From an uncultured Stomatobaculum sp. (GTDB lineage Bacteria; Bacillota; Clostridia; Lachnospirales; Lachnospiraceae), in NCBI GenBank assembly GCA_937990655.1, contig CALKQX010000034.1:184-64183 (forward strand): a DNA stretch of 64,000 bases. The letters are read 5' to 3'. The notes below the pieces were generated by a model. The model was not told where the DNA came from and searched no databases. It saw only the letters and a list, made by a program, of their open reading frames with translations. Each line of letters starts with the position of its first letter. Positions within the stretch are counted from its first letter, which is position 1. The position numbers and the translations under genes are program-made. Shown piece after piece: positions 1 to 64,000 of this stretch.

Positions 1-32
1 TCATTTTTATAGCCTCCTGTTATGTGCTTGTT

Positions 33-317
33 TTACTTTAATTCTTTGATGCTGGTGACGTTGATCTCTTCCGGTGACGCGTGAAGCTCCTCGCAGATGA
101 CCGCGAGTATCATGGAGCAAATCTCGTCGCTGATACCCGGCGGATCCGGAATCGGTCTCGGTGCTGCCTGCGCTGTCGCTGCCGCACCGGATCCCATAAC
201 CTTCGAGAACAGAAGGATCACAAGCGCGAGCGTAATCAGCGTGACCATAACCACACCGAGTCCCATGACGGACAGAAGTACGCTCTCAGGAACAGCCATG
301 GATGTGCTTGTCCACAT
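33..317 (-). CDS. OadG-family small membrane subunit (Na+-translocating decarboxylase gamma/delta-like)
   Basis: Track ORF 33..365. It has one TM helix (VMGLGVVMVTLITLALVILLF), an Ala/Pro linker and an ISDEICSMILAVICEEL tail as in OadG proteins. Start moved to ATG 317 because AGGAGG lies ~10 nt upstream. Another AGGAGG-ATG at nt 4 runs leftwards out of the window. Confidence 0.55.
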   Translation of the reverse strand: MWTSTSMAVPESVLLSVMGLGVVMVTLITLALVILLFSKVMGSGAAATAQAAPRPIPDPPGISDEICSMILAVICEELHASPEEINVTSIKELK

Positions 318-623
318 ACTAACCCTACCTCCTTTTTGATATGTACTCATTGTAACACAAGACACGCAAGATTCCTTCTCTTTGTTGTCAAAAAGCTAGC
401 GCAAATTGTTGCCGAGTCTGAACAGCGACCAAAAAACTGATTTATTTAGCGGATATCTATGCTTTATCTTGCACGATTTTTTTCTCTCCGCGTGAATCCG
501 CGCGGTTCGGTTAGAATAGGCTACTTGCAAGTTCCCACACTTGTGTTATATTGGTGCTAAGGCGAGCGGAATATCCGCTTATTTATGCGGAAAGTCCGAA
601 CTCATCGCCCGAGGAGGCAAACA

Positions 624-1502
624 ATGGAATCCAGAGACTATATTATTCAGTATAAACAGGACGATCAGTGGCGCATGCACCGCCTGCACTATCACGAAGG
701 CATTGAACTCATGCTGGTGCTGACCGACGGCGGCGACTTCTTCATGGACCGAAAAATGTACCCGCTGAAGAAGAACACTCTCTTCATCCTGAACGCCAAT
801 ACCCTGCACCGCGACGAGAACGGGGCGGACGGCTCTGTCTTCAAGCGCTATGTGCTGCACATCCTGCCCTCGTTACTCGAGCAGCTCTCAACCCCGCAGA
901 CCGATTTTGCGGAGGCGCTGAAAAACAGCGGTGCCTGCGTTCTCTTAAACGAAGAAGACAGCAAGCGCCTGGCGCGCCTCTTTGAAAAGCTGCGCATCAG
1001 CATGCCGCCCTCCTTCGGCACGGACATTCTGGAGCGCATTACGCTCTACGAGATACTGCTCTTAGTCTGCAGCCGCATTCGTTCCACCAAGAAGGAGCAC
1101 GGCACCTCGAACCAGGACTATAATCGCGTGCAGCCGATACTCGATTATCTTAGGAAGAACTGCACCGAGCACCTGTCGCTCGACGAGCTCGCCGATCACT
1201 TCATGCTGAGTAAGCATTACCTCTGCCACATCTTTAAAAAGGGCACGGGCTTCTCTGTCATGGAGTATGTGATTCAGCTCCGCATCATCACCGCCCAGCA
1301 ACTTCTGCGACAGGGCGCGAATGTCCAGGAGGCAAGCGAAAAGTCCGGTTTCCAGACCTACTCGCACTTCATTCGGACCTTCAACAGCTATGTCGGTGTC
1401 TCGCCGAAGAAATACGCAAAGCTCTACCGTCAGGGCGACCGCTACGCGGTCAATGCCGAAATCCACGGCGTGCGCAAGATGCGCGCCACCATGCCGGACT
1501 AA
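624..1502 (+). CDS. AraC-family transcriptional regulator
   Basis: Track ORF 585..1502. It has an N-terminal cupin-like part and a C-terminal double HTH (LSLDELADHFMLSKHYLCHIFKK ... SGFQTYSHFIRTFNSYVGVSPKKY). GAGGAGG lies just upstream of ATG 624. Confidence 0.85.
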   Translation: MESRDYIIQYKQDDQWRMHRLHYHEGIELMLVLTDGGDFFMDRKMYPLKKNTLFILNANTLHRDENGADGSVFKRYVLHILPSLLEQLSTPQTDFAEALKNSGACVLLNEEDSKRLARLFEKLRISMPPSFGTDILERITLYEILLLVCSRIRSTKKEHGTSNQDYNRVQPILDYLRKNCTEHLSLDELADHFMLSKHYLCHIFKKGTGFSVMEYVIQLRIITAQQLLRQGANVQEASEKSGFQTYSHFIRTFNSYVGVSPKKYAKLYRQGDRYAVNAEIHGVRKMRATMPD

Positions 1503-1506
1503 AAAA

Positions 1507-1551
1507 CGAAAAAGAACGAGCCGCAACTGCGGTTCGTTCTTTTTCGTTTTT
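1507..1551 (+). terminator. Rho-independent terminator after the AraC gene
   Basis: Long near-perfect hairpin CGAAAAAGAACGAGCCGC/GCGGTTCGTTCTTTTTCG followed by a T-run. Confidence 0.7.
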
Positions 1552-1982
1552 ACAAGATTTGCTGATTCGCCGCGCGAAGTTTGGGCTTATATCTTGCGGT
1601 GTGCGCTCCCCCGTTTTTCGTAAGGTACTTCCCTTCCTCTTCACCGGTCCCGAAGCCCGGCGGTAGGACGAACTTCACTCCTATGCCAAGCGTATTTCTC
1701 GCGATGCGAAAACCGCATTTCCGGACATCCGCAAAGATTTCTGTTTCGCAAAGTTTTCGTTCCGTGCCGCCCGATGAATGTGCATTCACTCAAACAATAA
1801 ATCCTTATAGAATCAGTTAAAAATAGTGCACACGGGTTCAAAATAGGAACGTACGTTTTGTATTGTTTCCCCTTTTCAATGCCTGCTTTTCAGTTGGTTC
1901 GAGCGATGCCACGCGAAAGCGATGACACAGCGAGACACGGTTGTTCTCTCCGAGCACGAGAGCTCTTTCCGTTTTGACTTCT

Positions 1983-2813
1983 TCACAGGTGGCGCAGGAG
2001 AGAAGTCAGTTCTGCCACAATTGCCCAGAGGAAAAGGGCGCCCGCAACACAGAGTCCCCACCAAAACACTTGTTTGATGCGAGCATTCTTCACCGCGGAA
2101 AAGCCAAAATAAAGCAAGGCAATCGGGGTCAGCGCGTAGCCGCCCAACATTCCGAAATACCAGATCCACGGGAGAAAGTGCGGAACTCCGATGCCGCGCG
2201 GCGCAGTCAAATTCATCCAGACGGTAGAGAGCGCACAGCAACAAAGGAGCCCCGCGGTCAGCGCATAGAGCTTACGAAACCGCAGTTCCCGCTGCCGCTT
2301 GTACAGCCAAAGCATGAGAAGCGCGAGTCCCAGCGGTAAAACCACATTTGGAAATATGGGCACGAATACCTCCTTCCATCCGCCAAAGCATCTCATTGCG
2401 GAGTGAATCAGTTCGGTCAGGACATAGTAAAACCATGCGAGCCCGGCCGCAGAAAGCAGCGCAGCGCTCAGGCTTATCAGTTGCAACAGGGCCGCGGGAC
2501 AGCGCTGTGTATTCCCCGCCGCATCGAAAAAGTGCAGAAACGAAAGCAGGGCCAAAATATAGCCGAAGTAGAGCGTCCAAACTCGGACGGAATATGCCGA
2601 CGCATACGCGACGGAGCCGTACGGAAACACATAGCTGTGTGCAATATAAGCGAATATCCCGCAGCCGAATAAGAGCACCGTGAGGCTGTAAAGATGCCGA
2701 TTCCAAATCAGCGCTCGGTGCAGCCTGCGCATGCGGAGCAACGCAGGTAGCAGCGCAAACGGAAGCAGCAGATTCATCAGAAACGGAAGCAGGTGATTCA
2801 AAAACAGCTCCAT
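1983..2813 (-). CDS. Polytopic membrane protein of unknown function
   Basis: Track ORF 1983..2903. About 8 hydrophobic helices. Start moved to MELFLNH (ATG 2813), which is preceded by AAAGGAGAG. No family recognised. Confidence 0.55.
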   Translation of the reverse strand: MELFLNHLLPFLMNLLLPFALLPALLRMRRLHRALIWNRHLYSLTVLLFGCGIFAYIAHSYVFPYGSVAYASAYSVRVWTLYFGYILALLSFLHFFDAAGNTQRCPAALLQLISLSAALLSAAGLAWFYYVLTELIHSAMRCFGGWKEVFVPIFPNVVLPLGLALLMLWLYKRQRELRFRKLYALTAGLLCCCALSTVWMNLTAPRGIGVPHFLPWIWYFGMLGGYALTPIALLYFGFSAVKNARIKQVFWWGLCVAGALFLWAIVAELTSLLRHL

Positions 2814-2868
2814 ACCGCTCTCCTTTCGCTTCGCGCCGAATAAAGGCGAACCTCTGCCCCCGCTCCTC

Positions 2869-3634
2869 TCACGGTACGAGCAGTTGGGAAATAATCTTGA
2901 CAAAGAGCAACACCAGCACGAGCAAGAGGACAGGGCGTATGGCCTTGCTCCCCTGCTTCAGCGCAAGCCCCGCGCCGAGGTAGGCACCTATCATATTGCA
3001 GACCGCCGCGCTCAGGCCGAGCGGAATTAAGACGGTGCCGTGCATCAGAAATACGATGAGTGAACTCAGATTGGTCGCCAAGTTAATGGCCTTTGCCTGC
3101 CCGTTTGCGCTTTTTAAACCGAGGCGCGACCAGACGTTTAAGAGCACAATCAAAAAGGTGCCTGTGCCCGGCCCGTAGAGTCCGTCGTAAATGCCGACCA
3201 GGAAGGCCGAGGCCGCCGCGGTCACATAGGTACGCCCCGTGATTTGTTCTTCCTCCGGGCTTCGGTCGCGAAGCAGATTCTTGTTCAGAACCAGAAAGGC
3301 GACAAAGGGCAGGATGCAAAGGAGGATAATCAAAGTCATCCGCTCCGGCATGCGGAGCGAGAGCCGCGCACCGATCGAAGCGCCCACAAAGGCCGCCGCG
3401 ACCGCGGGAAGCGCAAGACGCTTTTCAATCATGCCCTGCTTCGCAAAGCGGCCGGTCGCGAGCGTGGTCCCGAAGACCGCCGAAAACTTATTGGTGCCGA
3501 TGGCCGTGTGCACCGGTATTCCCGCAAAGAGGTAGGCGGGCAGGGAAACCAGCCCGCCCCCCGCCGCCGATGGCGTCTACAAAGCCCGCCAGAAAAACCA
3601 GCGGGCATACAATCAAAAAAGTTATGATACTCAT
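2869..3634 (-). pseudogene. Sulfite exporter TauE/SafE-family permease, frameshifted in a G6/C6 run
   Basis: Track ORF 2869..3513 starts inside the family (IPVHTAIGTNKFS...). The missing N-terminus MSIITFLIVCPLVFLAGFVDAIGGGG is encoded from ATG 3634 in another frame. The frames meet at CCCCCC 3557-3562, and removing one base restores GGGGGLVSLPAYLFAGIPVHTAIGTNKF. Confidence 0.75.
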
Positions 3635-3641
3635 TGTTTTC

Positions 3642-4283
3642 TCAGGCGATGTGAACGTTCACTTCCTCGCGATACATCTTCTCGGGGAAGAAGCGGCGAT
3701 AGAAGCGATCCAAAATGTGCCGAATTTCCGCGGCGGAGTGCGACGTAGCGCCGCCTGCCTCGAGGATGCGGTAGTTCATGCCGCAGACCTCCGCGCGCAC
3801 GCGGGTCTCACGGACGCCGTTCCTTAGATAAAACGCACGACGGCGAAGGCGCACGGCCTCCTCTTCATCATCCGCGGCGTGATCCGGATCCTCAATCTCA
3901 CCGAGTATCGTCTCGGCATCGTCGATGTGTGCCTCCATCTCCCGCAAAAAGTCGGTCCCGATTCCGCTGCCTCGCTCCGATTCCTTGACGGCAAAGTAGT
4001 CGAGCAGATAGTGGTGTCCCTCCTCCGCCTTTTCCCGCGCAAAGAGCGCATAGGCGAGGAGCTCTTGCTTCTTGCTGTTGTCGCGGATCGCGAGCGGCAG
4101 ATAATGCCCCGTCTCGTAGAGTTCCCGCATCTTCGGGAAGGGCTTTAATTCTACCTCCGGAAAATCTTCCTGCATTCTCGTCTCAAAGAGCTTCCGCAGC
4201 GCGGGCAGGTTGAGTTTTTCCACTCGGATCCGCTTGGTACAGTCTGTGTCCGCCGTCTGTTTTCGTTTCAGTTCGTGTCGCAT
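3642..4283 (-). CDS. GNAT-family N-acetyltransferase
   Basis: 213-aa ORF with an acetyl-CoA-binding type motif (VKESERGSGIGTDFLREM). Confidence 0.7.
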   Translation of the reverse strand: MRHELKRKQTADTDCTKRIRVEKLNLPALRKLFETRMQEDFPEVELKPFPKMRELYETGHYLPLAIRDNSKKQELLAYALFAREKAEEGHHYLLDYFAVKESERGSGIGTDFLREMEAHIDDAETILGEIEDPDHAADDEEEAVRLRRRAFYLRNGVRETRVRAEVCGMNYRILEAGGATSHSAAEIRHILDRFYRRFFPEKMYREEVNVHIA

Positions 4284-4301
4284 GATTTGTTTCTCCTTTT
4301 C

Positions 4302-5165
4302 TTACTTTTCTTGTCCCCGCTCCTTACGGGGTGTAAAGCGTTCCTTGTGAGTGAGCGCATAATAGAATAGGTATTGCTGTAAAATACCCGCGTGCTTCCG
4401 GGCGACCAAGGGGTCCACACCCTGATAGCCCTCACTCACAATGCGCTGCATCCAGACGTCCGAGGGCACGCGCTCCGTTCTGCCGTAGCCAAAGAGCATC
4501 ACGCAGTTCGCGACCTTCTTCCCGACGCCGTGTACGCCCTGTAGTTCCGCAAAGAGTTCCTCATCCGGACGTTTGCGAAGCGCAGCGAGATCAAGCTTCC
4601 CGTCCGCCACGCGGCGCGCGGCGTCCAGCACATAGGGCGCGCGGTAGCCGAGCCCCAAATCCCGCAGGCTTTGCTCCGAGCTTCCGGCAAGCGCCTCCGG
4701 CTTCGGAAAGAGAAAGACCGTCTCTCCGGAAGGTGCCTTTGTCGCCTCGCCGTAGGTCTCGGCCAGCATGCGAACCGCAGTCCGTATGGCCGGAATGGAT
4801 TTTCGTTGCGAGAGCACAAAGGAAACCAGCATCTCAAAGGGCTCCTGCCGGAGCACCCGTATGCCGTCGCCGTGAACCGTCGCCTCGGCGAGCAAGGTAT
4901 CTCCGCTCTCGAAGATATCGCGCTGTATGGCGCTGTAGTCGCGCTCCAGGTCAAAGTAGGGACGCCATACCTTATCCCAGGATTCCGCATCGCAGGAGAC
5001 TTCCACGGCGCAGTCGCCGTGCTGTCTTAACTCCAGCACCTCGTTTCCCGAGATAAAGCGGAACACACCGTCCCCGATTTCACCGGGGCGAAAGCACTGT
5101 CCGCTGTCCGCTATCTTCCGTAAACTCAGTGCTTCCCTGAGCTCTATGGTACGAAACTCCCGCAC
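4302..5165 (-). CDS. HhH-GPD DNA glycosylase (8-oxoguanine glycosylase/AlkA-like)
   Basis: 287-aa ORF with a helix-hairpin-helix Gly/Pro motif (LQGVHGVGKKVANCVMLFGYG ... VPSDVWMQR) after an OGG-N-like N-terminal part. Confidence 0.8.
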   Translation of the reverse strand: MREFRTIELREALSLRKIADSGQCFRPGEIGDGVFRFISGNEVLELRQHGDCAVEVSCDAESWDKVWRPYFDLERDYSAIQRDIFESGDTLLAEATVHGDGIRVLRQEPFEMLVSFVLSQRKSIPAIRTAVRMLAETYGEATKAPSGETVFLFPKPEALAGSSEQSLRDLGLGYRAPYVLDAARRVADGKLDLAALRKRPDEELFAELQGVHGVGKKVANCVMLFGYGRTERVPSDVWMQRIVSEGYQGVDPLVARKHAGILQQYLFYYALTHKERFTPRKERGQEK

Positions 5166-5277
5166 AAGTCCTCCTTCGGTCTACATAAGCGTTATGCTAC
5201 TATCCTAACCCAAATTCAAAAAACCGTCAAATCGGCAAGAAAAAGTCACCCCGAAAGAATTAGATTACTTAAAACGA

Positions 5278-5317
5278 AAGACCACACCAAAAAACAAAGC
5301 CCTTGGTGTGGTCTTTT
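5278..5317 (-). terminator. Rho-independent terminator after the lipoprotein gene
   Basis: Hairpin AAAGACCACACCAA/TTGGTGTGGTCTTT with T-runs on both strands. Confidence 0.65.
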
Positions 5318-5322
5318 TCTTG

Positions 5323-6651
5323 TCAGCGCAGAGCTATGCTCTCATTCCCCGCGACCCCGTGGAGCGTATTCTCTTCCGCGAGCTCCGGACAAGAAATCTG
5401 CACATAGTCGTAGGCACTGCGCGGGAGTTCCCAGTAAAGGGTGCTTCCGTCACCCCGCTGCACGGAAATCTGCTCTTGCTGCGGGTGCTCGCTATTCAGC
5501 TCCCACTCGAAGAAGGGCTGCGCGGAATCTGCCGAAATCTTCTCCGCCCGCGCCTTCATGCCCGAGGCAATCAGGACACCGCCGTCCACGCGGCAACTGC
5601 CGTTCCAGTCGAGCGCTGCGTCCTTGCCGTTGTCCGAGCCGTTCACAAAACTCATACCGCCGCTGAAAATCAAATCGCCGTTCGAGTCGATGCCGTCGCC
5701 GCCCGCGGTCACATGGAGCTCTCCGCCCGAGATATGAACCCAAACTTCCGGATTCGCCTCCTTCTTCTTGGTCTCGGTCTGCGCCTTGTCGTAGTGCTCC
5801 CGCGCGTTCATGCCGTCATCGTCCGCGCTGATGTCAAAGCTTCCGCCGCTCATCTCTATGGTCTTTCCCTCTATACCCTCACTCGTATAGGCAAAGACAT
5901 AGGATCCGCCCGCAAGCGTCACCGCGCCGTCTGAGCTGACACCCTTGCCCTTTTCGCCGCGCACGCTCGCCCGGACCACGCCGCCCTGCAAATCGACGCT
6001 CTCCTTGCCGCGGAAAATATCGTCCTCGGTCTCGATATCATAGGCGCCCTCCGTGACCAAAAGCTCCTCCTTCGCAACGAAGCCCTGATCCGCCGCCGTG
6101 ATGACCGCGCTGCCGCTGCCGGCGAGATATAAATTTCCCTTGGAATAAACGGCCGCTCGAATGTTATCCGGTTCGAGCGCCTCTCCCTTCTTATCGGTTC
6201 TGCCGTCGGTCACGATTTCGTTTGCCTTCTCGCCCTCGAAAATCAGACCGAGTTCCCCGCGCTGCACCGCGCGAATCGCATTTTTTCCGCGAGTGTGAAT
6301 CTTTACCCCGTTGAGATACAGCAGCACGGAGACATTGGCCGCACGCACTTCGATCGGAATGCGACTCTCCCCCTCCAAGCGGTAACTTCCGCCCTCGTGG
6401 ATTACAAGCACGCCCTTCTCGACCGCCGCGCCGCGCCCTTCGATTTTTGCCCGCTCGCCGCGCAGCGTAATCTTCACCACAGCGGCCTCGTCAGCTGCGT
6501 TCGAAGCGGTTCCCAAGCTCGCATCCGAAGCGATTGCGGGCGCTGTCTCGTCCTTAGACTGCGGTTTCGTTGCACAAGCCGTAAGGAGAGCTGCGGAGAG
6601 CGCCGTGAGTAAGAAAAGCGGAAGGAACCCGGTCTTGTTTCTCTGTTTCAT
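5323..6651 (-). CDS. Secreted lipoprotein, Cthe_2159-like carbohydrate-binding/beta-helix repeat protein
   Basis: Track ORF 5323..6663. Start moved to MKQRNKTGFLPLFLLTALSAALLTAC (lipobox LTAC). The body is repetitive and Gly/Asp-rich, as in PF14262-type proteins (family assigned by recollection). Confidence 0.6.
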   Translation of the reverse strand: MKQRNKTGFLPLFLLTALSAALLTACATKPQSKDETAPAIASDASLGTASNAADEAAVVKITLRGERAKIEGRGAAVEKGVLVIHEGGSYRLEGESRIPIEVRAANVSVLLYLNGVKIHTRGKNAIRAVQRGELGLIFEGEKANEIVTDGRTDKKGEALEPDNIRAAVYSKGNLYLAGSGSAVITAADQGFVAKEELLVTEGAYDIETEDDIFRGKESVDLQGGVVRASVRGEKGKGVSSDGAVTLAGGSYVFAYTSEGIEGKTIEMSGGSFDISADDDGMNAREHYDKAQTETKKKEANPEVWVHISGGELHVTAGGDGIDSNGDLIFSGGMSFVNGSDNGKDAALDWNGSCRVDGGVLIASGMKARAEKISADSAQPFFEWELNSEHPQQEQISVQRGDGSTLYWELPRSAYDYVQISCPELAEENTLHGVAGNESIALR

Positions 6652-6720
6652 TTCACACCTCATTCGAGAAAACTATGATACCATTTAGAAAACACAAATT
6701 ATAAGGAAGCGGAGGTTTCC

Positions 6721-7401
6721 ATGACGATATTACTGGTGGAAGATGAGGTCCGCCTCGCAGCGGCACTCATTGAACTGTTTCACGCCGAAAAATACCTCGC
6801 GGATCACGCGGACAACGGCGAGGACGGACTCTATGCCGCCCTGCAAAAAGACTACGATGTCATAGTCCTCGATGTGATGCTGCCCAAAATGGACGGCTTT
6901 GCCGTGGTACACGCCCTTAGGCGCGCCGGGAAGAAGACTCCCGTTCTCATGCTGACCGCGCGGGATGAGATACGCGATAAAATCGAGGGTCTCGACCAAG
7001 GAGCGGATGACTATATGACCAAGCCCTTTGTCCCGGAAGAACTCCTTGCGCGGGTCCGCGCCCTCTCCCGCCGCCAAGGCGAGGTTCTCTTGGATGAGCT
7101 CCGCTTCGGCGACCTCTGCCTCTCGCTTGCGACGAACGAACTGAACGCCAAGGGGCAAAGCGTTCGCCTCGCCTATAAGGAGGCGGAACTCCTGAAACTC
7201 TTGATTGCGAATAAGGGCGTGATTCTAAGCAAAGAGACCATACTCCGGAAACTCTGGGGCGATGAGAGCGATGCGGTCGAAAACAATGTCGAAGCCTATG
7301 TCTCCTTCCTCCGGAAAAAGCTGGGCTTTTTGCAGTCTTCGGTGCGGATTCAGGCCATACGCCGCCAGGGCTATCTGCTGCTCGAAGAGGAAGCGCTATG
7401 A
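6721..7401 (+). CDS. OmpR-family response regulator
   Basis: Receiver domain (ILLVEDE ... VIVLDVMLPKMDG) plus a winged-helix output domain (RIQAIRRQGYLL). Confidence 0.9.
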   Translation: MTILLVEDEVRLAAALIELFHAEKYLADHADNGEDGLYAALQKDYDVIVLDVMLPKMDGFAVVHALRRAGKKTPVLMLTARDEIRDKIEGLDQGADDYMTKPFVPEELLARVRALSRRQGEVLLDELRFGDLCLSLATNELNAKGQSVRLAYKEAELLKLLIANKGVILSKETILRKLWGDESDAVENNVEAYVSFLRKKLGFLQSSVRIQAIRRQGYLLLEEEAL

Positions 7402-8720
7402 AGCCGCTCCGCCTCTTACAGCGCCGCATCATCGCGACAAACCTCTTCTTTGTGCTGATACTGCTCCTCGGCATCCTGACTGCACTCTTTCTGAATGCCC
7501 GTGCCCGCTCCATGAAGGAGGCAGGCCGTTATCTCGCTGCGGAGCTCCGCTTTGCGCGCTTCTTTTCCGAGCATGAGAGCGAGGCAATCAGCTCGTCGGA
7601 TGAAATCGGACCGCCGCCGGACGGCGCGCAAGCAGCCACGGCATACTATCCCTATGTCATTTTTTCGAGAGACAGTAGCAGCGACTCTTATACCGTCTCC
7701 AGAAGCTACGATCTAAACTTAAGCGACGCGGATACCGCCCGTCTACAAAGCTTGCTGCAGCGTATCGCGGACAGCGATACCGGTTCGGAGAAAAAAGGAC
7801 TGCCCGAGCGCCCGGGAGAAAACGAAAGCCTGACCCCTGCCTTTTCTTCCTATTATTATTTGCAGGGGAGACAGGCCGGAAAGCGCGTTTTCCTCGTCAC
7901 CTCGCTCGACAAGCTGAACGCCTCGCTGCTCCGCTTTGCCCTGCAGCTCGGCGGCATCTTCCTACTCGCCGGCTTCCTCATCTTCGGGCTCAGCTTCTTT
8001 CTGGCACGCATGAGCTTACGCCCGGTCGAGCACGCCTTTTCCGAACAGCAGCGCTTTGTACAGGATGCCTCGCATGAGCTGAAAACCCCGCTTACGGTGA
8101 TACTCGCGAACCTCTCGATTTTAAAATCCCGCCCCGCAGCCACGATTCAAGAGGAAATGCTCTGGATACAAAATACCGAGACCGAGGCGCGCCGCATGCA
8201 GGAGCTCACCGAACGCCTGCTCTTCCTCGCAAAGGCAGATTCCAAGCGCCTCTCACCGAAAATAGAGCGCCTCTCGCTCTCGCAGCTCACCGAGGCCGCG
8301 GCACTCCCCTTTACCGCGCTCGCCTTTGAGCGCGGACTGACACTCGACACGGAACCGGAAGCCGGGATCTCTGTGAAGGGCGATGCCCGGGCTCTCACCC
8401 AGCTCCTCGCTATTTTGATCGACAACGCGCTCAAGTTCGCGAGATCCGGCAGCGTGGTCACCGTACGGCTTGCTCGGCAAAAAAAGCACGCCCTGCTCTC
8501 CGTACACAACGAGGGGGAAGTCATCCCGCAGGATGCGCTCCCCCATCTCTTCGATCGTTTTTATCGCGTGGACAAATCGCGCGCCCGTGCGCAGGGCGGT
8601 TACGGACTCGGTCTCTCCATCGCAAAGACCATAGCACATGCCCACGGCGGCGATATTCGCGTCGAGAGCTCCGCCGAACACGGCACCTGTTTCACGACTA
8701 CCCTGCCGCTCTCAGAATAA
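7398..8720 (+). CDS. Sensor histidine kinase
   Basis: ATGA overlap with the regulator gene. It has two TM segments, an H-box (FVQDASHELKTPLT) and HATPase N/G boxes (DNALKF ... GGYGLGLSI). Confidence 0.9.
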   Translation: MKPLRLLQRRIIATNLFFVLILLLGILTALFLNARARSMKEAGRYLAAELRFARFFSEHESEAISSSDEIGPPPDGAQAATAYYPYVIFSRDSSSDSYTVSRSYDLNLSDADTARLQSLLQRIADSDTGSEKKGLPERPGENESLTPAFSSYYYLQGRQAGKRVFLVTSLDKLNASLLRFALQLGGIFLLAGFLIFGLSFFLARMSLRPVEHAFSEQQRFVQDASHELKTPLTVILANLSILKSRPAATIQEEMLWIQNTETEARRMQELTERLLFLAKADSKRLSPKIERLSLSQLTEAAALPFTALAFERGLTLDTEPEAGISVKGDARALTQLLAILIDNALKFARSGSVVTVRLARQKKHALLSVHNEGEVIPQDALPHLFDRFYRVDKSRARAQGGYGLGLSIAKTIAHAHGGDIRVESSAEHGTCFTTTLPLSE

Positions 8721-9920
8721 GTTGCGGGGATCCTCCGGAAACAGCGCCTGATTCCGCGGCAAAACCTGATAGAAATCCGCAAAGACACGGTTGCTGAGGT
8801 CAATGCCCCGCTCAGTGAGTCGGAGCATGGGGGTGTCCACCTCCAGGAGACCCAGCTCCGTGTTTTTTCGTATCGCCTCCCCGAAGAGATCAAACATATT
8901 GAAGTGAAAAAGATCGTAAAAATCCGCCCCCGAAACCCCCTTGGTCATACGAAGGCCGAGGTACATGAATTCTTCCATCTCATCCGCGACCGTAAGCGCC
9001 ACCAAATCCTGATAGAGCGGCATCAAATCGCGGTGCATCTCAACCGCCATATAGCGGTCCAATCTCTCCTCCGAGTGAAAGCGGTGATGCTTTAACTTAC
9101 TCGAAGCGCCGAGGCCCACACCGAGATAGTCTACATCGGTCCAGTAGCCTATGTTGTGGCGACACTCCTTGCCGGGTCGCGCGTAGTTGGAAATCTCATA
9201 GCGCAGGAAGCCGTATTCCTCAAGCAGCGCCCGGGTCTCGACATACATGGCTCTCTCTTCCTCTTCACTCGGCAGCGCCTTCTCCCCCGCCGGCGTTCCG
9301 TAGAGCTCCGCAAAGGGCGTGCCGGGCTCAATGATTAAGGAGTAGGCCGAGATATGCTCCGGATGGAGACGCAGTACTTTTTTGAGGCTCTGCCGCCACT
9401 TGTGGAGGCTCTGATGCGGAATTCCGCTCATCAGATCGATGTTGATGTTGTCAAAGCGCGCCGCTCTCGCGAGTTCATAGCTGTGGAGAAAGTCATTGTA
9501 GCTGTGAATCCGGCCGAGCAGCTTTAATTCTTCATCGTCCGCGGACTGAAGCCCTAGACTCAGGCGGTTGATGCCGGCCTCGCGGTAATACTCGAGTTTG
9601 GTCGCGTCCAGCGTCCCGGGATTACATTCGATTGTAATCTCGACATCCGCCTCGACCACAAAACTCTCGTAGACCGCCGAGATAATGTTTTGCACCTGCA
9701 AACCGCTCAAAATCGAAGGCGTGCCGCCCCCGATGAATATGCTGCTCAGCTGGTACTCCGGCAGTATATGCCCCTGCGCGCGTATTTCTTCAATCAGCTG
9801 ATTCACATAGGCGCGCTGCGCCTCCGGGGTCGACTCGCCGGACAGAAAGTCACAGTAGCGGCACTTGGACGCGCAGAACGGAATGTGAATATACAGTTCC
9901 AGTTTTTGTTTCTCACTCAT
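8712..9920 (-). CDS. hemW: Radical-SAM heme chaperone HemW (coproporphyrinogen III oxidase-like)
   Basis: CxxxCxxC motif ([13 protein letters not shown]) and the conserved position directly downstream of lepA, with an 8-nt overlap. Confidence 0.85.
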
Positions 9921-11727
9921 CGTCGAGTTTCAAAACGCTCATGAACGCCTTCTGCGGCACCTCGACGGAGCCGATCTGGCGCATGCGCTTCTTTCCTTCC
10001 TTTTGTTTCTCGAGAAGTTTCTTCTTTCGCGAGATGTCGCCGCCGTAGCACTTTGCAAGCACGTCCTTGCGCACCGCCTTGACCGTCTCGCGGGCAATGA
10101 TTTTGGAGCCGACCGCAGCCTGAATCGGAATGTCAAAGAGCTGACGCGGAATCTCCTTCGAGAGCTTTTCACACATCTTCCGCCCCCTCTCATAGGCACC
10201 GTCCGAGAAGACGATGAAGGAGAGCGCGTCAATGGTCTCTCGGTTAATGAGAATGTCGAGCTTCACGAGCTTCGAGGGCGTATAGCCCTTCAACTCATAG
10301 TCGAGGGAGGCATAGCCTCTGGAGCGCGACTTTAACGCGTCAAAGAAATCGTAAATAATCTCGTTCAGCGGGAGCTCATACTTCATGATGGCGCGGTCCT
10401 GCTCCATGTAGTCCGTCCCGAGATAGATACCTCTTCTCTCCTGGCAGAGCTGCATGATGGGGCCTATGAACTCTCTGGTTAACATAATCTCCGCAGAAAC
10501 CATGGGCTCTTCCATGTGCTCAATCTCCGCGGAATCCGGAAGATTCGAGGGATTCGTGAGCTCTATCATGCTGCCGTCCGTCTTATAGACGCGGTACACA
10601 ACGCCCGGCGCCGTCGTCACGAGGTCTAAGTCGTACTCCCGCTCCAGTCTCTCCTGGATAATCTCAAGATGCAAAAGTCCCAGGAAACCGCAGCGGAAAC
10701 CAAAGCCAAGCGCAAGCGAAGTCTCCGGCTCATAGGTCAGAGAGGCATCGTTTAACTGCAATTTCTCAAGCGCATCGCGGAGATCCTGATACTGCGCCGC
10801 GTCCGCGGGATAGAGGCCGCAGTAGACCATGGGTGTGACCTTCTTATAGCCCGGGAGCGCCTCCGCCGCCGGGTTCTTCACGTGCGTCACCGTGTCACCG
10901 ACCTGCGTGTCCCGCACATTCTTGATGCTCGCGGTGAGATAACCTACCATGCCGGCCGAGAGCTCTTCGCAGGGAATAAAGCGCCCCGGTGCAAAGTAGC
11001 CGATTTCGACCACATCCACCTCCGCGCCGGTCGCCATCATGCGAACGCGGTCGCCCTTCCGAACCGTGCCGTTCTTCACGCGGAGAAAGACAATGACGCC
11101 CTTATAGCTGTCGTAGAGCGAATCGAATATGAGGGCCTGCAAAGGCTCCGACTCATCGCCGTCCGGCGGCGGGAGCTGCTCTACAATGGCCTCCAACACT
11201 TGGTCCACATTGAGACCCGTCTTCGCGGAAATGCGCGGCGCGGACTCTGCCTCGATGCCGATTACATCTTCGATTTCCAAAGCGACCTTGTCGGGCTCCG
11301 CGCTCGGCAAGTCCACCTTATTGATGACCGGGACTACCTCGAGGTCGTGGTCCAGCGCCATGTATACGTTTGCAAGCGTCTGCGCCTCAATGCCCTGGGA
11401 AGCATCAACCACAAGAATCGCACCGTCGCAGGCTGCGAGCGCACGGGAAACTTCATAATTAAAGTCCACGTGTCCCGGTGTGTCGATCAAGTTAAAAATA
11501 TACTCCTCGCCGTTTGCCGCGCGGTATACCGTGCGCGTTGCCTGGCTCTTGATTGTGATGCCGCGCTCCCGCTCGAGATCCATGGTATCCAGAATCTGGT
11601 TCTGCATCTCCCGCTCGGTGAGCAGACCCGTCTTCTCGATGATGCGGTCCGCGAGCGTGGATTTACCGTGGTCGATGTGCGCGATGATACAAAAGTTTCT
11701 GATATGTTTTCTGTCGTAAGTCGGCAT
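9913..11727 (-). CDS. lepA: Translation elongation factor 4 (LepA)
   Basis: Track ORF 9913..11796. GTPase motifs ([20 protein letters not shown]) and the LepA C-terminal domain. Start moved to [12 protein letters not shown] (ATG 11727) with GGAGG upstream. Confidence 0.95.
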
Positions 11728-11822
11728 GCTTCCTCCATCAAAACCTTCGGCAGACTGCGCCTTCGCTGCCGCAATGATTTGAAAAAAGAATAACATTTTT
11801 ACTATTCTCTTTCAAGTGAGCC

Positions 11823-11851
11823 TTGACACTCCCGCGCCTTTGCCCTACAAT
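11823..11851 (+). promoter_or_regulatory. Sigma-70-type promoter for rpsT
   Basis: TTGACA (11823-11828), 17-nt spacer, TACAAT (11846-11851). This gives a ~150-nt leader before rpsT. Confidence 0.5.
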
Positions 11852-12000
11852 TTGAGGGTATGTTTACATTGAACTGTCCGTGTCCAGACTTCGATGCGAA
11901 CGCCCACAGAGAGCAAGACATTTGCGCGGCTGCCCGTCCCTGACGGTTGTCTTGATGACTGTGAAACTATCATCGTATCCGTGAATGGGAGGAAAAGAAA

Positions 12001-12264
12001 TTGGCAAACATCAAATCCGCGAAGAAGAGAATTTTGACGTCCGCAAAGAGAGCTGAGAGAAACAAGGCTGTTAAGTCCGCTGTCAAGACCGCTGTCAAGA
12101 AGGTCAACGCTGCAGTCGAAGCAGGCGATAAGGCTGCGGCAGAGGAGAGCTTCCGCAAGGCAGAGCGCGCGCTCACCATGGCGGCTTCCAAGGGCGTTCT
12201 GCACAAGAACACTTCTTCCCGCAAGGTGTCTCGCCTCTCGAAGTCTGTCGCAGCAATCGGCTGA
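12001..12264 (+). CDS. rpsT: 30S ribosomal protein S20
   Basis: MANIKSAKKRILTSAKRAERNKAVKS... with a TTG start and GGGAGG upstream. Confidence 0.95.
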   Translation: MANIKSAKKRILTSAKRAERNKAVKSAVKTAVKKVNAAVEAGDKAAAEESFRKAERALTMAASKGVLHKNTSSRKVSRLSKSVAAIG

Positions 12265-12289
12265 TTGCTGCCATAGAACAAAGGCAAAA

Positions 12290-12318
12290 GCAGAGCGAAA
12301 TTCCGCTCTGCTTTTTTC
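12290..12318. terminator. Bidirectional hairpin terminator between rpsT and yoeB
   Basis: GCAGAGCG-aaattc-CGCTCTGC followed by TTTTTT. Confidence 0.7.
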
Positions 12319-12327
12319 TTGCCGTTT

Positions 12328-12591
12328 TTACTTATCTCTGTAGTGAGAACCGCACTGGACAATCCGAATCACATCTCCGTCAATCCGATACACAATCCGA
12401 TTACAATCATCGATTCTCCGGCTCCAATAAGACGACAAATCGCCTCTCAAGGGTTCCGGCTTTCCGATGCCGTCATATCCGTTCCGCTCAATATCCCTGA
12501 GTAGTTGCAAAATTCTTTTAAGTGTCTTTTTATCCTGCTTTGTCCAATACTCAAAATCTTCCCACGCATCTTCTGTCCACGCTTTAATCAT
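12328..12591 (-). CDS. yoeB: YoeB/Txe-family type II toxin (mRNA interferase)
   Basis: 87-aa ORF: AWEDFEYWTKQDKKTLKRI..LL.DI.RNGYDGIGKPEPL...LSSYWSRRID..NRIVY. 8-nt overlap with the upstream antitoxin gene. Confidence 0.9.
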   Translation of the reverse strand: MIKAWTEDAWEDFEYWTKQDKKTLKRILQLLRDIERNGYDGIGKPEPLRGDLSSYWSRRIDDCNRIVYRIDGDVIRIVQCGSHYRDK

Positions 12592-12847
12592 TGAGCTTCA
12601 CTTCGTGGACAATACCGCCCGTTGCCTCCATTTCTGCAATGGATTTTCTCAGTCTTGCCAGATTGGCCGCACTGTAAAAGGGATCTTTTTCTGCGGATAT
12701 CTCAAAGGGAATTCTCTGCTCTCTGACAGCAGTTTTTGCAAACACGCAAAATGCCGTCGACATGCTCATACCGATATCGGAGCAGAACGCGTCAAACTGC
12801 TTCTTTAAATCCTCATCCATGCGGATATTGATACTTGTTTGCGCCAT
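12584..12847 (-). CDS. RelB/DinJ-family type II antitoxin (RHH)
   Basis: SINIRMDEDLKKQFDAFCSDIGMSMSTAFCVFAKTAVREQRIPFEIS is the DinJ-type RHH domain. The C-terminal tail is presumably toxin-binding. Confidence 0.85.
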   Translation of the reverse strand: MAQTSINIRMDEDLKKQFDAFCSDIGMSMSTAFCVFAKTAVREQRIPFEISAEKDPFYSAANLARLRKSIAEMEATGGIVHEVKLND

Positions 12848-12957
12848 ATTGCACCTCCTTTTACATGCATTGTATCTACATTTGACGCGAATAGCAATAC
12901 AAAAAGAGCAGCGCGAAATTTTCCTTTCCGTGCTGCTCTTTTTGTGTTCCGAGAATT

Positions 12958-13695
12958 TTATCGCGCTTGCGCCTCAACGTCAGCTTTTGTGAATATGAAA
13001 GTTGCCTTTTTGTTCCCCCAAAAACTCGGTGAATATCTGATCTCAAACGAATTAAAGTCCTTGGGCACCTGATAACAGATGACACCACTCATCTTCTTTC
13101 CGGCTGCCACACTTCCGTCCAGCTGACCAACTCCCTTCCATTCCGGAACCTGAGCCGCCATAATATCCTGGTTCAAAGAATAATCATCACAATAAGCCTC
13201 AAATGAGATGAGGGAACTCACGCCGATATCATGTGAGGACTGATTCTCAATATCAAAAACCAGTCCGAGGAAGTACTTCCCATCTTCGGGATTCCAGAAT
13301 TGCCCGTCTCCATTGGAAATCCGCACAGAAGAAAGACGTACCTGTACACCATTAAAATCAGCGGTATCTCCGATTCCAAAGCTATCCTTGGCAGCTTCCG
13401 TTGCCTTTTCTGTCGCCTTCTCTGTTTCTTCTGTTGTCTCCGCGTTATCCGTCGCTACAGTTGTTTCCGACACCTCTGCTGCCGTTGACTCCGATGCCGC
13501 AACTTCTGCCTTTTTAGGATCCCGATCGCTGCCTCCGCCAATAATTGCTGCGAGTACAAAAAAGCCGACAACGCCGAGAACAATCCACTTTACCTTTCCG
13601 CCCTGCGGCTTCCTGCAATGCGGGCATATCTTTGCATCCGCTGCGATTTCTGATTTGCAATATTTACAAATCTTTGTCTTATTCCTGTCTCTCAT
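12958..13695 (-). CDS. Zinc-ribbon / single-TM / DUF4352-like extracellular domain protein
   Basis: N-terminal CKYCKSEIAADAKICPHC zinc ribbon, then a TM helix, an acidic Thr/Glu-rich linker and a C-terminal Ig-like DUF4352-type region (by recollection). Confidence 0.65.
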   Translation of the reverse strand: MRDRNKTKICKYCKSEIAADAKICPHCRKPQGGKVKWIVLGVVGFFVLAAIIGGGSDRDPKKAEVAASESTAAEVSETTVATDNAETTEETEKATEKATEAAKDSFGIGDTADFNGVQVRLSSVRISNGDGQFWNPEDGKYFLGLVFDIENQSSHDIGVSSLISFEAYCDDYSLNQDIMAAQVPEWKGVGQLDGSVAAGKKMSGVICYQVPKDFNSFEIRYSPSFWGNKKATFIFTKADVEAQAR

Positions 13696-13747
13696 CTCAA
13701 ATCCCCCATAATTCCGTTGAATTTAAATCCATATTTCTAAGAATACG

Positions 13748-13765
13748 TTTTTTTTTTTTTTTTTT
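13748..13765. repeat. Poly(T)18 / poly(A)18 homopolymer tract
   Basis: 18 consecutive T on the plus strand, confirmed by the FFFFF run in track ORF 13545..13850. It lies 53 nt upstream of the start of the 12958..13695 gene. Confidence 0.9.
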
Positions 13766-13852
13766 GTCAAGCTTATGTTCATGCATTTTATACAGCAGGG
13801 ATTTGAGCACTCTTTGTCCGGCAATCATATCCGTTATGCTTGATTCATAAAA

Positions 13853-13884
13853 AGAGCTTTCCGGTACTCATACCGGGAAGCTCT
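13853..13884 (-). terminator. Hairpin terminator after nagB
   Basis: AGAGCTTTCCGGTA-ctca-TACCGGGAAGCTCT with flanking A/T runs. Confidence 0.6.
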
Positions 13885-13900
13885 CTGATTTTTCTTTGAT

Positions 13901-14731
13901 TTAGTTTCCGCTTGCCACGCGCTCGCTCATGTACATCTTGGCATCCGGATGGCGCTGTAAAAGCGTAACCGGGAAGGAGGCGCTGACTTCGCCGTAAGCC
14001 GCACGGCGAATCACCGAGTAGTGCCAGTCGCGGAACATACCGAGGCGCACCTTCTTTGCCGCGAGTATCTGCTTCATGCCTATGGTCACGCAGAGCGAGG
14101 GCATGTCCTCGAGCGCGCCGCGGAGGTCGCCGATCGAGTTCACCGCGCGGGTCTCCGGCGCAATCGTGCGGACACGGGTCGGCAGTGCCGCGAACGCCTC
14201 GGGAGTAAGCTCCGGCTGGGGCTCGTTGAACGCAAGATGGCCGGTGATGCCGATGCCGCCGAAGCAGATATCCGCGCCGCCGAGCTTTTCCAGCAGTTCA
14301 TCGCCCTTCTCCGGGTGATGCGGATCCGGGAAAATACGCTGCTCTTCCGGAATGTTGAGTTCCGGCGCAATCTTGCTGTATACGGTTCTCTCCATGAAGC
14401 CGCGGAAAGAAAGTCTGTCCTCCTTCGGAACCCACTCGCCTTCATCGGTCAGATACTCGTCCATGTTGAAGAACCAGCAGTCCTTTAACGAAACCTTTCT
14501 CTCGTTCACAAGGCGCACAAAAATCGGGTAGTGTCCCACCGGTCCCACCGGGCAGATGAACACGGTGCGGCGTCCCGCCGCGTTGTTCTTCTCAATCTCC
14601 TCTACCATCTCGAGTGCGAGCTCATAGAACGCCTCTCCGGGCTCCTTGCACACAACAATCGGGATTTTTGCGTCCTTTCCGAGTTCCTCTCTGCCGATTT
14701 CATAATACGAATGGTACGAATGTCCTGCCAT
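13901..14731 (-). CDS. nagB: Glucosamine-6-phosphate deaminase/isomerase-family protein
   Basis: NagB/6-phosphogluconolactonase-fold motifs (FICPVGPVG, FNMDEYL, FGGIGITGHLAFNEP) directly downstream of nagA. Confidence 0.8.
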   Translation of the reverse strand: MAGHSYHSYYEIGREELGKDAKIPIVVCKEPGEAFYELALEMVEEIEKNNAAGRRTVFICPVGPVGHYPIFVRLVNERKVSLKDCWFFNMDEYLTDEGEWVPKEDRLSFRGFMERTVYSKIAPELNIPEEQRIFPDPHHPEKGDELLEKLGGADICFGGIGITGHLAFNEPQPELTPEAFAALPTRVRTIAPETRAVNSIGDLRGALEDMPSLCVTIGMKQILAAKKVRLGMFRDWHYSVIRRAAYGEVSASFPVTLLQRHPDAKMYMSERVASGN

Positions 14732-14758
14732 GATGCCTCCTCCTCTGCTTCTCTGTTT

Positions 14759-15916
14759 TCAGTCAAAGTTACAAAACGCGCCGCGAAGCATGACGCGGTG
14801 AATCTCATCATCTTTCAGAACCAAGAGGTTCGCTTGCTTGCCCGGGGTCAGATTGCCGATTCTCTGATCCTCCCCGAGGAGACGCGCCGCATTCTCCGAG
14901 AGCAAGGGAACCAGTTCCGCGGTCGGCCGCCCCGTGAACTTCCTTAAGTTCCGGAAGGCGCGCGCCATGGTGAGTGTACTTCCCGCGCGGGCATCCCCGT
15001 GCTTTAAGCGCGCATCGCCGTCTTTCACCACGACCTCGTTGACGCCGAGCATGTACTCGCCGTCCGGCAGTCCCGCCGCCATGATGGAGTCCGTGATTGC
15101 AATCGCGCGGTCAAGTCCCTTTGCCTGCAAGTAGAGGCAGATGCTGCCCGGGTGTAAGTGCAGTCCGTCCGAAATCATCTCGCAATAGACCTCTTCCGAG
15201 GCGAGCACCGCACCGAAAATAGCCGGCTCGTGGCGGTCAAAGGCGCGCATCGCGTTTCCCGTGTGCGTCGCCGCGCGCGCGCCCGCAAAGATGGCCTGTT
15301 CCGCGGTGCGGTAATCCGCATCCGAGTGCCCGAGCGCTGTGACAATGCCGAGGGCGCGGAGCTTCGGAATCAGCTCAATGGCCCCCGGCAACTCCGGTGC
15401 AAGGGTGATATAGCGAATGTGCCCCTCTGCCTTTTCCTGGTAGCGAGCAATCAAGTCATAGTCCGGCGTGCGGAGCAGGCTCTCCGGCATCGCACCTTTA
15501 TGCTTCGGGGATAAAAACGGACCCTCTAAGTGTATGCCGAGCAAATCCGCGCCCGCGTGCGGCAGCTTTTTCCAGTTGAGAAAAGCCTGAATGGCGCGCT
15601 CCGTCTGCTCTTCCGAGTCGGTCAGAATTGAGCAAAGAAAACTCCCCGTGCCCTGACGCGCAAAAAAGCGTGCCAGTTTTTCAAAGTCCTCGGCGCTCGC
15701 CGCATTGACATCCACGCCGACCGCGCCGTGCGTGTGAATGTCCAAAAAAGCCGGTATGACCGCCGCGCCTCCGAGCTCCAGCACTTCCTCATTCGCAAGC
15801 GGCGTGAGGCCTCCTTGGGTCTGCGGCGAAAATGCCGCGATGGTCTCGCCCGTCACGCGGAGATCCCCCGGCACCAGGCGTTTTTCGTAGTAAAATGATC
15901 CGTTCTTTAAGAGCAT
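14759..15916 (-). CDS. nagA: N-acetylglucosamine-6-phosphate deacetylase
   Basis: Track ORF 14759..15946. Amidohydrolase motifs (FLDIHTHGA, LGIHLEGPF, ALGHSDA). Start moved to MLLKNG (ATG 15916) after GGGAGGGAGG. Confidence 0.9.
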   Translation of the reverse strand: MLLKNGSFYYEKRLVPGDLRVTGETIAAFSPQTQGGLTPLANEEVLELGGAAVIPAFLDIHTHGAVGVDVNAASAEDFEKLARFFARQGTGSFLCSILTDSEEQTERAIQAFLNWKKLPHAGADLLGIHLEGPFLSPKHKGAMPESLLRTPDYDLIARYQEKAEGHIRYITLAPELPGAIELIPKLRALGIVTALGHSDADYRTAEQAIFAGARAATHTGNAMRAFDRHEPAIFGAVLASEEVYCEMISDGLHLHPGSICLYLQAKGLDRAIAITDSIMAAGLPDGEYMLGVNEVVVKDGDARLKHGDARAGSTLTMARAFRNLRKFTGRPTAELVPLLSENAARLLGEDQRIGNLTPGKQANLLVLKDDEIHRVMLRGAFCNFD

Positions 15917-16027
15917 ATCTTCCTCCCTCCCGTCCGAATCGTACATGCACCAGTGTAGTCCATTCCCGGCACTTTCTCAAGCCGAGAACGGAAAAAGACG
16001 CCCAAGAGGCGTCTTTTCGTTTGCTTC

Positions 16028-17464
16028 TCACTGCAAGTGTTTTTTTCGGTACCGAAACAAGTAGACCGTGTTGATGAAAATGCCGAAGGCCGTCGCGAGC
16101 GGCGCCGCGTATCCGATGTGCTGCAGGCTTGCCTCCGGCTGTATGCTCATGAAGAAAGAGAAGGGCAGGCGAACCAAAAAGACCTGCAGCAGTCCCTGTT
16201 CCATGGACCAGAGCGTCGCCTCGTGCCCGTTGTAGTAGCCGATGAAGGCAAATAGCACGGGGGTTAAGAGGACTTCCGGCGCAAAGCCCTTCAGATAAGC
16301 AAAGCTCTTGGCTATGACGGCGCTGTCCGCCGTAAAGACAGCCGAGAGTAGGTCTCCGTGGCGCAACACCAGGAAGAAGACCGCGATTCCCACAAGTTCA
16401 CAGATCCACACCCCGGTCACGGCAGCTCTCTCCGCGCGCTTTTCATCGCCCGCGCCGACATTCATCGAAACAAAGCTTGCGAGCGACTGCATGAGGGCGC
16501 TCGGCACCAGCATGATGAAACCGATCAGCTTGCTCGCCACGCCGTAGCCCGAGGAGGCATCCAGACCGAGCCGGTTTACAAAGGCGCAGATTGCGACAAA
16601 GGAACTCTGGGTGAGCAGTTCCTGTAATGCGAGCGGAAAGCCGATTTTTAGAATGCGCGCACTCTGCTCGTTCAGGCAGAAGTCACTCCGACGAAAACGG
16701 AAGCTGAGCTGCTTTTTCCGAAGCATCGCGAGGGAAAAGAGCACGCTGAGCGCCTGCGCCAATACGGTTGCGAGTGCCGCGCCCGCCACGTTCATCCCGA
16801 GCACCGCGACAAAGAGGAGATCTCCGACTACATTGATCGCGCAGGCTACGCCGACGAAGAGGAGGGGCGAATTGCTGTCACCGAGTCCGCGGTAAATGGC
16901 CGCAATCACATTGTAGGCGACAATGAAGAAAATGCCCGCGCCGCAGATGCGGATATAGTCCGCCGTGAGCTGCTTTGCCTCCGCAGGCGCCTGCATGAGT
17001 GTGGCAAGCGGTTCCGCAAAGAAAACCAACAGCACAAAGAGCGCCGTCGAAATCAGGACGAAGATGACAGTCGCAGCGCCGATCAAGGAACCCAGTTCAC
17101 TGTCCCTTTTCTCACCGAGATAGCGACTGATTAAAACCGTGATACTCATGGCCGAACCGCTCACCATGAAGGTAATGAGATTCAGTATCTGAGAACCGGT
17201 CGACACCCCCGATAGCCCCGCCGTGCTGCCGTAGCGCCCCACGACCAGCAGATCGACCGCGCCGTACATGGCCTGCAGCACCAAGGCACCGAGAACAGGC
17301 AACATGAAGAGGATCAGTTTCTTCGGAATCGATCCTCTCGTAAAATCACTGTTTTCCGCGAGCTTCCCGCTCACCTCTTTTACCGCTTCCTTCTCTTTTT
17401 CTGCCGCTTCCCGCACCCCTGCTTTCATATCTTCTCTGATTTCTTCTCCGCGTCCTTCTCTCAT
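16028..17464 (-). CDS. MATE-family efflux transporter
   Basis: 12-TM protein with an N-terminal IPKKLILFMLPVLGALVLQAMYGAVDLLVVGR motif. ATGA overlap with the marR stop. Confidence 0.9.
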   Translation of the reverse strand: MREGRGEEIREDMKAGVREAAEKEKEAVKEVSGKLAENSDFTRGSIPKKLILFMLPVLGALVLQAMYGAVDLLVVGRYGSTAGLSGVSTGSQILNLITFMVSGSAMSITVLISRYLGEKRDSELGSLIGAATVIFVLISTALFVLLVFFAEPLATLMQAPAEAKQLTADYIRICGAGIFFIVAYNVIAAIYRGLGDSNSPLLFVGVACAINVVGDLLFVAVLGMNVAGAALATVLAQALSVLFSLAMLRKKQLSFRFRRSDFCLNEQSARILKIGFPLALQELLTQSSFVAICAFVNRLGLDASSGYGVASKLIGFIMLVPSALMQSLASFVSMNVGAGDEKRAERAAVTGVWICELVGIAVFFLVLRHGDLLSAVFTADSAVIAKSFAYLKGFAPEVLLTPVLFAFIGYYNGHEATLWSMEQGLLQVFLVRLPFSFFMSIQPEASLQHIGYAAPLATAFGIFINTVYLFRYRKKHLQ

Positions 17465-17943
17465 CTCTTCTCCTCTTCTTCACTCCCGTGTAGCAGCGCA
17501 TAGACCTTTTCAATGCAGGCAATCATGGTCTCCGCATCGCTCGCCTCTATGCCGCCGAGTTTCGCCTTGAGCCCCGCAAAGTAATCGCTGTCGTATTTCT
17601 CATAAAAGCGCTTCCCCGCTTCGCTGAGGCGCACGGCCACATAGCGTCTGTCCTTGCCGTCCGTCTCCTTTTCAAAATAACCGCGCTGGGTCATTACCTT
17701 GACCGCACGCGTGACCCCCGGGCGAGGAAGCTTCAGCGCAGCCGCAATATCGCTCACATAGACCGCTTTCTGCGCAGCCGAGAGCTGTACCACCGCATCC
17801 AAAACGCGCATCTCCGTACTGCTGATGCCCTCCGGCAGCTCCGGCTGCAGTTCCCAGATGCGCTTTGCAAGATACATCGCATCCATCATACGCTTGATTT
17901 TCCGCTCGTTCAGTGCTTTCACAGTGCCCCCTTTTATTACCAT
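17461..17943 (-). CDS. MarR-family transcriptional regulator
   Basis: Winged-HTH region (VSDIAAALKLPRPGVTRAVKVMTQRGYFEKETDGKDRRYV). The real start may be GTG 17922, which has AAAGGGGG upstream. Confidence 0.85.
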   Translation of the reverse strand: MVIKGGTVKALNERKIKRMMDAMYLAKRIWELQPELPEGISSTEMRVLDAVVQLSAAQKAVYVSDIAAALKLPRPGVTRAVKVMTQRGYFEKETDGKDRRYVAVRLSEAGKRFYEKYDSDYFAGLKAKLGGIEASDAETMIACIEKVYALLHGSEEEEKR

Positions 17944-17990
17944 AGGTAATTATCTTCGGTTATTATATTCCCGCGGCTTTCGGCTGTCAA
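17936..17990 (-). promoter_or_regulatory. marR-MATE promoter plus a palindromic candidate operator
   Basis: On the minus strand: TTGACA (17985-17990), 17 nt, TATAAT (17962-17967). A perfect 6-3-6 palindrome ATTACC-ATA-GGTAAT lies at 17936-17950. Confidence 0.45.
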
Positions 17991-18157
17991 GCGATATATA
18001 CCCCCGGTACCGGAATGCCAAACAAAATGTTGGCATCCACAAAACCTCCGAAAAAACAAGGCCGTTCTTCCGAAAAGAACAGGGTAGCACGCCGGAAACA
18101 AAGCTCACACCACAGCTGCATTTCTCAAATGACAGGCTTCGGACAAAATCTGCGAAC

Positions 18158-18192
18158 AAAAAAACCGCAGCGAAAGTTACCTTTCGCCGCGG
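18158..18192 (-). terminator. Rho-independent terminator after the ABC exporter pair
   Basis: CCGCAGCGAAAG-ttac-CTTTCGCCGCGG hairpin with a T7 run on the minus strand. Confidence 0.7.
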
Positions 18193-18210
18193 CGCTTTTC
18201 GTATTCGAAT

Positions 18211-19944
18211 TCATACCTTCCAGCTGAGCGCCTTGTTTCTGGCCTCCACAAATCTGCGGTATATGCCATCCTCCCGAAGAAGTTCCTCGTGGGTTCCGCG
18301 CTGCGCAATGCGCCCGCGGTCGACCACAAAAATTTGCTTCGCCGCCCGCACGGTTTTCAGGCGGTGCGCAATCATTAAGACCGTCTTCTCTTTCGTGAGT
18401 GCCGCGATTGCCTCCATGAGTTCCTTCTCGTTCTCCGGATCCACATTGGCGGTCGCCTCATCCAGAATGATGACGGGCGCATCCTTCATGATGGCCCGCG
18501 CAATCGAGATACGCTGCCGCTCCCCGCCGGAGAGTGAGGCGCCGTTCTCACCGATCACGGTATCATAGCCCTCCGGAAGCGCCGTAATAAAGTCGTGGCA
18601 GCAGGCCTGCTTTGCCGCGGCAATGACCTCTTCCATCGAGGCCTCCGGCTTTCCGAAACGTATGTTGTTTGCGACCGTATCGTGAAACAGGTAAACCGAC
18701 TGGAACACAAAGCTGAAGTTCTCCATCAGTGCGTCAATCGAATAGTCCCGCACATCTTTTTGATCGAGGCGCACCGTTCCGCTCTGCACATCCCAGAAGC
18801 GGGCAATCAGTCGGCAGAGCGTGGTCTTGCCGCTGCCGGAGGGTCCCACAAAGGCCGCGCTCGTGCCGGACGGGATGCGGAGCGAGACGCCGTCTATCAC
18901 CTTCCGGCTCTCATACGCGAAGTCAATCGCTTCGAGAGCAATGTCATGCGTTTCGGGCATATACGCTTCGCCGTCAATCTCCATCGACGGAAGCGAGAGT
19001 ATCTCCTGCCCCCGCGAGACACAGAGATCCACCATGCGGAGCAGCGCGGAGTAAGCGCCCATGCTCGAAAGTCCCGTGAAAACATGAAAGGCCATGACCA
19101 TCATCAGCACCGCGGTGATCAGGTCCATGCTGCCGTCCAGATAAAAGCGCAGCGAGGCCAGTAAAATCCCGAGTCCCGTGAGCTTCAGGACCCCGTTTTG
19201 CAGCGGCATGTAGCGGTTTGACGCGAACTCCAAGTCGGTCATCAAGCGGGCGGATTCCGCAATGCTATCCTTCAGCTTGCGCTCTGCCTCTCCGCTGAGC
19301 CCGTAGGACTTTACCTCGGAAATCCCCTGGATGTACTCGAGAACATTCTCAATGAGCTTGGTGTCGTTCGCTATTTTTTGTCCGGACAAGGCCTCGTTGT
19401 TATGCTGCATACGGGCGTTAATCAGGGCAAAGAGCAGCGCCCCGATTAGGGCAATCAGACCGATTCGCCAGTCAAAGATCAGAAGCATCAGCAGAATGAG
19501 CGCTGTATTGAGTAGCCCCTGGGTTGTCTGCATGACCACGCGAGTCGCCACATCGCCGAGCAGCTCCATCGTGTTGGTGGTCACCGAGCTGATATCGCCG
19601 AGGCTCGTGCGGTTAAAATAGCCCATGGGCAAAAAGCGCAGCTTTTCCGCAATTTCAATGCGCTTGTTCGCGCACTCCCCGTAGCCCGCGCGGCACTGGA
19701 GCATGGCCTGTTTGGAGCGGAACGCAGCCTCCGCGAGCACGCCGATCAGCAGGAGCAGAAAGCTGAACAGAATCAGCTTTCCTGTCATTCCGTCTTCCGA
19801 AAATCCGCGGAGTATGAGGCTGATGGCCGGATATTTCAGTACTTCGCAGAAGGCAATCAACACCCCGAGCCAAAGCGACGCATAAAACATACGGCGGTGT
19901 TTTGCGGAACAAAAGGCAAAGAACTTTTTGAGTGTCGCAATCAT
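18211..19944 (-). CDS. ABC exporter, fused permease/ATPase
   Basis: Track ORF 18211..20019. Six-TM domain plus Walker A (GPSGSGKTT), signature (LSGGERQR) and Walker B (IILDEATA). Start moved to MIATLKKF (ATG 19944), which overlaps the upstream stop. Confidence 0.9.
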   Translation of the reverse strand: MIATLKKFFAFCSAKHRRMFYASLWLGVLIAFCEVLKYPAISLILRGFSEDGMTGKLILFSFLLLLIGVLAEAAFRSKQAMLQCRAGYGECANKRIEIAEKLRFLPMGYFNRTSLGDISSVTTNTMELLGDVATRVVMQTTQGLLNTALILLMLLIFDWRIGLIALIGALLFALINARMQHNNEALSGQKIANDTKLIENVLEYIQGISEVKSYGLSGEAERKLKDSIAESARLMTDLEFASNRYMPLQNGVLKLTGLGILLASLRFYLDGSMDLITAVLMMVMAFHVFTGLSSMGAYSALLRMVDLCVSRGQEILSLPSMEIDGEAYMPETHDIALEAIDFAYESRKVIDGVSLRIPSGTSAAFVGPSGSGKTTLCRLIARFWDVQSGTVRLDQKDVRDYSIDALMENFSFVFQSVYLFHDTVANNIRFGKPEASMEEVIAAAKQACCHDFITALPEGYDTVIGENGASLSGGERQRISIARAIMKDAPVIILDEATANVDPENEKELMEAIAALTKEKTVLMIAHRLKTVRAAKQIFVVDRGRIAQRGTHEELLREDGIYRRFVEARNKALSWKV

Positions 19945-21734
19945 TCGGACAGCCCTCCTTCCTCCGAGCAGTCTCTTGCACTGCTGTGCGCCTCCCACAT
20001 CTTCCGGTAGAGCGGGCACTCTCTGAGCAGCGCCTCGTGCGTCCCGCAGGCCGCAATCCTCCCGGCCTGTACCACAACAATTTGATCCGCATTCACAATG
20101 GTCGAGAGCCGGTGCGCAATTACCAGCAGCGTTTTATTTTGCGCAAGCCTTGCCACGGAGCGCTGAATCAGCGCCTCGTTTTCCGGATCCGCATAGGAGG
20201 TCGCCTCGTCCAGAATCAGGAGCGGCGCATCCTTCATCATCGCACGGGCAATCGAAATGCGCTGGCGCTCACCGCCCGACAAATGCGCCCCGCTTCCGCC
20301 GACCACGGTGTCAAAGCCGTTCTCGAGTCCTGCGATAAAGTCATAGCAGCCGCTGTCTCGCGCGACCTGCTCCACCTCGGCATCACTCGCCCCGGGTCTT
20401 CCCATGCGTATGTTCTCACGCACTGTCGTATTAAAGAGAAAGCTGTCCTGAGAAACGTAGGCAACTTGCCTGTTATAGTCTTCCGACGAAAGTTCCCTTA
20501 AATCAACGCCGCCGAGTGTAATGCTGCCGTCTCCCACATCCCAGAGGGAGGCAACCAGTTTCGCAATGGTCGACTTGCCGCTCCCCGAGGGGCCGACCAA
20601 GGCTGTCACCTTTCCGGCCGGAATGCAGAGGTTTACGCCGTGCAGCACCTCCTTCTCCCCGTAGCCGAAACGCACATCGCGAAGTCTGACTTCACTGTCC
20701 GCCGGCAGGGCGCGACTCTTCTCCGGGCGCGAGAGCTCCGGAAGCGTAAGGACAGCGTCAATCTCTCCGAAGATTGAAGTCGCCTTGCCGATGTCGTCGC
20801 TGTAGCTGAGCGCCGTGATGAGCGGCGTAATCAGACCGCTGGCGAGAATCAGTATCATCACATAGTCATGAAACGCGAGCGTGCCCTGCATCACAAAAAC
20901 CGCGCCGAGCGGAAGCACCGCAATCAGGGTAGCCGGTGCAATGGTCATGCTGAGGGAAAACGGCACAATGCTCGCCTGCATCCAGTCGGTAAAGCTGTTC
21001 GCGTTCTCCTCGGCCGCGCGCGCAAAGCGGGCATAGGAGCTCTCCGCCTTTCCGAACGCCTTGATAACCTCAATGCCGCCAATGTACTCGACCGCCGTAT
21101 CGTTCAGTGCCTTGGTGGTCTCCTGCGTTCTCCGGAAGGGGCGCTCGTAGTCGCGAAACATCGCCATCAGGCAGAGCAGCGTGAGCGGCAGGGTCGCGAG
21201 CGATAAGAGCGCCATACGCCAATCGATGCGGCAGAGATACAAAAACATGAGGAGCGGCGCAAGCAGGTTTGCCGTAAACTCCGGCACCACGTGCGCAAGT
21301 GTCGTCTCAATCGCATCCGTTCGCTCGACCATGATATTTTTGAGTGCGCCGGACGGCGTCTCGCGCACCGTTCCGAGCGGCAGACGCGCAAGCTTTTCGC
21401 AGAGTTCCGTCCGTATCCCCGCGATCAGCGCGAAGGTCGTTTTGTGCGACAAGTTGGTAGAACAGGTGTGAAAGAGGATCCCGAGCACAATAAAAACTGC
21501 CATCAGTCCTCCCTCACGGAGAAACAGGTCATAGTCGCGCTCTCCCTGCAGGAGCTGCTTTACCATAGTGCCCATCACAAAATACGGGACCATGGAGCAG
21601 AGAACCCCGATACAAGCCAGCACGACACTCTTTTGGTAGCTCGCTTTGCTCACCGCCGCAAACTTTGCCACATAGTAGAAAAAGCTCGCCATCCTCCCTT
21701 TTTCCGGCTCGTTTTGTTTGCTTGCTTCCGCCAT
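19941..21734 (-). CDS. ABC exporter, fused permease/ATPase (heterodimer partner)
   Basis: Track ORF 19941..21815. GPSGSGKST, LSGGERQR and LILDEATS motifs. Start moved to MAEASKQ (ATG 21734) after GGGGGAGAA. Confidence 0.9.
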   Translation of the reverse strand: MAEASKQNEPEKGRMASFFYYVAKFAAVSKASYQKSVVLACIGVLCSMVPYFVMGTMVKQLLQGERDYDLFLREGGLMAVFIVLGILFHTCSTNLSHKTTFALIAGIRTELCEKLARLPLGTVRETPSGALKNIMVERTDAIETTLAHVVPEFTANLLAPLLMFLYLCRIDWRMALLSLATLPLTLLCLMAMFRDYERPFRRTQETTKALNDTAVEYIGGIEVIKAFGKAESSYARFARAAEENANSFTDWMQASIVPFSLSMTIAPATLIAVLPLGAVFVMQGTLAFHDYVMILILASGLITPLITALSYSDDIGKATSIFGEIDAVLTLPELSRPEKSRALPADSEVRLRDVRFGYGEKEVLHGVNLCIPAGKVTALVGPSGSGKSTIAKLVASLWDVGDGSITLGGVDLRELSSEDYNRQVAYVSQDSFLFNTTVRENIRMGRPGASDAEVEQVARDSGCYDFIAGLENGFDTVVGGSGAHLSGGERQRISIARAMMKDAPLLILDEATSYADPENEALIQRSVARLAQNKTLLVIAHRLSTIVNADQIVVVQAGRIAACGTHEALLRECPLYRKMWEAHSSARDCSEEGGLSE

Positions 21735-22012
21735 ACATTTCTCCCCCTTCTTCGCCCGGACCGCGGCTCGTTCCCGTGGGCCGAATCCGTTGATTGCGGA
21801 TTGGTTATAAATCACTAACTAATTCCAATGATAGCACTGCGCTTTTATAAATAAAAGTCGCAAAACCGCTTTTTACAAACTTTTGTAAAACCGTTCCTTC
21901 TTTCCTCCGGACATCACTTGCCGCAGCATGCTACTGTGTCGCTTTTTCAACCCTTTGCCGAGACAAAATACCCTCTTCTGCCGTGGCAGGTCGTTTCTTT
22001 TCAAAAAAAATC

Positions 22013-22051
22013 TCCGGGTACGGCTTTCGCCGCCCCGGAGACCATGGTCAT
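22013..22051 (-). terminator. Rho-independent terminator after copA
   Basis: TCTCCGGG...CCCGGAGA stem with an inner CGGC-gaaa-GCCG and a T8 run on the minus strand. Confidence 0.65.
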
Positions 22052-22080
22052 GCTCTCGCGTTGCAAATCAAGCTTCCGGC

Positions 22081-24657
22081 TCAGAGACTCTTAACGCCGG
22101 TCACCTCATAGTCCTTCTCGTCGACTGCCTGCTTGAGCGTCTCGTCGCTGACCTCTTTGCTCAGCTCGACAACCGCCTCGCCCTTCTCATGGCTCACCAA
22201 AGCGCTCTCGACGCCCGGCAGTGCCTCGAGCGCCTTCTTGACCGTTGCCTCGCAGTGTCCGCACATCATACCCTTGATTGTAAGTTCCTTCTTCATAAAA
22301 TCTCCTTCCGCGCCTTTTTCGGCGCTTGCGGCTTCCAGAAGCCGCCCTGACTGGTTTACGGTAACTTGGTTTCGCAGCGGCCGGTCGTGCCGCGCATCGT
22401 GCACGCGGAACAGGTTAAGACGCAGCGCATTGCTCACGACGCAGACACTCGAGAGGCTCATTGCCGCCGCGCCGAGCATCGGGTTCATCGCGATACCGAA
22501 GAAATGCAGGTAAGCACCCGCCGCCGTCGGCACCAGGAGCACATTGTAGATGAGCGCCCAGAAGAGGTTCTCCAAAATGTTCCGGTAGGTCGCACGGCTC
22601 AAACGTATCGCCGCCGTGACATCTGTGAGACGGCTCTTCATCAGCACCACATCCGCCGCGTCGATGGCCACATCCGCGCCCGCACCGATCGCAATGCCGA
22701 TGTCGGCACGGGTCAGCGCCGGCGCGTCGTTGATGCCGTCGCCGACCATGGCGACCTTGCCCTTTTCCCGGAGTGCCCGAATCACGGCCTCCTTGCCGTC
22801 CGGCAACACACCCGCCACGACTTCGTTGACACCCGCCTGCTTACCTATGGCCTCGGCCGTCTTTTGGTTGTCGCCGGTCAGCATGACCACATGGATGCCG
22901 AGCTTTTTAAGCTCTGCGATTGCCGCCGCGCTGTCCTCCTTCATCGTGTCCGCGACCGCGATTACGCCGAGGAGCTGCTGCTCCGCCGCAAAGTAGAGCG
23001 GGGTTTTCCCCACGGCCGCGAGCGCATCCGCCGCTGTCTCAAGTTCCGCGGGAATCGAGACCTTGCCGCGCACAAAGCTCAAGTTTCCGGCAAAGAGCTG
23101 CGTGCCGTTTTGCACGGCGCTTAAACCGTTTCCGGGAAGCGCCGCAAAGTCATCGACCTCCTCTAAGGGAAGTCCCTGTTCTTTCGCATAGGCGACGACC
23201 GCCTTTGCGAGCGGGTGCTCACTCTTTGCCTCGAGCGCATAGGCCGCGCGGAGCAGCGTATCCCGGTCGCCGACCGGCAGCACATCCGTCACAACCGGTG
23301 TTCCGTTTGTGATGGTGCCGGTTTTATCAAGCGCCACAATCTGCACATTGCCGGTCTCCTGCAGGGCCTCGGCGTTCTTGAATAAAATGCCCTGTCTTGC
23401 GCCCACACCGTTGCCGACCATGATGGCGACCGGTGTCGCAAGGCCCAGCGCACAGGGGCAGCTCACCACAAGTACGGCAATGCCGCGCGCCAGCGAAAAG
23501 CCGATGCTTCCGCCCGCGAGAAGCCAGATGACGGTCGTCACGATTGCCACCAGAATGACCGCCGGCACGAAGACGCCGGAGATTTGATCCGCGAGCTTTG
23601 CGACCGGCGCCTTGGTCGCTGCCGCATCGCTTACCATCTTGATAATCTGCGCGAGGGTCGAATCCTCGCCGACTCGGGTCGCACGGCACTCAAGGAAGCC
23701 GGACTGGTTCAGGGTCGCGGACTTTACTTCGTCGCCGACCGCCTTGTCGACCGGCAGACTCTCGCCGGTCAGCGCGGCTTCGTTGACCGCACTGTTTCCG
23801 GAGACCACAAGGCCGTCCACCGGGATGTTCTCGCCCGGCTTCACGCGGAAGATGTCGCCGACCCGGACCGCATCGACCGGAACAGTGACTTCCTCGCCGT
23901 TTCGGAGAACCCGCGCGGTTTTCGGCGCAAGCTTCATGAGCGACTTAAGGGCGCTCGTTGTCTTCCCCTTTGAGTAGGCCTCCAGCATCTTGCCGACCGT
24001 AATCAGCGCGAGCACCATAGCAGCTGTCTCAAAGTAGAACTCCATCATGTACTCCGTGACCTTCGCCTGATCGCCGTCCACCACGGCCCGCGTCATCAGG
24101 AACAAAATTACGGTCGAGTAGAGGAAGGCCGCCGAAGAGCCGATGGCAATCAGCGCATCCATATTCGGCGCGCCGTGGAACAGGCTCTTAAAGCCGTTCA
24201 CAAAGAACTTCTGGTTCACGACCATGATTGCCGCCGCAAGGAGGAGCTGCAGCAGGCCCATGGCCACATGGTTTCCGTCAAAGAATGCCGGGAGCGGCCA
24301 GCCCCACATCATATGTCCCATCGTGAGATAAAGGAGCGGCAGAAGAAATAAAATCGAGGCAACAAGTCGCCGCTTCATCTTCGGCGTCTCCCTGTCTTTT
24401 AGCGCATCTTCCTCGGCCGCGAGCTTCGCCTGAAAACTTCCGTGGCTCTGCTCCTCCGCATCCTTCTCCGCCGCGCCGTAGCCCGCCGCCTCGACCGCCT
24501 GTATGACCTCGCTTGACGTCACATCGCCCTCAACGCCCATGGAGTTCGTGAGCAAACTCACCGAGCAACTTTTCACCCCCGGCAGCTTTGACACCGCCTT
24601 CTCGACCCGCGTCTGGCAGGCCGCACAGCTCATTCCGCTGACTGTATATTGCTTCAT
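22081..24657 (-). CDS. copA: Copper-translocating P1B-type ATPase with N-terminal and C-terminal HMA domains
   Basis: Track ORF 22081..24690. N-terminal HMA (GMSCAACQ), [16 protein letters not shown], plus a C-terminal CopZ-like HMA ([15 protein letters not shown]). Start moved to MKQYTV (ATG 24657). Confidence 0.95.
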
Positions 24658-24710
24658 CTTACCTTCTTTCCGAACACTTGCCGACTGCAATCAAAACCGC
24701 CTCCGCTGTC

Positions 24711-25028
24711 TCATTTCATGAGTTTCTGCAAGGTTCTGACCAGCTCGTCCAGCTTTTCCGTGTTGCCCTCGCGCACATCTTCCGCGACACAGGACTTTAC
24801 GTGTGCCGCAAGCAGCACCTTGGTAAAGCTGTTCAGCGCGCAATTTGCTGCCGAAACCTGATTCAGAATGTCAATGCAGTAGGCATCTTCCTCGAGCATC
24901 TTCTTTACCCCGCGTATCTGCCCCTCGATACGGTTCAGTCGGTTTAAGAGCTGTCTCTGCTCAGCTCCGTCCCGCACCTTTTTCATGCCGCTGCAATGGG
25001 GACAGGCCATCTCTTCGTTCACTGCCAC
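24711..25028 (-). CDS. csoR: CsoR-family copper-sensing repressor
   Basis: LLNRLNRIEGQIRGVKKMLEEDAYCIDILNQVSAANCAL..F...LL..H...C. The start is either GTG 25028 (AGGAGG 6 nt upstream) or ATG 25010. The track's 25124 start is unlikely. Confidence 0.85.
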   Translation of the reverse strand: MAVNEEMACPHCSGMKKVRDGAEQRQLLNRLNRIEGQIRGVKKMLEEDAYCIDILNQVSAANCALNSFTKVLLAAHVKSCVAEDVREGNTEKLDELVRTLQKLMK

Positions 25029-25050
25029 CTCGCACCTCCTCTCCCGCTTG

Positions 25051-25110
25051 ATACCCCAGGGGGGTACACTCGAACTACAGTCATAATATACCCCCACCCT
25101 GTATCTGTCA
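25051..25110 (-). promoter_or_regulatory. csoR-copA promoter with CsoR-type GC-rich pseudo-palindromic operators
   Basis: On the minus strand: TTGACA (25105-25110), 17 nt, TATTAT (25082-25087). TACCCC-AG-GGGGGTA lies at 25051-25065, downstream of the -10 box, and ATACCCCCACCCTGTAT (25087-25103) lies in the spacer. Both resemble the TACCC-N-GGGTA CsoR operator. Confidence 0.6.
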
Positions 25111-25231
25111 AGCTTTCGGTTCAAAAATAAAAACAGCCGAAGCGGATGGCTCCGCTTTGGCTGCGCTTGAATCTGTATTCCGTTAATTCCGCTATCACCG
25201 TAATTCCGCTATGCCGCGAAACGCTGTCGTC

Positions 25232-26284
25232 TCAGCGCCCCAACTCCAGAAGTCGCGCGAGTTCCGCAAAATCCGTCTTCACGAGCACGCAGTTGCCCAG
25301 CGTTTTCGGCTCAATCAGCGTGATGCTGTCGCCCCGGCGCTTCTTGTCGGCGCGTGCCGCCGCGAGGATGCGCTCGCTCGGCAGCTCCGTGCTGTTCGGC
25401 AGCTTATATTTTTTGAGAAGCTTCTCCAGTATCTTCTCACAGCTCTCCGGGCAGCGGCCGTCCCGCACCAGCGCCCGCGTCATAATCGCCATGCCGATTG
25501 CGACACAGTCGCCGTGGAAAAGCTTATAGTTCATCTCCCGCTCGATGGCATGTCCAAGGGTATGCCCGAAGTTCAAAATCTGACGCTCGCCGAAATCCTG
25601 CTCGTCCTCCGCAACCACATCGCGCTTTAAGCGCACACACCGGGCAATCACGCGCTCCCGCTTCCGCTCGGCATCCTCGGTCAGCAGAAGTTCCAGGAGT
25701 TCCTTACTCCGTATCATGCCGTACTTGATGACTTCCGCCATGCCCTCCTCAAACACTTCTTTCGGCAGGGTGTCGAGGGTCGTGATGTCGCAGAGCACCA
25801 GATAGGGCTGCGTGAAGGTGCCCACTAAATTCTTGCCCTCCGGCAAATCCACCGCGGTCTTTCCGCCGACCGAGGAATCCACCATGGCGAGCAGCGAGGT
25901 GGGAACCTGAATGCAGGGCACCCCGCGGAGGTAAAGAGAGGCCGCAAGCCCCGCGAGATCTCCGGTCACACCGCCGCCGAGCGCAATCACGACATCCTCC
26001 CTTGTTAGCTCTTGCTTCGCAAAGAAGGTCAGAAGTTCGAGCAGCGTCCCCGGGTTCTTCGAGGCCTCACCGGCCGGAAAGGTGAAGGTTGTCACCGCAA
26101 AGCCGGCGTCCCGCAAGGTCTCTTCCGTGCGCCCCGCATACAGCGGTCCCACATTGGAATCCGTCACGATCACCGCTCTCCGCCCGCGGAGCAGCGCCGC
26201 CGCTCTTAGGCCGAGTTCCGAAAGCACGCCTTCTCCAATGATTACTTCATAAACCCTTGAAGCCCGCACCAGAACCTGTTCCAT
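25232..26284 (-). CDS. aroB: 3-dehydroquinate synthase
   Basis: 350-aa ORF with AroB motifs (GGGVTGDLAGLAA, VPTSLLAMVDSSVGGKT, FGHTLGHAIE). Confidence 0.9.
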   Translation of the reverse strand: MEQVLVRASRVYEVIIGEGVLSELGLRAAALLRGRRAVIVTDSNVGPLYAGRTEETLRDAGFAVTTFTFPAGEASKNPGTLLELLTFFAKQELTREDVVIALGGGVTGDLAGLAASLYLRGVPCIQVPTSLLAMVDSSVGGKTAVDLPEGKNLVGTFTQPYLVLCDITTLDTLPKEVFEEGMAEVIKYGMIRSKELLELLLTEDAERKRERVIARCVRLKRDVVAEDEQDFGERQILNFGHTLGHAIEREMNYKLFHGDCVAIGMAIMTRALVRDGRCPESCEKILEKLLKKYKLPNSTELPSERILAAARADKKRRGDSITLIEPKTLGNCVLVKTDFAELARLLELGR

Positions 26285-26355
26285 ACAGTCCCTCCTTTGA
26301 CCCGGCGCTCCGCACCGGCTTATCTTCGCTGTTTGCTTGCTCCTTTTTCCCGCAC

Positions 26356-27372
26356 TCAGGCATTTGCCTCTTCGGTTGCCTTCCGAATCAGCGAAATCGC
26401 ACGGGACACATCCGCGAACTGCTCCGGGCGCAGGGACTGCGCACCGTCCGAGAGCGCGTGCGGCGGGTCGTTGTGTACCTCAATAATCAGGCCGTCCGCA
26501 CCGGAGGCGACTGCCGCCATGGCCATGGGTTTCACGTAGCGCGCCACACCCGTCGCGTGGCTCGGGTCCACGACCACCGGGAGGTGCGAGAGCTCGTGCA
26601 GCACCGGGACCGCCGAGAGGTCCAGGGTATTTCTGGTCGCCGTCTCATAGGTGCGAATGCCGCGTTCGCAGAGAATCACGTTCTCGTTGCCCGAGCTCAT
26701 GATGTACTCGGCGCTCATCAGGAGCTCCTTGATGGTGTTTGCGAGACCGCGCTTTAAAAGGATGGGCTTATTCAACTTGCCGAGCTCCTTTAAGAGCTCA
26801 AAGTTCTGCATGTTGCGCGCGCCGACCTGAATCACATCCACATCCTCAAAGAGCGGAATGTGCTCCGCGCTCATAATCTCGGTCACAATCGGAAGTCCTG
26901 TCGCCTTCTTGGCCTCAAGCAGAAGCTTCAGTCCCTCTGCCTTCAGGCCCTGGAAATCGTAGGGGGAAGTGCGCGGCTTAAACGCGCCGCCGCGGAGCAT
27001 GGTTGCGCCCGCCGCCTTGACGCTCTGTGCGACAAAGATAATCTGCTCCTCGCACTCCACCGAGCAGGGACCCGCAATCAGTCCGAAGTTGCCGTGGCCT
27101 ATCTTAACCTCCGGCGTCACCTCGACCACCGTGTCGTGCGGGTGGAACTTGCGGTTTGCCTGCTTAAACGGCTCCGAGACGCGCTTCACAGCCTCAACAA
27201 TGTCAAAGCTCTTCACCTGATCCTCATCAATCCGGGAGGTATCACCGATGACGCCGATGATGTTTTGATAATCACCCTCCGTGATATGGGTCTTCAGGCC
27301 CTTTCTCTCAATCCAGTTTACCAGATCGCTTACTTTTTCCGGCTTGGTCTTGCTGTTGATGATGATAATCAT
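26356..27372 (-). CDS. aroF: 3-deoxy-7-phosphoheptulonate (DAHP) synthase, type I-beta with an N-terminal regulatory domain
   Basis: Track ORF 26356..27450. KDO8P/DAHP-I-beta motifs ([27 protein letters not shown]). Start moved to MIIIINSK (ATG 27372) after AGAGGAGAA. Confidence 0.9.
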
Positions 27373-27420
27373 ATGCTTTCTCCTCTGTTTGAACGAACTG
27401 TGCAGCGGGTAACAAGAACA

Positions 27421-27459
27421 AAAAAGACGCCTGCGGTGAAGTGTTTTCACCGCAGACGC
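27421..27459 (-). terminator. Attenuator terminator in the aroF-aroB leader
   Basis: On the minus strand: GCGTCTGCGGTGAA-aacac-TTCACCGCAGGCGT (14 bp including G-U pairs) followed by CTTTTT. It lies ~50 nt upstream of the aroF start. Confidence 0.7.
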
Positions 27460-27526
27460 CTTGGAAACGTCTCCAATCCCGTTACGAATCCCGAGATTTT
27501 ATTCGCAGCAAAAAGCACTCTTACTT

Positions 27527-27589
27527 TCAGACCGTAAAGCCGTAAAAGTAAAAGTACCAATAGCCGTTGACTGCGAACTTCTGACTCAT
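27527..27589 (-). CDS. Aromatic-rich leader peptide MSQKFAVNGYWYFYFYGFTV (candidate attenuation leader of aroF-aroB)
   Basis: 20-codon ORF with GAGAGAGG ~9 nt upstream. 8 of the last 11 residues are Tyr/Phe/Trp. It lies between a sigma-70-type promoter and the terminator at 27421-27459. Confidence 0.6.
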   Translation of the reverse strand: MSQKFAVNGYWYFYFYGFTV

Positions 27590-27632
27590 AAAATAAGACC
27601 TCTCTCGTTTGGCGCTCCCTTTTGTTGAAGGG

Positions 27633-27661
27633 AATATAGCACCATGCGCGAGAGAGGTCAA
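27633..27661 (-). promoter_or_regulatory. Promoter of the aroF-aroB leader transcript
   Basis: On the minus strand: TTGACC (27656-27661), 17 nt, TATATT (27633-27638). Confidence 0.5.
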
Positions 27662-27696
27662 GCCTTTTTTCGATTGTAAGCGCTTACACCGCCGAA

Positions 27697-29082
27697 TTAA
27701 GCCTTCTTGCGGGAGCGGTAGAGGTAGACACCGGCCGGAAGCACAATATAGCCGATGAACATCGCAACGATTGCGTAGTAGTTCGGCACTGTCTTACCGT
27801 CCACCTGAAGAGAGAACTGCGCCGCCCACTTGAACTTTGCGAGCAGGAAGACCGTGAGCCCGAGGGAAAGCAGGGAGAGCGGAACGTCCAGCACAAAGTT
27901 TTTCTTCGGGTTCGCAATCACCTGACCGCGGTTCTTGCCGTAGTAGAAGGTGATGACCGCGAGCGGCACCAGCACGAACTGCACAAAGCGGCTGATCGAG
28001 CTGATAATCATGATGCCGCGCATGTCATACTGAAAAGCCATCGGGATGATGATGGCAAGCGCCACGGTGAGCAGGAAGGAGTAAATCGGAACGCCGCTCT
28101 CCGTGCGCTTCGCAAAAATTTTCGGGACCAGCCCGTCCGAAGCCATGGCCTCGAGTACGCGCGGGGTCAGGAAGGACGCCGCGACATTGATGCCGAACAT
28201 CGAAATCAGCGCGCCGCCGACAATGAGCCCCTTTAGGAGCGGGTTCGGGAAGACAGCCGCGAGCACCACGACATCCTTCGAGGTGACCAGAGACACCGGA
28301 TCGATCCGCATGGCGACAAAGACAATGCCGCAGTAGATGAAGGCGATGATGCCGATTGCCAGCGGGAGCGCGCGCGGCAGGTTCTTCTCCGGGTTCTCCA
28401 TGTCGCCGGAGCCGCTCGCGACACTCTCAAAGCCCGTGAACGCATAGAACGCCGAGATGACAGCCGTCACGAAGCCGCTCGTGGTGAGCGCCGGGATTAA
28501 CTTCTCGCCCGCGTCGTTCGTGAGAAGCTCGACTTCCGCGAGGCGGTTCACACCGGTCGAAAGAATCAGGTAGAGACCTGCGACCACCGTGAGCACCAGC
28601 GCGCCGAGTTTACCGACGGTCGAGAGGTTCGAGACAAAGCGGAACACCTGCATGCCGCAGAAGTTAATGATGAGCAGGATAACCATGAGGCAGAGGAAGC
28701 CTAGGGTCACATTGGAAATCTTGCTCGTGTCGAGACGCAAAATCTGAAGCGCCGTCTTTACTACACCGGTCGCCATGACGCCCCAGGCAATGCTCGCCGC
28801 GACGAAGCGCGTCGAGCCGACATAGAGACCGACGCTCTCGCCGAACGCCGCCTCCGTGTATGCATAAGCCGCACCGCTCTTTACGACATAGCGGGAGGCC
28901 GATGCGAAGGTCACGGCGAGGCACGCCGCAAAGAGCGCCGCACAGAAGTAAATCTCCGGCGCAATGCTGCCGACCTGTTTCGCGACACTGCCCGGCGAGA
29001 GGAAAATGCCTGTTCCGATGACTGCGTTAATCGTGAGTAAAACAATGGACCAAAATCCTAACTTTTGATTCTTCTCTTTCAC
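27697..29082 (-). CDS. APC-family amino-acid permease
   Basis: Track ORF 27697..29151. 12-TM permease (GFWSIVLLTINAVIGTGIFLSPG). The likely start is GTG 29082, which avoids a 47-nt overlap with the upstream gene. Confidence 0.85.
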   Translation of the reverse strand: MKEKNQKLGFWSIVLLTINAVIGTGIFLSPGSVAKQVGSIAPEIYFCAALFAACLAVTFASASRYVVKSGAAYAYTEAAFGESVGLYVGSTRFVAASIAWGVMATGVVKTALQILRLDTSKISNVTLGFLCLMVILLIINFCGMQVFRFVSNLSTVGKLGALVLTVVAGLYLILSTGVNRLAEVELLTNDAGEKLIPALTTSGFVTAVISAFYAFTGFESVASGSGDMENPEKNLPRALPLAIGIIAFIYCGIVFVAMRIDPVSLVTSKDVVVLAAVFPNPLLKGLIVGGALISMFGINVAASFLTPRVLEAMASDGLVPKIFAKRTESGVPIYSFLLTVALAIIIPMAFQYDMRGIMIISSISRFVQFVLVPLAVITFYYGKNRGQVIANPKKNFVLDVPLSLLSLGLTVFLLAKFKWAAQFSLQVDGKTVPNYYAIVAMFIGYIVLPAGVYLYRSRKKA

Positions 29083-29104
29083 AAATTCCGCCTTTCTTGT
29101 CAAA

Positions 29105-29854
29105 TCAGTTCTTCGCCGCGCGGTACCGCAGTCCCGCCGCAATGAATGCACTCCAAAGTTTCCGCATCACCGGGTCCACACTCTCAAGCATCTCCGGATG
29201 CCACTGCACCGCAATCAGGAAATCATCGCCCGGAAGTTCGACCGCCTCGGTCACGCCGTCCGGTGCAGTCGCCACCTCGGTAAACGGCGTGCCGACCTTC
29301 TTCACCGTCTGGTGGTGGAAGGAGTTCACGCGGTGCTCGGTGACCCCGAGGATCGAAGCAATCTTCGAATCCGGTCTTATGTTCACCGTGTGGGTTGCAA
29401 GGCGCGGGCTGTGCCCCTGCGAGTGCTTTAAGACTTCACCGCTGCGCTCGCCGAGATCCTGATAGAGGCTGCCGCCCTCCGCAATGTTGATGAGCTGGAA
29501 GCCGCGGCACACGCCGAGTATCGGCAGGTGGCGTTCTCTCGCGAGCTCATAGAGCGTAAAGTCGCAGAAATCGCGCTCCGGCACAATCTTGCCGAGGCCG
29601 CGGTGCGGCTCTTCGCCGTAGCGAATCGGGTCGATGTCATCGCCGCCGGTAATCAGCAGCGCGTCCAGTTTGTCAACCACAGCCGCAAGCGCCTCGCGGT
29701 CGCCGTTCATCGGAATCATGACCGGCACACCGCCCGCCGCGAGCACCGCATTGATGTAGTCCTCGTTCACATAAATGCGACGATAACCCGGGAACATGCC
29801 GCCGTCGTCCGTAATGAGCCCCGTCGAAATACCGATTACCGCTCTCTTTTCCAT
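29105..29854 (-). CDS. Class I glutamine amidotransferase / peptidase C26 (gamma-glutamyl-GABA hydrolase-like)
   Basis: ILGVCRGFQLINIAEGGSLYQDL nucleophile elbow and a C-terminal HPE motif (VQWHPEML). Confidence 0.85.
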   Translation of the reverse strand: MEKRAVIGISTGLITDDGGMFPGYRRIYVNEDYINAVLAAGGVPVMIPMNGDREALAAVVDKLDALLITGGDDIDPIRYGEEPHRGLGKIVPERDFCDFTLYELARERHLPILGVCRGFQLINIAEGGSLYQDLGERSGEVLKHSQGHSPRLATHTVNIRPDSKIASILGVTEHRVNSFHHQTVKKVGTPFTEVATAPDGVTEAVELPGDDFLIAVQWHPEMLESVDPVMRKLWSAFIAAGLRYRAAKN

Positions 29855-29903
29855 CTTGTTACGCTCCTTTCTTACACACAGTCGTCAACATTCACTTCAT
29901 TCG

Positions 29904-30233
29904 TCATAACGCGCAGGATCTCCTTGTCCGTGTCGCGCATACCGAAATGACCTCAAGCTGCTTCTCCGGGTTGCCGCCGACAAGTCCCAGAATGCCCGCG
30001 ACCGCAATGCCCTTCTGACCGCCCGCGTTCGGAACCGCGACTGCCTTTACGTTCTTGATGATGTTGCCGGAGCAGCTTAGCTCCATGCGGCGCGCCTCCT
30101 CACCGAGCACCTTGCCCGCGACCGAAGCCGCGTACGCAATCGCAATCGGCTCGGTACAGCCCATGGCCGGGATCAGCTCCTCCTGCAAAATGGCCGCATA
30201 ACGTCTCTTTTCTTCCCGACTCAATCCACTCAT
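29904..30233 (-). pseudogene. N-terminal fragment of a UPF0597/serine-dehydratase-alpha-like (L-cysteine desulfidase family) gene
   Basis: The first ~95 aa match the family (EELIPAMGCTEPIAIAYAAS...NVKAVAVPNAGG), but full-length members are ~430 aa. The reading frame degenerates after LEVIS and nothing follows before the next gene at 29854. Confidence 0.65.
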
Positions 30234-32068
30234 ACCTTACTTTCCTTTTCCGACTCTATTTCCGCCTGCAGTTCCGTCAAGTATTCCCAGCGCTCCATGC
30301 GCGCAAGAAGCTTTGTTTCCAGTTCTTCGCGCTCCTTATCGAGCGCGGTGAGACGCTGAAAGTCACTCGCCGAAGCGGCATACTCTGTCTCAATCTCCGC
30401 AACGCGCGCCTCAAGCGCCGCAATTTCATCCTCGATGTGTAAAAAGTCCTGCTTTTCCTGATAGCTCATGCGCCGCGCTCTCTTGCGTCTCGTCTCCTCG
30501 GCGCGCTGCTTGCTCGCCTCTTTTTCGGCGCTGTCTCTGCCGTCCGCAGTGCTCCCATCACCCTCGCCGCGCTCTAAATTTCGTCTTAGCTTCTCGACCT
30601 GATAGTCCGTATAGCCGCCCTCGTACTGCGAAATCACACCGTCCTCGAGCGCCAGAATGCGGTGCACGGTCCGGTCTAGGAAGTAGCGGTCGTGGCTCAC
30701 CGCGATCACAATGCCCGCAAAGCTGTCCAGATAGTCCTCGAGCACGGTCATCGTCCTGATGTCGAGGTCATTGGTAGGCTCGTCCAGAATCAAAAGATTC
30801 GGCGCACCCATCAGTACTTTCAAGAGAAACAGTCGCCGCTTCTCGCCGCCCGAGAGCTTCTCAACCTTCATATAGTGCTGAGAGCTCGGGAAGAGGAAGC
30901 GCTCCAGCATCCTCGCAGCGCTGATGGGTCCCTCCGGACTCGGCACAAACTCCGCAATCTCCTTGATGCTATCAATCACCGTGAGTTCGCCGGACAGCGC
31001 CTCGTTTTCCTGGCTGAAGTAGCCTATCTTCACGGTCTGCCCGATTTCGATTTCACCGCTGTCGGGCTTCAAAAGCCCCGTGATCAGCTTTAAGAGCGTA
31101 CTCTTACCCGCACCGTTCCTTCCTATGATACCGAGCCTGTCGTTCTTTTGAAACTGATAGCTGAAATCCCGGAAGAGCAGCTTTCCATCGAAGGACTTGC
31201 TCACATCGTGAAACGAAAGCGTCGTCTTTCCGAGACGCGAATAAGCCGAAGCCAGTTGGAGCGAAGCCTCTGCCTCCGGACCGCTCTCCGCCGAGAGCTT
31301 TTCGTAGCGTGCAATGCGCTCCTTTGACTTGGTGCCGCGGGCGCGCGCGCCGCGCTGCATCCAGGCGAGCTCCTTTCTCAGGATGCTCTGTCTGGTTCTC
31401 TCGTTCGCCTGCTGAATGTCGAGGCGCTCTGCCTTCAGCGCGAGAAAGCCCTCGTAATTCGCATCGTAGGAGTAAATCTTCCCGCGGTCCAGTTCCAAAA
31501 TGCGCGTGCAGACCGAATCGAGAAAATAGCGGTCGTGCGTTACCATGAGGAGAGCGCCGCGAAAGTTCTTTAAGTAGTTCTCAAGCCACTCCGCGGTCTC
31601 GCCGTCCAAGTGGTTGGTCGGCTCATCGAGAATCAAAAGGTCCGCCGGGTGAAGCAGTACCCCCGCCAGGGCAATGCGCTTTTTCTCCCCGCCCGACAAG
31701 GTCTCACAGGGCAGTTCGAGCTCCGTGACACCAAGGGAAGCGAGCAGCTTTTTAGCCGCTGCTACCGTGTCCTCCCCCGCCGCCTCGCCGCCCGCCATGC
31801 GGAGACAGGCCTCCAGAGCGGTCTCCTTCGCGAGGAAGTTCGGGTTCTGCGAGAGAAAGCGAATCTGTAAGCCCCTCCGCACAATGAGTTCGCCGCTGTC
31901 CGGGCTCTCTTCCCCCGCCACAATGCGAAGCAGGGTGGATTTTCCCGTGCCGTTTACGCCGATCAGCGCAAGTTTCTCGCCCTCGCCGATATAGCAGGCT
32001 GCGTCCTCAAAAATGCGCCTCTCGGTATACACTTTTTCCAAATGTTCAATCGATACAATCGTGTTCAT
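30230..32068 (-). CDS. ABC-F family ATPase (two ABC domains, no TM; Uup/YheS-like)
   Basis: Two Walker A sites (GVNGTGKST, GRNGAGKST), two LSGGEK signatures and a C-terminal charged coiled coil. Confidence 0.9.
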   Translation of the reverse strand: MNTIVSIEHLEKVYTERRIFEDAACYIGEGEKLALIGVNGTGKSTLLRIVAGEESPDSGELIVRRGLQIRFLSQNPNFLAKETALEACLRMAGGEAAGEDTVAAAKKLLASLGVTELELPCETLSGGEKKRIALAGVLLHPADLLILDEPTNHLDGETAEWLENYLKNFRGALLMVTHDRYFLDSVCTRILELDRGKIYSYDANYEGFLALKAERLDIQQANERTRQSILRKELAWMQRGARARGTKSKERIARYEKLSAESGPEAEASLQLASAYSRLGKTTLSFHDVSKSFDGKLLFRDFSYQFQKNDRLGIIGRNGAGKSTLLKLITGLLKPDSGEIEIGQTVKIGYFSQENEALSGELTVIDSIKEIAEFVPSPEGPISAARMLERFLFPSSQHYMKVEKLSGGEKRRLFLLKVLMGAPNLLILDEPTNDLDIRTMTVLEDYLDSFAGIVIAVSHDRYFLDRTVHRILALEDGVISQYEGGYTDYQVEKLRRNLERGEGDGSTADGRDSAEKEASKQRAEETRRKRARRMSYQEKQDFLHIEDEIAALEARVAEIETEYAASASDFQRLTALDKEREELETKLLARMERWEYLTELQAEIESEKESKV

Positions 32069-32147
32069 AATTATTAATTTTCTGATGAAAGAAAGGCTGT
32101 GAAAAATGCCGTTGGCACTTCTCGCAGCCTGACATTACTCTTAAGAT

Positions 32148-33068
32148 TTATGCAAAGATATGGTATCCAAGGTGCTCGGAGAGATACTGCAGCATCTTTT
32201 CGCCGCCCACACTGTTACCCTTCTTGTTCAACATGGGGCCAAAGGTTCCGATTCCCATACCGTTCTGACCGACCGCGACAATGCCGCCGCCCACGCCGCT
32301 CTTCGAGGGCAAGCCGACCTTCACCGCATACTCGCCGGACTCATCGTACATGCCGCAGAGCATCATGAGGGTCGTCACGATGCGAACAATGTCCGCATCG
32401 AGGAGGCGCTCTCCCGTCTTCGGGTCTACACCCTTGTTGGAAAGAATCATCGCGTAGTGCGCGAGATCCTTCGCCGTGCACATGACCGAGCACATGCGGA
32501 AGTACACATCCAGCACCTCCTCCGGCTCGCCGTCCAGCACGTGGTCGCTCTTCAAGAGGTAAGCAATCGAACGGTTTCTGGTGCCGGTCCGCTTCTCGGA
32601 CTGGTACACCTTCTCGTTCAACTTGATGTTCGGATTCGCGCAGAGCTTTCTGACCAGCGCAAGGAACTCCTCAAACGGCTCCGCCGCCTTAATACAGTCT
32701 GCCGTCACAATCGCACCCGCATTGATCATCGGGTTGAACGGTCTCCAGTCCTTTAACTCAAGCTGAAGTATGCTGTCAAAGCGGTCGCCCGTCGGCTCCA
32801 TACCGACCTTCGAGAAGGTGTGGTCATAGCCCGAAGTCTGCAGTGCGAGAATCAGCGAAAAGGTCTTCGCAATGCTCTGCATGGTAAACGGGATATTGTA
32901 ATCGCCCGCCTGATACGTGGTGCCGTCCGCCATCATGATGCAGCAACCAAGGTTCGAGGAATCCGCCTTCGCAAGCTCCGGAATGTAGCTTGCAACCTTG
33001 CCCTCAATCAATACGTTTTTGCCCTCTGCGAGTGCCGCTTCGAGAATCTGTTGAACATCCTGTTCCAT
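32148..33068 (-). CDS. glsA: Glutaminase A
   Basis: 306-aa ORF with serine-beta-lactamase-fold glutaminase motifs (FTMQSIAKTF, NPMINAGAI, SGVGGGI). Confidence 0.9.
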   Translation of the reverse strand: MEQDVQQILEAALAEGKNVLIEGKVASYIPELAKADSSNLGCCIMMADGTTYQAGDYNIPFTMQSIAKTFSLILALQTSGYDHTFSKVGMEPTGDRFDSILQLELKDWRPFNPMINAGAIVTADCIKAAEPFEEFLALVRKLCANPNIKLNEKVYQSEKRTGTRNRSIAYLLKSDHVLDGEPEEVLDVYFRMCSVMCTAKDLAHYAMILSNKGVDPKTGERLLDADIVRIVTTLMMLCGMYDESGEYAVKVGLPSKSGVGGGIVAVGQNGMGIGTFGPMLNKKGNSVGGEKMLQYLSEHLGYHIFA

Positions 33069-33100
33069 TGTTTTTCCCCTTATCTAGTTAAAGTTGCGTT

Positions 33101-34519
33101 TCAATCCTTCCAGTAGTCCAGCTCGTCCGGATTGAGGCCGATGTCCTTTGCACGGAATACCGGATCCTTGCCCGCCTTGCGCTGTGCCACATAGTCGTGA
33201 TAGGTGCCGATTGCGACGCGGCTCAAGAGCACGCAGGCAATCAGGTTGAGGAAGCACATGCCGCCCATCATAATATCCGCGACGTCCCAAGCAGCCGCCA
33301 TCGGGAGCAGTGCGCCGACAAAGATGATGATAACGCCGTAGAGGCGGAAGCCTCTCAGGAAGCCCTGACTCGGCATGGTCTTATTGTTTAAGTACGCGAG
33401 CGCGTTGTCGCAGTAGTAGAGGTTACCGATCAAGGTCGTGAACGAGAAGAGCAGCATTGCGACCGTGATGAAAACCGGGCCGAAGGTACCGAGCACCGCG
33501 TGAAGCGAAGTCTGCACCCACTGTGCACCCGCAAGTTCCTTGGTCGGCTCAATGCCGGAGACCAGGCACATGAGCGCCGTCGCGTTGCAGAGGATAATCG
33601 TGTCGATGTAGACCGAGAGCATCTGCACAAGGCCCTGCTTTGCCGGGTGGGAAACCACCGCAGCAGCAGCCGCGTTCGGCGCCGAACCGACACCCGCCTC
33701 GTTGGAGTAGAGACCTCTCTTGATACCGTAGACCAGGCAGGAACCCGCAATGCCGCCGAAGATTGCGCGGAAGTTAAACGCATCGGTGAAGATACGACCA
33801 AAGACCGCCGGAATTCTGCCCGCATGCATGACGAGGACCACCAGCGTGACCACCACATAGGCAACGCCCATGAACGGAACCACGAGACCCGCGGTCTTCT
33901 CAATGCGCTTGCCGCCGCCCATCACGCAGATGCCGACCAGAATTGCGAGCACGGCGCCGATTGCCATGGCCGCAAGCTTCGGGTTTGCCTGATACCAAGC
34001 GTAAGCCTGGAAGGTTGACTGGGTGTTGTAAGAGCAGAGCATATTAAAGCCGCTCGAATAGGTGAGAAGCAGGAAGATAACGAAAATTGTCGCAAAACCC
34101 TTGCTCTTTAACGCATCCTCAATGTAGTAAGCCGGGCCGCCGTAGCTCGAGCCGTCCGCGCTCTTTTTCTTATAAACCTGTGCGAGCGTGCACTCCGTAA
34201 AGGAGGATGCGCAACCGAGCAGCGCCATAATCGTCATCCAGAATGCAGCGCCCGGGCCGCCGAGACAGATTGCCGATGAGACACCGATGATGTTACCGGT
34301 ACCCACACAGCTTGCCGTACTGATCATCAGCGCCTGAAACGGCGACGTGCCGCTATTATCCGCCGGCTTTGCCTTCATCACCCGAATTGCTTCCGAAAGC
34401 ATGCGCACCTGTACAAAGCCCATGCGTACCGAGAAGTAGAGTCCTGCGGCACCCATTACGATCAATAAGACCGGATAGTACAGAAAGCTGTCTATTGCGT
34501 CCAAAACCTGCATAACCAT
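33101..34519 (-). CDS. Alanine/glycine:cation symporter (AGCS family)
   Basis: 472-aa polytopic protein with AGCS motifs (FQALMISTASCVGTGNIIGV, LYSNEAGVGSAP). Confidence 0.9.
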   Translation of the reverse strand: MVMQVLDAIDSFLYYPVLLIVMGAAGLYFSVRMGFVQVRMLSEAIRVMKAKPADNSGTSPFQALMISTASCVGTGNIIGVSSAICLGGPGAAFWMTIMALLGCASSFTECTLAQVYKKKSADGSSYGGPAYYIEDALKSKGFATIFVIFLLLTYSSGFNMLCSYNTQSTFQAYAWYQANPKLAAMAIGAVLAILVGICVMGGGKRIEKTAGLVVPFMGVAYVVVTLVVLVMHAGRIPAVFGRIFTDAFNFRAIFGGIAGSCLVYGIKRGLYSNEAGVGSAPNAAAAAVVSHPAKQGLVQMLSVYIDTIILCNATALMCLVSGIEPTKELAGAQWVQTSLHAVLGTFGPVFITVAMLLFSFTTLIGNLYYCDNALAYLNNKTMPSQGFLRGFRLYGVIIIFVGALLPMAAAWDVADIMMGGMCFLNLIACVLLSRVAIGTYHDYVAQRKAGKDPVFRAKDIGLNPDELDYWKD

Positions 34520-34719
34520 GTTGCGAATCCCCCCATTCTTTGATTTGCATCACTAATTGCTTATGCATTTTCACCAATTTAGTTTATCATAGGCGTGCGT
34601 CAAGAAAAAATTGCCGAGGCCGATACCTGTTATCGACATTGGGAATATCTGTCTAATTGCATTCTGTTTTCGGCCTCTTTGTTGTATAATGTTATCGAGA
34701 AAAACAATAGGAGGCTGGC

Positions 34720-35664
34720 GTGGACGCAAATAACATCAAATACATTGTCGCCATTGCAAAATACGGATCCATCAACCATGCTGCAAAGGCAATGTTCATC
34801 TCTCAGCCGCAGCTGAGCCATATCTTAAAAACCACCGAGGAAGAGTGCGGGCTCACGCTGTTCCAGCGCACCAGCCGCGGCACCAAGCTGACCCCGGAAG
34901 GGGAGGACTATTTGCACCACTGCAACATCATCCTCGCGGAGATGGCAAAGCTAAACCGCTATGTGACGCAGGCGGCCTCGGCGCAGTCGCGTCTCCGCGT
35001 CAGTATGACACGCTTTTCACACACTTCCGAGTGTTTCAACGAAATTTGCCGCCGCCACCAGGACGATACCACGATTCACTATCACCTGTTTGAAAACTCC
35101 GCCTCCAATGTGCTGGAGGATATCGTGGACGGCAAGTCAAATATAGGCGTACTCCACTACTCAACCACGAACGAGAGCATGTCCCAGCGGAGCTTTGCGG
35201 ATAAAAAGCTGAACTTTATCCCCCTTGCCACCTTCCGCCCCTATGTCTGCCTCGCCGCAGACCATCCGGTGCTGAAAGGCAAGACAAAATCCGCAATCGA
35301 AATCGGGGAACTCAAGGACTACGGCTTTGTGCGCTATGCCGGACAGTACGAGGACTTTATCTACCACATTGCGAGCGACAGCGGCCTCATCGATTTAAAC
35401 GAGTCCCAGAAAATCATCTATGTCTGCGACCGCCAGGAGCAAATGCGCCTCATTCAGAGCACAAACTTTTATACCATAGGCATTTCCGAATTCTCCGGCC
35501 AGAGTGAGCTCTACCAAGTCATCTCGGTTCCGCTCTTACAGAGCACAGAGCACCTCACCTTCGGCATCGTGACGCGGAAAGATACCGTGCTCTCACCGCT
35601 CGAAGAGGAATTTAAAGAGGAAGTCATAAGTCGCTATCGCACACTTTCCGATTCCGAGCTCTGA
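34720..35664 (+). CDS. LysR-family transcriptional regulator
   Basis: N-terminal HTH (IAKYGSINHAAKAMFISQPQLSHILK), GTG start after GGAGG, divergent from the symporter gene. Confidence 0.85.
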   Translation: MDANNIKYIVAIAKYGSINHAAKAMFISQPQLSHILKTTEEECGLTLFQRTSRGTKLTPEGEDYLHHCNIILAEMAKLNRYVTQAASAQSRLRVSMTRFSHTSECFNEICRRHQDDTTIHYHLFENSASNVLEDIVDGKSNIGVLHYSTTNESMSQRSFADKKLNFIPLATFRPYVCLAADHPVLKGKTKSAIEIGELKDYGFVRYAGQYEDFIYHIASDSGLIDLNESQKIIYVCDRQEQMRLIQSTNFYTIGISEFSGQSELYQVISVPLLQSTEHLTFGIVTRKDTVLSPLEEEFKEEVISRYRTLSDSEL

Positions 35665-35866
35665 TATCAGAACATATTTTGTCCGCGCTCGGTTCTTTTA
35701 GCTGCAGCTTATAATGATTTGCCTTGTTGACAGACAAGTTTCCTTGTTCTTATCCACGTTTGCATGTTATACTTTCCGAAACACAGATGAACGATTGACA
35801 TAGCACTTTTAATATGAAAGAAAAAGGAAACAGCGCGGTTACTCTGCCGCGGGAAAGGACTGTCTC

Positions 35867-36232
35867 ATGCGAATTCACGAATCCGCCGAAGATTACCTCG
35901 AGAAAATCTTAATGCTCCGAGAGGAGAACGGACATGTGCGTTCCGTTGAAATTGCGAACGCCATGGGTTATTCAAAGCCGAGCATCAGCATTGCGATGAA
36001 ACACCTCCGAGAGAGCGGCTTGGTCCGCATGGATGCCGAAAACTACATCTATCTGACCGAAGAGGGCGAGGCCATTGCGAGTCGCGTCTACGACCGCCAC
36101 CAGACCCTCACCAAGCTCTTTGTGAAACTCGGGGTTCCCTCCGACATTGCCGAGCACGATGCCTGCAAGGTAGAGCACGACTTAAGCCCCGAATCCTACG
36201 CGGCGCTCCGCGCACACGTCAAAACCCTGTAA
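35867..36232 (+). CDS. DtxR/MntR-family metal-dependent repressor (short form)
   Basis: ESAEDYLEKILMLREENGHVRSVEIANAMGYSKPSISIAMKHLRESGLV plus the dimerisation helix region. Confidence 0.8.
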   Translation: MRIHESAEDYLEKILMLREENGHVRSVEIANAMGYSKPSISIAMKHLRESGLVRMDAENYIYLTEEGEAIASRVYDRHQTLTKLFVKLGVPSDIAEHDACKVEHDLSPESYAALRAHVKTL

Positions 36233-36243
36233 CTACCAAAATC

Positions 36244-36268
36244 AGTCCGGCTTCAGCCGGACTTTTTG
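36244..36268 (+). terminator. Rho-independent terminator
   Basis: AGTCCGGC-ttca-GCCGGACT followed by TTTTT. Confidence 0.7.
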
Positions 36269-36400
36269 CTTGTTTCCAAAAACGATAGCAAGATATGCGA
36301 AAACCGATAGCCTTCTCGGCGAAAAGATTTGCTTTTTTCTCGGTTTCGTTTTAGCATACGCATTGACTATCAAAAAAAGTAAGAAAATGAGGTTTTGTGT

Positions 36401-37756
36401 ATGAGTACTCTGATTCCGGCGTGGCTGTGCATCCCCTTCGCGGGCCTTTTGCTCAGCATAGCAGTTGTCCCGCTTGTCGCGGGCGAATGGTGGGAGAAGC
36501 ATCGCGTTCACGCGGTCATTTTCTGGTCCCTCCTCTTCATCGTGCCGTTTACGGTGCTGTACGGCCCCTTGAAAGCATCCGAGACCGTGCTTGAAACCGT
36601 ATTTAACGACTACCTCTCCTTCATCGTGATGCTCTTTGGCCTCTTTTGCGTGGCCGGTAACATCACCTTCACCGGAGATCTTGCGGGTTCCCCCTTCGTG
36701 AACACGCTGTTCCTGCTGATCGGCACCCTGCTCTCGAGCATCATCGGTACCACGGGTTCCTCCATGTTAATGCTTCGTCCGATGATTAAGATCAACGCTT
36801 GGAGACGCCAGAAGCGCCACATCATGGTTTTCTTTATCTTCCTGATTTCAAACATGGGCGGCTGCTTAACACCGCTTGGCGATCCGCCGCTCCTCATGGG
36901 CTTTATGCGCGGGGTGCCCTTCCTCTGGAGTCTGCACCTCTTCCCGATTCTCATCTTCAACTTGGTAATTCTGCTCACTGTCTTCTGGCAGCTTGACAAG
37001 CACTACTACCTGAAGGATGTGAGACGCGGTTACCGCCCGGATATCTCGAAGCCCGGCACGGAGCTTTCGCTCCGCGGCGCGCACAACATCATCTTCCTGA
37101 TGATGATTATTATCGCGGTGGTGCTCGGCGGAACCCTGCCCTCGAACCCCATGTTCCAAACCGCAGAGGGAACCGTGCGCGGCCTTCACATCATCGGCGA
37201 AGTCACACTGGGCTTCCCGACCATCATTGAGATTGCGCTGATTCTCGCGGCTGCCTTCCTCTCTTTCAAGACGACGCCGGACGAAATACGCCGCGCAAAC
37301 CACTTTACCTGGGGTGCCATCCAGGAGGTTGCCGAGCTCTTTATCGGCATCTTCATCACAATGCAGCCCGCTCTCATGATTTTAAAAGAGATGGGCCCGA
37401 AGCTCGGTCTCACCGAGCCCTTCCAGATGTTCTGGGCAACCGGTCTGCTCTCGAGTTTCCTCGACAACACACCGACCTACCTGGTCTTCCTCACCACGGC
37501 GGGCACGCTCGGCATGACGACCGGACTCACGACCACCGTCGGCACGATACCCCAGATTTTCCTGGAGGCAATCTCCTGCGGCGCTGTCTTCATGGGTGCA
37601 AACAGCTATATCGGCAACGCGCCGAACTTCATGGTGAAATCGATTTCGGACGAAAACGGTATTCACATGCCCTCGTTCTTTGGCTACATCGGCTGGGCAC
37701 TCGTGTTCCTGGTGCCGGTCTTCGTGATTGACACCCTGATCTTTTTCTTATTCTAA
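36401..37756 (+). CDS. ArsB/NhaD-superfamily permease (putative Na+/H+ antiporter)
   Basis: Track ORF 36395..37756. Polytopic protein starting MSTLIPAWLCIPFAGLLLSIAVVPL (family assigned by recollection). Confidence 0.7.
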   Translation: MSTLIPAWLCIPFAGLLLSIAVVPLVAGEWWEKHRVHAVIFWSLLFIVPFTVLYGPLKASETVLETVFNDYLSFIVMLFGLFCVAGNITFTGDLAGSPFVNTLFLLIGTLLSSIIGTTGSSMLMLRPMIKINAWRRQKRHIMVFFIFLISNMGGCLTPLGDPPLLMGFMRGVPFLWSLHLFPILIFNLVILLTVFWQLDKHYYLKDVRRGYRPDISKPGTELSLRGAHNIIFLMMIIIAVVLGGTLPSNPMFQTAEGTVRGLHIIGEVTLGFPTIIEIALILAAAFLSFKTTPDEIRRANHFTWGAIQEVAELFIGIFITMQPALMILKEMGPKLGLTEPFQMFWATGLLSSFLDNTPTYLVFLTTAGTLGMTTGLTTTVGTIPQIFLEAISCGAVFMGANSYIGNAPNFMVKSISDENGIHMPSFFGYIGWALVFLVPVFVIDTLIFFLF

Positions 37757-37767
37757 GGAGGTAGCGC

Positions 37768-38874
37768 ATGGAACAACTGAATGCTCGCTGCCGCGCACTG
37801 GCAGAAAAAATTTACGCACTGGATGAAACCATCTATCAGGAACTCGGTTCCTCGCTCGGCCGCACCCTGATCGGAAGCCGCGAAAAAGTGCTCTCGGTCT
37901 TGGAGCGCGAACTCTCGCTCCGCCCGCAGGGACAGCTGATTCTCTCCGACATGGCCTTGATCGGCAACATGGCGCGCACCCTGCCCGAAGGCCCCGCCAG
38001 AAAGCAGCTGCTCACCGAGTACAATGACATTATTGTGGAGCTCAAGGCACTGGAAGAGGAAATCGCAAAGGGCGATATCTCCGACCAGACCCGCGTCTTC
38101 TTAAACCCCTTCGTGACCGGCGCAAAGCCCTTCTCGAAGGATGACCACCTCGTGATTTGCATCGGACGCTCCTACGGCAGCGGCGGCACGGAAATCGGCT
38201 TCCAGCTCGCGGACGATCTGCACATCAACTACTACGACGCAACCATCTTTAAGGATGTGCTGGAGCGCCTGCAGGCAAAGCGCGAGGCAAGTCCGAACCA
38301 GGACATCATTGAGAGCCTTGACGAAATTCGTCGCGCGCACGGTATGAATCTCTTTACCTCGAACTTTAACCGCTTCCACGGTCTGCCCACCGCAGACGCA
38401 CTCTTCTTTAACCAGAGTCAGTACATTGAGGAACTCGCGCGGAAGGAAGACTTTGTCGTCATGGGGCGTTCCGCAGACGTAATTCTTAAAAATGCCGGCA
38501 TCCCCCACATTTCCATCTTCATCACCGCGCCCTTCGAGAGCCGTGTGAAGCGCTTAATGGAGATGTACTCGCTGAATTTTAAGGATGCGGCGCAGCTCGT
38601 GAAGCGCGAGGACAAGGCGCACAGACACTTCTACCACCGCTACACCGGCTATCAGTGGGGTGCCGCCGTCCACTACGATCTCTGCATCAACTCCGCGAGC
38701 TACGGCATCCACGAGTCCGAGGAGCTCATTATCCGCGTGATTAAGGCGCGACTCCGCGAGGATTTGCAGTCCATTGCCGATCGCCACTTGGAGAGCGTCG
38801 CGAAGGCGGATGCGGAGCTGCTGGCACGGAGAGCCAATTCATGCGAAGCGGAAAAACCCGCCATTGAGAGCTGA
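37768..38874 (+). CDS. Cytidylate-kinase-like family protein with an N-terminal coiled-coil extension
   Basis: P-loop-like GRSYGSGGTEIGFQLADDL followed by a PF13189-type body. AAGGAGG RBS. Confidence 0.65.
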   Translation: MEQLNARCRALAEKIYALDETIYQELGSSLGRTLIGSREKVLSVLERELSLRPQGQLILSDMALIGNMARTLPEGPARKQLLTEYNDIIVELKALEEEIAKGDISDQTRVFLNPFVTGAKPFSKDDHLVICIGRSYGSGGTEIGFQLADDLHINYYDATIFKDVLERLQAKREASPNQDIIESLDEIRRAHGMNLFTSNFNRFHGLPTADALFFNQSQYIEELARKEDFVVMGRSADVILKNAGIPHISIFITAPFESRVKRLMEMYSLNFKDAAQLVKREDKAHRHFYHRYTGYQWGAAVHYDLCINSASYGIHESEELIIRVIKARLREDLQSIADRHLESVAKADAELLARRANSCEAEKPAIES

Positions 38875-38876
38875 GA

Positions 38877-38913
38877 AAAGTCCCGGGAGCAAAAAAGCTC
38901 CCGGGACTTTTTT
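38877..38913. terminator. Bidirectional terminator between convergent genes
   Basis: AAAAGTCCCGGGAGC-aaaaaa-GCTCCCGGGACTTTTTT. Confidence 0.75.
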
Positions 38914-38924
38914 CGTGTCTCGAC

Positions 38925-41141
38925 CTAGCCCTCCGCTTCGGCCGTTTCTGCCTCCGCTTCAGCCGTTTCTACTTCACCTTCCTGCAAAGGCCCCGAAGCC
39001 TCACTGCCCCGCTTGGCCTCGATGCGCCGCATCTCTTCCTCCATTAACTTGCCGAGGGTCTTGGTATCGAGCTCAAACTCCTCTGCGGCCGATGACTTAT
39101 CCGCAAAAGCATCGAACACCGCCTGCTTTTCCGCGAGCAGCTCCATGATGCGCTCATCGATGCTGTCCTCGCAGAGAAGGCGGTACACGAGTACGTTCCG
39201 CGCCTGCCCCATGCGGTAGGCTCTCGCGATTGCCTGACTCTCGAGCGAGGGCTTAAGCTGCGGCTCGCAGAGTATCACCACGCTTGCCGTCTGAATATTG
39301 AGTCCCGTACCGCCCGCCACAATCTGTGCCGCGAGCACCTGCCCCGGCGCCGCAGCTTCAAAGGCATCCAGCACTTCCTGTCGCCTTGCGGGCGTCATAG
39401 CGCCGGTTATCGGCTCCATGCAGCGCTCCCCGAGTAACGCTCTCACCTTCTCTATGGTGTCGAGGTAAAACGAGAAAATGAGTACTTTACGTCCCTCTGC
39501 GGCCGCCTCCTCCGCGATTTCCAAGAGGCGCTGCGCTTTTGCGGACTGCGACATATCCCCGACCGTCCAGGAAACCCGTCGCGCCGCGTGATAGTTTTCA
39601 CCGAGCACATCCGCCTCATACTTCGTCCGTTCCGCAGCCCCGAGCTGACACCAACTCTCCTGCTCTTCGAGCTCCGGAAGCTCGGTCAGCACCTGCTCGC
39701 GCTTCCGCCTATAATAGACCGGTGCCACCAATTCGCGAAAACGGGGCGCGGAGGCCAGCATCTTCATGCCCCCGATTTCTGCCGCAAGTTCCGGGCGCAG
39801 TACAGCGATGAGCTCCACCATCTCATCCACCCGGTTTTCAAGCGCCGTGCCCGTCATAAAGAGCAGGCGCTCCGCGCGGAGCGCTAAGTTTCGCACATGC
39901 ACCGTGCGCCGCGCCCCCGGGTTCTTGATGTAATGCGCCTCATCCACCGTGAGCAGGGAGAAGCCAAAGTCTTCGGGGAGTTCCCAGTGCTGTACGGTCT
40001 CATAGCTTGTGACCGCAACGCCGCCCGATGTAATCCAGTCCGAAAGTGCCGCCTGCTTCAAAGGGCCGTGCACCTTGATGGCCTTTAAGTCACTGAACTT
40101 TGTGATTTCCCGGCACCAGTTGACCAGGACGCTCGCCGGGCAGACCACGGCAAAGTGTGTGGCCCCTGTATTGCGGAGTGTGACCATGGCAGCGATTGCC
40201 TGCACGGTTTTTCCGAGACCCATCTCGTCGCCGAGCAGCACCTTTCCCTGGTGTAAAATGTACTTAACCCCCCAGGCCTGGTAGCGGCGCAGTTCGCAGC
40301 GCATCCCATCCGCAAAGAGAGGCTCTGCCTCCACCTCGCGCGCCAACTCTTCCGGCAGACCGTAGACCGCATCGCCGTTTCCGAGCAGACCTGGCACCAG
40401 CCTTTCGAGGAGATTGCTGTATACAATTGGCTGCGTTCGGAAGGAGTCCCAAGCCGTCTCTGTGCCGGAAGCTTCCAGTTCCAGCCGCGCTTCGCGAAGC
40501 CTTTTGAGTTCTGTTCCGTACACACCGTTTGCGAGTTCCTCGAGATAGAGAAAAGCCTCGCTCGCGGCATCCTTCTCCGCCTTTCCCGTGAAGAGCCAGC
40601 GGAAAAATCCCTTGCCGCGGGACAGTTCTTCCATTGCCTTTTCGATTCCCGCAGCGTAGCGCGACGAAAGTGCCTGCGCGTCGCGGCTTAGCCCCTCCGC
40701 TAAGCGGTAGCGATACAGCGAAAGCACAATGTTACTTGTCTCTTCCGTTCGCTTATCCGCGCTCAGCCGAAGCTTAATGCCCGGCTTCAGCTGCTTGACC
40801 GTCTCCGCCACCGCATCCTTAATGAGCGCCGCGCCGTCCTCGCTGATGCCGTTTAAGGCAGCAAGCTGCCGCTCCGGAGCCAGCATCAAATCCGCGTAAT
40901 CCGCATACCCGCTCTCCCGGAGCAGACGCACACGAAGGCCGCGCCGCGCCCGGTTCAGCTCCTCGACCGGGATATCCCTGAGCGTCTTCATGGTCTCCGC
41001 AGCGACAAAGTGCTCACAAGCCGCCTCGACCACCTCGCGGCAATCCTCCGCCCTGCGCGAAAGCGTGCCGCGCTCTGTTTCCCAGCTCTCGTGTTTTTGC
41101 AGTAACTCCCTCGCTTCCGCAAACGAAAATGTGCGTTTCAT
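38925..41141 (-). CDS. SNF2-family helicase/ATPase
   Basis: LRRYQAWGVKYIL...LGDEMGLGKTVQAIA, DEAH box (LTVDEAHYIKN) and a C-terminal helicase domain (GGTGLNIQTASVVILCEP ... QAIARAYRMGQ). The ~270-aa N-terminal extension is not assigned. Confidence 0.85.
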   Translation of the reverse strand: MKRTFSFAEARELLQKHESWETERGTLSRRAEDCREVVEAACEHFVAAETMKTLRDIPVEELNRARRGLRVRLLRESGYADYADLMLAPERQLAALNGISEDGAALIKDAVAETVKQLKPGIKLRLSADKRTEETSNIVLSLYRYRLAEGLSRDAQALSSRYAAGIEKAMEELSRGKGFFRWLFTGKAEKDAASEAFLYLEELANGVYGTELKRLREARLELEASGTETAWDSFRTQPIVYSNLLERLVPGLLGNGDAVYGLPEELAREVEAEPLFADGMRCELRRYQAWGVKYILHQGKVLLGDEMGLGKTVQAIAAMVTLRNTGATHFAVVCPASVLVNWCREITKFSDLKAIKVHGPLKQAALSDWITSGGVAVTSYETVQHWELPEDFGFSLLTVDEAHYIKNPGARRTVHVRNLALRAERLLFMTGTALENRVDEMVELIAVLRPELAAEIGGMKMLASAPRFRELVAPVYYRRKREQVLTELPELEEQESWCQLGAAERTKYEADVLGENYHAARRVSWTVGDMSQSAKAQRLLEIAEEAAAEGRKVLIFSFYLDTIEKVRALLGERCMEPITGAMTPARRQEVLDAFEAAAPGQVLAAQIVAGGTGLNIQTASVVILCEPQLKPSLESQAIARAYRMGQARNVLVYRLLCEDSIDERIMELLAEKQAVFDAFADKSSAAEEFELDTKTLGKLMEEEMRRIEAKRGSEASGPLQEGEVETAEAEAETAEAEG

Positions 41142-41316
41142 TCCCCTGTGGACACTCCTCCGTTTTGATTTTGCCGATGTGCCTAGTATACCAGTCGGAG
41201 GCGCGAAGACGGAATGCCTCTTTCAGTTATATCTTTACGCCGAGCCGGCTTTTCTATTTTCTTCCGTTATAACTTAAAAAACCCCCTGTTTTTCAAAAAG
41301 ATAAAGCTGTAACTGA

Positions 41317-41538
41317 AATTCTCTTACCAAAGCAGATGAGAGATCCGCTGCTTCCGAAGAGACCGTTCCGCGTGAATTCGGGGTCTACGAGAAAATTCGA
41401 GACAATTTCCCAAAGTACGTACTCTCCCTCGACGAATTCGACTTTAGTCGCAACGGCATCAAACACTGCAAGATTCGCGATGTCTTCTGTCTTGTCATCC
41501 ATAACTGCACGTTCTATAATATCGTTAGTCTTACTTAA
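41317..41538 (+). pseudogene. C-terminal remnant of a DUF4143/AAA ATPase gene
   Basis: A stop-to-stop frame encodes ...EETVPREFGVYEKIRDNFPKYVLSLDEFDFSRNGIKHCKIRDVF, which is the characteristic C-terminus of COG1373-type ATPases (by recollection). No upstream body is present. Confidence 0.45.
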
Positions 41539-41570
41539 TTCATTCGAATTTGCTACGGAAGGACAAAACG

Positions 41571-42194
41571 ATGGGCTTATTCAAACGCTTTCTCGGGCAA
41601 ACCCGAAAGCCTGAGGGCTTCTTCGGGAAACTCATGCTAAATGCCATGAATCAAGGTCATGCAGCCCTCTCCGACTGGGGACTCTCACACATCGAAGGGC
41701 TGTCTCCGCTTGTCATTGCGGAACTGGGCTGCGGCGGCGGGCGCAACGTGCGGGAACTGCTGCGCCGCTATCCGATGGCCAAGCTCTACGCGGTCGATTA
41801 TTCCGCGCTCGCCGTGTGCCGCACCCGCGCCTATAATAAGCCCGACATTGTGCACGGGCGCTGCCGCGTCCTAAAGGCCTCGGTACAATCCCTGCCCCTC
41901 GCGGCTTCCCGCTTTGATTTGGCGACCGCCTTCGAGACCGTGTATTTCTGGCCCGATTTAGCGGAGTGCTTTGCCGAAGTGTACCGCATCTTAAAATGCG
42001 GCGGCAGCTTCCTTATCTGCAACGAGTCAGACGGGACGGATGCCGAAGGCCTTCGGTACGAGCGCATCATAGACGGCATGCACTGCTACACCGCAGAAGA
42101 ACTGGAAACCCTGCTCCGGACCGCGGGCTTCTCGGAGGTGCGGATATTCCGCCACGAGACCAAGCCCTGGCTCACGGTACTCGCAAGGAAATAA
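41571..42194 (+). CDS. Class I SAM-dependent methyltransferase
   Basis: Track ORF 41550..42194. Motif I (VIAELGCGGGRN) and a post-I acidic residue (AVDYS). Start at MGLFKRF. Confidence 0.8.
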   Translation: MGLFKRFLGQTRKPEGFFGKLMLNAMNQGHAALSDWGLSHIEGLSPLVIAELGCGGGRNVRELLRRYPMAKLYAVDYSALAVCRTRAYNKPDIVHGRCRVLKASVQSLPLAASRFDLATAFETVYFWPDLAECFAEVYRILKCGGSFLICNESDGTDAEGLRYERIIDGMHCYTAEELETLLRTAGFSEVRIFRHETKPWLTVLARK

Positions 42195-42235
42195 GAGAAC
42201 TGAAAGCGAATCCACAAGAAAGGAAGGAAATCAAG

Positions 42236-43015
42236 ATGAAAGCCGATTATAAAAACTGGATGCCGCGGGGTCTCATTTTCGGCAATGTGGCCGTAAGCAG
42301 CGCTTTTCTAGCCATGGGGGTTCTCTGCCGCAGAAAGACGCGAAAACCTGCTCTGCGCCTCATCTCTACGCTCGGCTTTGCCTTCGCGGGTGTGGGCTTT
42401 TTAAGTTCCGCCTACCTGCTGATGCTCTACCGCATCTTCTCCTACAAGGGAAAGCGTAAACTCGCGAAGCACATCATAGACGGGGTCGCAGCGCAGATCA
42501 AAATTCCCGCGGGCGGCAGAGGACTGGACGTAGGCTGCGGAAGCGGCGCGCTCACCATAGCAGCCGCCAAGCGAAATCCGGAGGCAAGCTTTGTCGGCGC
42601 GGACCGCTGGGGGCGGGAGTACGCTTCCTTTAGCCAAAAGCTCTGCGAAGATAACGCCCGCGCCGAGGGTGTCAAAAATGTGCACTTTCTCCGCGCCGAC
42701 GCACGGGAACTACCCTTCCCGGACGAGAGCTTTGACCTTGTGACCAGCAATTATGTCTACCACAACATTCCGGGCGACCGTCAGGCCCTGCTCCGTGAGA
42801 GTCTCCGCGTCCTGAAAAAAGGCGGCCGCTTCGTGATTCACGACATCTTTTATCCCTCTGCCTACGGCGACATGCAGGCCTTTTTAAAGAGTCTGCAGGA
42901 CGAGGGCTATGCGGAAGTGCGCCTGATTCCCACCGCAGACGGGCTCTTTGTCAAGAAATGCGAGGCCAGATGGATGATGATTGCCGACTCCGCTCTGCTC
43001 ATGGGAATCAAATAA
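42236..43015 (+). CDS. Class I SAM-dependent methyltransferase with two N-terminal TM helices
   Basis: Inside track ORF 41966..43015. AAGGAAGGA RBS before ATG 42236 and motif I (GLDVGCGSGALT). Confidence 0.8.
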   Translation: MKADYKNWMPRGLIFGNVAVSSAFLAMGVLCRRKTRKPALRLISTLGFAFAGVGFLSSAYLLMLYRIFSYKGKRKLAKHIIDGVAAQIKIPAGGRGLDVGCGSGALTIAAAKRNPEASFVGADRWGREYASFSQKLCEDNARAEGVKNVHFLRADARELPFPDESFDLVTSNYVYHNIPGDRQALLRESLRVLKKGGRFVIHDIFYPSAYGDMQAFLKSLQDEGYAEVRLIPTADGLFVKKCEARWMMIADSALLMGIK

Positions 43016-43073
43016 GCTTGACGCCATTCCCCACCTGTCCTATGCTAAGCCAAAACAGCAGGAGGTAAAATTT

Positions 43074-43463
43074 ATGCCCGGCATATCTTCCGGAATCCGC
43101 GGTGACGCAAATTTATTGAACCTGCGGGAAATTCCCGTCGCCAACATCCGCCCCGAACTTACTATATTCCTCATTCCGGGCGAGAACATTACGCAGGCCT
43201 TCCAGACCATACGCGATCAGGTGGTCTTCACGAACAAGCGGCTGATTGTCGCGAACGTGCAGGGCATCACGGGGAAAAAGGTCTCCTATACCTCCTATCC
43301 CTACTCGAAGATTCAGTATTTCAGCGTGGAGACCGCCGGTTTCCTCGACATTGACAGCGAACTGCTCCTCGCCTTTTCGAACGGCGCACACCTGCAGCTT
43401 GACTTCACTTCGAACGTGGATATTAAGCGGATATGCGCGAACATCTCGCAGATGGTACTCTAA
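43074..43463 (+). CDS. Bacterial PH-domain (YokE-like) protein
   Basis: Inside track ORF 42981..43463. GGAGG RBS. FTNKRLIVANVQGITGKKVSYTSYPYSKIQYFSVET is typical of bPH domains. Confidence 0.65.
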   Translation: MPGISSGIRGDANLLNLREIPVANIRPELTIFLIPGENITQAFQTIRDQVVFTNKRLIVANVQGITGKKVSYTSYPYSKIQYFSVETAGFLDIDSELLLAFSNGAHLQLDFTSNVDIKRICANISQMVL

Positions 43464-43582
43464 TCAGGCGTTCCTTCTACAGCGCGGAACACATCTCCAT
43501 GTTGGAACGCCGTATTGCCGATATGAAAGCCGACCGAAATGCACATGTGCATGAACTCATTACAGACGCAGAATAACGAAAA

Positions 43583-43624
43583 AGCGTGCTGTCTCTCAAT
43601 CGTTTGAGACAGCACGCTTTTTTA
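43583..43624. terminator. Bidirectional terminator
   Basis: AGCGTGCTGTCTC...GAGACAGCACGCT flanked by A and T runs. Confidence 0.75.
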
Positions 43625-44167
43625 CATATTCTTCAGTCGCCAGGCTTCCCGGCTGAGTAACGAGACATGCTCGATTCGCACTTCTTTTAAGAGGGGCACA
43701 TCCACCTCCCTAAGTGTCTTCTCATGGCGAAAACCGAGCTTTTCCTGCACGCGCTTTGACTTTTCATTGCCCTCGAAGTAAGCGCACCACACGCGCCGCA
43801 TGCCGAGTTCCGTAAACGCACGGCGAAGCAAGGCTTCCGAAGCCTCGGTCATAAGCCCCTGTCCCCAAAACGGCTTCCCGATCCAGTAGCCGAGCTCGCA
43901 CTCATCTTCCTCTTCCGCAAGCTTCGAATCTCCGTTCAACGACAACCCAATCGCGCCGATCACGCGCCCGTCTTCTTTTTTGCAGATGGCATAGCTCTCC
44001 GGACCGTTCAGCACCAGGCGGATGATGTTCCGGCTCTCTTCTACACTGCCGTGCGGCGGCCAGCCCGCAGCCGGGCCGACTTCCGGGTCCTTGGCAAACT
44101 TGTATAAATCCGCTGCGTCCGCCTCCGCAAAAGGGCGAAGCAGCAGGCGTTCGGTTTCGATTTGCAT
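43622..44167 (-). CDS. GNAT-family N-acetyltransferase (RimJ/RimL-like)
   Basis: IETERLLLRPFAEADAADLYKFAKDPEV ... GYWIGKPFWGQGLMTEA. Confidence 0.85.
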   Translation of the reverse strand: MQIETERLLLRPFAEADAADLYKFAKDPEVGPAAGWPPHGSVEESRNIIRLVLNGPESYAICKKEDGRVIGAIGLSLNGDSKLAEEEDECELGYWIGKPFWGQGLMTEASEALLRRAFTELGMRRVWCAYFEGNEKSKRVQEKLGFRHEKTLREVDVPLLKEVRIEHVSLLSREAWRLKNM

Positions 44168-44192
44168 CCGCTTGCTCTCCTTCCGACGAGGA

Positions 44193-44612
44193 TCAGTCCC
44201 ATAAACCTATGCTTTTCGGTTTCATTGTTCCGCTGCAACGAGGACAGGGAAGCCCCGCAAAACACTCCTCTTCATAAATGGGCCACATCCTATGCCCGCA
44301 GCGGCAGCGGTGATTGTAATCACGCACACAGATGTAGTTATCCGGATCATTCGGCTTCATTCCGGGACGGTAGGCAGCCAAAAGCGGGCGTCCTTCGTAG
44401 CGGTAACAGTGCTCACACTGCACGATCACCTGTTCTCCGTTCACCACGGCATCCGGATAGTGCAGCAGAAAGATTCGTAATTCGCTTCCGTACTCCCCTT
44501 CTCTTGCCGCCTCCGTCACTTCCTTGGGAAATTCGCCTCCCATCCCGTAGCCCAAGAAGGCCTTGAACGAATGCCAACATTTGTTACATTTCCAACGATA
44601 AATGGCGCCCAT
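44193..44612 (-). CDS. Cys-rich (multiple CxxC) hypothetical protein
   Basis: 139-aa ORF with CNKC, CEHC, CRC and CPRC motifs suggesting zinc ribbons. No family recognised. Confidence 0.45.
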   Translation of the reverse strand: MGAIYRWKCNKCWHSFKAFLGYGMGGEFPKEVTEAAREGEYGSELRIFLLHYPDAVVNGEQVIVQCEHCYRYEGRPLLAAYRPGMKPNDPDNYICVRDYNHRCRCGHRMWPIYEEECFAGLPCPRCSGTMKPKSIGLWD

Positions 44613-44700
44613 GGAGGCCTCCTTTGCGCTCTATGCGACTTCGTGTTTTGCCGGACAATCAATCTTCATAGTGCCCACGCTCTGTCCTCCCAAAGAAAAC

Positions 44701-44973
44701 TCACGTATCTTCATCCTCCAAGAGAGCGTGCTCCGTGAAATGTGCCCTGCCTTCTCTCACATCGTTTGCGATTCCGTTCAGATATCTCATATTGCTCTCG
44801 GAATAAAAACGATCCGCCGAGACATCGAACGGGATTCTCCGCTCCCTAGTCATGCGCTTCGCAAAAATCGTAAAAGCAGTCGTCATAGACATCCCCAGAT
44901 CATCGCAGAGTTCTTCCATATTGCGCTTGAGTTCAGCGTCCATTCTGAAATTCACATTGACCGCATTGGACAT
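44701..44973 (-). CDS. RelB/DinJ-family antitoxin, no adjacent recognisable toxin
   Basis: VNVNFRMDAELKRNMEELCDDLGMSMTTAFTIFAKRMTRERRIPFDVS. It is a paralogue of the 12584..12847 product. Confidence 0.8.
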   Translation of the reverse strand: MSNAVNVNFRMDAELKRNMEELCDDLGMSMTTAFTIFAKRMTRERRIPFDVSADRFYSESNMRYLNGIANDVREGRAHFTEHALLEDEDT

Positions 44974-45130
44974 ACTGTGTTCTCCCTTCTGTCAATCTTC
45001 TAGTCTTACTCTAGCACCAACGCGACAAAAAGCAAAGCATTTTCCTATGTTTGTAATGAGAAATCATCTTATTGTCATTATTTTTTTACTTCGCCAATGC
45101 ATGCGAAAACGCTCGTTTTTTTGTGAACTA

Positions 45131-45164
45131 AAAAGGAACCGGCGCGAATCGAACACGCCGGTTC
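45131..45164 (-). terminator. Hairpin terminator at the left edge of the mobile-element remnant
   Basis: GAACCGGCG-11 nt loop-CGCCGGTTC followed by CTTTTT on the minus strand. Confidence 0.5.
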
Positions 45165-45244
45165 TGCTTTCTCTTCCCAAACTACAAAAGTCGCGTATTT
45201 AGCACGAAAGCAATTTCTGCAATTCTTTATAGCTGTCCACATGC

Positions 45245-45406
45245 TCATAGTGCACGCTTCCGTTTGCTGCCTTTGACCGTAAGAGAATCATGCTGTTTCC
45301 AGCGAAACTCGCTGCCGCTCCGAACCAGTTCTTCGCCCTGGCTGCGAAGGAAATCTGACAGATTGACGGCGTTGGCCCGGTCGATCTGTTCCTGCGAATA
45401 ACTCAT
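45245..45406 (-). pseudogene. N-terminal fragment of a DUF3991/Toprim (primase-like) gene
   Basis: MSYSQEQIDRANAVNLSDFLRSQGEELVRSGSEFRWKQHDSLTVKG matches the start of the Toprim proteins that follow relaxases in Clostridial elements (by recollection). The frame stops after 53 aa. Confidence 0.5.
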
Positions 45407-45474
45407 ATAAGCTCCTTTCCTGACAGAAAAAAAGCACCTGCTGTTTCCGATCAATTCGTGAAATAACCGATGCC

Positions 45475-47067
45475 TCATTCGTGTTCGATATTCTGTTTTC
45501 TGGCTGGCGGATCCTGCGCCCGTCCTTCGTTCTTCTTATCATCGTGCAGCCGCTCGGCAGTCATTCGGTCATGAAGTGAAATCTTTCCCTCCGGCCGGAT
45601 CCTCGCGGCCTCATCCTCCGGAAGAGCGCGGCTCACATAATAGCGGATGCTGTTCATCTGATTTAATTCGGCCTGCAGCATTTCCATCTGTAGCGCGGCA
45701 GCCTGAAGCTCCTTTTCCAGTTTTGTCTTTTCTGCTCTCAGAGAAGGAATGTCAACCTGAGGCTTTCCGTCATTCAGCTTCATGATGGTGCGGTAGGCGA
45801 TATTGTAGGACTTCAGTTCATCGGCATATTCCACGGCATACTTCTCTTTGCTCCGTTTGAAATTCTTCTTGATATACGTGTCATGAATCGGCTTCAGCCG
45901 CTTCACGGTATCGCTGGCGGAGAGAAGAGCGTCGATGTCCCGGATACGCCTTTCTTTCGCCCGGCCTTCTGAATGGATGGTCTTGAAATCCGCTTCCAGC
46001 TGATCGACCTTGCCGCGAAGATCTTCCAACGTAACCAGCTTATGCTTTTTCAGAAAAATAACGCAGGCGGTCAGCCTCTCATAGTCGGAAACCGTGCCTT
46101 TCAGCCTCGCGCCGGATGACCAGGTTTCGCGTTCATCACTCCGGATCTGATAGTAATCAGACAAAAGCTCCGCGATGGTCGGCTCCTTCAATTTCGCAAG
46201 CGCCTCCATGAGGATCTGTCTCTTTTCATTCAGATCGAAGAGCCAGCTTCGGATAGATCGGATCGCCTCCCGGATCGACCGCAGCATCCGGTTTGTCTTT
46301 ACGATGTCACGGTTCAGATCACCAAGATTCGTGCGGATGCCCTTAGCCTCAAGATGTGCGTCGGCAGGCCCCATGTGAACGGTCGGCACTTGATCGATTC
46401 CCTGTTTCTCATAAGACTTAAGTGAAACTCGCTCCGGCCTGCCGTTCTTTTCCAAAAATCTGTTCTGAATGTCCTCCCAGCTCTGGCGCCATTTCGCACA
46501 GTTGCCGGGATCGTTCCAGTCATTGGTATTCGCCTTTCGGGTCTTAAAGTTACCGGAGGGAAGACGGATCCTCTCTCCACGCTCATCCAGGACATATTCC
46601 TTTCTGGCCTTGGGGCGCCATCTTCCGTTTTCATCCATCGACCGGAGCGTCAGCATAATGTGAACATGAGGATTGCCGTCATGTTTATCATGGATTGCGA
46701 AATCGCAGCACATGCCCTTGCTGACAAAATTCTGCTGACAATACTCACGCACCATTTGCAGATTTTCTTCCATCGGCAGTTCCCTCGGAAGCGCCATATT
46801 GATCTTCCTGGCAAGCTGAGAATTCCACTGTTTCTCAACCGCCTCGGCGGCGTTCCAGAGCGTCTGCCTGTCCCGGTATTCCGGCGGAGCGTTCTCCGGA
46901 AGCATGATCTCCTCATGGAACACTTCCCGCTGTTTCAGGCTGTAGTCCTTCACGGCCTGTTCGTAATCATAAAAAAGACGGCTGCCGCTGATATAGGCTG
47001 CACTTTCCAATGCAGAGTCGCCATTGCTTCTCTGTGCTATGGAGACATCAAAGTGCGGACAGGGCAT
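45475..47067 (-). CDS. MobQ-type (MobA/MobL family) relaxase
   Basis: N-terminal relaxase core (SALESAAYISG ... LARKINMALPREL ... HDGNPHVHIMLTLR, the HxH metal motif) followed by a long coiled-coil C-terminus. Confidence 0.9.
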   Translation of the reverse strand: MPCPHFDVSIAQRSNGDSALESAAYISGSRLFYDYEQAVKDYSLKQREVFHEEIMLPENAPPEYRDRQTLWNAAEAVEKQWNSQLARKINMALPRELPMEENLQMVREYCQQNFVSKGMCCDFAIHDKHDGNPHVHIMLTLRSMDENGRWRPKARKEYVLDERGERIRLPSGNFKTRKANTNDWNDPGNCAKWRQSWEDIQNRFLEKNGRPERVSLKSYEKQGIDQVPTVHMGPADAHLEAKGIRTNLGDLNRDIVKTNRMLRSIREAIRSIRSWLFDLNEKRQILMEALAKLKEPTIAELLSDYYQIRSDERETWSSGARLKGTVSDYERLTACVIFLKKHKLVTLEDLRGKVDQLEADFKTIHSEGRAKERRIRDIDALLSASDTVKRLKPIHDTYIKKNFKRSKEKYAVEYADELKSYNIAYRTIMKLNDGKPQVDIPSLRAEKTKLEKELQAAALQMEMLQAELNQMNSIRYYVSRALPEDEAARIRPEGKISLHDRMTAERLHDDKKNEGRAQDPPARKQNIEHE

Positions 47068-47232
47068 AAAGCGTTCACCTCCTCGTGAAATAAAAAAGAC
47101 CGTTCACCTTTTCGCAAACAGCCTGGGACAGAGTATTCAGTTTCGGCTGCGGATTCAAACTCGAAGTCCAAGCAGAAGCGCGGAGCAGTTCGCCTGGACG
47201 AGAGTCCGCAAAGGGATAGCCGCAAAGCGGCG

Positions 47233-47255
47233 CAAGGGGAATGCAATTCCCCTTG
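47233..47255. repeat. Perfect 10-bp inverted repeat (candidate oriT hairpin)
   Basis: CAAGGGGAAT-gca-ATTCCCCTTG in the 325-nt non-coding gap between the DUF3847 and relaxase genes. Confidence 0.4.
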
Positions 47256-47392
47256 GGATGACAATCGGGCTGGCAGCCTCCCTCTGGGGCTGACAGCTGC
47301 GATTTCATCGAGCCTCCGGCAGGGAACTCTCGGTAGAGCGCAACCCACCCGGCAAAGGGTGTATAGTTGCGCCTCAATGCTTTCGGGTCTTT

Positions 47393-47704
47393 TCATGTGA
47401 TCTCCTTTTCGGCATCTTCAATCATCTTTTTCAATGCCTCTTTCACTTCTGTCTGCCGGAACGCGACCTTCAGAAGTTCCATGACCTGATCATTGGTCAG
47501 AAGCTCCGGCTGGCCTAAAAAGCTCTCCAGCATTCCAGCTCTGGTACAGAGTCGGTTCGTCCTGGCAGATCGTGTCAGCTGCGGGATCACTTTCTTTCGC
47601 AGGATCTTCTCCTGCTGATCGTAGTAATGCAGCCTCTTCTCCGATTTCTCGATTTCGGCACGAAGCTCTTCAAGGGTTTTCTCTTTTTTCTTTGTCAATG
47701 TCAT
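47393..47704 (-). CDS. DUF3847-like coiled-coil protein (relaxase accessory candidate)
   Basis: Track ORF 47393..47731. Start at MTLTKKKEKTLEEL after GGAGG. ...RTNRLCTRAGMLESFLGQPELLTNDQV... resembles DUF3847. Confidence 0.6.
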   Translation of the reverse strand: MTLTKKKEKTLEELRAEIEKSEKRLHYYDQQEKILRKKVIPQLTRSARTNRLCTRAGMLESFLGQPELLTNDQVMELLKVAFRQTEVKEALKKMIEDAEKEIT

Positions 47705-47787
47705 CACCTCCGTTTGAAAAATTGGCAACAAGAAAGGCCATCAACTTTTTACGGTCGAGAGCCTTTAGTGCGCTCAAAAATATATGA

Positions 47788-49536
47788 TCAGTCAGCTGTC
47801 CATCTGGACTCGAAACGTTCTTTGCTCATTGCCAGTTTATCCTGCAATACTTGCACCTGTTCTTTCCCCTGAGGATACATTCTCATGGCTGTAAAGCTTG
47901 TCTTTGTTGCTGTTCTAATGTCCTTCAAAGAACCCTTTGCTTTAATCCAGTTTTGCGGACTGAAAATTCGTCCTGCTTCAGCTGCTTCAGCTGAAGCGCT
48001 TTCAAATGCCGCGTTTAAGCAGTTTCCTGCCATGTCAATTACTGTATCAAGCAATTCACCGGATACCAAAAGATCGTGTACAACAGCCGGATCCGGAACC
48101 GATTCCGGCATTTTATTCAGCTCACAGAAGATAACTGATATTGCATAAAGATGATGATAAGGCGCGTATGCCTTCATCGCTAACAACGCATCATTCAATC
48201 CCATCGGATTATCCTTGTTCCATTTTTTCTCCAACTCCAGATATAAATCATGAAGCGCCTGAACCTTTCGTGGATCATAATCCTTATGGAACAGTTGGTC
48301 AAAATACTTATCAAATATCTTTGTTTCGCTGGAGGAGATAGTTGGCCTTTGTGAATGCCAAGCAATGAGTTGCTTCCCCAAATCAGTAAGATTAACGATG
48401 TGGTTCGTGTTGTACTTAACGGTATCAGGCCGTTCACCGCGTTTGGTGATAAAGTAGCCATCCGAGTAATACTGCTCATAGGCTTTTTTCATCGCGAGTA
48501 CAGACTTATCATTACTTCGCAAATCACGCGCTTTGACTGCACTTTGTGAGTTGGTCGAAGTACTGATTTTGTCAGCACGTTCAGGATCACTTATCTCATA
48601 AAAGCGGAACATGATATAAGCATCCTTAGCATTTCTCACAGATTCGCTGCAGCTGAATATCGTGCTGAGAGACTGGCATCCATTGACAACATTCAACTCC
48701 TTGATGCTAAGAACATTATCGTGCATCGTAATGCTGGAGCAAATCGCCGTGATACCATTGTGCAGGAAGAAAAAATCCTCGGCGTCATTTTTGATTGTGC
48801 GAGCAATTCCCCTATTTACCTTATTTCCAGCTCCTAATGACTGGCGAACATTTTTCCTAAACAGGCTCCCATCTTTAATGCCTGGAATCCGGATACACTC
48901 TTTGAGAGGAATTGCGGCGATGACTGCCTTTGTCCCACCAACCTTCAGCTCCATATACTTTTCAGGATCAATTGTAAATTCATGATTGATATATGGCCTA
49001 TTCTTATTCAGGGCTTCATCATACTTGAACTTCAGCGTCTCATTGTCCACAAGAACAAGATTAGCGCTCAAAGTTTCACTTTCTGCAAGTTCCTTCTGGA
49101 ATGTTTCCAGATCTGTCTTTGCCGCCTCTGTAAGGCCCGCCGTTGTTATCAGCTCAAAACATATTTCATAATCATCATCCAGAGCAGTCGCCAACTCATT
49201 GATTTTAACCTTAAGCTTTTCATTTGCAGCATCCTGAAGTCGTGCCAGATCCTTGATCTGTATCCAAGAAGATAAAACTTCACGCAGAGGCTCAGCGTCG
49301 ACTACATCTCCGCTGTAAAACTTCCCTTGAATGATATAAACAACCGACGCTTGATTGTCGATATAAATCGCGTCAATCTGTTTATCCCCAGCCCCATCTG
49401 TTATGCAATCCTTCGCTTCAAAGGTATCCAGGTTATGAATGTTTCTTAAATACCAAGCGACAAATCTTTGACCATCATTCGGGTACTGCGTCTGATAGTA
49501 TTCGGTTGTTATTTCTGTCATTATTTTACTGTACAT
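47788..49536 (-). CDS. AIPR-family (abortive infection phage resistance) protein
   Basis: 582 aa. N-terminal nuclease-like motif DGAGDKQIDAIYIDNQASVVYIIQGKF and an AIPR-type C-terminal body (NGCQS..). It is the last gene of the operon. Confidence 0.8.
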   Translation of the reverse strand: MYSKIMTEITTEYYQTQYPNDGQRFVAWYLRNIHNLDTFEAKDCITDGAGDKQIDAIYIDNQASVVYIIQGKFYSGDVVDAEPLREVLSSWIQIKDLARLQDAANEKLKVKINELATALDDDYEICFELITTAGLTEAAKTDLETFQKELAESETLSANLVLVDNETLKFKYDEALNKNRPYINHEFTIDPEKYMELKVGGTKAVIAAIPLKECIRIPGIKDGSLFRKNVRQSLGAGNKVNRGIARTIKNDAEDFFFLHNGITAICSSITMHDNVLSIKELNVVNGCQSLSTIFSCSESVRNAKDAYIMFRFYEISDPERADKISTSTNSQSAVKARDLRSNDKSVLAMKKAYEQYYSDGYFITKRGERPDTVKYNTNHIVNLTDLGKQLIAWHSQRPTISSSETKIFDKYFDQLFHKDYDPRKVQALHDLYLELEKKWNKDNPMGLNDALLAMKAYAPYHHLYAISVIFCELNKMPESVPDPAVVHDLLVSGELLDTVIDMAGNCLNAAFESASAEAAEAGRIFSPQNWIKAKGSLKDIRTATKTSFTAMRMYPQGKEQVQVLQDKLAMSKERFESRWTAD

Positions 49537-49596
49537 GTTGCGTTTGTTCCTTTCGATATTTGCAGATCAGATGGTGTGGCTATCACCTATCATCCT

Positions 49597-52533
49597 TTAT
49601 TCATCAAATGTCAGGAATCCATCCTGGAAAGCGCCAGGGAATGCAAATTTCTTCTGCACATTATCGGCGAACTCCACTGTGATAATACGCCCATCGTACT
49701 TGATAACTTTGCCATTGCCGAACGCCTTGTGCTTCACTCCGACACCAATAACCATCTTTTTGACATCGACGGCAGCTTTGGGCTTAGGCTGCATCCCTCC
49801 ATACGGAGAGAACGGTGCCACTGTCTTTGGCTTCACCTGTCCACCATATGGGGCGGGGCTCTCGCGCACCACAGACGGTCTTGGCTCCGGCCGCTTAACC
49901 GGAGTCACAGGCTTCATAGGTACTTCGTCTTCTTCGTCATCTTCATCATCCATCTGAACCGCCGCTGTAAAGTCCGGCAGATCATTCGGATCCTGTTTGG
50001 CGGCAACCATGGAAGATGCCAGCTGACCAGCCATCATGTCATAGTCTTCACGACTCAGGACGGTGCTGAACAGACCGACTGCCTCACCAGCATGCTTATT
50101 GACTCCAGCGTAAGAAAGTGATGCATCCTCATATCTCTTGAACTTATAAACCGCATCATTCATAAGGGCTTCGTTAAATACGTTCAGGGATACAAGCAGC
50201 TCAAAATCCTCCAGATTCAGACCCGTAACTTTTTTGAATAGTCCCGGTTCAAGCTTGGTAATAACATCTTGCAGACTGTATTCACGATAGTCTGTCAGAT
50301 ACATGAACACCGGAATACGAGTGGCGAATTTAATAAGTTTTTCCTGAATCTGCTTGCGCTTGGATTTGTATTCTTTTTCCTCGTCAGAAAGCTCTTTCTT
50401 TTCTTTTGGGGTGAGCTTATCAGCCTCCTTCTTCGCCTTCTTAACATGTTCTGACTTGTTGATGATTGTCTCTATATCCTGATTAAGTGAACGGAAGCCC
50501 TCAATACGCATCAGCGCATCCATTGCCGCCTGATTTGCCATGAGTCTCGCCAAAGTTTCGTTATCTACATTAACCAGCAATGCAGACTCCCAGCGCTTGG
50601 CAAGCAGCGTCGCAGACGTACCTGCCATCGCGATATCAAGAATCTCGCCAGCGTCCACCTGACGCATGGAGGACCCGTCATAAGCAAGAACCGGCAGGAA
50701 CGAGATGAACTCACCGACCTTCTTCTCAGGGTTCGATTCCTGTACATTCAAACGGCAACTGTAGTCGGAAATCTGCTTCAGGGCACGGTCAAGAGCGAAG
50801 TCGAACAGATAGCACTCCTTCTTGACAATCTCTTTCTTCCCGCTGTCCGTTGTAATCTCCCACGGAGACTGTACACGGAATGCCGCCTGGAAATACGTCT
50901 CAGGGGACTTCAGGTTGCGCAGCATGAAGATGCCTGTCCACGGCTTAATCGTGACGCCGGTCGTCAACTTGCCGCAGGACAGCGTGATGGTCTTGGTCTC
51001 CAAAGGATTACCCATCGACCGCTGTACAGGCTCCAGAGCAGCAAGGCCAATGCCTGCTTTCGTTCCGGCGCACACGTTGACCTTGTAATCATGGTAGAAA
51101 GCGTTCTGCTTCTGAGCAAGCAGGTTCGCCATCGCATAGCAGGACGCTACGTTCGGAAGGAACCACAGCGTATGACTCAGCACGTTCAGCAGACGGGTGT
51201 CCGAGTACGGCATCGGCGGCTTCTCGGCCCCGAGTTTCAGTTCGTCCACCGACGTTTCCAGATAGGAACCGCGAATCAGGTCAAGCCATTTCTGCACGTA
51301 GTCTTCGTATACGAACCGGGCGTTCTTCTCCTTGCCGGTGGCAGAGAAGAACACGTTCAAATCGAACTCGTCAAACTCGCCCTGTTTTGCGATCCGCTGG
51401 ATAGAATCGGGAATCTTATACGTCAGCATAACCATACGAGGCAGCGCCTCATACGGATTGTCAGCACCCTTCCATGCAGCCTTCGCACGCTGTTCATCGC
51501 TGTACGTCCAGTTGTAAATCTGGTCCTCGATGAACTCGCCGCTGTTCAGTGCTCTGAACGGAGTACCGGAGAGAAAGAGATAGTGGCTGGTCGTTATCGG
51601 CAACCACGTTTCATCGTAGGCGTTGCCGCGATTGTAGTTGCTGAGGTCCTCATCGACATCTTCTTCGTCCGACTCGAAGAGGTTCTTCGCGTTCTCCTTC
51701 CATGCGCCAAAATGGTACTCGTCGAACACAACGAGGTCCCAGTTGGTCGTATGCACCCATTCGTTCTTGGACTTGATGCCGCCGGTGTTCCTATCGACAC
51801 CGAGGAAGTCCTGGAAGGAACCGAAGCAGACGATAGGTCGCTTCTTGTCGGCCATCTTATACTGCGTGTCTGTATTCGGTTCGCTGGGATTCGACGGGCG
51901 GGAGATGAACTGCCAGCCGTCAAAATCAACGTGCTGCGACAGATCATCATACCATGCAGATTCTACAGCAGGCTTGAAGGTTAGAATCAGCACACGGGAA
52001 AATCCCATCTTCTTCGCCAACTGGTAAGTAGCAAAGGTCTTGCCAAAACGCATCTTCGCGTTCCAGAGGAACTTCGGGATACGTCCGGTCCCTTCGGCCT
52101 CCATGTTCTTGTAGTAGGCGATGGTCTTATCTACAGCCTGTGCCTGCTCCGGGCGCATTCTAAAGGTCTGCGTCCTGTTCTCGGCGTTCAGGGTCCCGGT
52201 CTTCATGGCGATGATAGCCGCCTGCACGTCCTTGACCGTACACTTGAACCACTCGCCGCCGACAGCCTTGATGCCTTTCTTCCGAAGGATGGCGTGGACA
52301 TCATGGTCCATGAAGACGCTGCCGTCAGGGAACATGGCAGGCTCACGAAGGACAATCTTGTACGGAACGGAACCGTCCGGGCGCTTTGTAGGATACTGCT
52401 GCGCCACACGCTGGTCTACGTCCACCGCCGTGTATCCGACCTTCAGGCAGCCGGGATACTGGTCGTCGGTGTAGGCGTAAATCATCGGACGTGACTCAGT
52501 CCATTCCGGGAAGAAATCTTCTATACGAGGCAT
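49597..52533 (-). CDS. T5orf172/GIY-YIG-superfamily domain fused to a ResIII-type SF2 helicase, with a C-terminal Tudor-like domain (restriction-subunit candidate)
   Basis: N-terminus IYAYT..LKVGYT..R..EWF. Helicase motifs RFGKTF (I), DEYH (II), SGTPF (III) and QAAFR (VI). Acidic/Pro-rich linker, then a C-terminal VKHKAFGNGKVIKYDGRIITVEF. The ATG directly follows the MTase TAA. Confidence 0.8.
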   Translation of the reverse strand: MPRIEDFFPEWTESRPMIYAYTDDQYPGCLKVGYTAVDVDQRVAQQYPTKRPDGSVPYKIVLREPAMFPDGSVFMDHDVHAILRKKGIKAVGGEWFKCTVKDVQAAIIAMKTGTLNAENRTQTFRMRPEQAQAVDKTIAYYKNMEAEGTGRIPKFLWNAKMRFGKTFATYQLAKKMGFSRVLILTFKPAVESAWYDDLSQHVDFDGWQFISRPSNPSEPNTDTQYKMADKKRPIVCFGSFQDFLGVDRNTGGIKSKNEWVHTTNWDLVVFDEYHFGAWKENAKNLFESDEEDVDEDLSNYNRGNAYDETWLPITTSHYLFLSGTPFRALNSGEFIEDQIYNWTYSDEQRAKAAWKGADNPYEALPRMVMLTYKIPDSIQRIAKQGEFDEFDLNVFFSATGKEKNARFVYEDYVQKWLDLIRGSYLETSVDELKLGAEKPPMPYSDTRLLNVLSHTLWFLPNVASCYAMANLLAQKQNAFYHDYKVNVCAGTKAGIGLAALEPVQRSMGNPLETKTITLSCGKLTTGVTIKPWTGIFMLRNLKSPETYFQAAFRVQSPWEITTDSGKKEIVKKECYLFDFALDRALKQISDYSCRLNVQESNPEKKVGEFISFLPVLAYDGSSMRQVDAGEILDIAMAGTSATLLAKRWESALLVNVDNETLARLMANQAAMDALMRIEGFRSLNQDIETIINKSEHVKKAKKEADKLTPKEKKELSDEEKEYKSKRKQIQEKLIKFATRIPVFMYLTDYREYSLQDVITKLEPGLFKKVTGLNLEDFELLVSLNVFNEALMNDAVYKFKRYEDASLSYAGVNKHAGEAVGLFSTVLSREDYDMMAGQLASSMVAAKQDPNDLPDFTAAVQMDDEDDEEDEVPMKPVTPVKRPEPRPSVVRESPAPYGGQVKPKTVAPFSPYGGMQPKPKAAVDVKKMVIGVGVKHKAFGNGKVIKYDGRIITVEFADNVQKKFAFPGAFQDGFLTFDE

Positions 52534-54078
52534 TTACTTGTCACCTCCCTCCAGGTCCATGGGGCGAATCATTGATTCGATAAAGGCAACCTCATCGTCG
52601 TTAAGGCCATATTTTGCATACAGTTCATCATCAGTCCAAGGCTTGGAAAAATCCTGCAACGGCACAAATGAAAACGTTGTTCTACTAATATGTATCGACG
52701 TCAAAGCCTGAAGGACCAGAAACCGGACAAATGATGTCCACAAGTAACTAAGCATGTTTTGGGCTTGCATTCTGTTTTCAACTGGGCCTGCACATAAATA
52801 GGAATGCGTACACACTTCTTTGGGGCCGAGGACCTGCATTGAAGAAGTCAAAACGCGATATTTACCATCTTTTCCCGGTTCTCCTGCATGTTCAGCGCTT
52901 GTTTGACTTATCAACACTTTATGAGCATCAAAATAAGGATTCTGGATAAAACCCCTATCCATGGGAATATAGCTCTCTCCAGCACTAGAAATCATCCTAA
53001 TACTATTTGTAGCTGTTCTCACAGTATTACCTCGAACCTTTGTGCTCAACGCAAAGGGACTTATTGCACTTAATATGTCAGAGAAAAACTTGGTATCAGT
53101 ATTTTGAATCTTATGAATAATATCGATTGCTTTATTGTATCTTACAAGCACTTCGTATTCATCTAAGAACCTCTTTTCAGTGTCCTGTTCAGCCCCGGTT
53201 ACACTTGTAAACTCACAATCTCCTTCATGATCTCTATCCCAAAAAAAATAGCACACCCCTCCGCTGATACTATTTTGAGGAAAACAATCCTTCGCATTAG
53301 GAAAATCCACCATTTTCCGGATATGTTTATCTGATAGCATTCCTTTCCTGAAACTATCTAAACCCATACCACCAGCAAACCATCTAGACGGCACTATCAT
53401 AGTTAAATAGCGTGGTTTAAGTTTTTTTGCCTGTTCAACAAAAAGATGATAAATGGGTTTTGCCTGCTTTGCTGAATTTTCTTGACCACCACCAGTGCTT
53501 AACTGATACGGCGGATTGCCGATAATCACATCAAATTTCATATTGAATATGTCCTCCAGTTTTCCGGTATGAATGAATTCATATGCGTAGGTCTCCAGTT
53601 CATTTTCTCGATTGTATTCTTTCTCTGAAGCACCACACCACGCACATTTTCCATTTCGCCATACATGCTGGGTGTTCTTGAACCGGATGTTTCCCTGCAC
53701 ATCATCGAACAGAGAAACCGAATACTTACTGTTCGGATACTTGGAGCAATATATACTGCGTCTTGCAAGAAGGCTTGTCATCTCCGTGATTGCGATGCCG
53801 AACACCTGCTTATGCATGATATGGTCAAGGCGAGTCTGCAGGTCCGGAATCCGACCTTCCAGTCCGACCAACAGACGCTTCACAATCTCACGGAGGAATA
53901 TACCTGACTTCGTGCCGGGGTCCAGAAACGTCGTATCGGGACTCTCAAAGAGTTCCTGCGGCAGCATGTCCAGCATGGCGTTCGCCACTTCCGGCGGCGT
54001 AAAGACCTCATCGCTGGAGAGGTTCGCAAGACACGACAGTACGTCGGGGTTATATGCCGCGTAGTATAAATCACTCAT
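52534..54078 (-). CDS. Eco57I-family (gamma-class) N6-adenine DNA methyltransferase
   Basis: FTPPEVANAML (motif X), FLDPGTKSGIFL (motif I variant), FDVIIGNPPYQ (motif IV), a CAWC insert, and a C-terminal putative target-recognition part. Confidence 0.85.
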   Translation of the reverse strand: MSDLYYAAYNPDVLSCLANLSSDEVFTPPEVANAMLDMLPQELFESPDTTFLDPGTKSGIFLREIVKRLLVGLEGRIPDLQTRLDHIMHKQVFGIAITEMTSLLARRSIYCSKYPNSKYSVSLFDDVQGNIRFKNTQHVWRNGKCAWCGASEKEYNRENELETYAYEFIHTGKLEDIFNMKFDVIIGNPPYQLSTGGGQENSAKQAKPIYHLFVEQAKKLKPRYLTMIVPSRWFAGGMGLDSFRKGMLSDKHIRKMVDFPNAKDCFPQNSISGGVCYFFWDRDHEGDCEFTSVTGAEQDTEKRFLDEYEVLVRYNKAIDIIHKIQNTDTKFFSDILSAISPFALSTKVRGNTVRTATNSIRMISSAGESYIPMDRGFIQNPYFDAHKVLISQTSAEHAGEPGKDGKYRVLTSSMQVLGPKEVCTHSYLCAGPVENRMQAQNMLSYLWTSFVRFLVLQALTSIHISRTTFSFVPLQDFSKPWTDDELYAKYGLNDDEVAFIESMIRPMDLEGGDK

Positions 54079-54727
54079 AGTCGTTCAGCCTCCTATAGTC
54101 TGTAGGCGGGTATTCCTGTACGGGGCTTGGAATGAATGCCTGTATCTCTTCGTCATACTCCCAGCCGATCATAAAGATCGTCATCTGTTGTTCGTGACCG
54201 TCCAACAGTTCATTCAGCCTGTAGTCACGGCGCTTGATGCTGTCGCCTGTCACAAGGCTCCACTCCGCGAAGGTGATGGGAGCACCGTCGTTCTGAAGCA
54301 TGGTCAGCGCATCCCCGCAGAGGATGTTCTTCTTCAGAATGAACCGCGCCACCTCACGGCACTGGTCGTTTGCCTGCTCCTTCGCATACTGCGTATACTC
54401 GGCGTTCCAGATATCAAAAAGGTTCTGGCGGCAAATCTCCGCATTGTCCTCCATGATATCCACGCCGTAAATGCTGGTCAGCGCCAGTATCGCGTAACGC
54501 TCGTAGTCATACGGGCTTTTCTTATATCTGTTTTTCACCACTTCAAGTTTGCGCCGAAGGATTTCTTTCAGGAAAGCCCCCTCACCGCAGGCAGGTTCCA
54601 GAAAACGGCTGTCTATGCGCTCTGTCTCCGGCTTCACCAAATCCAGCATCGCATTGACTTCGCGCTCGTTCGTGAAAACCTCACCGTGTTCGGCGACACG
54701 CTCTTTGGATTTCACCTGTGCAGCCAT
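54071..54727 (-). CDS. SAM-MTase-like protein lacking catalytic motif IV
   Basis: GEVFTNEREVNAMLDLV (X), FLEPACGEGAFL (I), IYGVDI and NILCGDAL are present, but there is no (D/N)PP(Y/F). 8-nt overlap with the MTase start. Confidence 0.65.
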   Translation of the reverse strand: MAAQVKSKERVAEHGEVFTNEREVNAMLDLVKPETERIDSRFLEPACGEGAFLKEILRRKLEVVKNRYKKSPYDYERYAILALTSIYGVDIMEDNAEICRQNLFDIWNAEYTQYAKEQANDQCREVARFILKKNILCGDALTMLQNDGAPITFAEWSLVTGDSIKRRDYRLNELLDGHEQQMTIFMIGWEYDEEIQAFIPSPVQEYPPTDYRRLNDYE

Positions 54728-54728
54728 G

Positions 54729-54920
54729 TCATACCTCTTTTTCCAGTTCTTTCAGTTTTCTCTGTTTTTCCTCATAGTCATCCAGATAAAGAATCAATGC
54801 TCTCTCTACCGCAACGGTCTTGGACTGGCCTGCATCTTCGCAGAAGCCCTCCAGTCTTTCATAAATCGGTGTCTCTATACAAACATTGAGATAGGTGCCG
54901 TTTTTCTTAGGTCTGGCCAT
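54729..54920 (-). CDS. Ribbon-helix-helix (CopG-like) regulator
   Basis: Track ORF 54729..54941. AGGAGG lies 7 nt before ATG 54920. TYLNVCIETPIYERLEGFCEDAGQSKTVAVERALILYL shows a beta-alpha-alpha pattern. Confidence 0.7.
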   Translation of the reverse strand: MARPKKNGTYLNVCIETPIYERLEGFCEDAGQSKTVAVERALILYLDDYEEKQRKLKELEKEV

Positions 54921-54935
54921 CGCAAATCCTCCTGT

Positions 54936-54989
54936 CATCAATGAACATTACATCAATGATGCTATACCACAATTCACTACTATTTTCAA
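54936..54989 (-). promoter_or_regulatory. Operon promoter plus tandem candidate RHH operators
   Basis: On the minus strand: TTGAAA (54984-54989), 17 nt, TATAGC (54961-54966). Two copies of CATCAATGA (plus strand, 54936-54944 and 54951-54959, 15-nt period) lie between the -10 box and the RBS. Confidence 0.45.
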
Positions 54990-55291
54990 TTCTTTACCAC
55001 GGTTTTATCTGAATTGATTCCGTGCTTTTTAGCATACTCGCTGGCCGCCTTGCGTCTGGCCTCGCTGTACGGTGCAATCAGACGGATGGAGACGCGGGAT
55101 TTCTGGATCACATAGCTCACACTGCCCAAGGCTTTGTTCTCTTCCTTCAGCTTACAGAGATCCGGGTGCTGAACCGCGAATTTCTTCAGCCAGTTCTTCA
55201 GGTCAGTATTGAACGTGTAGATATCCCAGAAGTCATCGTCTTCGTTTGTCAGAAGGATCGTTTCCCTCTCATATTTCCTAAGTCTGCTCAT
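54986..55291 (-). CDS. Hypothetical protein (mobile-element associated)
   Basis: Track ORF 54986..55363. Start moved to MSRLRKYERE after GAAGGGAGAA. No family recognised. Confidence 0.45.
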   Translation of the reverse strand: MSRLRKYERETILLTNEDDDFWDIYTFNTDLKNWLKKFAVQHPDLCKLKEENKALGSVSYVIQKSRVSIRLIAPYSEARRKAASEYAKKHGINSDKTVVKN

Positions 55292-55390
55292 AGCTTCAAT
55301 TCTCCCTTCAAAATCACAAGTGTAGAGCCGCCATTCTGCGCATGAATGACGGCTCCCGGACATTTACTCACACCTGACTGTGCTTGGGCA

Positions 55391-55954
55391 TTACTTCTTT
55401 ACCGTGAAATATCCCAGGTCATCAGTCTTGATCCGCCACAGATCATCCATCTTGCGTGCCTCCGCCAGCAAGGCCGGATAAGCTTCCTGCCGGAAGACGT
55501 TCATGTCCGCCACCTGATTCCGAAGATCCAGGACGAGCTTCTTCACTTCCGGATCGACCGTGACGTGATGCACAAAATCCAGGCGTGACACGGTATGGCC
55601 GCAGGAGTCACTTCCGAAAGCAGCAAGGATCTTCCTCCTGGCAAAGCCTCTCCAGGGAAGATCTCCGCATACCTTCCCAGTCCTCTCCAGATAATCCTTC
55701 TCCATCTGCTGGATGTTTGCTTCCGTTTCGAGCCGGATCTCCTGGATAAGCTCTGTGAATTCGTCAGCAGTGATCCCAGCGCTGTTGATCAGATCCATGA
55801 GGGTCATAAGGATGGCTCCGGTCAGGTCGCCCTCGCACATTGAAGCGGCAATCTTTAGATTGCATGAGGTGGCCGTCTTATCTGGCTGCCCGAAAGCGAA
55901 AAGCGCGTTCTTCTGGGTCTCGGTGAGCGTGTTGATGTTTACATACTGGTTCAT
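55391..55954 (-). CDS. Hypothetical protein (mobile-element associated)
   Basis: 187-aa ORF with a plausible RBS. No family recognised with confidence. Confidence 0.45.
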   Translation of the reverse strand: MNQYVNINTLTETQKNALFAFGQPDKTATSCNLKIAASMCEGDLTGAILMTLMDLINSAGITADEFTELIQEIRLETEANIQQMEKDYLERTGKVCGDLPWRGFARRKILAAFGSDSCGHTVSRLDFVHHVTVDPEVKKLVLDLRNQVADMNVFRQEAYPALLAEARKMDDLWRIKTDDLGYFTVKK

Positions 55955-56001
55955 AGTTTTACCTGCCTTTCATAAAAATGATGTGATTGTTTTCCCATAT
56001 C

Positions 56002-56032
56002 AAAAGCCGCCTTTCAGTGGGTGAAAGACGGC
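56002..56032 (-). terminator. Hairpin terminator after the recombinase/small-membrane-protein unit
   Basis: GCCGCCTTTCA-loop-TGAAAGACGGC with a T-run on the minus strand. Confidence 0.5.
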
Positions 56033-56077
56033 TCTGATATGTAATGCCTGGCGGCGTTCTCTATTCTGTTTTGCGAC

Positions 56078-56362
56078 TCATAACCTGATAAAATCGCTCA
56101 AAGCTCTGCGCAGGAGAGCGATCCTCTCTGTCAGCCAATCCCCGATATGAGGGATCAGGAAGAGTACAAACGCAGCGCTCATCAGTTTCAGGAAGTCCGT
56201 GCCGGATGCCAGTCCGAACATTAGACTGGCAATTCCGGTTGCGGCGAAAAGGAAGGAGAGGATGCCGAATATCGCTCCTGAAATGCCGTTCAGGAAGATG
56301 GTGATCCACTGGAGCAAAACCGCCACCGGCATTACCGGAAGCAATACAATCTTTGCAATCAT
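56078..56362 (-). CDS. Small two/three-TM membrane protein
   Basis: Inside track ORF 56078..56548. ATG 56362 abuts the recombinase stop. MIAKIVLLPVMPVAVLLQWITIFLNGISGAIFGILSFLFAATGIASLMF. Confidence 0.5.
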   Translation of the reverse strand: MIAKIVLLPVMPVAVLLQWITIFLNGISGAIFGILSFLFAATGIASLMFGLASGTDFLKLMSAAFVLFLIPHIGDWLTERIALLRRALSDFIRL

Positions 56363-56363
56363 T

Positions 56364-58850
56364 TTAAACAGCTTCACGTTCGGCCACCTCCTTCTTTTTC
56401 TGGTAATAATCCCTGAGGTAATCACGGTTGTATTCCTGCTGGGTGATGAGCTTGAAGGCAGCCTCCGAAACACCTTCCTCAGCAAGTTTCCGGAGATTCT
56501 CGTTATACCGGTTTGTGGCCTCCAGACCTCGGCTGCGTTTTTCGGCAAGCTTTCTGGCAGCCTCCGGATCGGTCTCGGCGGCTTCCTTCAGCTCCGCGTA
56601 CCTCCGATTGGCATCATCACGCTTTTTCTGTTTCTTAGCTTCCAGCTTTCTGGCGGCATTGGGATCGGTCTTTGCCTGCTCCTCCAGTTTCTTCCGGCTT
56701 TTGGTTGATGCCGCCACACCATATGCTCTCATTTTGGCAAGCTTCCGAGCAGCCTCTTCATCCCCTTCGGCGGCAAGGCGCTTCAGTTCATCTCTTTCAG
56801 CCTTTCTTTTTGCCGTCCGGCGTTTAGTGTACTCTTTCTTCCTGACGGCCTGTTCAGCTGCAAATTCCGGGTCTTCAGCTGTTCTTTTTTTCTTCTTTTC
56901 CGTACTTTTCTCCCGGCTTGCTGCTTCCCGCTCTAAGAGGGCTTCATATTGTTCGGCGGCCTCTGTGTCCGTCCTCGCGGCTTCCTTCAGGGCAGCACGG
57001 CGTGCGTTCGTGTTCCGGACATATTCCGCTTCCTTCTGCCTGCGGTGCTCGGCATATGCGGGATCATTGGCCTTTCGCTCCTTCTTGCGCTCTGCATTCC
57101 GTTTGTTGTCCCTGGCATGCTTCTCGCGTTTCTGCCGGAGGATCTCTGCCGCATCCGGATTATCGGCGGCAAGTGGTTCCAGTTCACGGATCTTCAGCTT
57201 CCGAAGCTTGGAAAGGCGCTTCCGCTTTTCACGCTCTGCCAGAATCTCCGGATCCACCTTGCCTGTCCGGTATTCGGCATTTCGTTTCCGGCTCAAGGCC
57301 AGCATCGCTTCATATTCGGCTGCGGCCTCCGGATCGGTCTTGGCCCGTTCCTTAAGGTCACGGCGGTGCTGATTGCGCCTTTCATTCTCTCGGATCTTGG
57401 CCTGACGTATCTTATCGTTCTTCTCATCCTCGATGGACTTCAGCCTGGCAGCTTCTTCCTCCGGATCAACGGTGGGGATATAGGAACCGATAAAGCTGAA
57501 GTAAATGTCGATCTGCTGCTCCCGGTTGTTCCCGCGACCGGTGCCGGCATGGACATCGATCCGCTCGATCAGGGCATAGAGCATGTCATCGGTGACTTCC
57601 TCGAAGCTGCGGTATTGCCGGATGAGAGAAGTGAAGCGTTCGATCCCGACCTTCTTCGGAGCCTTCTCCGCAGTCGGGGCTTCCAGCTCCGCGACGCGGC
57701 CTTCCACCTTGATCTGCTCCTCATCATATTGGGCCATGAGCTTCTGGAACTGCCTGTCCGGTATCAGTCCCTTCGCCTGATTTTCATAGAGTCCCTTGAT
57801 CAGAAGATCCAGCTCATCTACACGCCGTTTGGCGGCGGCAAGTTCCTTCTTCTGATCTTCGGATACCTGGTTATGGCTCTTGTTCCACTGTTCCAGGAGG
57901 CGGGCGGCGAAGGCTTCTTCATCCTGAAGGACATCTCTTGTGACCGCTCTCAGAGAATAGCGGATCGCCTCCTCCACGGTAGATGCCTTGATGAAATGAG
58001 ACGTACACTGGTAGTTCACATTCCGGTAATGGCTGCACTGGAAGGAACTCATGGAATCGAAGATGGTTCTGTTTTCGCAGTGCTCGGAGTCCGGTGCCGT
58101 GTAGGAAAGCCTCGCGCCGCAGTCCGCGCAGAACATCATGCCGGAAAGACGGTGTGTGGCACGGCCATTGGATAGCCGCCTCGGTCTGCGGTTGATGAGC
58201 TTCTGTGCTCTGTCCCAGGTTTCCTGATCGATGATCGCCTCATGGGTATCCGGGAAGAAGAACAGCTCGTCCTCGGTTGCCTTTCTGCGCTTCTTGGTCT
58301 TGAAATTCTCGGTGATCATCTTGCCCAGGACGGTATACCCCAGATATTCCTGACGTTCTAGGATATATTTCACGCTGGTGCTCGTCCAGCGGTACGGGTC
58401 ATTGTAGCTGTGGTTATGGCATTCCACGCCCTCATGGGTCTCAGCGTAGGCAGACGGAATCGGAATCCTTTCATCCGTCAGAGTCTGGGCGATGGTTCCC
58501 ATCGGGACGGCATCAGCTGCCATCTGGAAGATCCGCTTCACCACAGCTGCCGCTTCGGGATCCACATAGAAATTCTGCTTGTCGCCGGGCATCTTCTTAT
58601 AGCCATAGGGAACCGATCCGCTGCATCTTTGGCCGTTCTCCATACGGTTTCGGAAGACGGCACGGATCTTCTTGCTGGTGTCCTTGGCGTACCACTCGTT
58701 CATGATATTTAGGAACGGGATGAATTCGTTATCGGTCGGATTGTCGCTGTCAATATTATTGTTGACGGCAATGAAGCGGACACCCTTGTCCGGGAAAAGC
58801 ATTTCCGTATAGAAGCCCACCTGAAGATAGTTCCTGCCGAAGCGGCTCAT
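56364..58850 (-). pseudogene. Large serine recombinase, 5'-truncated (catalytic resolvase N-terminus missing)
   Basis: The ORF begins at MSRFGRNYLQVGFYTE, which in intact enzymes lies ~90 aa in, after the catalytic Ser. The recombinase and zinc-ribbon domains are present, followed by a ~370-aa K/R/E/A-rich repeat tail. The IS110 end abuts codon 1. Confidence 0.85.
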
Positions 58851-58866
58851 GCCCCCCTAATATAAT

Positions 58867-59116
58867 TGTGTAGTGGTTATACTCCTCAACAACCAGCTGA
58901 GGGTATAGTCCTCTCGTTGCTAAAGTTGTTAGAATGTAGTGGCATTGATTTGGACGGACACCTCCTTGGACCCAACGTCCGTAAATAAGTCTGTCTGCCA
59001 ACCACCCATTCGCAGCTGTTCGGTTTACGTAGATTGAACCGCGTAAAGTGCGTTCGCTTGATACCCAGGAGATTGAATAAGCAATGAAGAATGGTTGACC
59101 CACTGCAAATTTATCT
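58867..59116 (+). ncRNA. Candidate IS110 bridge (seek) RNA region
   Basis: Non-coding left end upstream of the transposase gene. It contains GTAAATAAGTCT (58981-58992), complementary to the right flank, an internal copy of the terminal word TGTAGTGG, and several hairpins. Confidence 0.35.
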
Positions 59117-59131
59117 TTGGAGGTATATCCT

Positions 59132-60348
59132 ATGTTGAACGCTGTCGGTATTGATGCTTCAAAAGGCCAAAGCACTATCTCAATCCTGCGTCCGGCAGGT
59201 GAAATTGTACGGAAGCTTTTCAATGTTGTTCATTCTGTCAAAGAGCTCTCGGAGCTGGTCTCCTTTGTCGGTAGTCTTGAAGGTGAGACCAGAGTCGTCA
59301 TGGAGACAACCGGCCATTATCATGAACCGATACTCAAGGCTTTCCTCGATTCAGGCATTTTGTCTCTGCCGTTAATCCTTCTCTTATCAAGCGTCATGAC
59401 AGTGATGAAAATCCACTTCGCAAGGTCAAGTCAGATCCTGCGGATGCCAGAAAAATCGCCAAGTATACCCTTGACAAGTGGGAGTATCTGCATCAGCATT
59501 CAGCTATGGATACTACTCGAACACAACTAAAAACATTGAATACGCAGTTTCATTTCTTTATGCAGCAGAAGGTCTCTTTGAAGAATAATCTTATTTCCCT
59601 TCTGGATCTGACTTATCCTAGCGCAAATGCTCTATTTGACAGCCCGGTCCGCTCTGATGGAAGTGAAAAATGGATTGATTACGTACATTCCTTCTGGCAT
59701 GTGGACTGTGTCCGTAAGATCGGTCTTAAAGCCTTCACAGAGCGCTATCAGAGCTTCTGCAAGCATCATGGCTATAACTTTCAGCCACGCAAACCAGAAG
59801 AGCTTTTTAACGCTTCCAGGGAACTTGTCGCTGTCGCTCCGAAAGATCCTGTTTATAAACAGATCATCCTCGGCAACATCGAGCAGCTGAACACGGTTTC
59901 CAAACAGATTGAAGAATTCCGCCACAAGATGAATGAGCTTGCATCTTCGCTTCCGGAATACCAGACTGTTATGTCCATGTACGGCGTCGGACCAACATAT
60001 GGACCTCAGCTTATGGCTGAGATCGGTGATATTTCGCGTTTTGATCATCGCTCTGCCATCACGGCCTTTGCAGGTGTGGACCCGGGAGTTAACCAGTCAG
60101 GGACGATGAACTATGAGAGCAATCGTGCTTCAAAGCACGAAGCACCCCGTCTTCGAAAAACTCTTTTCCAAATCATGACCACCTTACTTCAGCTAGCGCC
60201 TTCGGACAATCCGGTCTATCGCTTCATGATGAAAAAGAAATCAGAAGGAAAACCTTATCAGGTATACATGACCGCCGGAGCGAATAAGTATCTTCGCATC
60301 TACTACGGGAAAGTCAAAGAATACCTGGCCGCGGGGGCTGCTGAATAA
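59132..60348 (+). pseudogene. IS110-family transposase (DEDD N-terminal domain + C-terminal Ser domain), frameshifted
   Basis: Track ORFs 59117..59530 and 59506..60348 are the two halves (MLNAVGIDASKGQST...METTGHYHEP / ...VSAVNPSLIKRHDSDENPLRKVKSDPADARKIA...GVGPTYG...AGVDPGVNQSG). The frames join at the TTTT run at 59358-59361. Confidence 0.8.
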
Positions 60349-60459
60349 CAAATGTCTTTCCTATTTTCTCCGGTCAGCGAATCCGGTGGCCTTTTTTGTG
60401 ATATCTCCAATTCTGCCTACTGATTTTTCAAGTTTAGGCTTGACTTTTTATTAGTAGAC

Positions 60460-63366
60460 TTATTTACTACCCATGATTTCAAGCCCTTGCACCTTACCCG
60501 CACGTTTAATGTATGAAGAAGCAGAAGCCAAAACCTCTTGTATTTTATCCGGCATATCAACAGATCTGCTTAATGCAGGTTGCACAATTACGATATTGGC
60601 AACCATTTGTTTTGAAGTATCTCTGATAGCTTGTAAGCATTCTTTGTAATTGCCAACAACTGGCTGACAGTGACCAGCATTATGCCTACTAATCACCTTA
60701 TCTGCAAATTTTCCTCTTGTAGTCAGCCAAACGATGGACTTCACTGCTTGACCAGCTACTTCGTATACATCAGCGGTACTGGAATTAAAACGAGCAGCAC
60801 TTTTTTTCTTCACATGGTATAGCTTAATCGACAACTGCCTATCCGTTTCCTGAATAGCAATATAATCCGCAATTTCTCCCGCCCCATGGTCGTACAGAAT
60901 GTATTTGTTCTCTTTATCTTCTTTTAGTATTTCACATAGTGCGTCTTGTATTGAGATTTTTCCTTTATCCTTTGAATCTCCAAATTCAAGCCCTATGTCC
61001 GTTCCACGAGAATCCCAATCAATTCCAAGTATTGTATCCTTATCAAAGCTTATAATATCCGGATTACCTTTAAAGATCTCAAATCCCACTATCAGGTCAT
61101 TGTCAAATGTTTTTAACGAAACGGGATTATCTGTGAAATAATGTGCTAATTCATATTCCTCAGAGCCCATAGTTATAAAAAGGCTATTGTCTTTTGCTGT
61201 ATAAACGCCATCAGTGTCACAATAGAACATATCGGCAATATCATCATGGGCAACGGATAATGTTACTTTATTCTTTGTAGATCTAACGATCTTTAAATCG
61301 AAATCTGTCAGTCTTACAGCTATGGCAGAATTAGTTCTGCACTTTACAACCGGAGGTGAGGAATATGTTGCGTCTGAATAATCGGCAATAAACAATGTGT
61401 CCGGATATTCTGCCAACTTCTCTGCCATTGGGATATAGTCGTAATTTGTATTTGTCTTGACTCGGATACTGCTATCTACAATTTTCCTTCCAACTGCTTC
61501 AACCCATTGAATGTAGTCAGGAATGCTCTTATATTCGCTGCTCCAAACTTTTGATGCACTACTGTATCCAATCGTAATATTTTCTTCCTCTCCGCTTGAG
61601 ATATCCGTAGCCTTACAAAATACATGTCCGGCAGAATACATCTTACCAGTATTGGGATCTATGGCATCACTGACATCAGAACCAGCCATTATTCGATATG
61701 CCTCCCCCGATTCGTTAAACCTGTTTACCATACCGGAATTAAATATCTCGAATCCAGTCAAATTTCCAAGTACACGGTTCATTTCTGATTTCGGAATTTT
61801 GTCATAACTTTCACAAAATGCAGCAGCCAACTCATCATAAACAACTTCTGTATGCGATTGTGAGTAAATGTGAAGTAACCCAAGTTCCTTCTGATAATGG
61901 ATAAGATACAAGGAATACTGCTTGTTTATTTTATATTCAGCACTCATCCACAGCGGAGAAGCATACACAAGCCCTATACCAATGATTGTGTTATCTTCAA
62001 AGTTCCGATGAATTCTGCCTCCAACATTAAAGCTTTCTGGGAAGTCAGCATTTATGTTAAAGCCATGTACCTTATAGATTCGATCATGGCAATTCGGCAT
62101 TATTGACTGAAGCGGAATATTGTCTTCATCGATCTCATTTGCTTCTGTTCTGTAAGCCTTATAGTATTTCCTGTCACTTTGTTCTTTTTGGTTCTTGCCC
62201 TCACTCATATCGATAATCATTTCTTGCCAGACAGCATCACTGGAATATAAACGATTATTTTCTATCTCGAGTTCTTCATCGTTAGCCGCAATAAATTTTG
62301 CAGTCCCAATATTGTGGGCATTTGTACGTGCAAATCTTCCGATAAATTGTAATGTACTAGCCAGAGATTTGTGAGGCGCGTGTATAGCAGCAATCTTCAA
62401 ATTGGGAAAATCAAATCCCTCTCCGAGCATATCAACACAAATAATTCCATCAAGGGTATAATCCCTTAATTCTTGGATATACTGCTTTACCCTTGCATTG
62501 CTCATTGAGCTGTCAACTCTGCGAAGCTTTAGTGACGTGTTGTCCTTATATAATATTTCTAAAGCCTCTGCGTTCTTTTTCGTGTTAGTCCGAACCATCA
62601 AAAAGTGTTCAAGCCCTTCTTCACGATCTGCTTGAAGAACTTGCTCTGCTTTCTTTGCGATCTGAAAATCCTTGTCTCCGCACTCTGGGATGGAAATGTA
62701 TTGAATCTCTCCAAAAATACCATCTCTATATGCCAAAGACAGAGGATAGTCATAGACGATATCCCCCTTGATCTCTTTCTTATCAAGCCGAAAAGGAGTA
62801 GCCGTAAACAATACATGTGTCGCCGTTCCTAAATTAATCAGGATTTGCTGCCACGTCTTGGCAGGTGTATGATGTGCCTCATCCACTTCAACAAGAGTTA
62901 TCTTACTGACCGCCCATTCTGTTTCGCTTAATGACAATGCACATTGAGGGGTAGCAACGATTACATCCGCAGATTCAAGAGCCATTATCATTTCATCGTT
63001 GAACATATGCTCCATTTCAAAGACCACAGGCCTTTTCATAGCTTCTTTGAACACATTGGCTGTTCTCAGCGTTAAAAGTTCCTTAAAATCATCTGCAATT
63101 TGGCCTCTGACAAGAGTGCTGGGTGTCACCACAAGTACTTTATTCTTAGACAGAATGTATGGAGTAAGCATAAGAACAGCCGTTTTCCCAGCCCCAGTAG
63201 GCATAACAGTAATCGCCGCCTGCTTTGAGTTCATCGTGAAAAAGGACGCAATAGCATGCGCAGCACCCACTTGCGCATTTCTCAACCCCCGCTTCTTCGC
63301 AGAATCAAGAGGATATGTCACATTCTTATAATTTGACGAGAAATATTTCCCCATTGCATCCTCCAT
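60460..63366 (-). CDS. SF2 (ResIII/DEAH) helicase fused to a C-terminal PD-(D/E)xK-like domain
   Basis: MPTGAGKT (I), VDEAHH (II), TATPFR (III), QFIGRFAR (VI), a ~450-aa unassigned middle region and a C-terminal YDHGAGEIADYIAIQETDRQLSIKLYHVKK. The start may be ATG 63354. Confidence 0.8.
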   Translation of the reverse strand: MEDAMGKYFSSNYKNVTYPLDSAKKRGLRNAQVGAAHAIASFFTMNSKQAAITVMPTGAGKTAVLMLTPYILSKNKVLVVTPSTLVRGQIADDFKELLTLRTANVFKEAMKRPVVFEMEHMFNDEMIMALESADVIVATPQCALSLSETEWAVSKITLVEVDEAHHTPAKTWQQILINLGTATHVLFTATPFRLDKKEIKGDIVYDYPLSLAYRDGIFGEIQYISIPECGDKDFQIAKKAEQVLQADREEGLEHFLMVRTNTKKNAEALEILYKDNTSLKLRRVDSSMSNARVKQYIQELRDYTLDGIICVDMLGEGFDFPNLKIAAIHAPHKSLASTLQFIGRFARTNAHNIGTAKFIAANDEELEIENNRLYSSDAVWQEMIIDMSEGKNQKEQSDRKYYKAYRTEANEIDEDNIPLQSIMPNCHDRIYKVHGFNINADFPESFNVGGRIHRNFEDNTIIGIGLVYASPLWMSAEYKINKQYSLYLIHYQKELGLLHIYSQSHTEVVYDELAAAFCESYDKIPKSEMNRVLGNLTGFEIFNSGMVNRFNESGEAYRIMAGSDVSDAIDPNTGKMYSAGHVFCKATDISSGEEENITIGYSSASKVWSSEYKSIPDYIQWVEAVGRKIVDSSIRVKTNTNYDYIPMAEKLAEYPDTLFIADYSDATYSSPPVVKCRTNSAIAVRLTDFDLKIVRSTKNKVTLSVAHDDIADMFYCDTDGVYTAKDNSLFITMGSEEYELAHYFTDNPVSLKTFDNDLIVGFEIFKGNPDIISFDKDTILGIDWDSRGTDIGLEFGDSKDKGKISIQDALCEILKEDKENKYILYDHGAGEIADYIAIQETDRQLSIKLYHVKKKSAARFNSSTADVYEVAGQAVKSIVWLTTRGKFADKVISRHNAGHCQPVVGNYKECLQAIRDTSKQMVANIVIVQPALSRSVDMPDKIQEVLASASSYIKRAGKVQGLEIMGSK

Positions 63367-64000
63367 AACAATTATCTATCAAAAGCTTGATCTGATCGGA
63401 ACGACCAATTTGCTGGGCGGTGTTTCCCAATATAGAGCTCAGAGCCTTGCTTGAATGGATGTCATCAAGGTATCTGACCTCTTTCAATTTAGCTATTTCC
63501 ACTTTGCTAATGCGGTCCATTCTGCAAATACGGTCGTATGAATACTGACTCTTAGACATCGAGAAGGAAATCAATACTGTCGGCATATTCTGCCAAGCGT
63601 TATAGACACACGCCCCGTTGAAAACAATGCTACTAAGAACTTTGTTGCTGTCCGACTCAAACAACATACCTACGGCACGCAGAGCGAGGTCAAACAGAAC
63701 TCTCTCATAAAGTTCTGCATATTCTCCCTTGTTCATCTGTTTCGGCACAACATCAGAGTTTTTGTCGACCTTCCATTCCTTGGTCTGTGAAACTTGCTCC
63801 ATAACCGGAAGTCTGTAATCCACGACAAGCTGATTGAGTTCGCCATCGTAAACCAGATTGAACTCCTGCTTATACTCACTTCCATCAAGTGCAAACGAAT
63901 CACTATTGAGCACAAACATAAAATACTCTTCGATTTTCTCTGCATTTCTGGCTATGAAACGACTTAGTTTGGATTGCAATCGTTCCGTGAGTCTTATGTT
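63326..64000 (-). CDS. Hypothetical partner protein (5' end outside the window)
   Basis: The frame is open to nt 64000. ...YAELYERVLFDLALRAVGMLFESDSNKVLSSIVFNGACV... resembles the non-catalytic region preceding Mrr-type nuclease domains in some 'restriction endonuclease' annotations (by recollection). It overlaps the helicase start. Confidence 0.5.
   Translation of the reverse strand, partial: NIRLTERLQSKLSRFIARNAEKIEEYFMFVLNSDSFALDGSEYKQEFNLVYDGELNQLVVDYRLPVMEQVSQTKEWKVDKNSDVVPKQMNKGEYAELYERVLFDLALRAVGMLFESDSNKVLSSIVFNGACVYNAWQNMPTVLISFSMSKSQYSYDRICRMDRISKVEIAKLKEVRYLDDIHSSKALSSILGNTAQQIGRSDQIKLLIDNCYGGCNGEIFLVKL

Follow-up and report, generated by a model that had tools for sequence, protein, structure and literature searches.

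The conserved unit in this operon comprises three genes, encoding proteins of 218, 514, and 978 aa, and not five. These three genes probably specify a split, ATP-dependent, translocating restriction-modification (RM) system with a GIY-YIG-type nuclease, next to which lie a local RHH gene and an independent AIPR gene. The window comprises the whole stretch of DNA that was analysed (64,000 nucleotides from an uncultured Stomatobaculum sp.). The earlier note had interpreted all five genes as a single ATP-dependent RM-like system. For the trio, this interpretation is supported by the domains, by their invariant residues, and by the variability of the target-recognition region (TRD) of the methylase, whereas its extension to five genes is contradicted by the neighbourhoods of homologous loci.

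All five genes are located on the minus strand. The first in the order of reading (54729-54920) encodes a probable RHH regulator of 63 aa from its ATG, or 70 aa from an upstream TTG. The three core components follow, namely a pseudo-methylase subunit (218 aa, 54071-54727), an Eco57I-family N6-adenine methylase (514 aa, 52534-54078), and a protein combining a T5orf172 nuclease with an SF2 motor (978 aa, 49597-52533). The last gene, which lies outside the conserved unit, encodes an AIPR/AbiU-like protein (582 aa, 47788-49536). Coordinates and sequence agree with the five ORFs and the junctions described previously: TGA-c-ATG joins the 63-aa gene to the 218-aa gene, the 218-aa and 514-aa genes overlap by 8 nt, and the ATG of the 978-aa gene abuts the stop codon of the 514-aa gene. 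The AIPR gene is preceded, as claimed, by a 60-nt gap devoid of any terminator-like hairpin. The frequency of terminator-like sites is not above that of shuffled sequence.

The co-occurrence of the trio across genomes, a point raised by the earlier note, was confirmed. Neighbourhoods were counted in 64 species-representative genomes with sufficient DNA upstream of the helicase gene. In all of them (64/64), the helicase gene is preceded on its own strand by a 514-aa-type methylase gene, which in 61/64 is itself preceded by a 218-aa-type gene of that strand. The order recurs in IMG/VR contigs (methylase in 58/59, 218-aa-type gene in 56/59), and among species-level genomes it spans at least 10 phyla. 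Cultured carriers include Ruminococcus flavefaciens ATCC 19208 and Collinsella tanakaei YIT 12063. The family counts 1118 clusters (50% identity, E ≤ 1e-30), and the trio has more than 8000 database matches, being present in more than 600 species genomes of at least 10 phyla, and also on plasmids and prophage-like contigs. It is among the commoner uncharacterised RM-like modules. The correlation of divergence between the three proteins across loci was uninformative on interaction partners.

The other two genes do not share this conservation: neither an AIPR gene next to the trio nor an RHH homologue upstream of it was found in any of the homologous loci (0/165 in each case). That all five genes form one system, with the AIPR protein as a dedicated abortive effector and the RHH protein as a dedicated controller, is suggested by their tight, co-directional packing, by the short gap without a hairpin in front of the AIPR gene, and by the Pfam description of AIPR as frequent in RM operons. 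Set against these absences, this model is very unlikely. Moreover, an AIPR gene of 91% identity occurs in an unrelated cassette (DUF6414 + AAA_5 + AIPR + WYL), where the shared DNA homology ends exactly at the ORF boundaries, and the slot downstream of the trio holds many unrelated genes elsewhere. The 582-aa protein matches the Pfam AIPR family PF10592 (E 1.5e-37, 130.4 bits for a cut-off of 25) and the PADLOC AbiU profile (6.6e-40, profile positions 106-512 of 537). With matches over most of its length and no notable difference, it is an ordinary member of the AbiU/AIPR family, which moves independently of the trio and adds nothing new. Its gene can be regarded, from these comparisons, as an autonomous abortive-infection-type gene outside the conserved unit, possibly co-transcribed with the trio at this locus.

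Both the slot 3' of the helicase gene and that between the methylase and helicase genes are occupied, in other genomes, by unrelated defence genes. The trio recurs in defence islands, with other defence genes wedged into the operon, and toxin-like genes (HEPN_Apea, AAA_21, Schlafen/AlbA_2, and the YhcG nuclease) are recurrently inserted between the methylase and helicase genes. These insertions, together with the apparent co-transcription of the AIPR gene here, would fit a guard function, in which the RM complex keeps AIPR and the slot genes inactive until its inhibition by a phage sets them off, like PrrC with EcoprrI. Such a function is nevertheless highly improbable, given that the slot partners are interchangeable and unrelated and that AIPR occurs without the trio.

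The 63-aa protein scores below the family cut-offs, both for RHH_1 (E 0.0076, 16.6 bits vs. 20.5) and for a RelB-like antitoxin (E 0.0021, 18.2 bits vs. 50). Its size and position, nevertheless, fit an RHH regulator, and its gene has an AGGAGG ribosome-binding site (RBS). It is probably an RHH regulator specific to the carrier element, outside the conserved unit. This element was previously proposed to be mobilizable, with the operon as its cargo, and the operon indeed lies between a large serine recombinase gene (56364-58850) and a MobA/MobL relaxase gene (45475-47067). Together with a DUF3847 gene (47393-47731), these flank the defence genes. All three lie on the minus strand and take their Pfam assignments from the identical genes of a second locus (L087), which matches the window at 100% identity along 22.9 kb. 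Recognisable mobility genes extend over 45475-58850 (minus strand), which is the span of the known genes and not the ends of the element. No near-identical DNA was found in plasmid and phage collections.

The 978-aa protein consists of a T5orf172 domain of the GIY-YIG superfamily (residues ~14-112, 52198-52494), a ResIII-type SF2 motor (residues ~124-560, 50854-52164), a helical region, a disordered linker (residues ~797-921), and a UvrD/PcrA-like Tudor domain (residues ~925-978, 49600-49761), all encoded on the minus strand. The placement of the nuclease N-terminal to the motor, proposed from the letters alone, is borne out by Pfam (T5orf172, 6.5e-9, 36.7 bits vs. a cut-off of 20; MUG113; ResIII, 2e-5) and by the family alignment. 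The T5orf172 domain was shown to be a nuclease in Odn of phage ICP1 (PMC8263062). The motifs listed for this protein (IYAY, LKVGYT, EWF, RFGKTF, DEYH, SGTPF, and QAAFR), and FTPPEVA and GNPPYQ in the 514-aa methylase, were all found again and correspond to invariant columns in the family alignments. On the nuclease side, Y19, K31, G33, R42, D76, and E94 are invariant across phyla, and H80 nearly so; on the motor side, the same holds for K165, D271, E272, H274, G323, T324, Q549, and R553, and motifs I, II, III, and VI are invariant. Among 10 divergent members of the helicase family that were scanned, 6 keep a T5orf172/MUG113 match. A different N-terminus was seen only in the lactococcal fused form, with a weak DUF4145 match.

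The AlphaFold models agree with this architecture. The T5orf172 domain is modelled with a beta-beta-alpha-beta-alpha topology (pLDDT 67-86), and the linker (pLDDT < 50) and small C-terminal beta domain (pLDDT ~84) are those previously described. Modelled at full length, the protein reaches a mean pLDDT of 52 only, with usable N-terminal, RecA1, and C-terminal domains, so that structural matches are no more than indicative. With this reservation, Foldseek matched the domains to Snf2/ISWI/XPB/RapA, LlaGI (5ffj), and EcoR124I HsdR, and the C-terminal domain to that of UvrD (7egt_B), which would set the motor among dsDNA translocases. At the sequence level, the helicase has no relative of solved structure, the search yielding no more than a match of 35 residues to RapA, around the DExH motif.

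The 514-aa protein is an Eco57I-family methylase (Pfam, E 1.8e-41), also matched by the PADLOC profiles MTase_II (1.7e-41) and REase_MTase_IIG (6.4e-32). The motif order X-I-IV places it in the gamma class, with a conserved DVIIGNPPY, and it carries a conserved Cys/His cluster (C111, H138, C145, and C148) as well as its own TRD (residues ~291-465). Mean identity across homologues is 24-34% in residues 291-465 vs. 58-69% in residues 1-290, and compared with one other locus (L001), the catalytic part is 81% identical and the TRD 33%. A hypervariable TRD beside a conserved catalytic core is the signature of a diversifying RM specificity. In the GxG of motif I, the first Gly is replaced by Lys, so the activity of this methylase is an assumption. 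Searches against solved structures gave only a marginal match to a Type I HsdM.

The 218-aa protein matches only the first third of the N6_Mtase and MmeI_Mtase Pfam families, and shares 32% identity with residues 24-110 of the 514-aa methylase. Its family alignment shows no variation in motif X (GEVFT) or motif I (FLEPACGEG.FL), the motif II/III-like YGVDI and N..CGDAL are present, and the catalytic NPPY motif is absent. The second methylase-like subunit of the earlier description is thereby corroborated, as one that lacks the catalytic motif. Its predicted fold is also methylase-like, with CamA adenine methylase as the best PDB match and further matches to the LlaGI/LlaBIII structures (pLDDT 75, from a shallow alignment). 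The SAM-binding loop is strictly conserved, and we infer that this protein binds SAM without catalysis, as a partner of the methylase, of the motor, or of both.

Single-chain T5orf172-ResIII-Eco57I proteins exist, some of them on plasmids, to which the 978-aa and 514-aa proteins align head to tail. The same holds for the REBASE-derived PADLOC profile PDLC03626, 'REase_MTase_IIG', matched by the 978-aa protein at positions 152-800 and by the 514-aa protein at positions 1010-1357. A homologue of the 218-aa protein adjoins the fused enzyme on the Lactococcus lactis plasmid pCV56A (37% identity, E 3e-35). A search for relatives of this lactococcal fused enzyme among solved structures gave nothing. 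The trio thus appears to be a split relative of single-chain T5orf172-helicase-Eco57I-methylase enzymes. The domains are those of PDLC03626, with the difference that the trio is split. The IIG label is one of convenience, since Eco57I, MmeI, and classical Type IIG/IIL enzymes in general lack an ATPase motor and carry nuclease and methylase in one chain. An SF2 ATPase and separate chains for nuclease and methylase set the trio apart from the latter. No protein of the PDLC03626 type is known to be characterised.

Type ISP enzymes (LlaGI, LlaBIII) are close in organization: the fused relatives share their order of nuclease, SF2 motor, gamma-class N6-adenine methylase, and C-terminal TRD, the models of the motor and of the 218-aa protein match LlaGI/LlaBIII structures, and the trio likewise has no separate specificity subunit. 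Nevertheless, Type ISP enzymes are single polypeptides with an Mrr-like PD-(D/E)xK nuclease, while the N-terminus of the trio's motor protein is T5orf172/MUG113, and the trio is split into 514-aa and 978-aa ORFs, with the methylase gene first and the 218-aa gene in addition. No sequence-level match of the trio to LlaGI/LlaBIII was detected. Strict Type ISP membership was thus rejected on the single chain and the nuclease, the motor, gamma-class methylase, and TRD being present.

Type III enzymes (EcoP15I) also consist of two components, a methylase and a ResIII-type ATPase-nuclease. In the Type III Mod dimer, which binds SAM, only one protomer methylates, and this offers a possible analogy for the 218/514 pair. 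However, Mod is of the beta class with an internal TRD and Res has a C-terminal PD-(D/E)xK, whereas the methylase of the trio belongs to the gamma class (Eco57I) and the 978-aa protein ends in its linker and UvrD-like Tudor domain; Type III was therefore rejected. Type I was rejected because the operon contains no HsdS-like ORF, the variable region lying within the 514-aa methylase.

BREX, MADS, and DISARM raise another possibility, that of a methylation-guided exclusion acting through a replication block or DNA degradation without classical site-linked cleavage, with T5orf172 mainly as a binder or nicker. The methylase and the 218-aa protein do have weak PglX and MAD2 profile matches, and some T5orf172 proteins are reportedly nickases or domesticated DNA binders. 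These PADLOC and NCBIfam matches are nevertheless far under the cut-offs (26 vs. 500 and 24 vs. 720 bits), the partner and signature genes of these systems (PglZ/BrxC, Mad1-8, and DrmA/B) are absent from the operon, whose membership in any of the three was rejected, and the catalytic Arg and Glu of the GIY-YIG domain are invariant. An exclusion mechanism of this kind is quite unlikely.

A precedent is the YeeA/B/C cluster (methylase + helicase + GIY-YIG/T5orf172), proposed as an RM type in 2009 (PMC2731913), with single-strand modification, and studied since (PMC2731913, PMC9973331). YeeA (DnmA)-YeeB-YeeC of Bacillus subtilis forms a conserved operon in DNA gained by horizontal transfer (PMC2731913, PMC9973331). 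As described, its parts have the same functions as those of the trio: an SF2 helicase, a T5orf172/GIY-YIG protein, and an N6-adenine methylase that carries no nuclease. YeeB may be a homologue of the motor. Helicase and T5orf172 are separate there, with T5orf172 C-terminal, whereas the trio fuses them, and no small pseudo-methylase is described. The methylases also differ, that of YeeA being large and MmeI-like (~880 aa) and that of the trio a 514-aa Eco57I-type enzyme.

DnmA-YeeB-YeeC showed neither plasmid restriction nor protection against three phages in B. subtilis (PMC9973331). The trio might, by extension, be non-restricting: an epigenetic or 'relic' module, or an aid to the mobile element, for instance by methylating transferred DNA, with the helicase-nuclease serving some other DNA transaction. 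The location on a mobilizable element would agree with this, as would one environmental copy of the element, sequenced at a coverage of 3.8x, in which the methylase gene has a 2-bp deletion and the nuclease gene is intact; if real, this frameshift counts against a lethal restriction activity. Conversely, nuclease and motor keep their catalytic residues unchanged across phyla, the TRD is hypervariable, the trio recurs in defence islands with defence genes inside the operon, and, according to PMC9973331, Vibrio crassostreae is protected from some phages by a YeeA/B/C-type cluster. A non-restricting role is, on this evidence, unlikely.

The preferred reading, a split translocating RM system, suggests the following mechanism. 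The methylase would read a specific, probably asymmetric site and methylate host DNA. On unmethylated DNA, it would recruit or activate the motor, which would translocate on dsDNA and bring the N-terminal GIY-YIG-type nuclease to cut at a distance from the site, like Type ISP and Type I enzymes. The 218-aa protein would serve as a structural pseudo-dimer partner or as a licensing subunit. The RHH protein may set the timing of expression once the mobilizable element has been transferred, and the AIPR protein would provide a second, separate line of defence. A bolder version, possible but rather doubtful, makes the trio a distinct and very widespread class of ATP-dependent restriction. It would be defined by a GIY-YIG nuclease on a Snf2/XPB-like motor, a SAM-binding but catalytically dead half-methylase as obligate regulatory subunit (e.g., licensing cleavage or sensing SAM depletion by phage SAM-degrading enzymes), and, in the long form, a Tudor tether to RNA polymerase or UvrB that couples restriction to transcription or repair.

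The operon had been put forward as the best candidate for an undescribed defence system built from non-canonical parts. This stands insofar as no characterised member of the T5orf172-helicase/methylase family was found in the searched literature; it is overstated in view of a PADLOC profile, fused relatives, RefSeq functional names for the methylase, nuclease-helicase, and AIPR genes, and the YeeA/B/C proposal. The trio represents no new principle of immunity. If worked out, the way in which a translocase drives a GIY-YIG-type nuclease and the role of an invariant SAM-binding pseudo-methylase would connect Type I, ISP, and IIL enzymes, between which Morgan et al. (2009) and Smith et al. (2012) reportedly noted a gap. 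The trio could also help to assign motifs in methylome work on gut Bacillota and Bacteroidota.

Upstream of the RHH gene, a putative sigma-70-like promoter can be read from the sequence (54961-54989, minus strand), with a -35 TTGAAA (54989-54984), a 17-nt spacer, a -10 TATAGC (54966-54961), and a TG at -15/-14; it is consensus-like only and failed the rule of a consensus scanner. The genes upstream of the operon are co-directional, and read-through into it is thus possible. The -10 is separated from the RBS of the RHH gene by a segment with two identical 9-nt direct repeats, reading TCATTGATG on the coding strand (54936-54959, minus strand; 15 nt from start to start). They are a candidate operator to be taken as a lead, because short two-copy repeats can arise by chance. 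The GC content is 0.44-0.47 at 47-50 kb and 52-55 kb and 0.51-0.52 at 50-53 kb; upstream of 46 kb it is typically ~0.50-0.60, compared with which the operon is lower.

The window carries five successive open reading frames (ORFs) on the minus strand, and both this layout and the four gene junctions are as described in the earlier note. From the head of the run, they encode a 63-aa protein (54729-54920), a 218-aa protein matching the first third of the Pfam N6_Mtase/MmeI_Mtase profiles (54071-54727), a 514-aa methylase (52534-54078; Eco57I, 1.8e-41), a 978-aa protein (49597-52533; T5orf172, MUG113, and ResIII), and a 582-aa protein (47788-49536; AIPR, 1.5e-37). The Pfam scan agrees with the domains proposed from reading, the RHH_1 match of the 63-aa protein being sub-threshold only. 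The first junction is TGA-c-ATG, the 218- and 514-aa genes overlap by 8 nt, the stop codon of the 514-aa gene abuts the ATG of the 978-aa gene, and a 60-nt gap precedes the AIPR gene. All five proteins are present in RefSeq (WP_308520933-937, source uncultured Stomatobaculum sp.), which names the first two hypothetical and the others 'Eco57I restriction-modification methylase domain-containing protein', 'GIY-YIG nuclease family protein', and 'AIPR family protein', respectively.

The family of the 978-aa protein is very large. At least 8000 proteins were matched by a word-indexed search, 1118 clusters (50% identity) were obtained at E ≤ 1e-30 by an exhaustive search, and a scan in which a single genome stood for each species placed homologues in at least 600 species genomes, those among the matches listed belonging to Bacillota, Bacteroidota, Actinomycetota, Spirochaetota, Pseudomonadota, Chloroflexota, Verrucomicrobiota, Fibrobacterota, Myxococcota, and Nitrospirota. 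Gene neighbourhoods were counted at 64 non-redundant loci whose upstream flank reached 2.3 kb or more, searched with the five window proteins. A 514-like methylase gene lies upstream of the helicase gene, on the same strand, at all 64 loci, and a 218-like gene immediately ahead of it at 61, two of the three exceptions being contig ends. Independent IMG/VR contigs give comparable fractions (58/59 and 56/59), and the 8-nt overlap recurs in both relatives checked (L001 and L005). By contrast, AIPR adjoins the trio at 0/165 loci, no RHH homologue precedes it at any of 165, and the gene that follows the helicase gene on the same strand varies between genomes (for example, GmrSD, AAA_21, an OLD-like protein, HD-CE, SIR2, Piwi, Uma2, Fic, and some housekeeping genes). 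These counts, together with the occurrence of AIPR elsewhere, establish the 218-, 514-, and 978-aa genes as the conserved unit, and their composition as a trio; the RHH gene is a local addition. The neighbourhood conservation that was to be checked for these three genes is thus found, and the restriction-modification (RM)-like assignment holds for them, whereas the integrated five-gene system reduces to the trio.

An AIPR protein 91% identical to that of the window is found in a different cassette (loci L094-L098, e.g., L094:6065-10754), a conserved four-gene run of DUF6414, an AAA_5 ATPase, AIPR, and a WYL regulator. Nucleotide similarity between the window and this cassette (77%) is confined to the AIPR ORF and ends with the ORF ends. 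The AIPR gene is autonomous, and the four-gene run may be a separate defence cassette. At 19 surveyed loci (e.g., L005, L024, L045, L046, L073, and L079), unrelated genes also separate the methylase gene from the helicase gene. They include HEPN_Apea (twice), a YhcG PDDEXK nuclease, Schlafen/AlbA_2 with HATPase_c_4, AAA_21/AAA_15, RhuM, and an unannotated 445-aa ORF, a probable transposase by reading alone. Such defence-type genes inside the trio operon are reminiscent of PrrC, which lies within a Type I RM locus. In the closest relatives (L001-L004, helicase 88% identical), a WYL-domain protein and a 233-aa T5orf172/DUF4357 protein precede the trio (positions 6179-7835), with no RHH ahead of it.

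T5orf172 domains fall within the GIY-YIG superfamily. In an alignment of the 978-aa family (sequences 31-62% identical), the T5orf172 residues Y19, K31, G33, R42, D76, and E94 are invariant, as are motor residues of Walker A (K165), DEYH (D271, E272, and H274), SGT (G323 and T324), and motif VI (Q549 and R553). Nuclease activity has been proven for the T5orf172 domain of ICP1 Odn (PMC8263062). The full-length AlphaFold model is poor (pLDDT 52), with a usable N-terminal domain, first RecA lobe, and C-terminal domain, and its Foldseek matches are dsDNA translocases (Snf2/ISWI, XPB, RapA, Mfd, LlaGI, and EcoR124I HsdR). The last ~50 residues (~925-978; window 49600-49761, minus strand) match the UvrD C-terminal Tudor-like domain (7egt_B, TM 0.76, rmsd 2.3 Å), in agreement with a weak Pfam PcrA_UvrD_tudor hit (E 0.017). 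In UvrD/PcrA, this domain binds UvrB or RNA polymerase. The extension is present in 41 of 82 surveyed homologues, the others stopping at around residue 830-850.

The methylase family keeps FLDP..K.G.FLRE, DVIIGNPPY, and a Cys/His cluster. The latter (C111, H138, C145, and C148; residues 111-148, window ~53635-53748, minus strand) lies between motif I and NPPY, and may be a zinc-binding insertion. Residues 291-465 are hypervariable, with 24-34% mean identity versus 58-69% in residues 1-290. In the closest relative (helicase 88% and 218-aa protein 89% identical), the catalytic part is 81% identical, but residues 291-465 only 33%. Judged from sequence, this is the pattern that diversifying selection would be expected to leave in the target-recognition domain (TRD) of an active RM system. 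In L086, a copy of the window's element from a different sample, the methylase gene is split into 373 and 149 aa by a 2-bp deletion in its target-recognition part (L086:8458-10000), beside an intact nuclease-helicase gene; with a coverage of 3.8x, this may be an assembly error.

Residues 16-104 of the 218-aa protein share 32% identity with residues 24-110 of the methylase. An alignment of 62 family sequences shows next to no variation in motif X (GEVFT) or motif I (FLEPACGEG.FL), and YGVDI, N..CGDAL, and I.F.EW are also conserved; the 60 C-terminal residues differ between members, and NPPY is absent. The structure model (pLDDT 75) best matches the adenine methylases CamA, then LlaGI and PglX. 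The protein is presumably a non-catalytic SAM-binding subunit. In three distant IMG/VR loci (L167, L168, and L170; ~4300-5990), a single methylase ORF lies upstream of the helicase gene, its N-terminal half nearer the 218-aa protein (30%, residues 5-185) and its C-terminal half like the 514-aa methylase, which suggests that the 218-aa gene is a truncated paralogue, arisen by duplication and truncation. A homologue on the Lactococcus lactis plasmid pCV56A (37% identity, E 3e-35, annotated 'N-6 DNA methylase') lies directly upstream of a fused 1452-aa helicase-methylase, and a weaker look-alike precedes a fused enzyme of Lactiplantibacillus plantarum. Since the 218-aa protein is found with the split enzymes across the survey, and with a fused one in at least one case, it appears to partner enzymes of this clade regularly.

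T5orf172, ResIII, and Eco57I follow one another in this order in single-chain relatives (1120-1460 aa), such as the plasmid-encoded 1417-aa protein of L. plantarum, and the two window proteins align to these chains head to tail. The PADLOC profile PDLC03626 ('REase_MTase_IIG') is matched by the 978-aa protein on positions 152-800 and by the 514-aa protein on 1010-1357. From these alignments, the trio is best read as a split version of a nuclease-motor-methylase-TRD enzyme. Type ISP enzymes share the domain order of the fused relatives. Membership of the trio in Type I, Type III, Type ISP, or classical Type IIG fails, in each case, on a defining feature. Nuclease-less MmeI-like methylases that have a helicase (YeeB) and a GIY-YIG protein (YeeC) as neighbours were proposed as a new RM type by Morgan et al. 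(PMC2731913), and Smith et al. pointed to relatives of RM systems in which helicase domains and GIY-YIG nucleases occur (PMC3553950). The Bacillus subtilis cluster was inactive as an RM system, and its Vibrio crassostreae homologues are cited as protective in the same article (Fernandez et al., PMC9973331). The trio has its parts list in common with such clusters, but its T5orf172 domain is fused N-terminally to the motor, its methylase is a compact Eco57I-type protein, and it has an extra pseudo-methylase. To call the system undescribed, as had been suggested, is an overstatement, since existing RM profiles already catch it; literature searches found no characterised member of the family, and the trio is widespread and apparently experimentally untouched.

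An activity can be inferred from the way Type ISP and Type I enzymes work. The methylase/TRD protein would recognize its site and methylate host DNA. On unmodified DNA, it would engage the T5orf172-motor protein, which would hydrolyse ATP, translocate along dsDNA, and cut through its GIY-YIG-type domain, with the pseudo-methylase as a structural or licensing partner. AIPR/AbiU would act independently.

Upstream of the 63-aa gene, a consensus-like TG-extended promoter element (TTGAAA-17-TATAGC) can be read, as can a ribosome-binding site (RBS), AGGAGG. A single promoter for all five genes is only putative, as the promoter scanner did not call this element and terminator-like sites do not exceed their frequency in shuffled sequence. 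A 9-nt direct repeat, TCATTGATG (coding strand), occurs in two perfect copies 15 nt apart at window 54936-54959, downstream of the putative -10 and ahead of the RHH gene's RBS. The pair is a candidate operator, through which the RHH protein might control expression when the mobilizable element enters. Over 22.9 kb, L087, a metagenomic contig carrying the same element, is 100% identical to the window, and the predicted cargo status is supported by the mobility genes present, namely a serine recombinase, DUF3847, and a MobA/MobL relaxase. Adjoining the recombinase, an IS110-family transposase is present as two overlapping ORFs (59117-60348; DEDD_Tnp_IS110 and Transposase_20). Beyond it lies a 968-aa DEAD/ResIII/Helicase_C ORF (60460-63366), possibly part of another restriction-type system.
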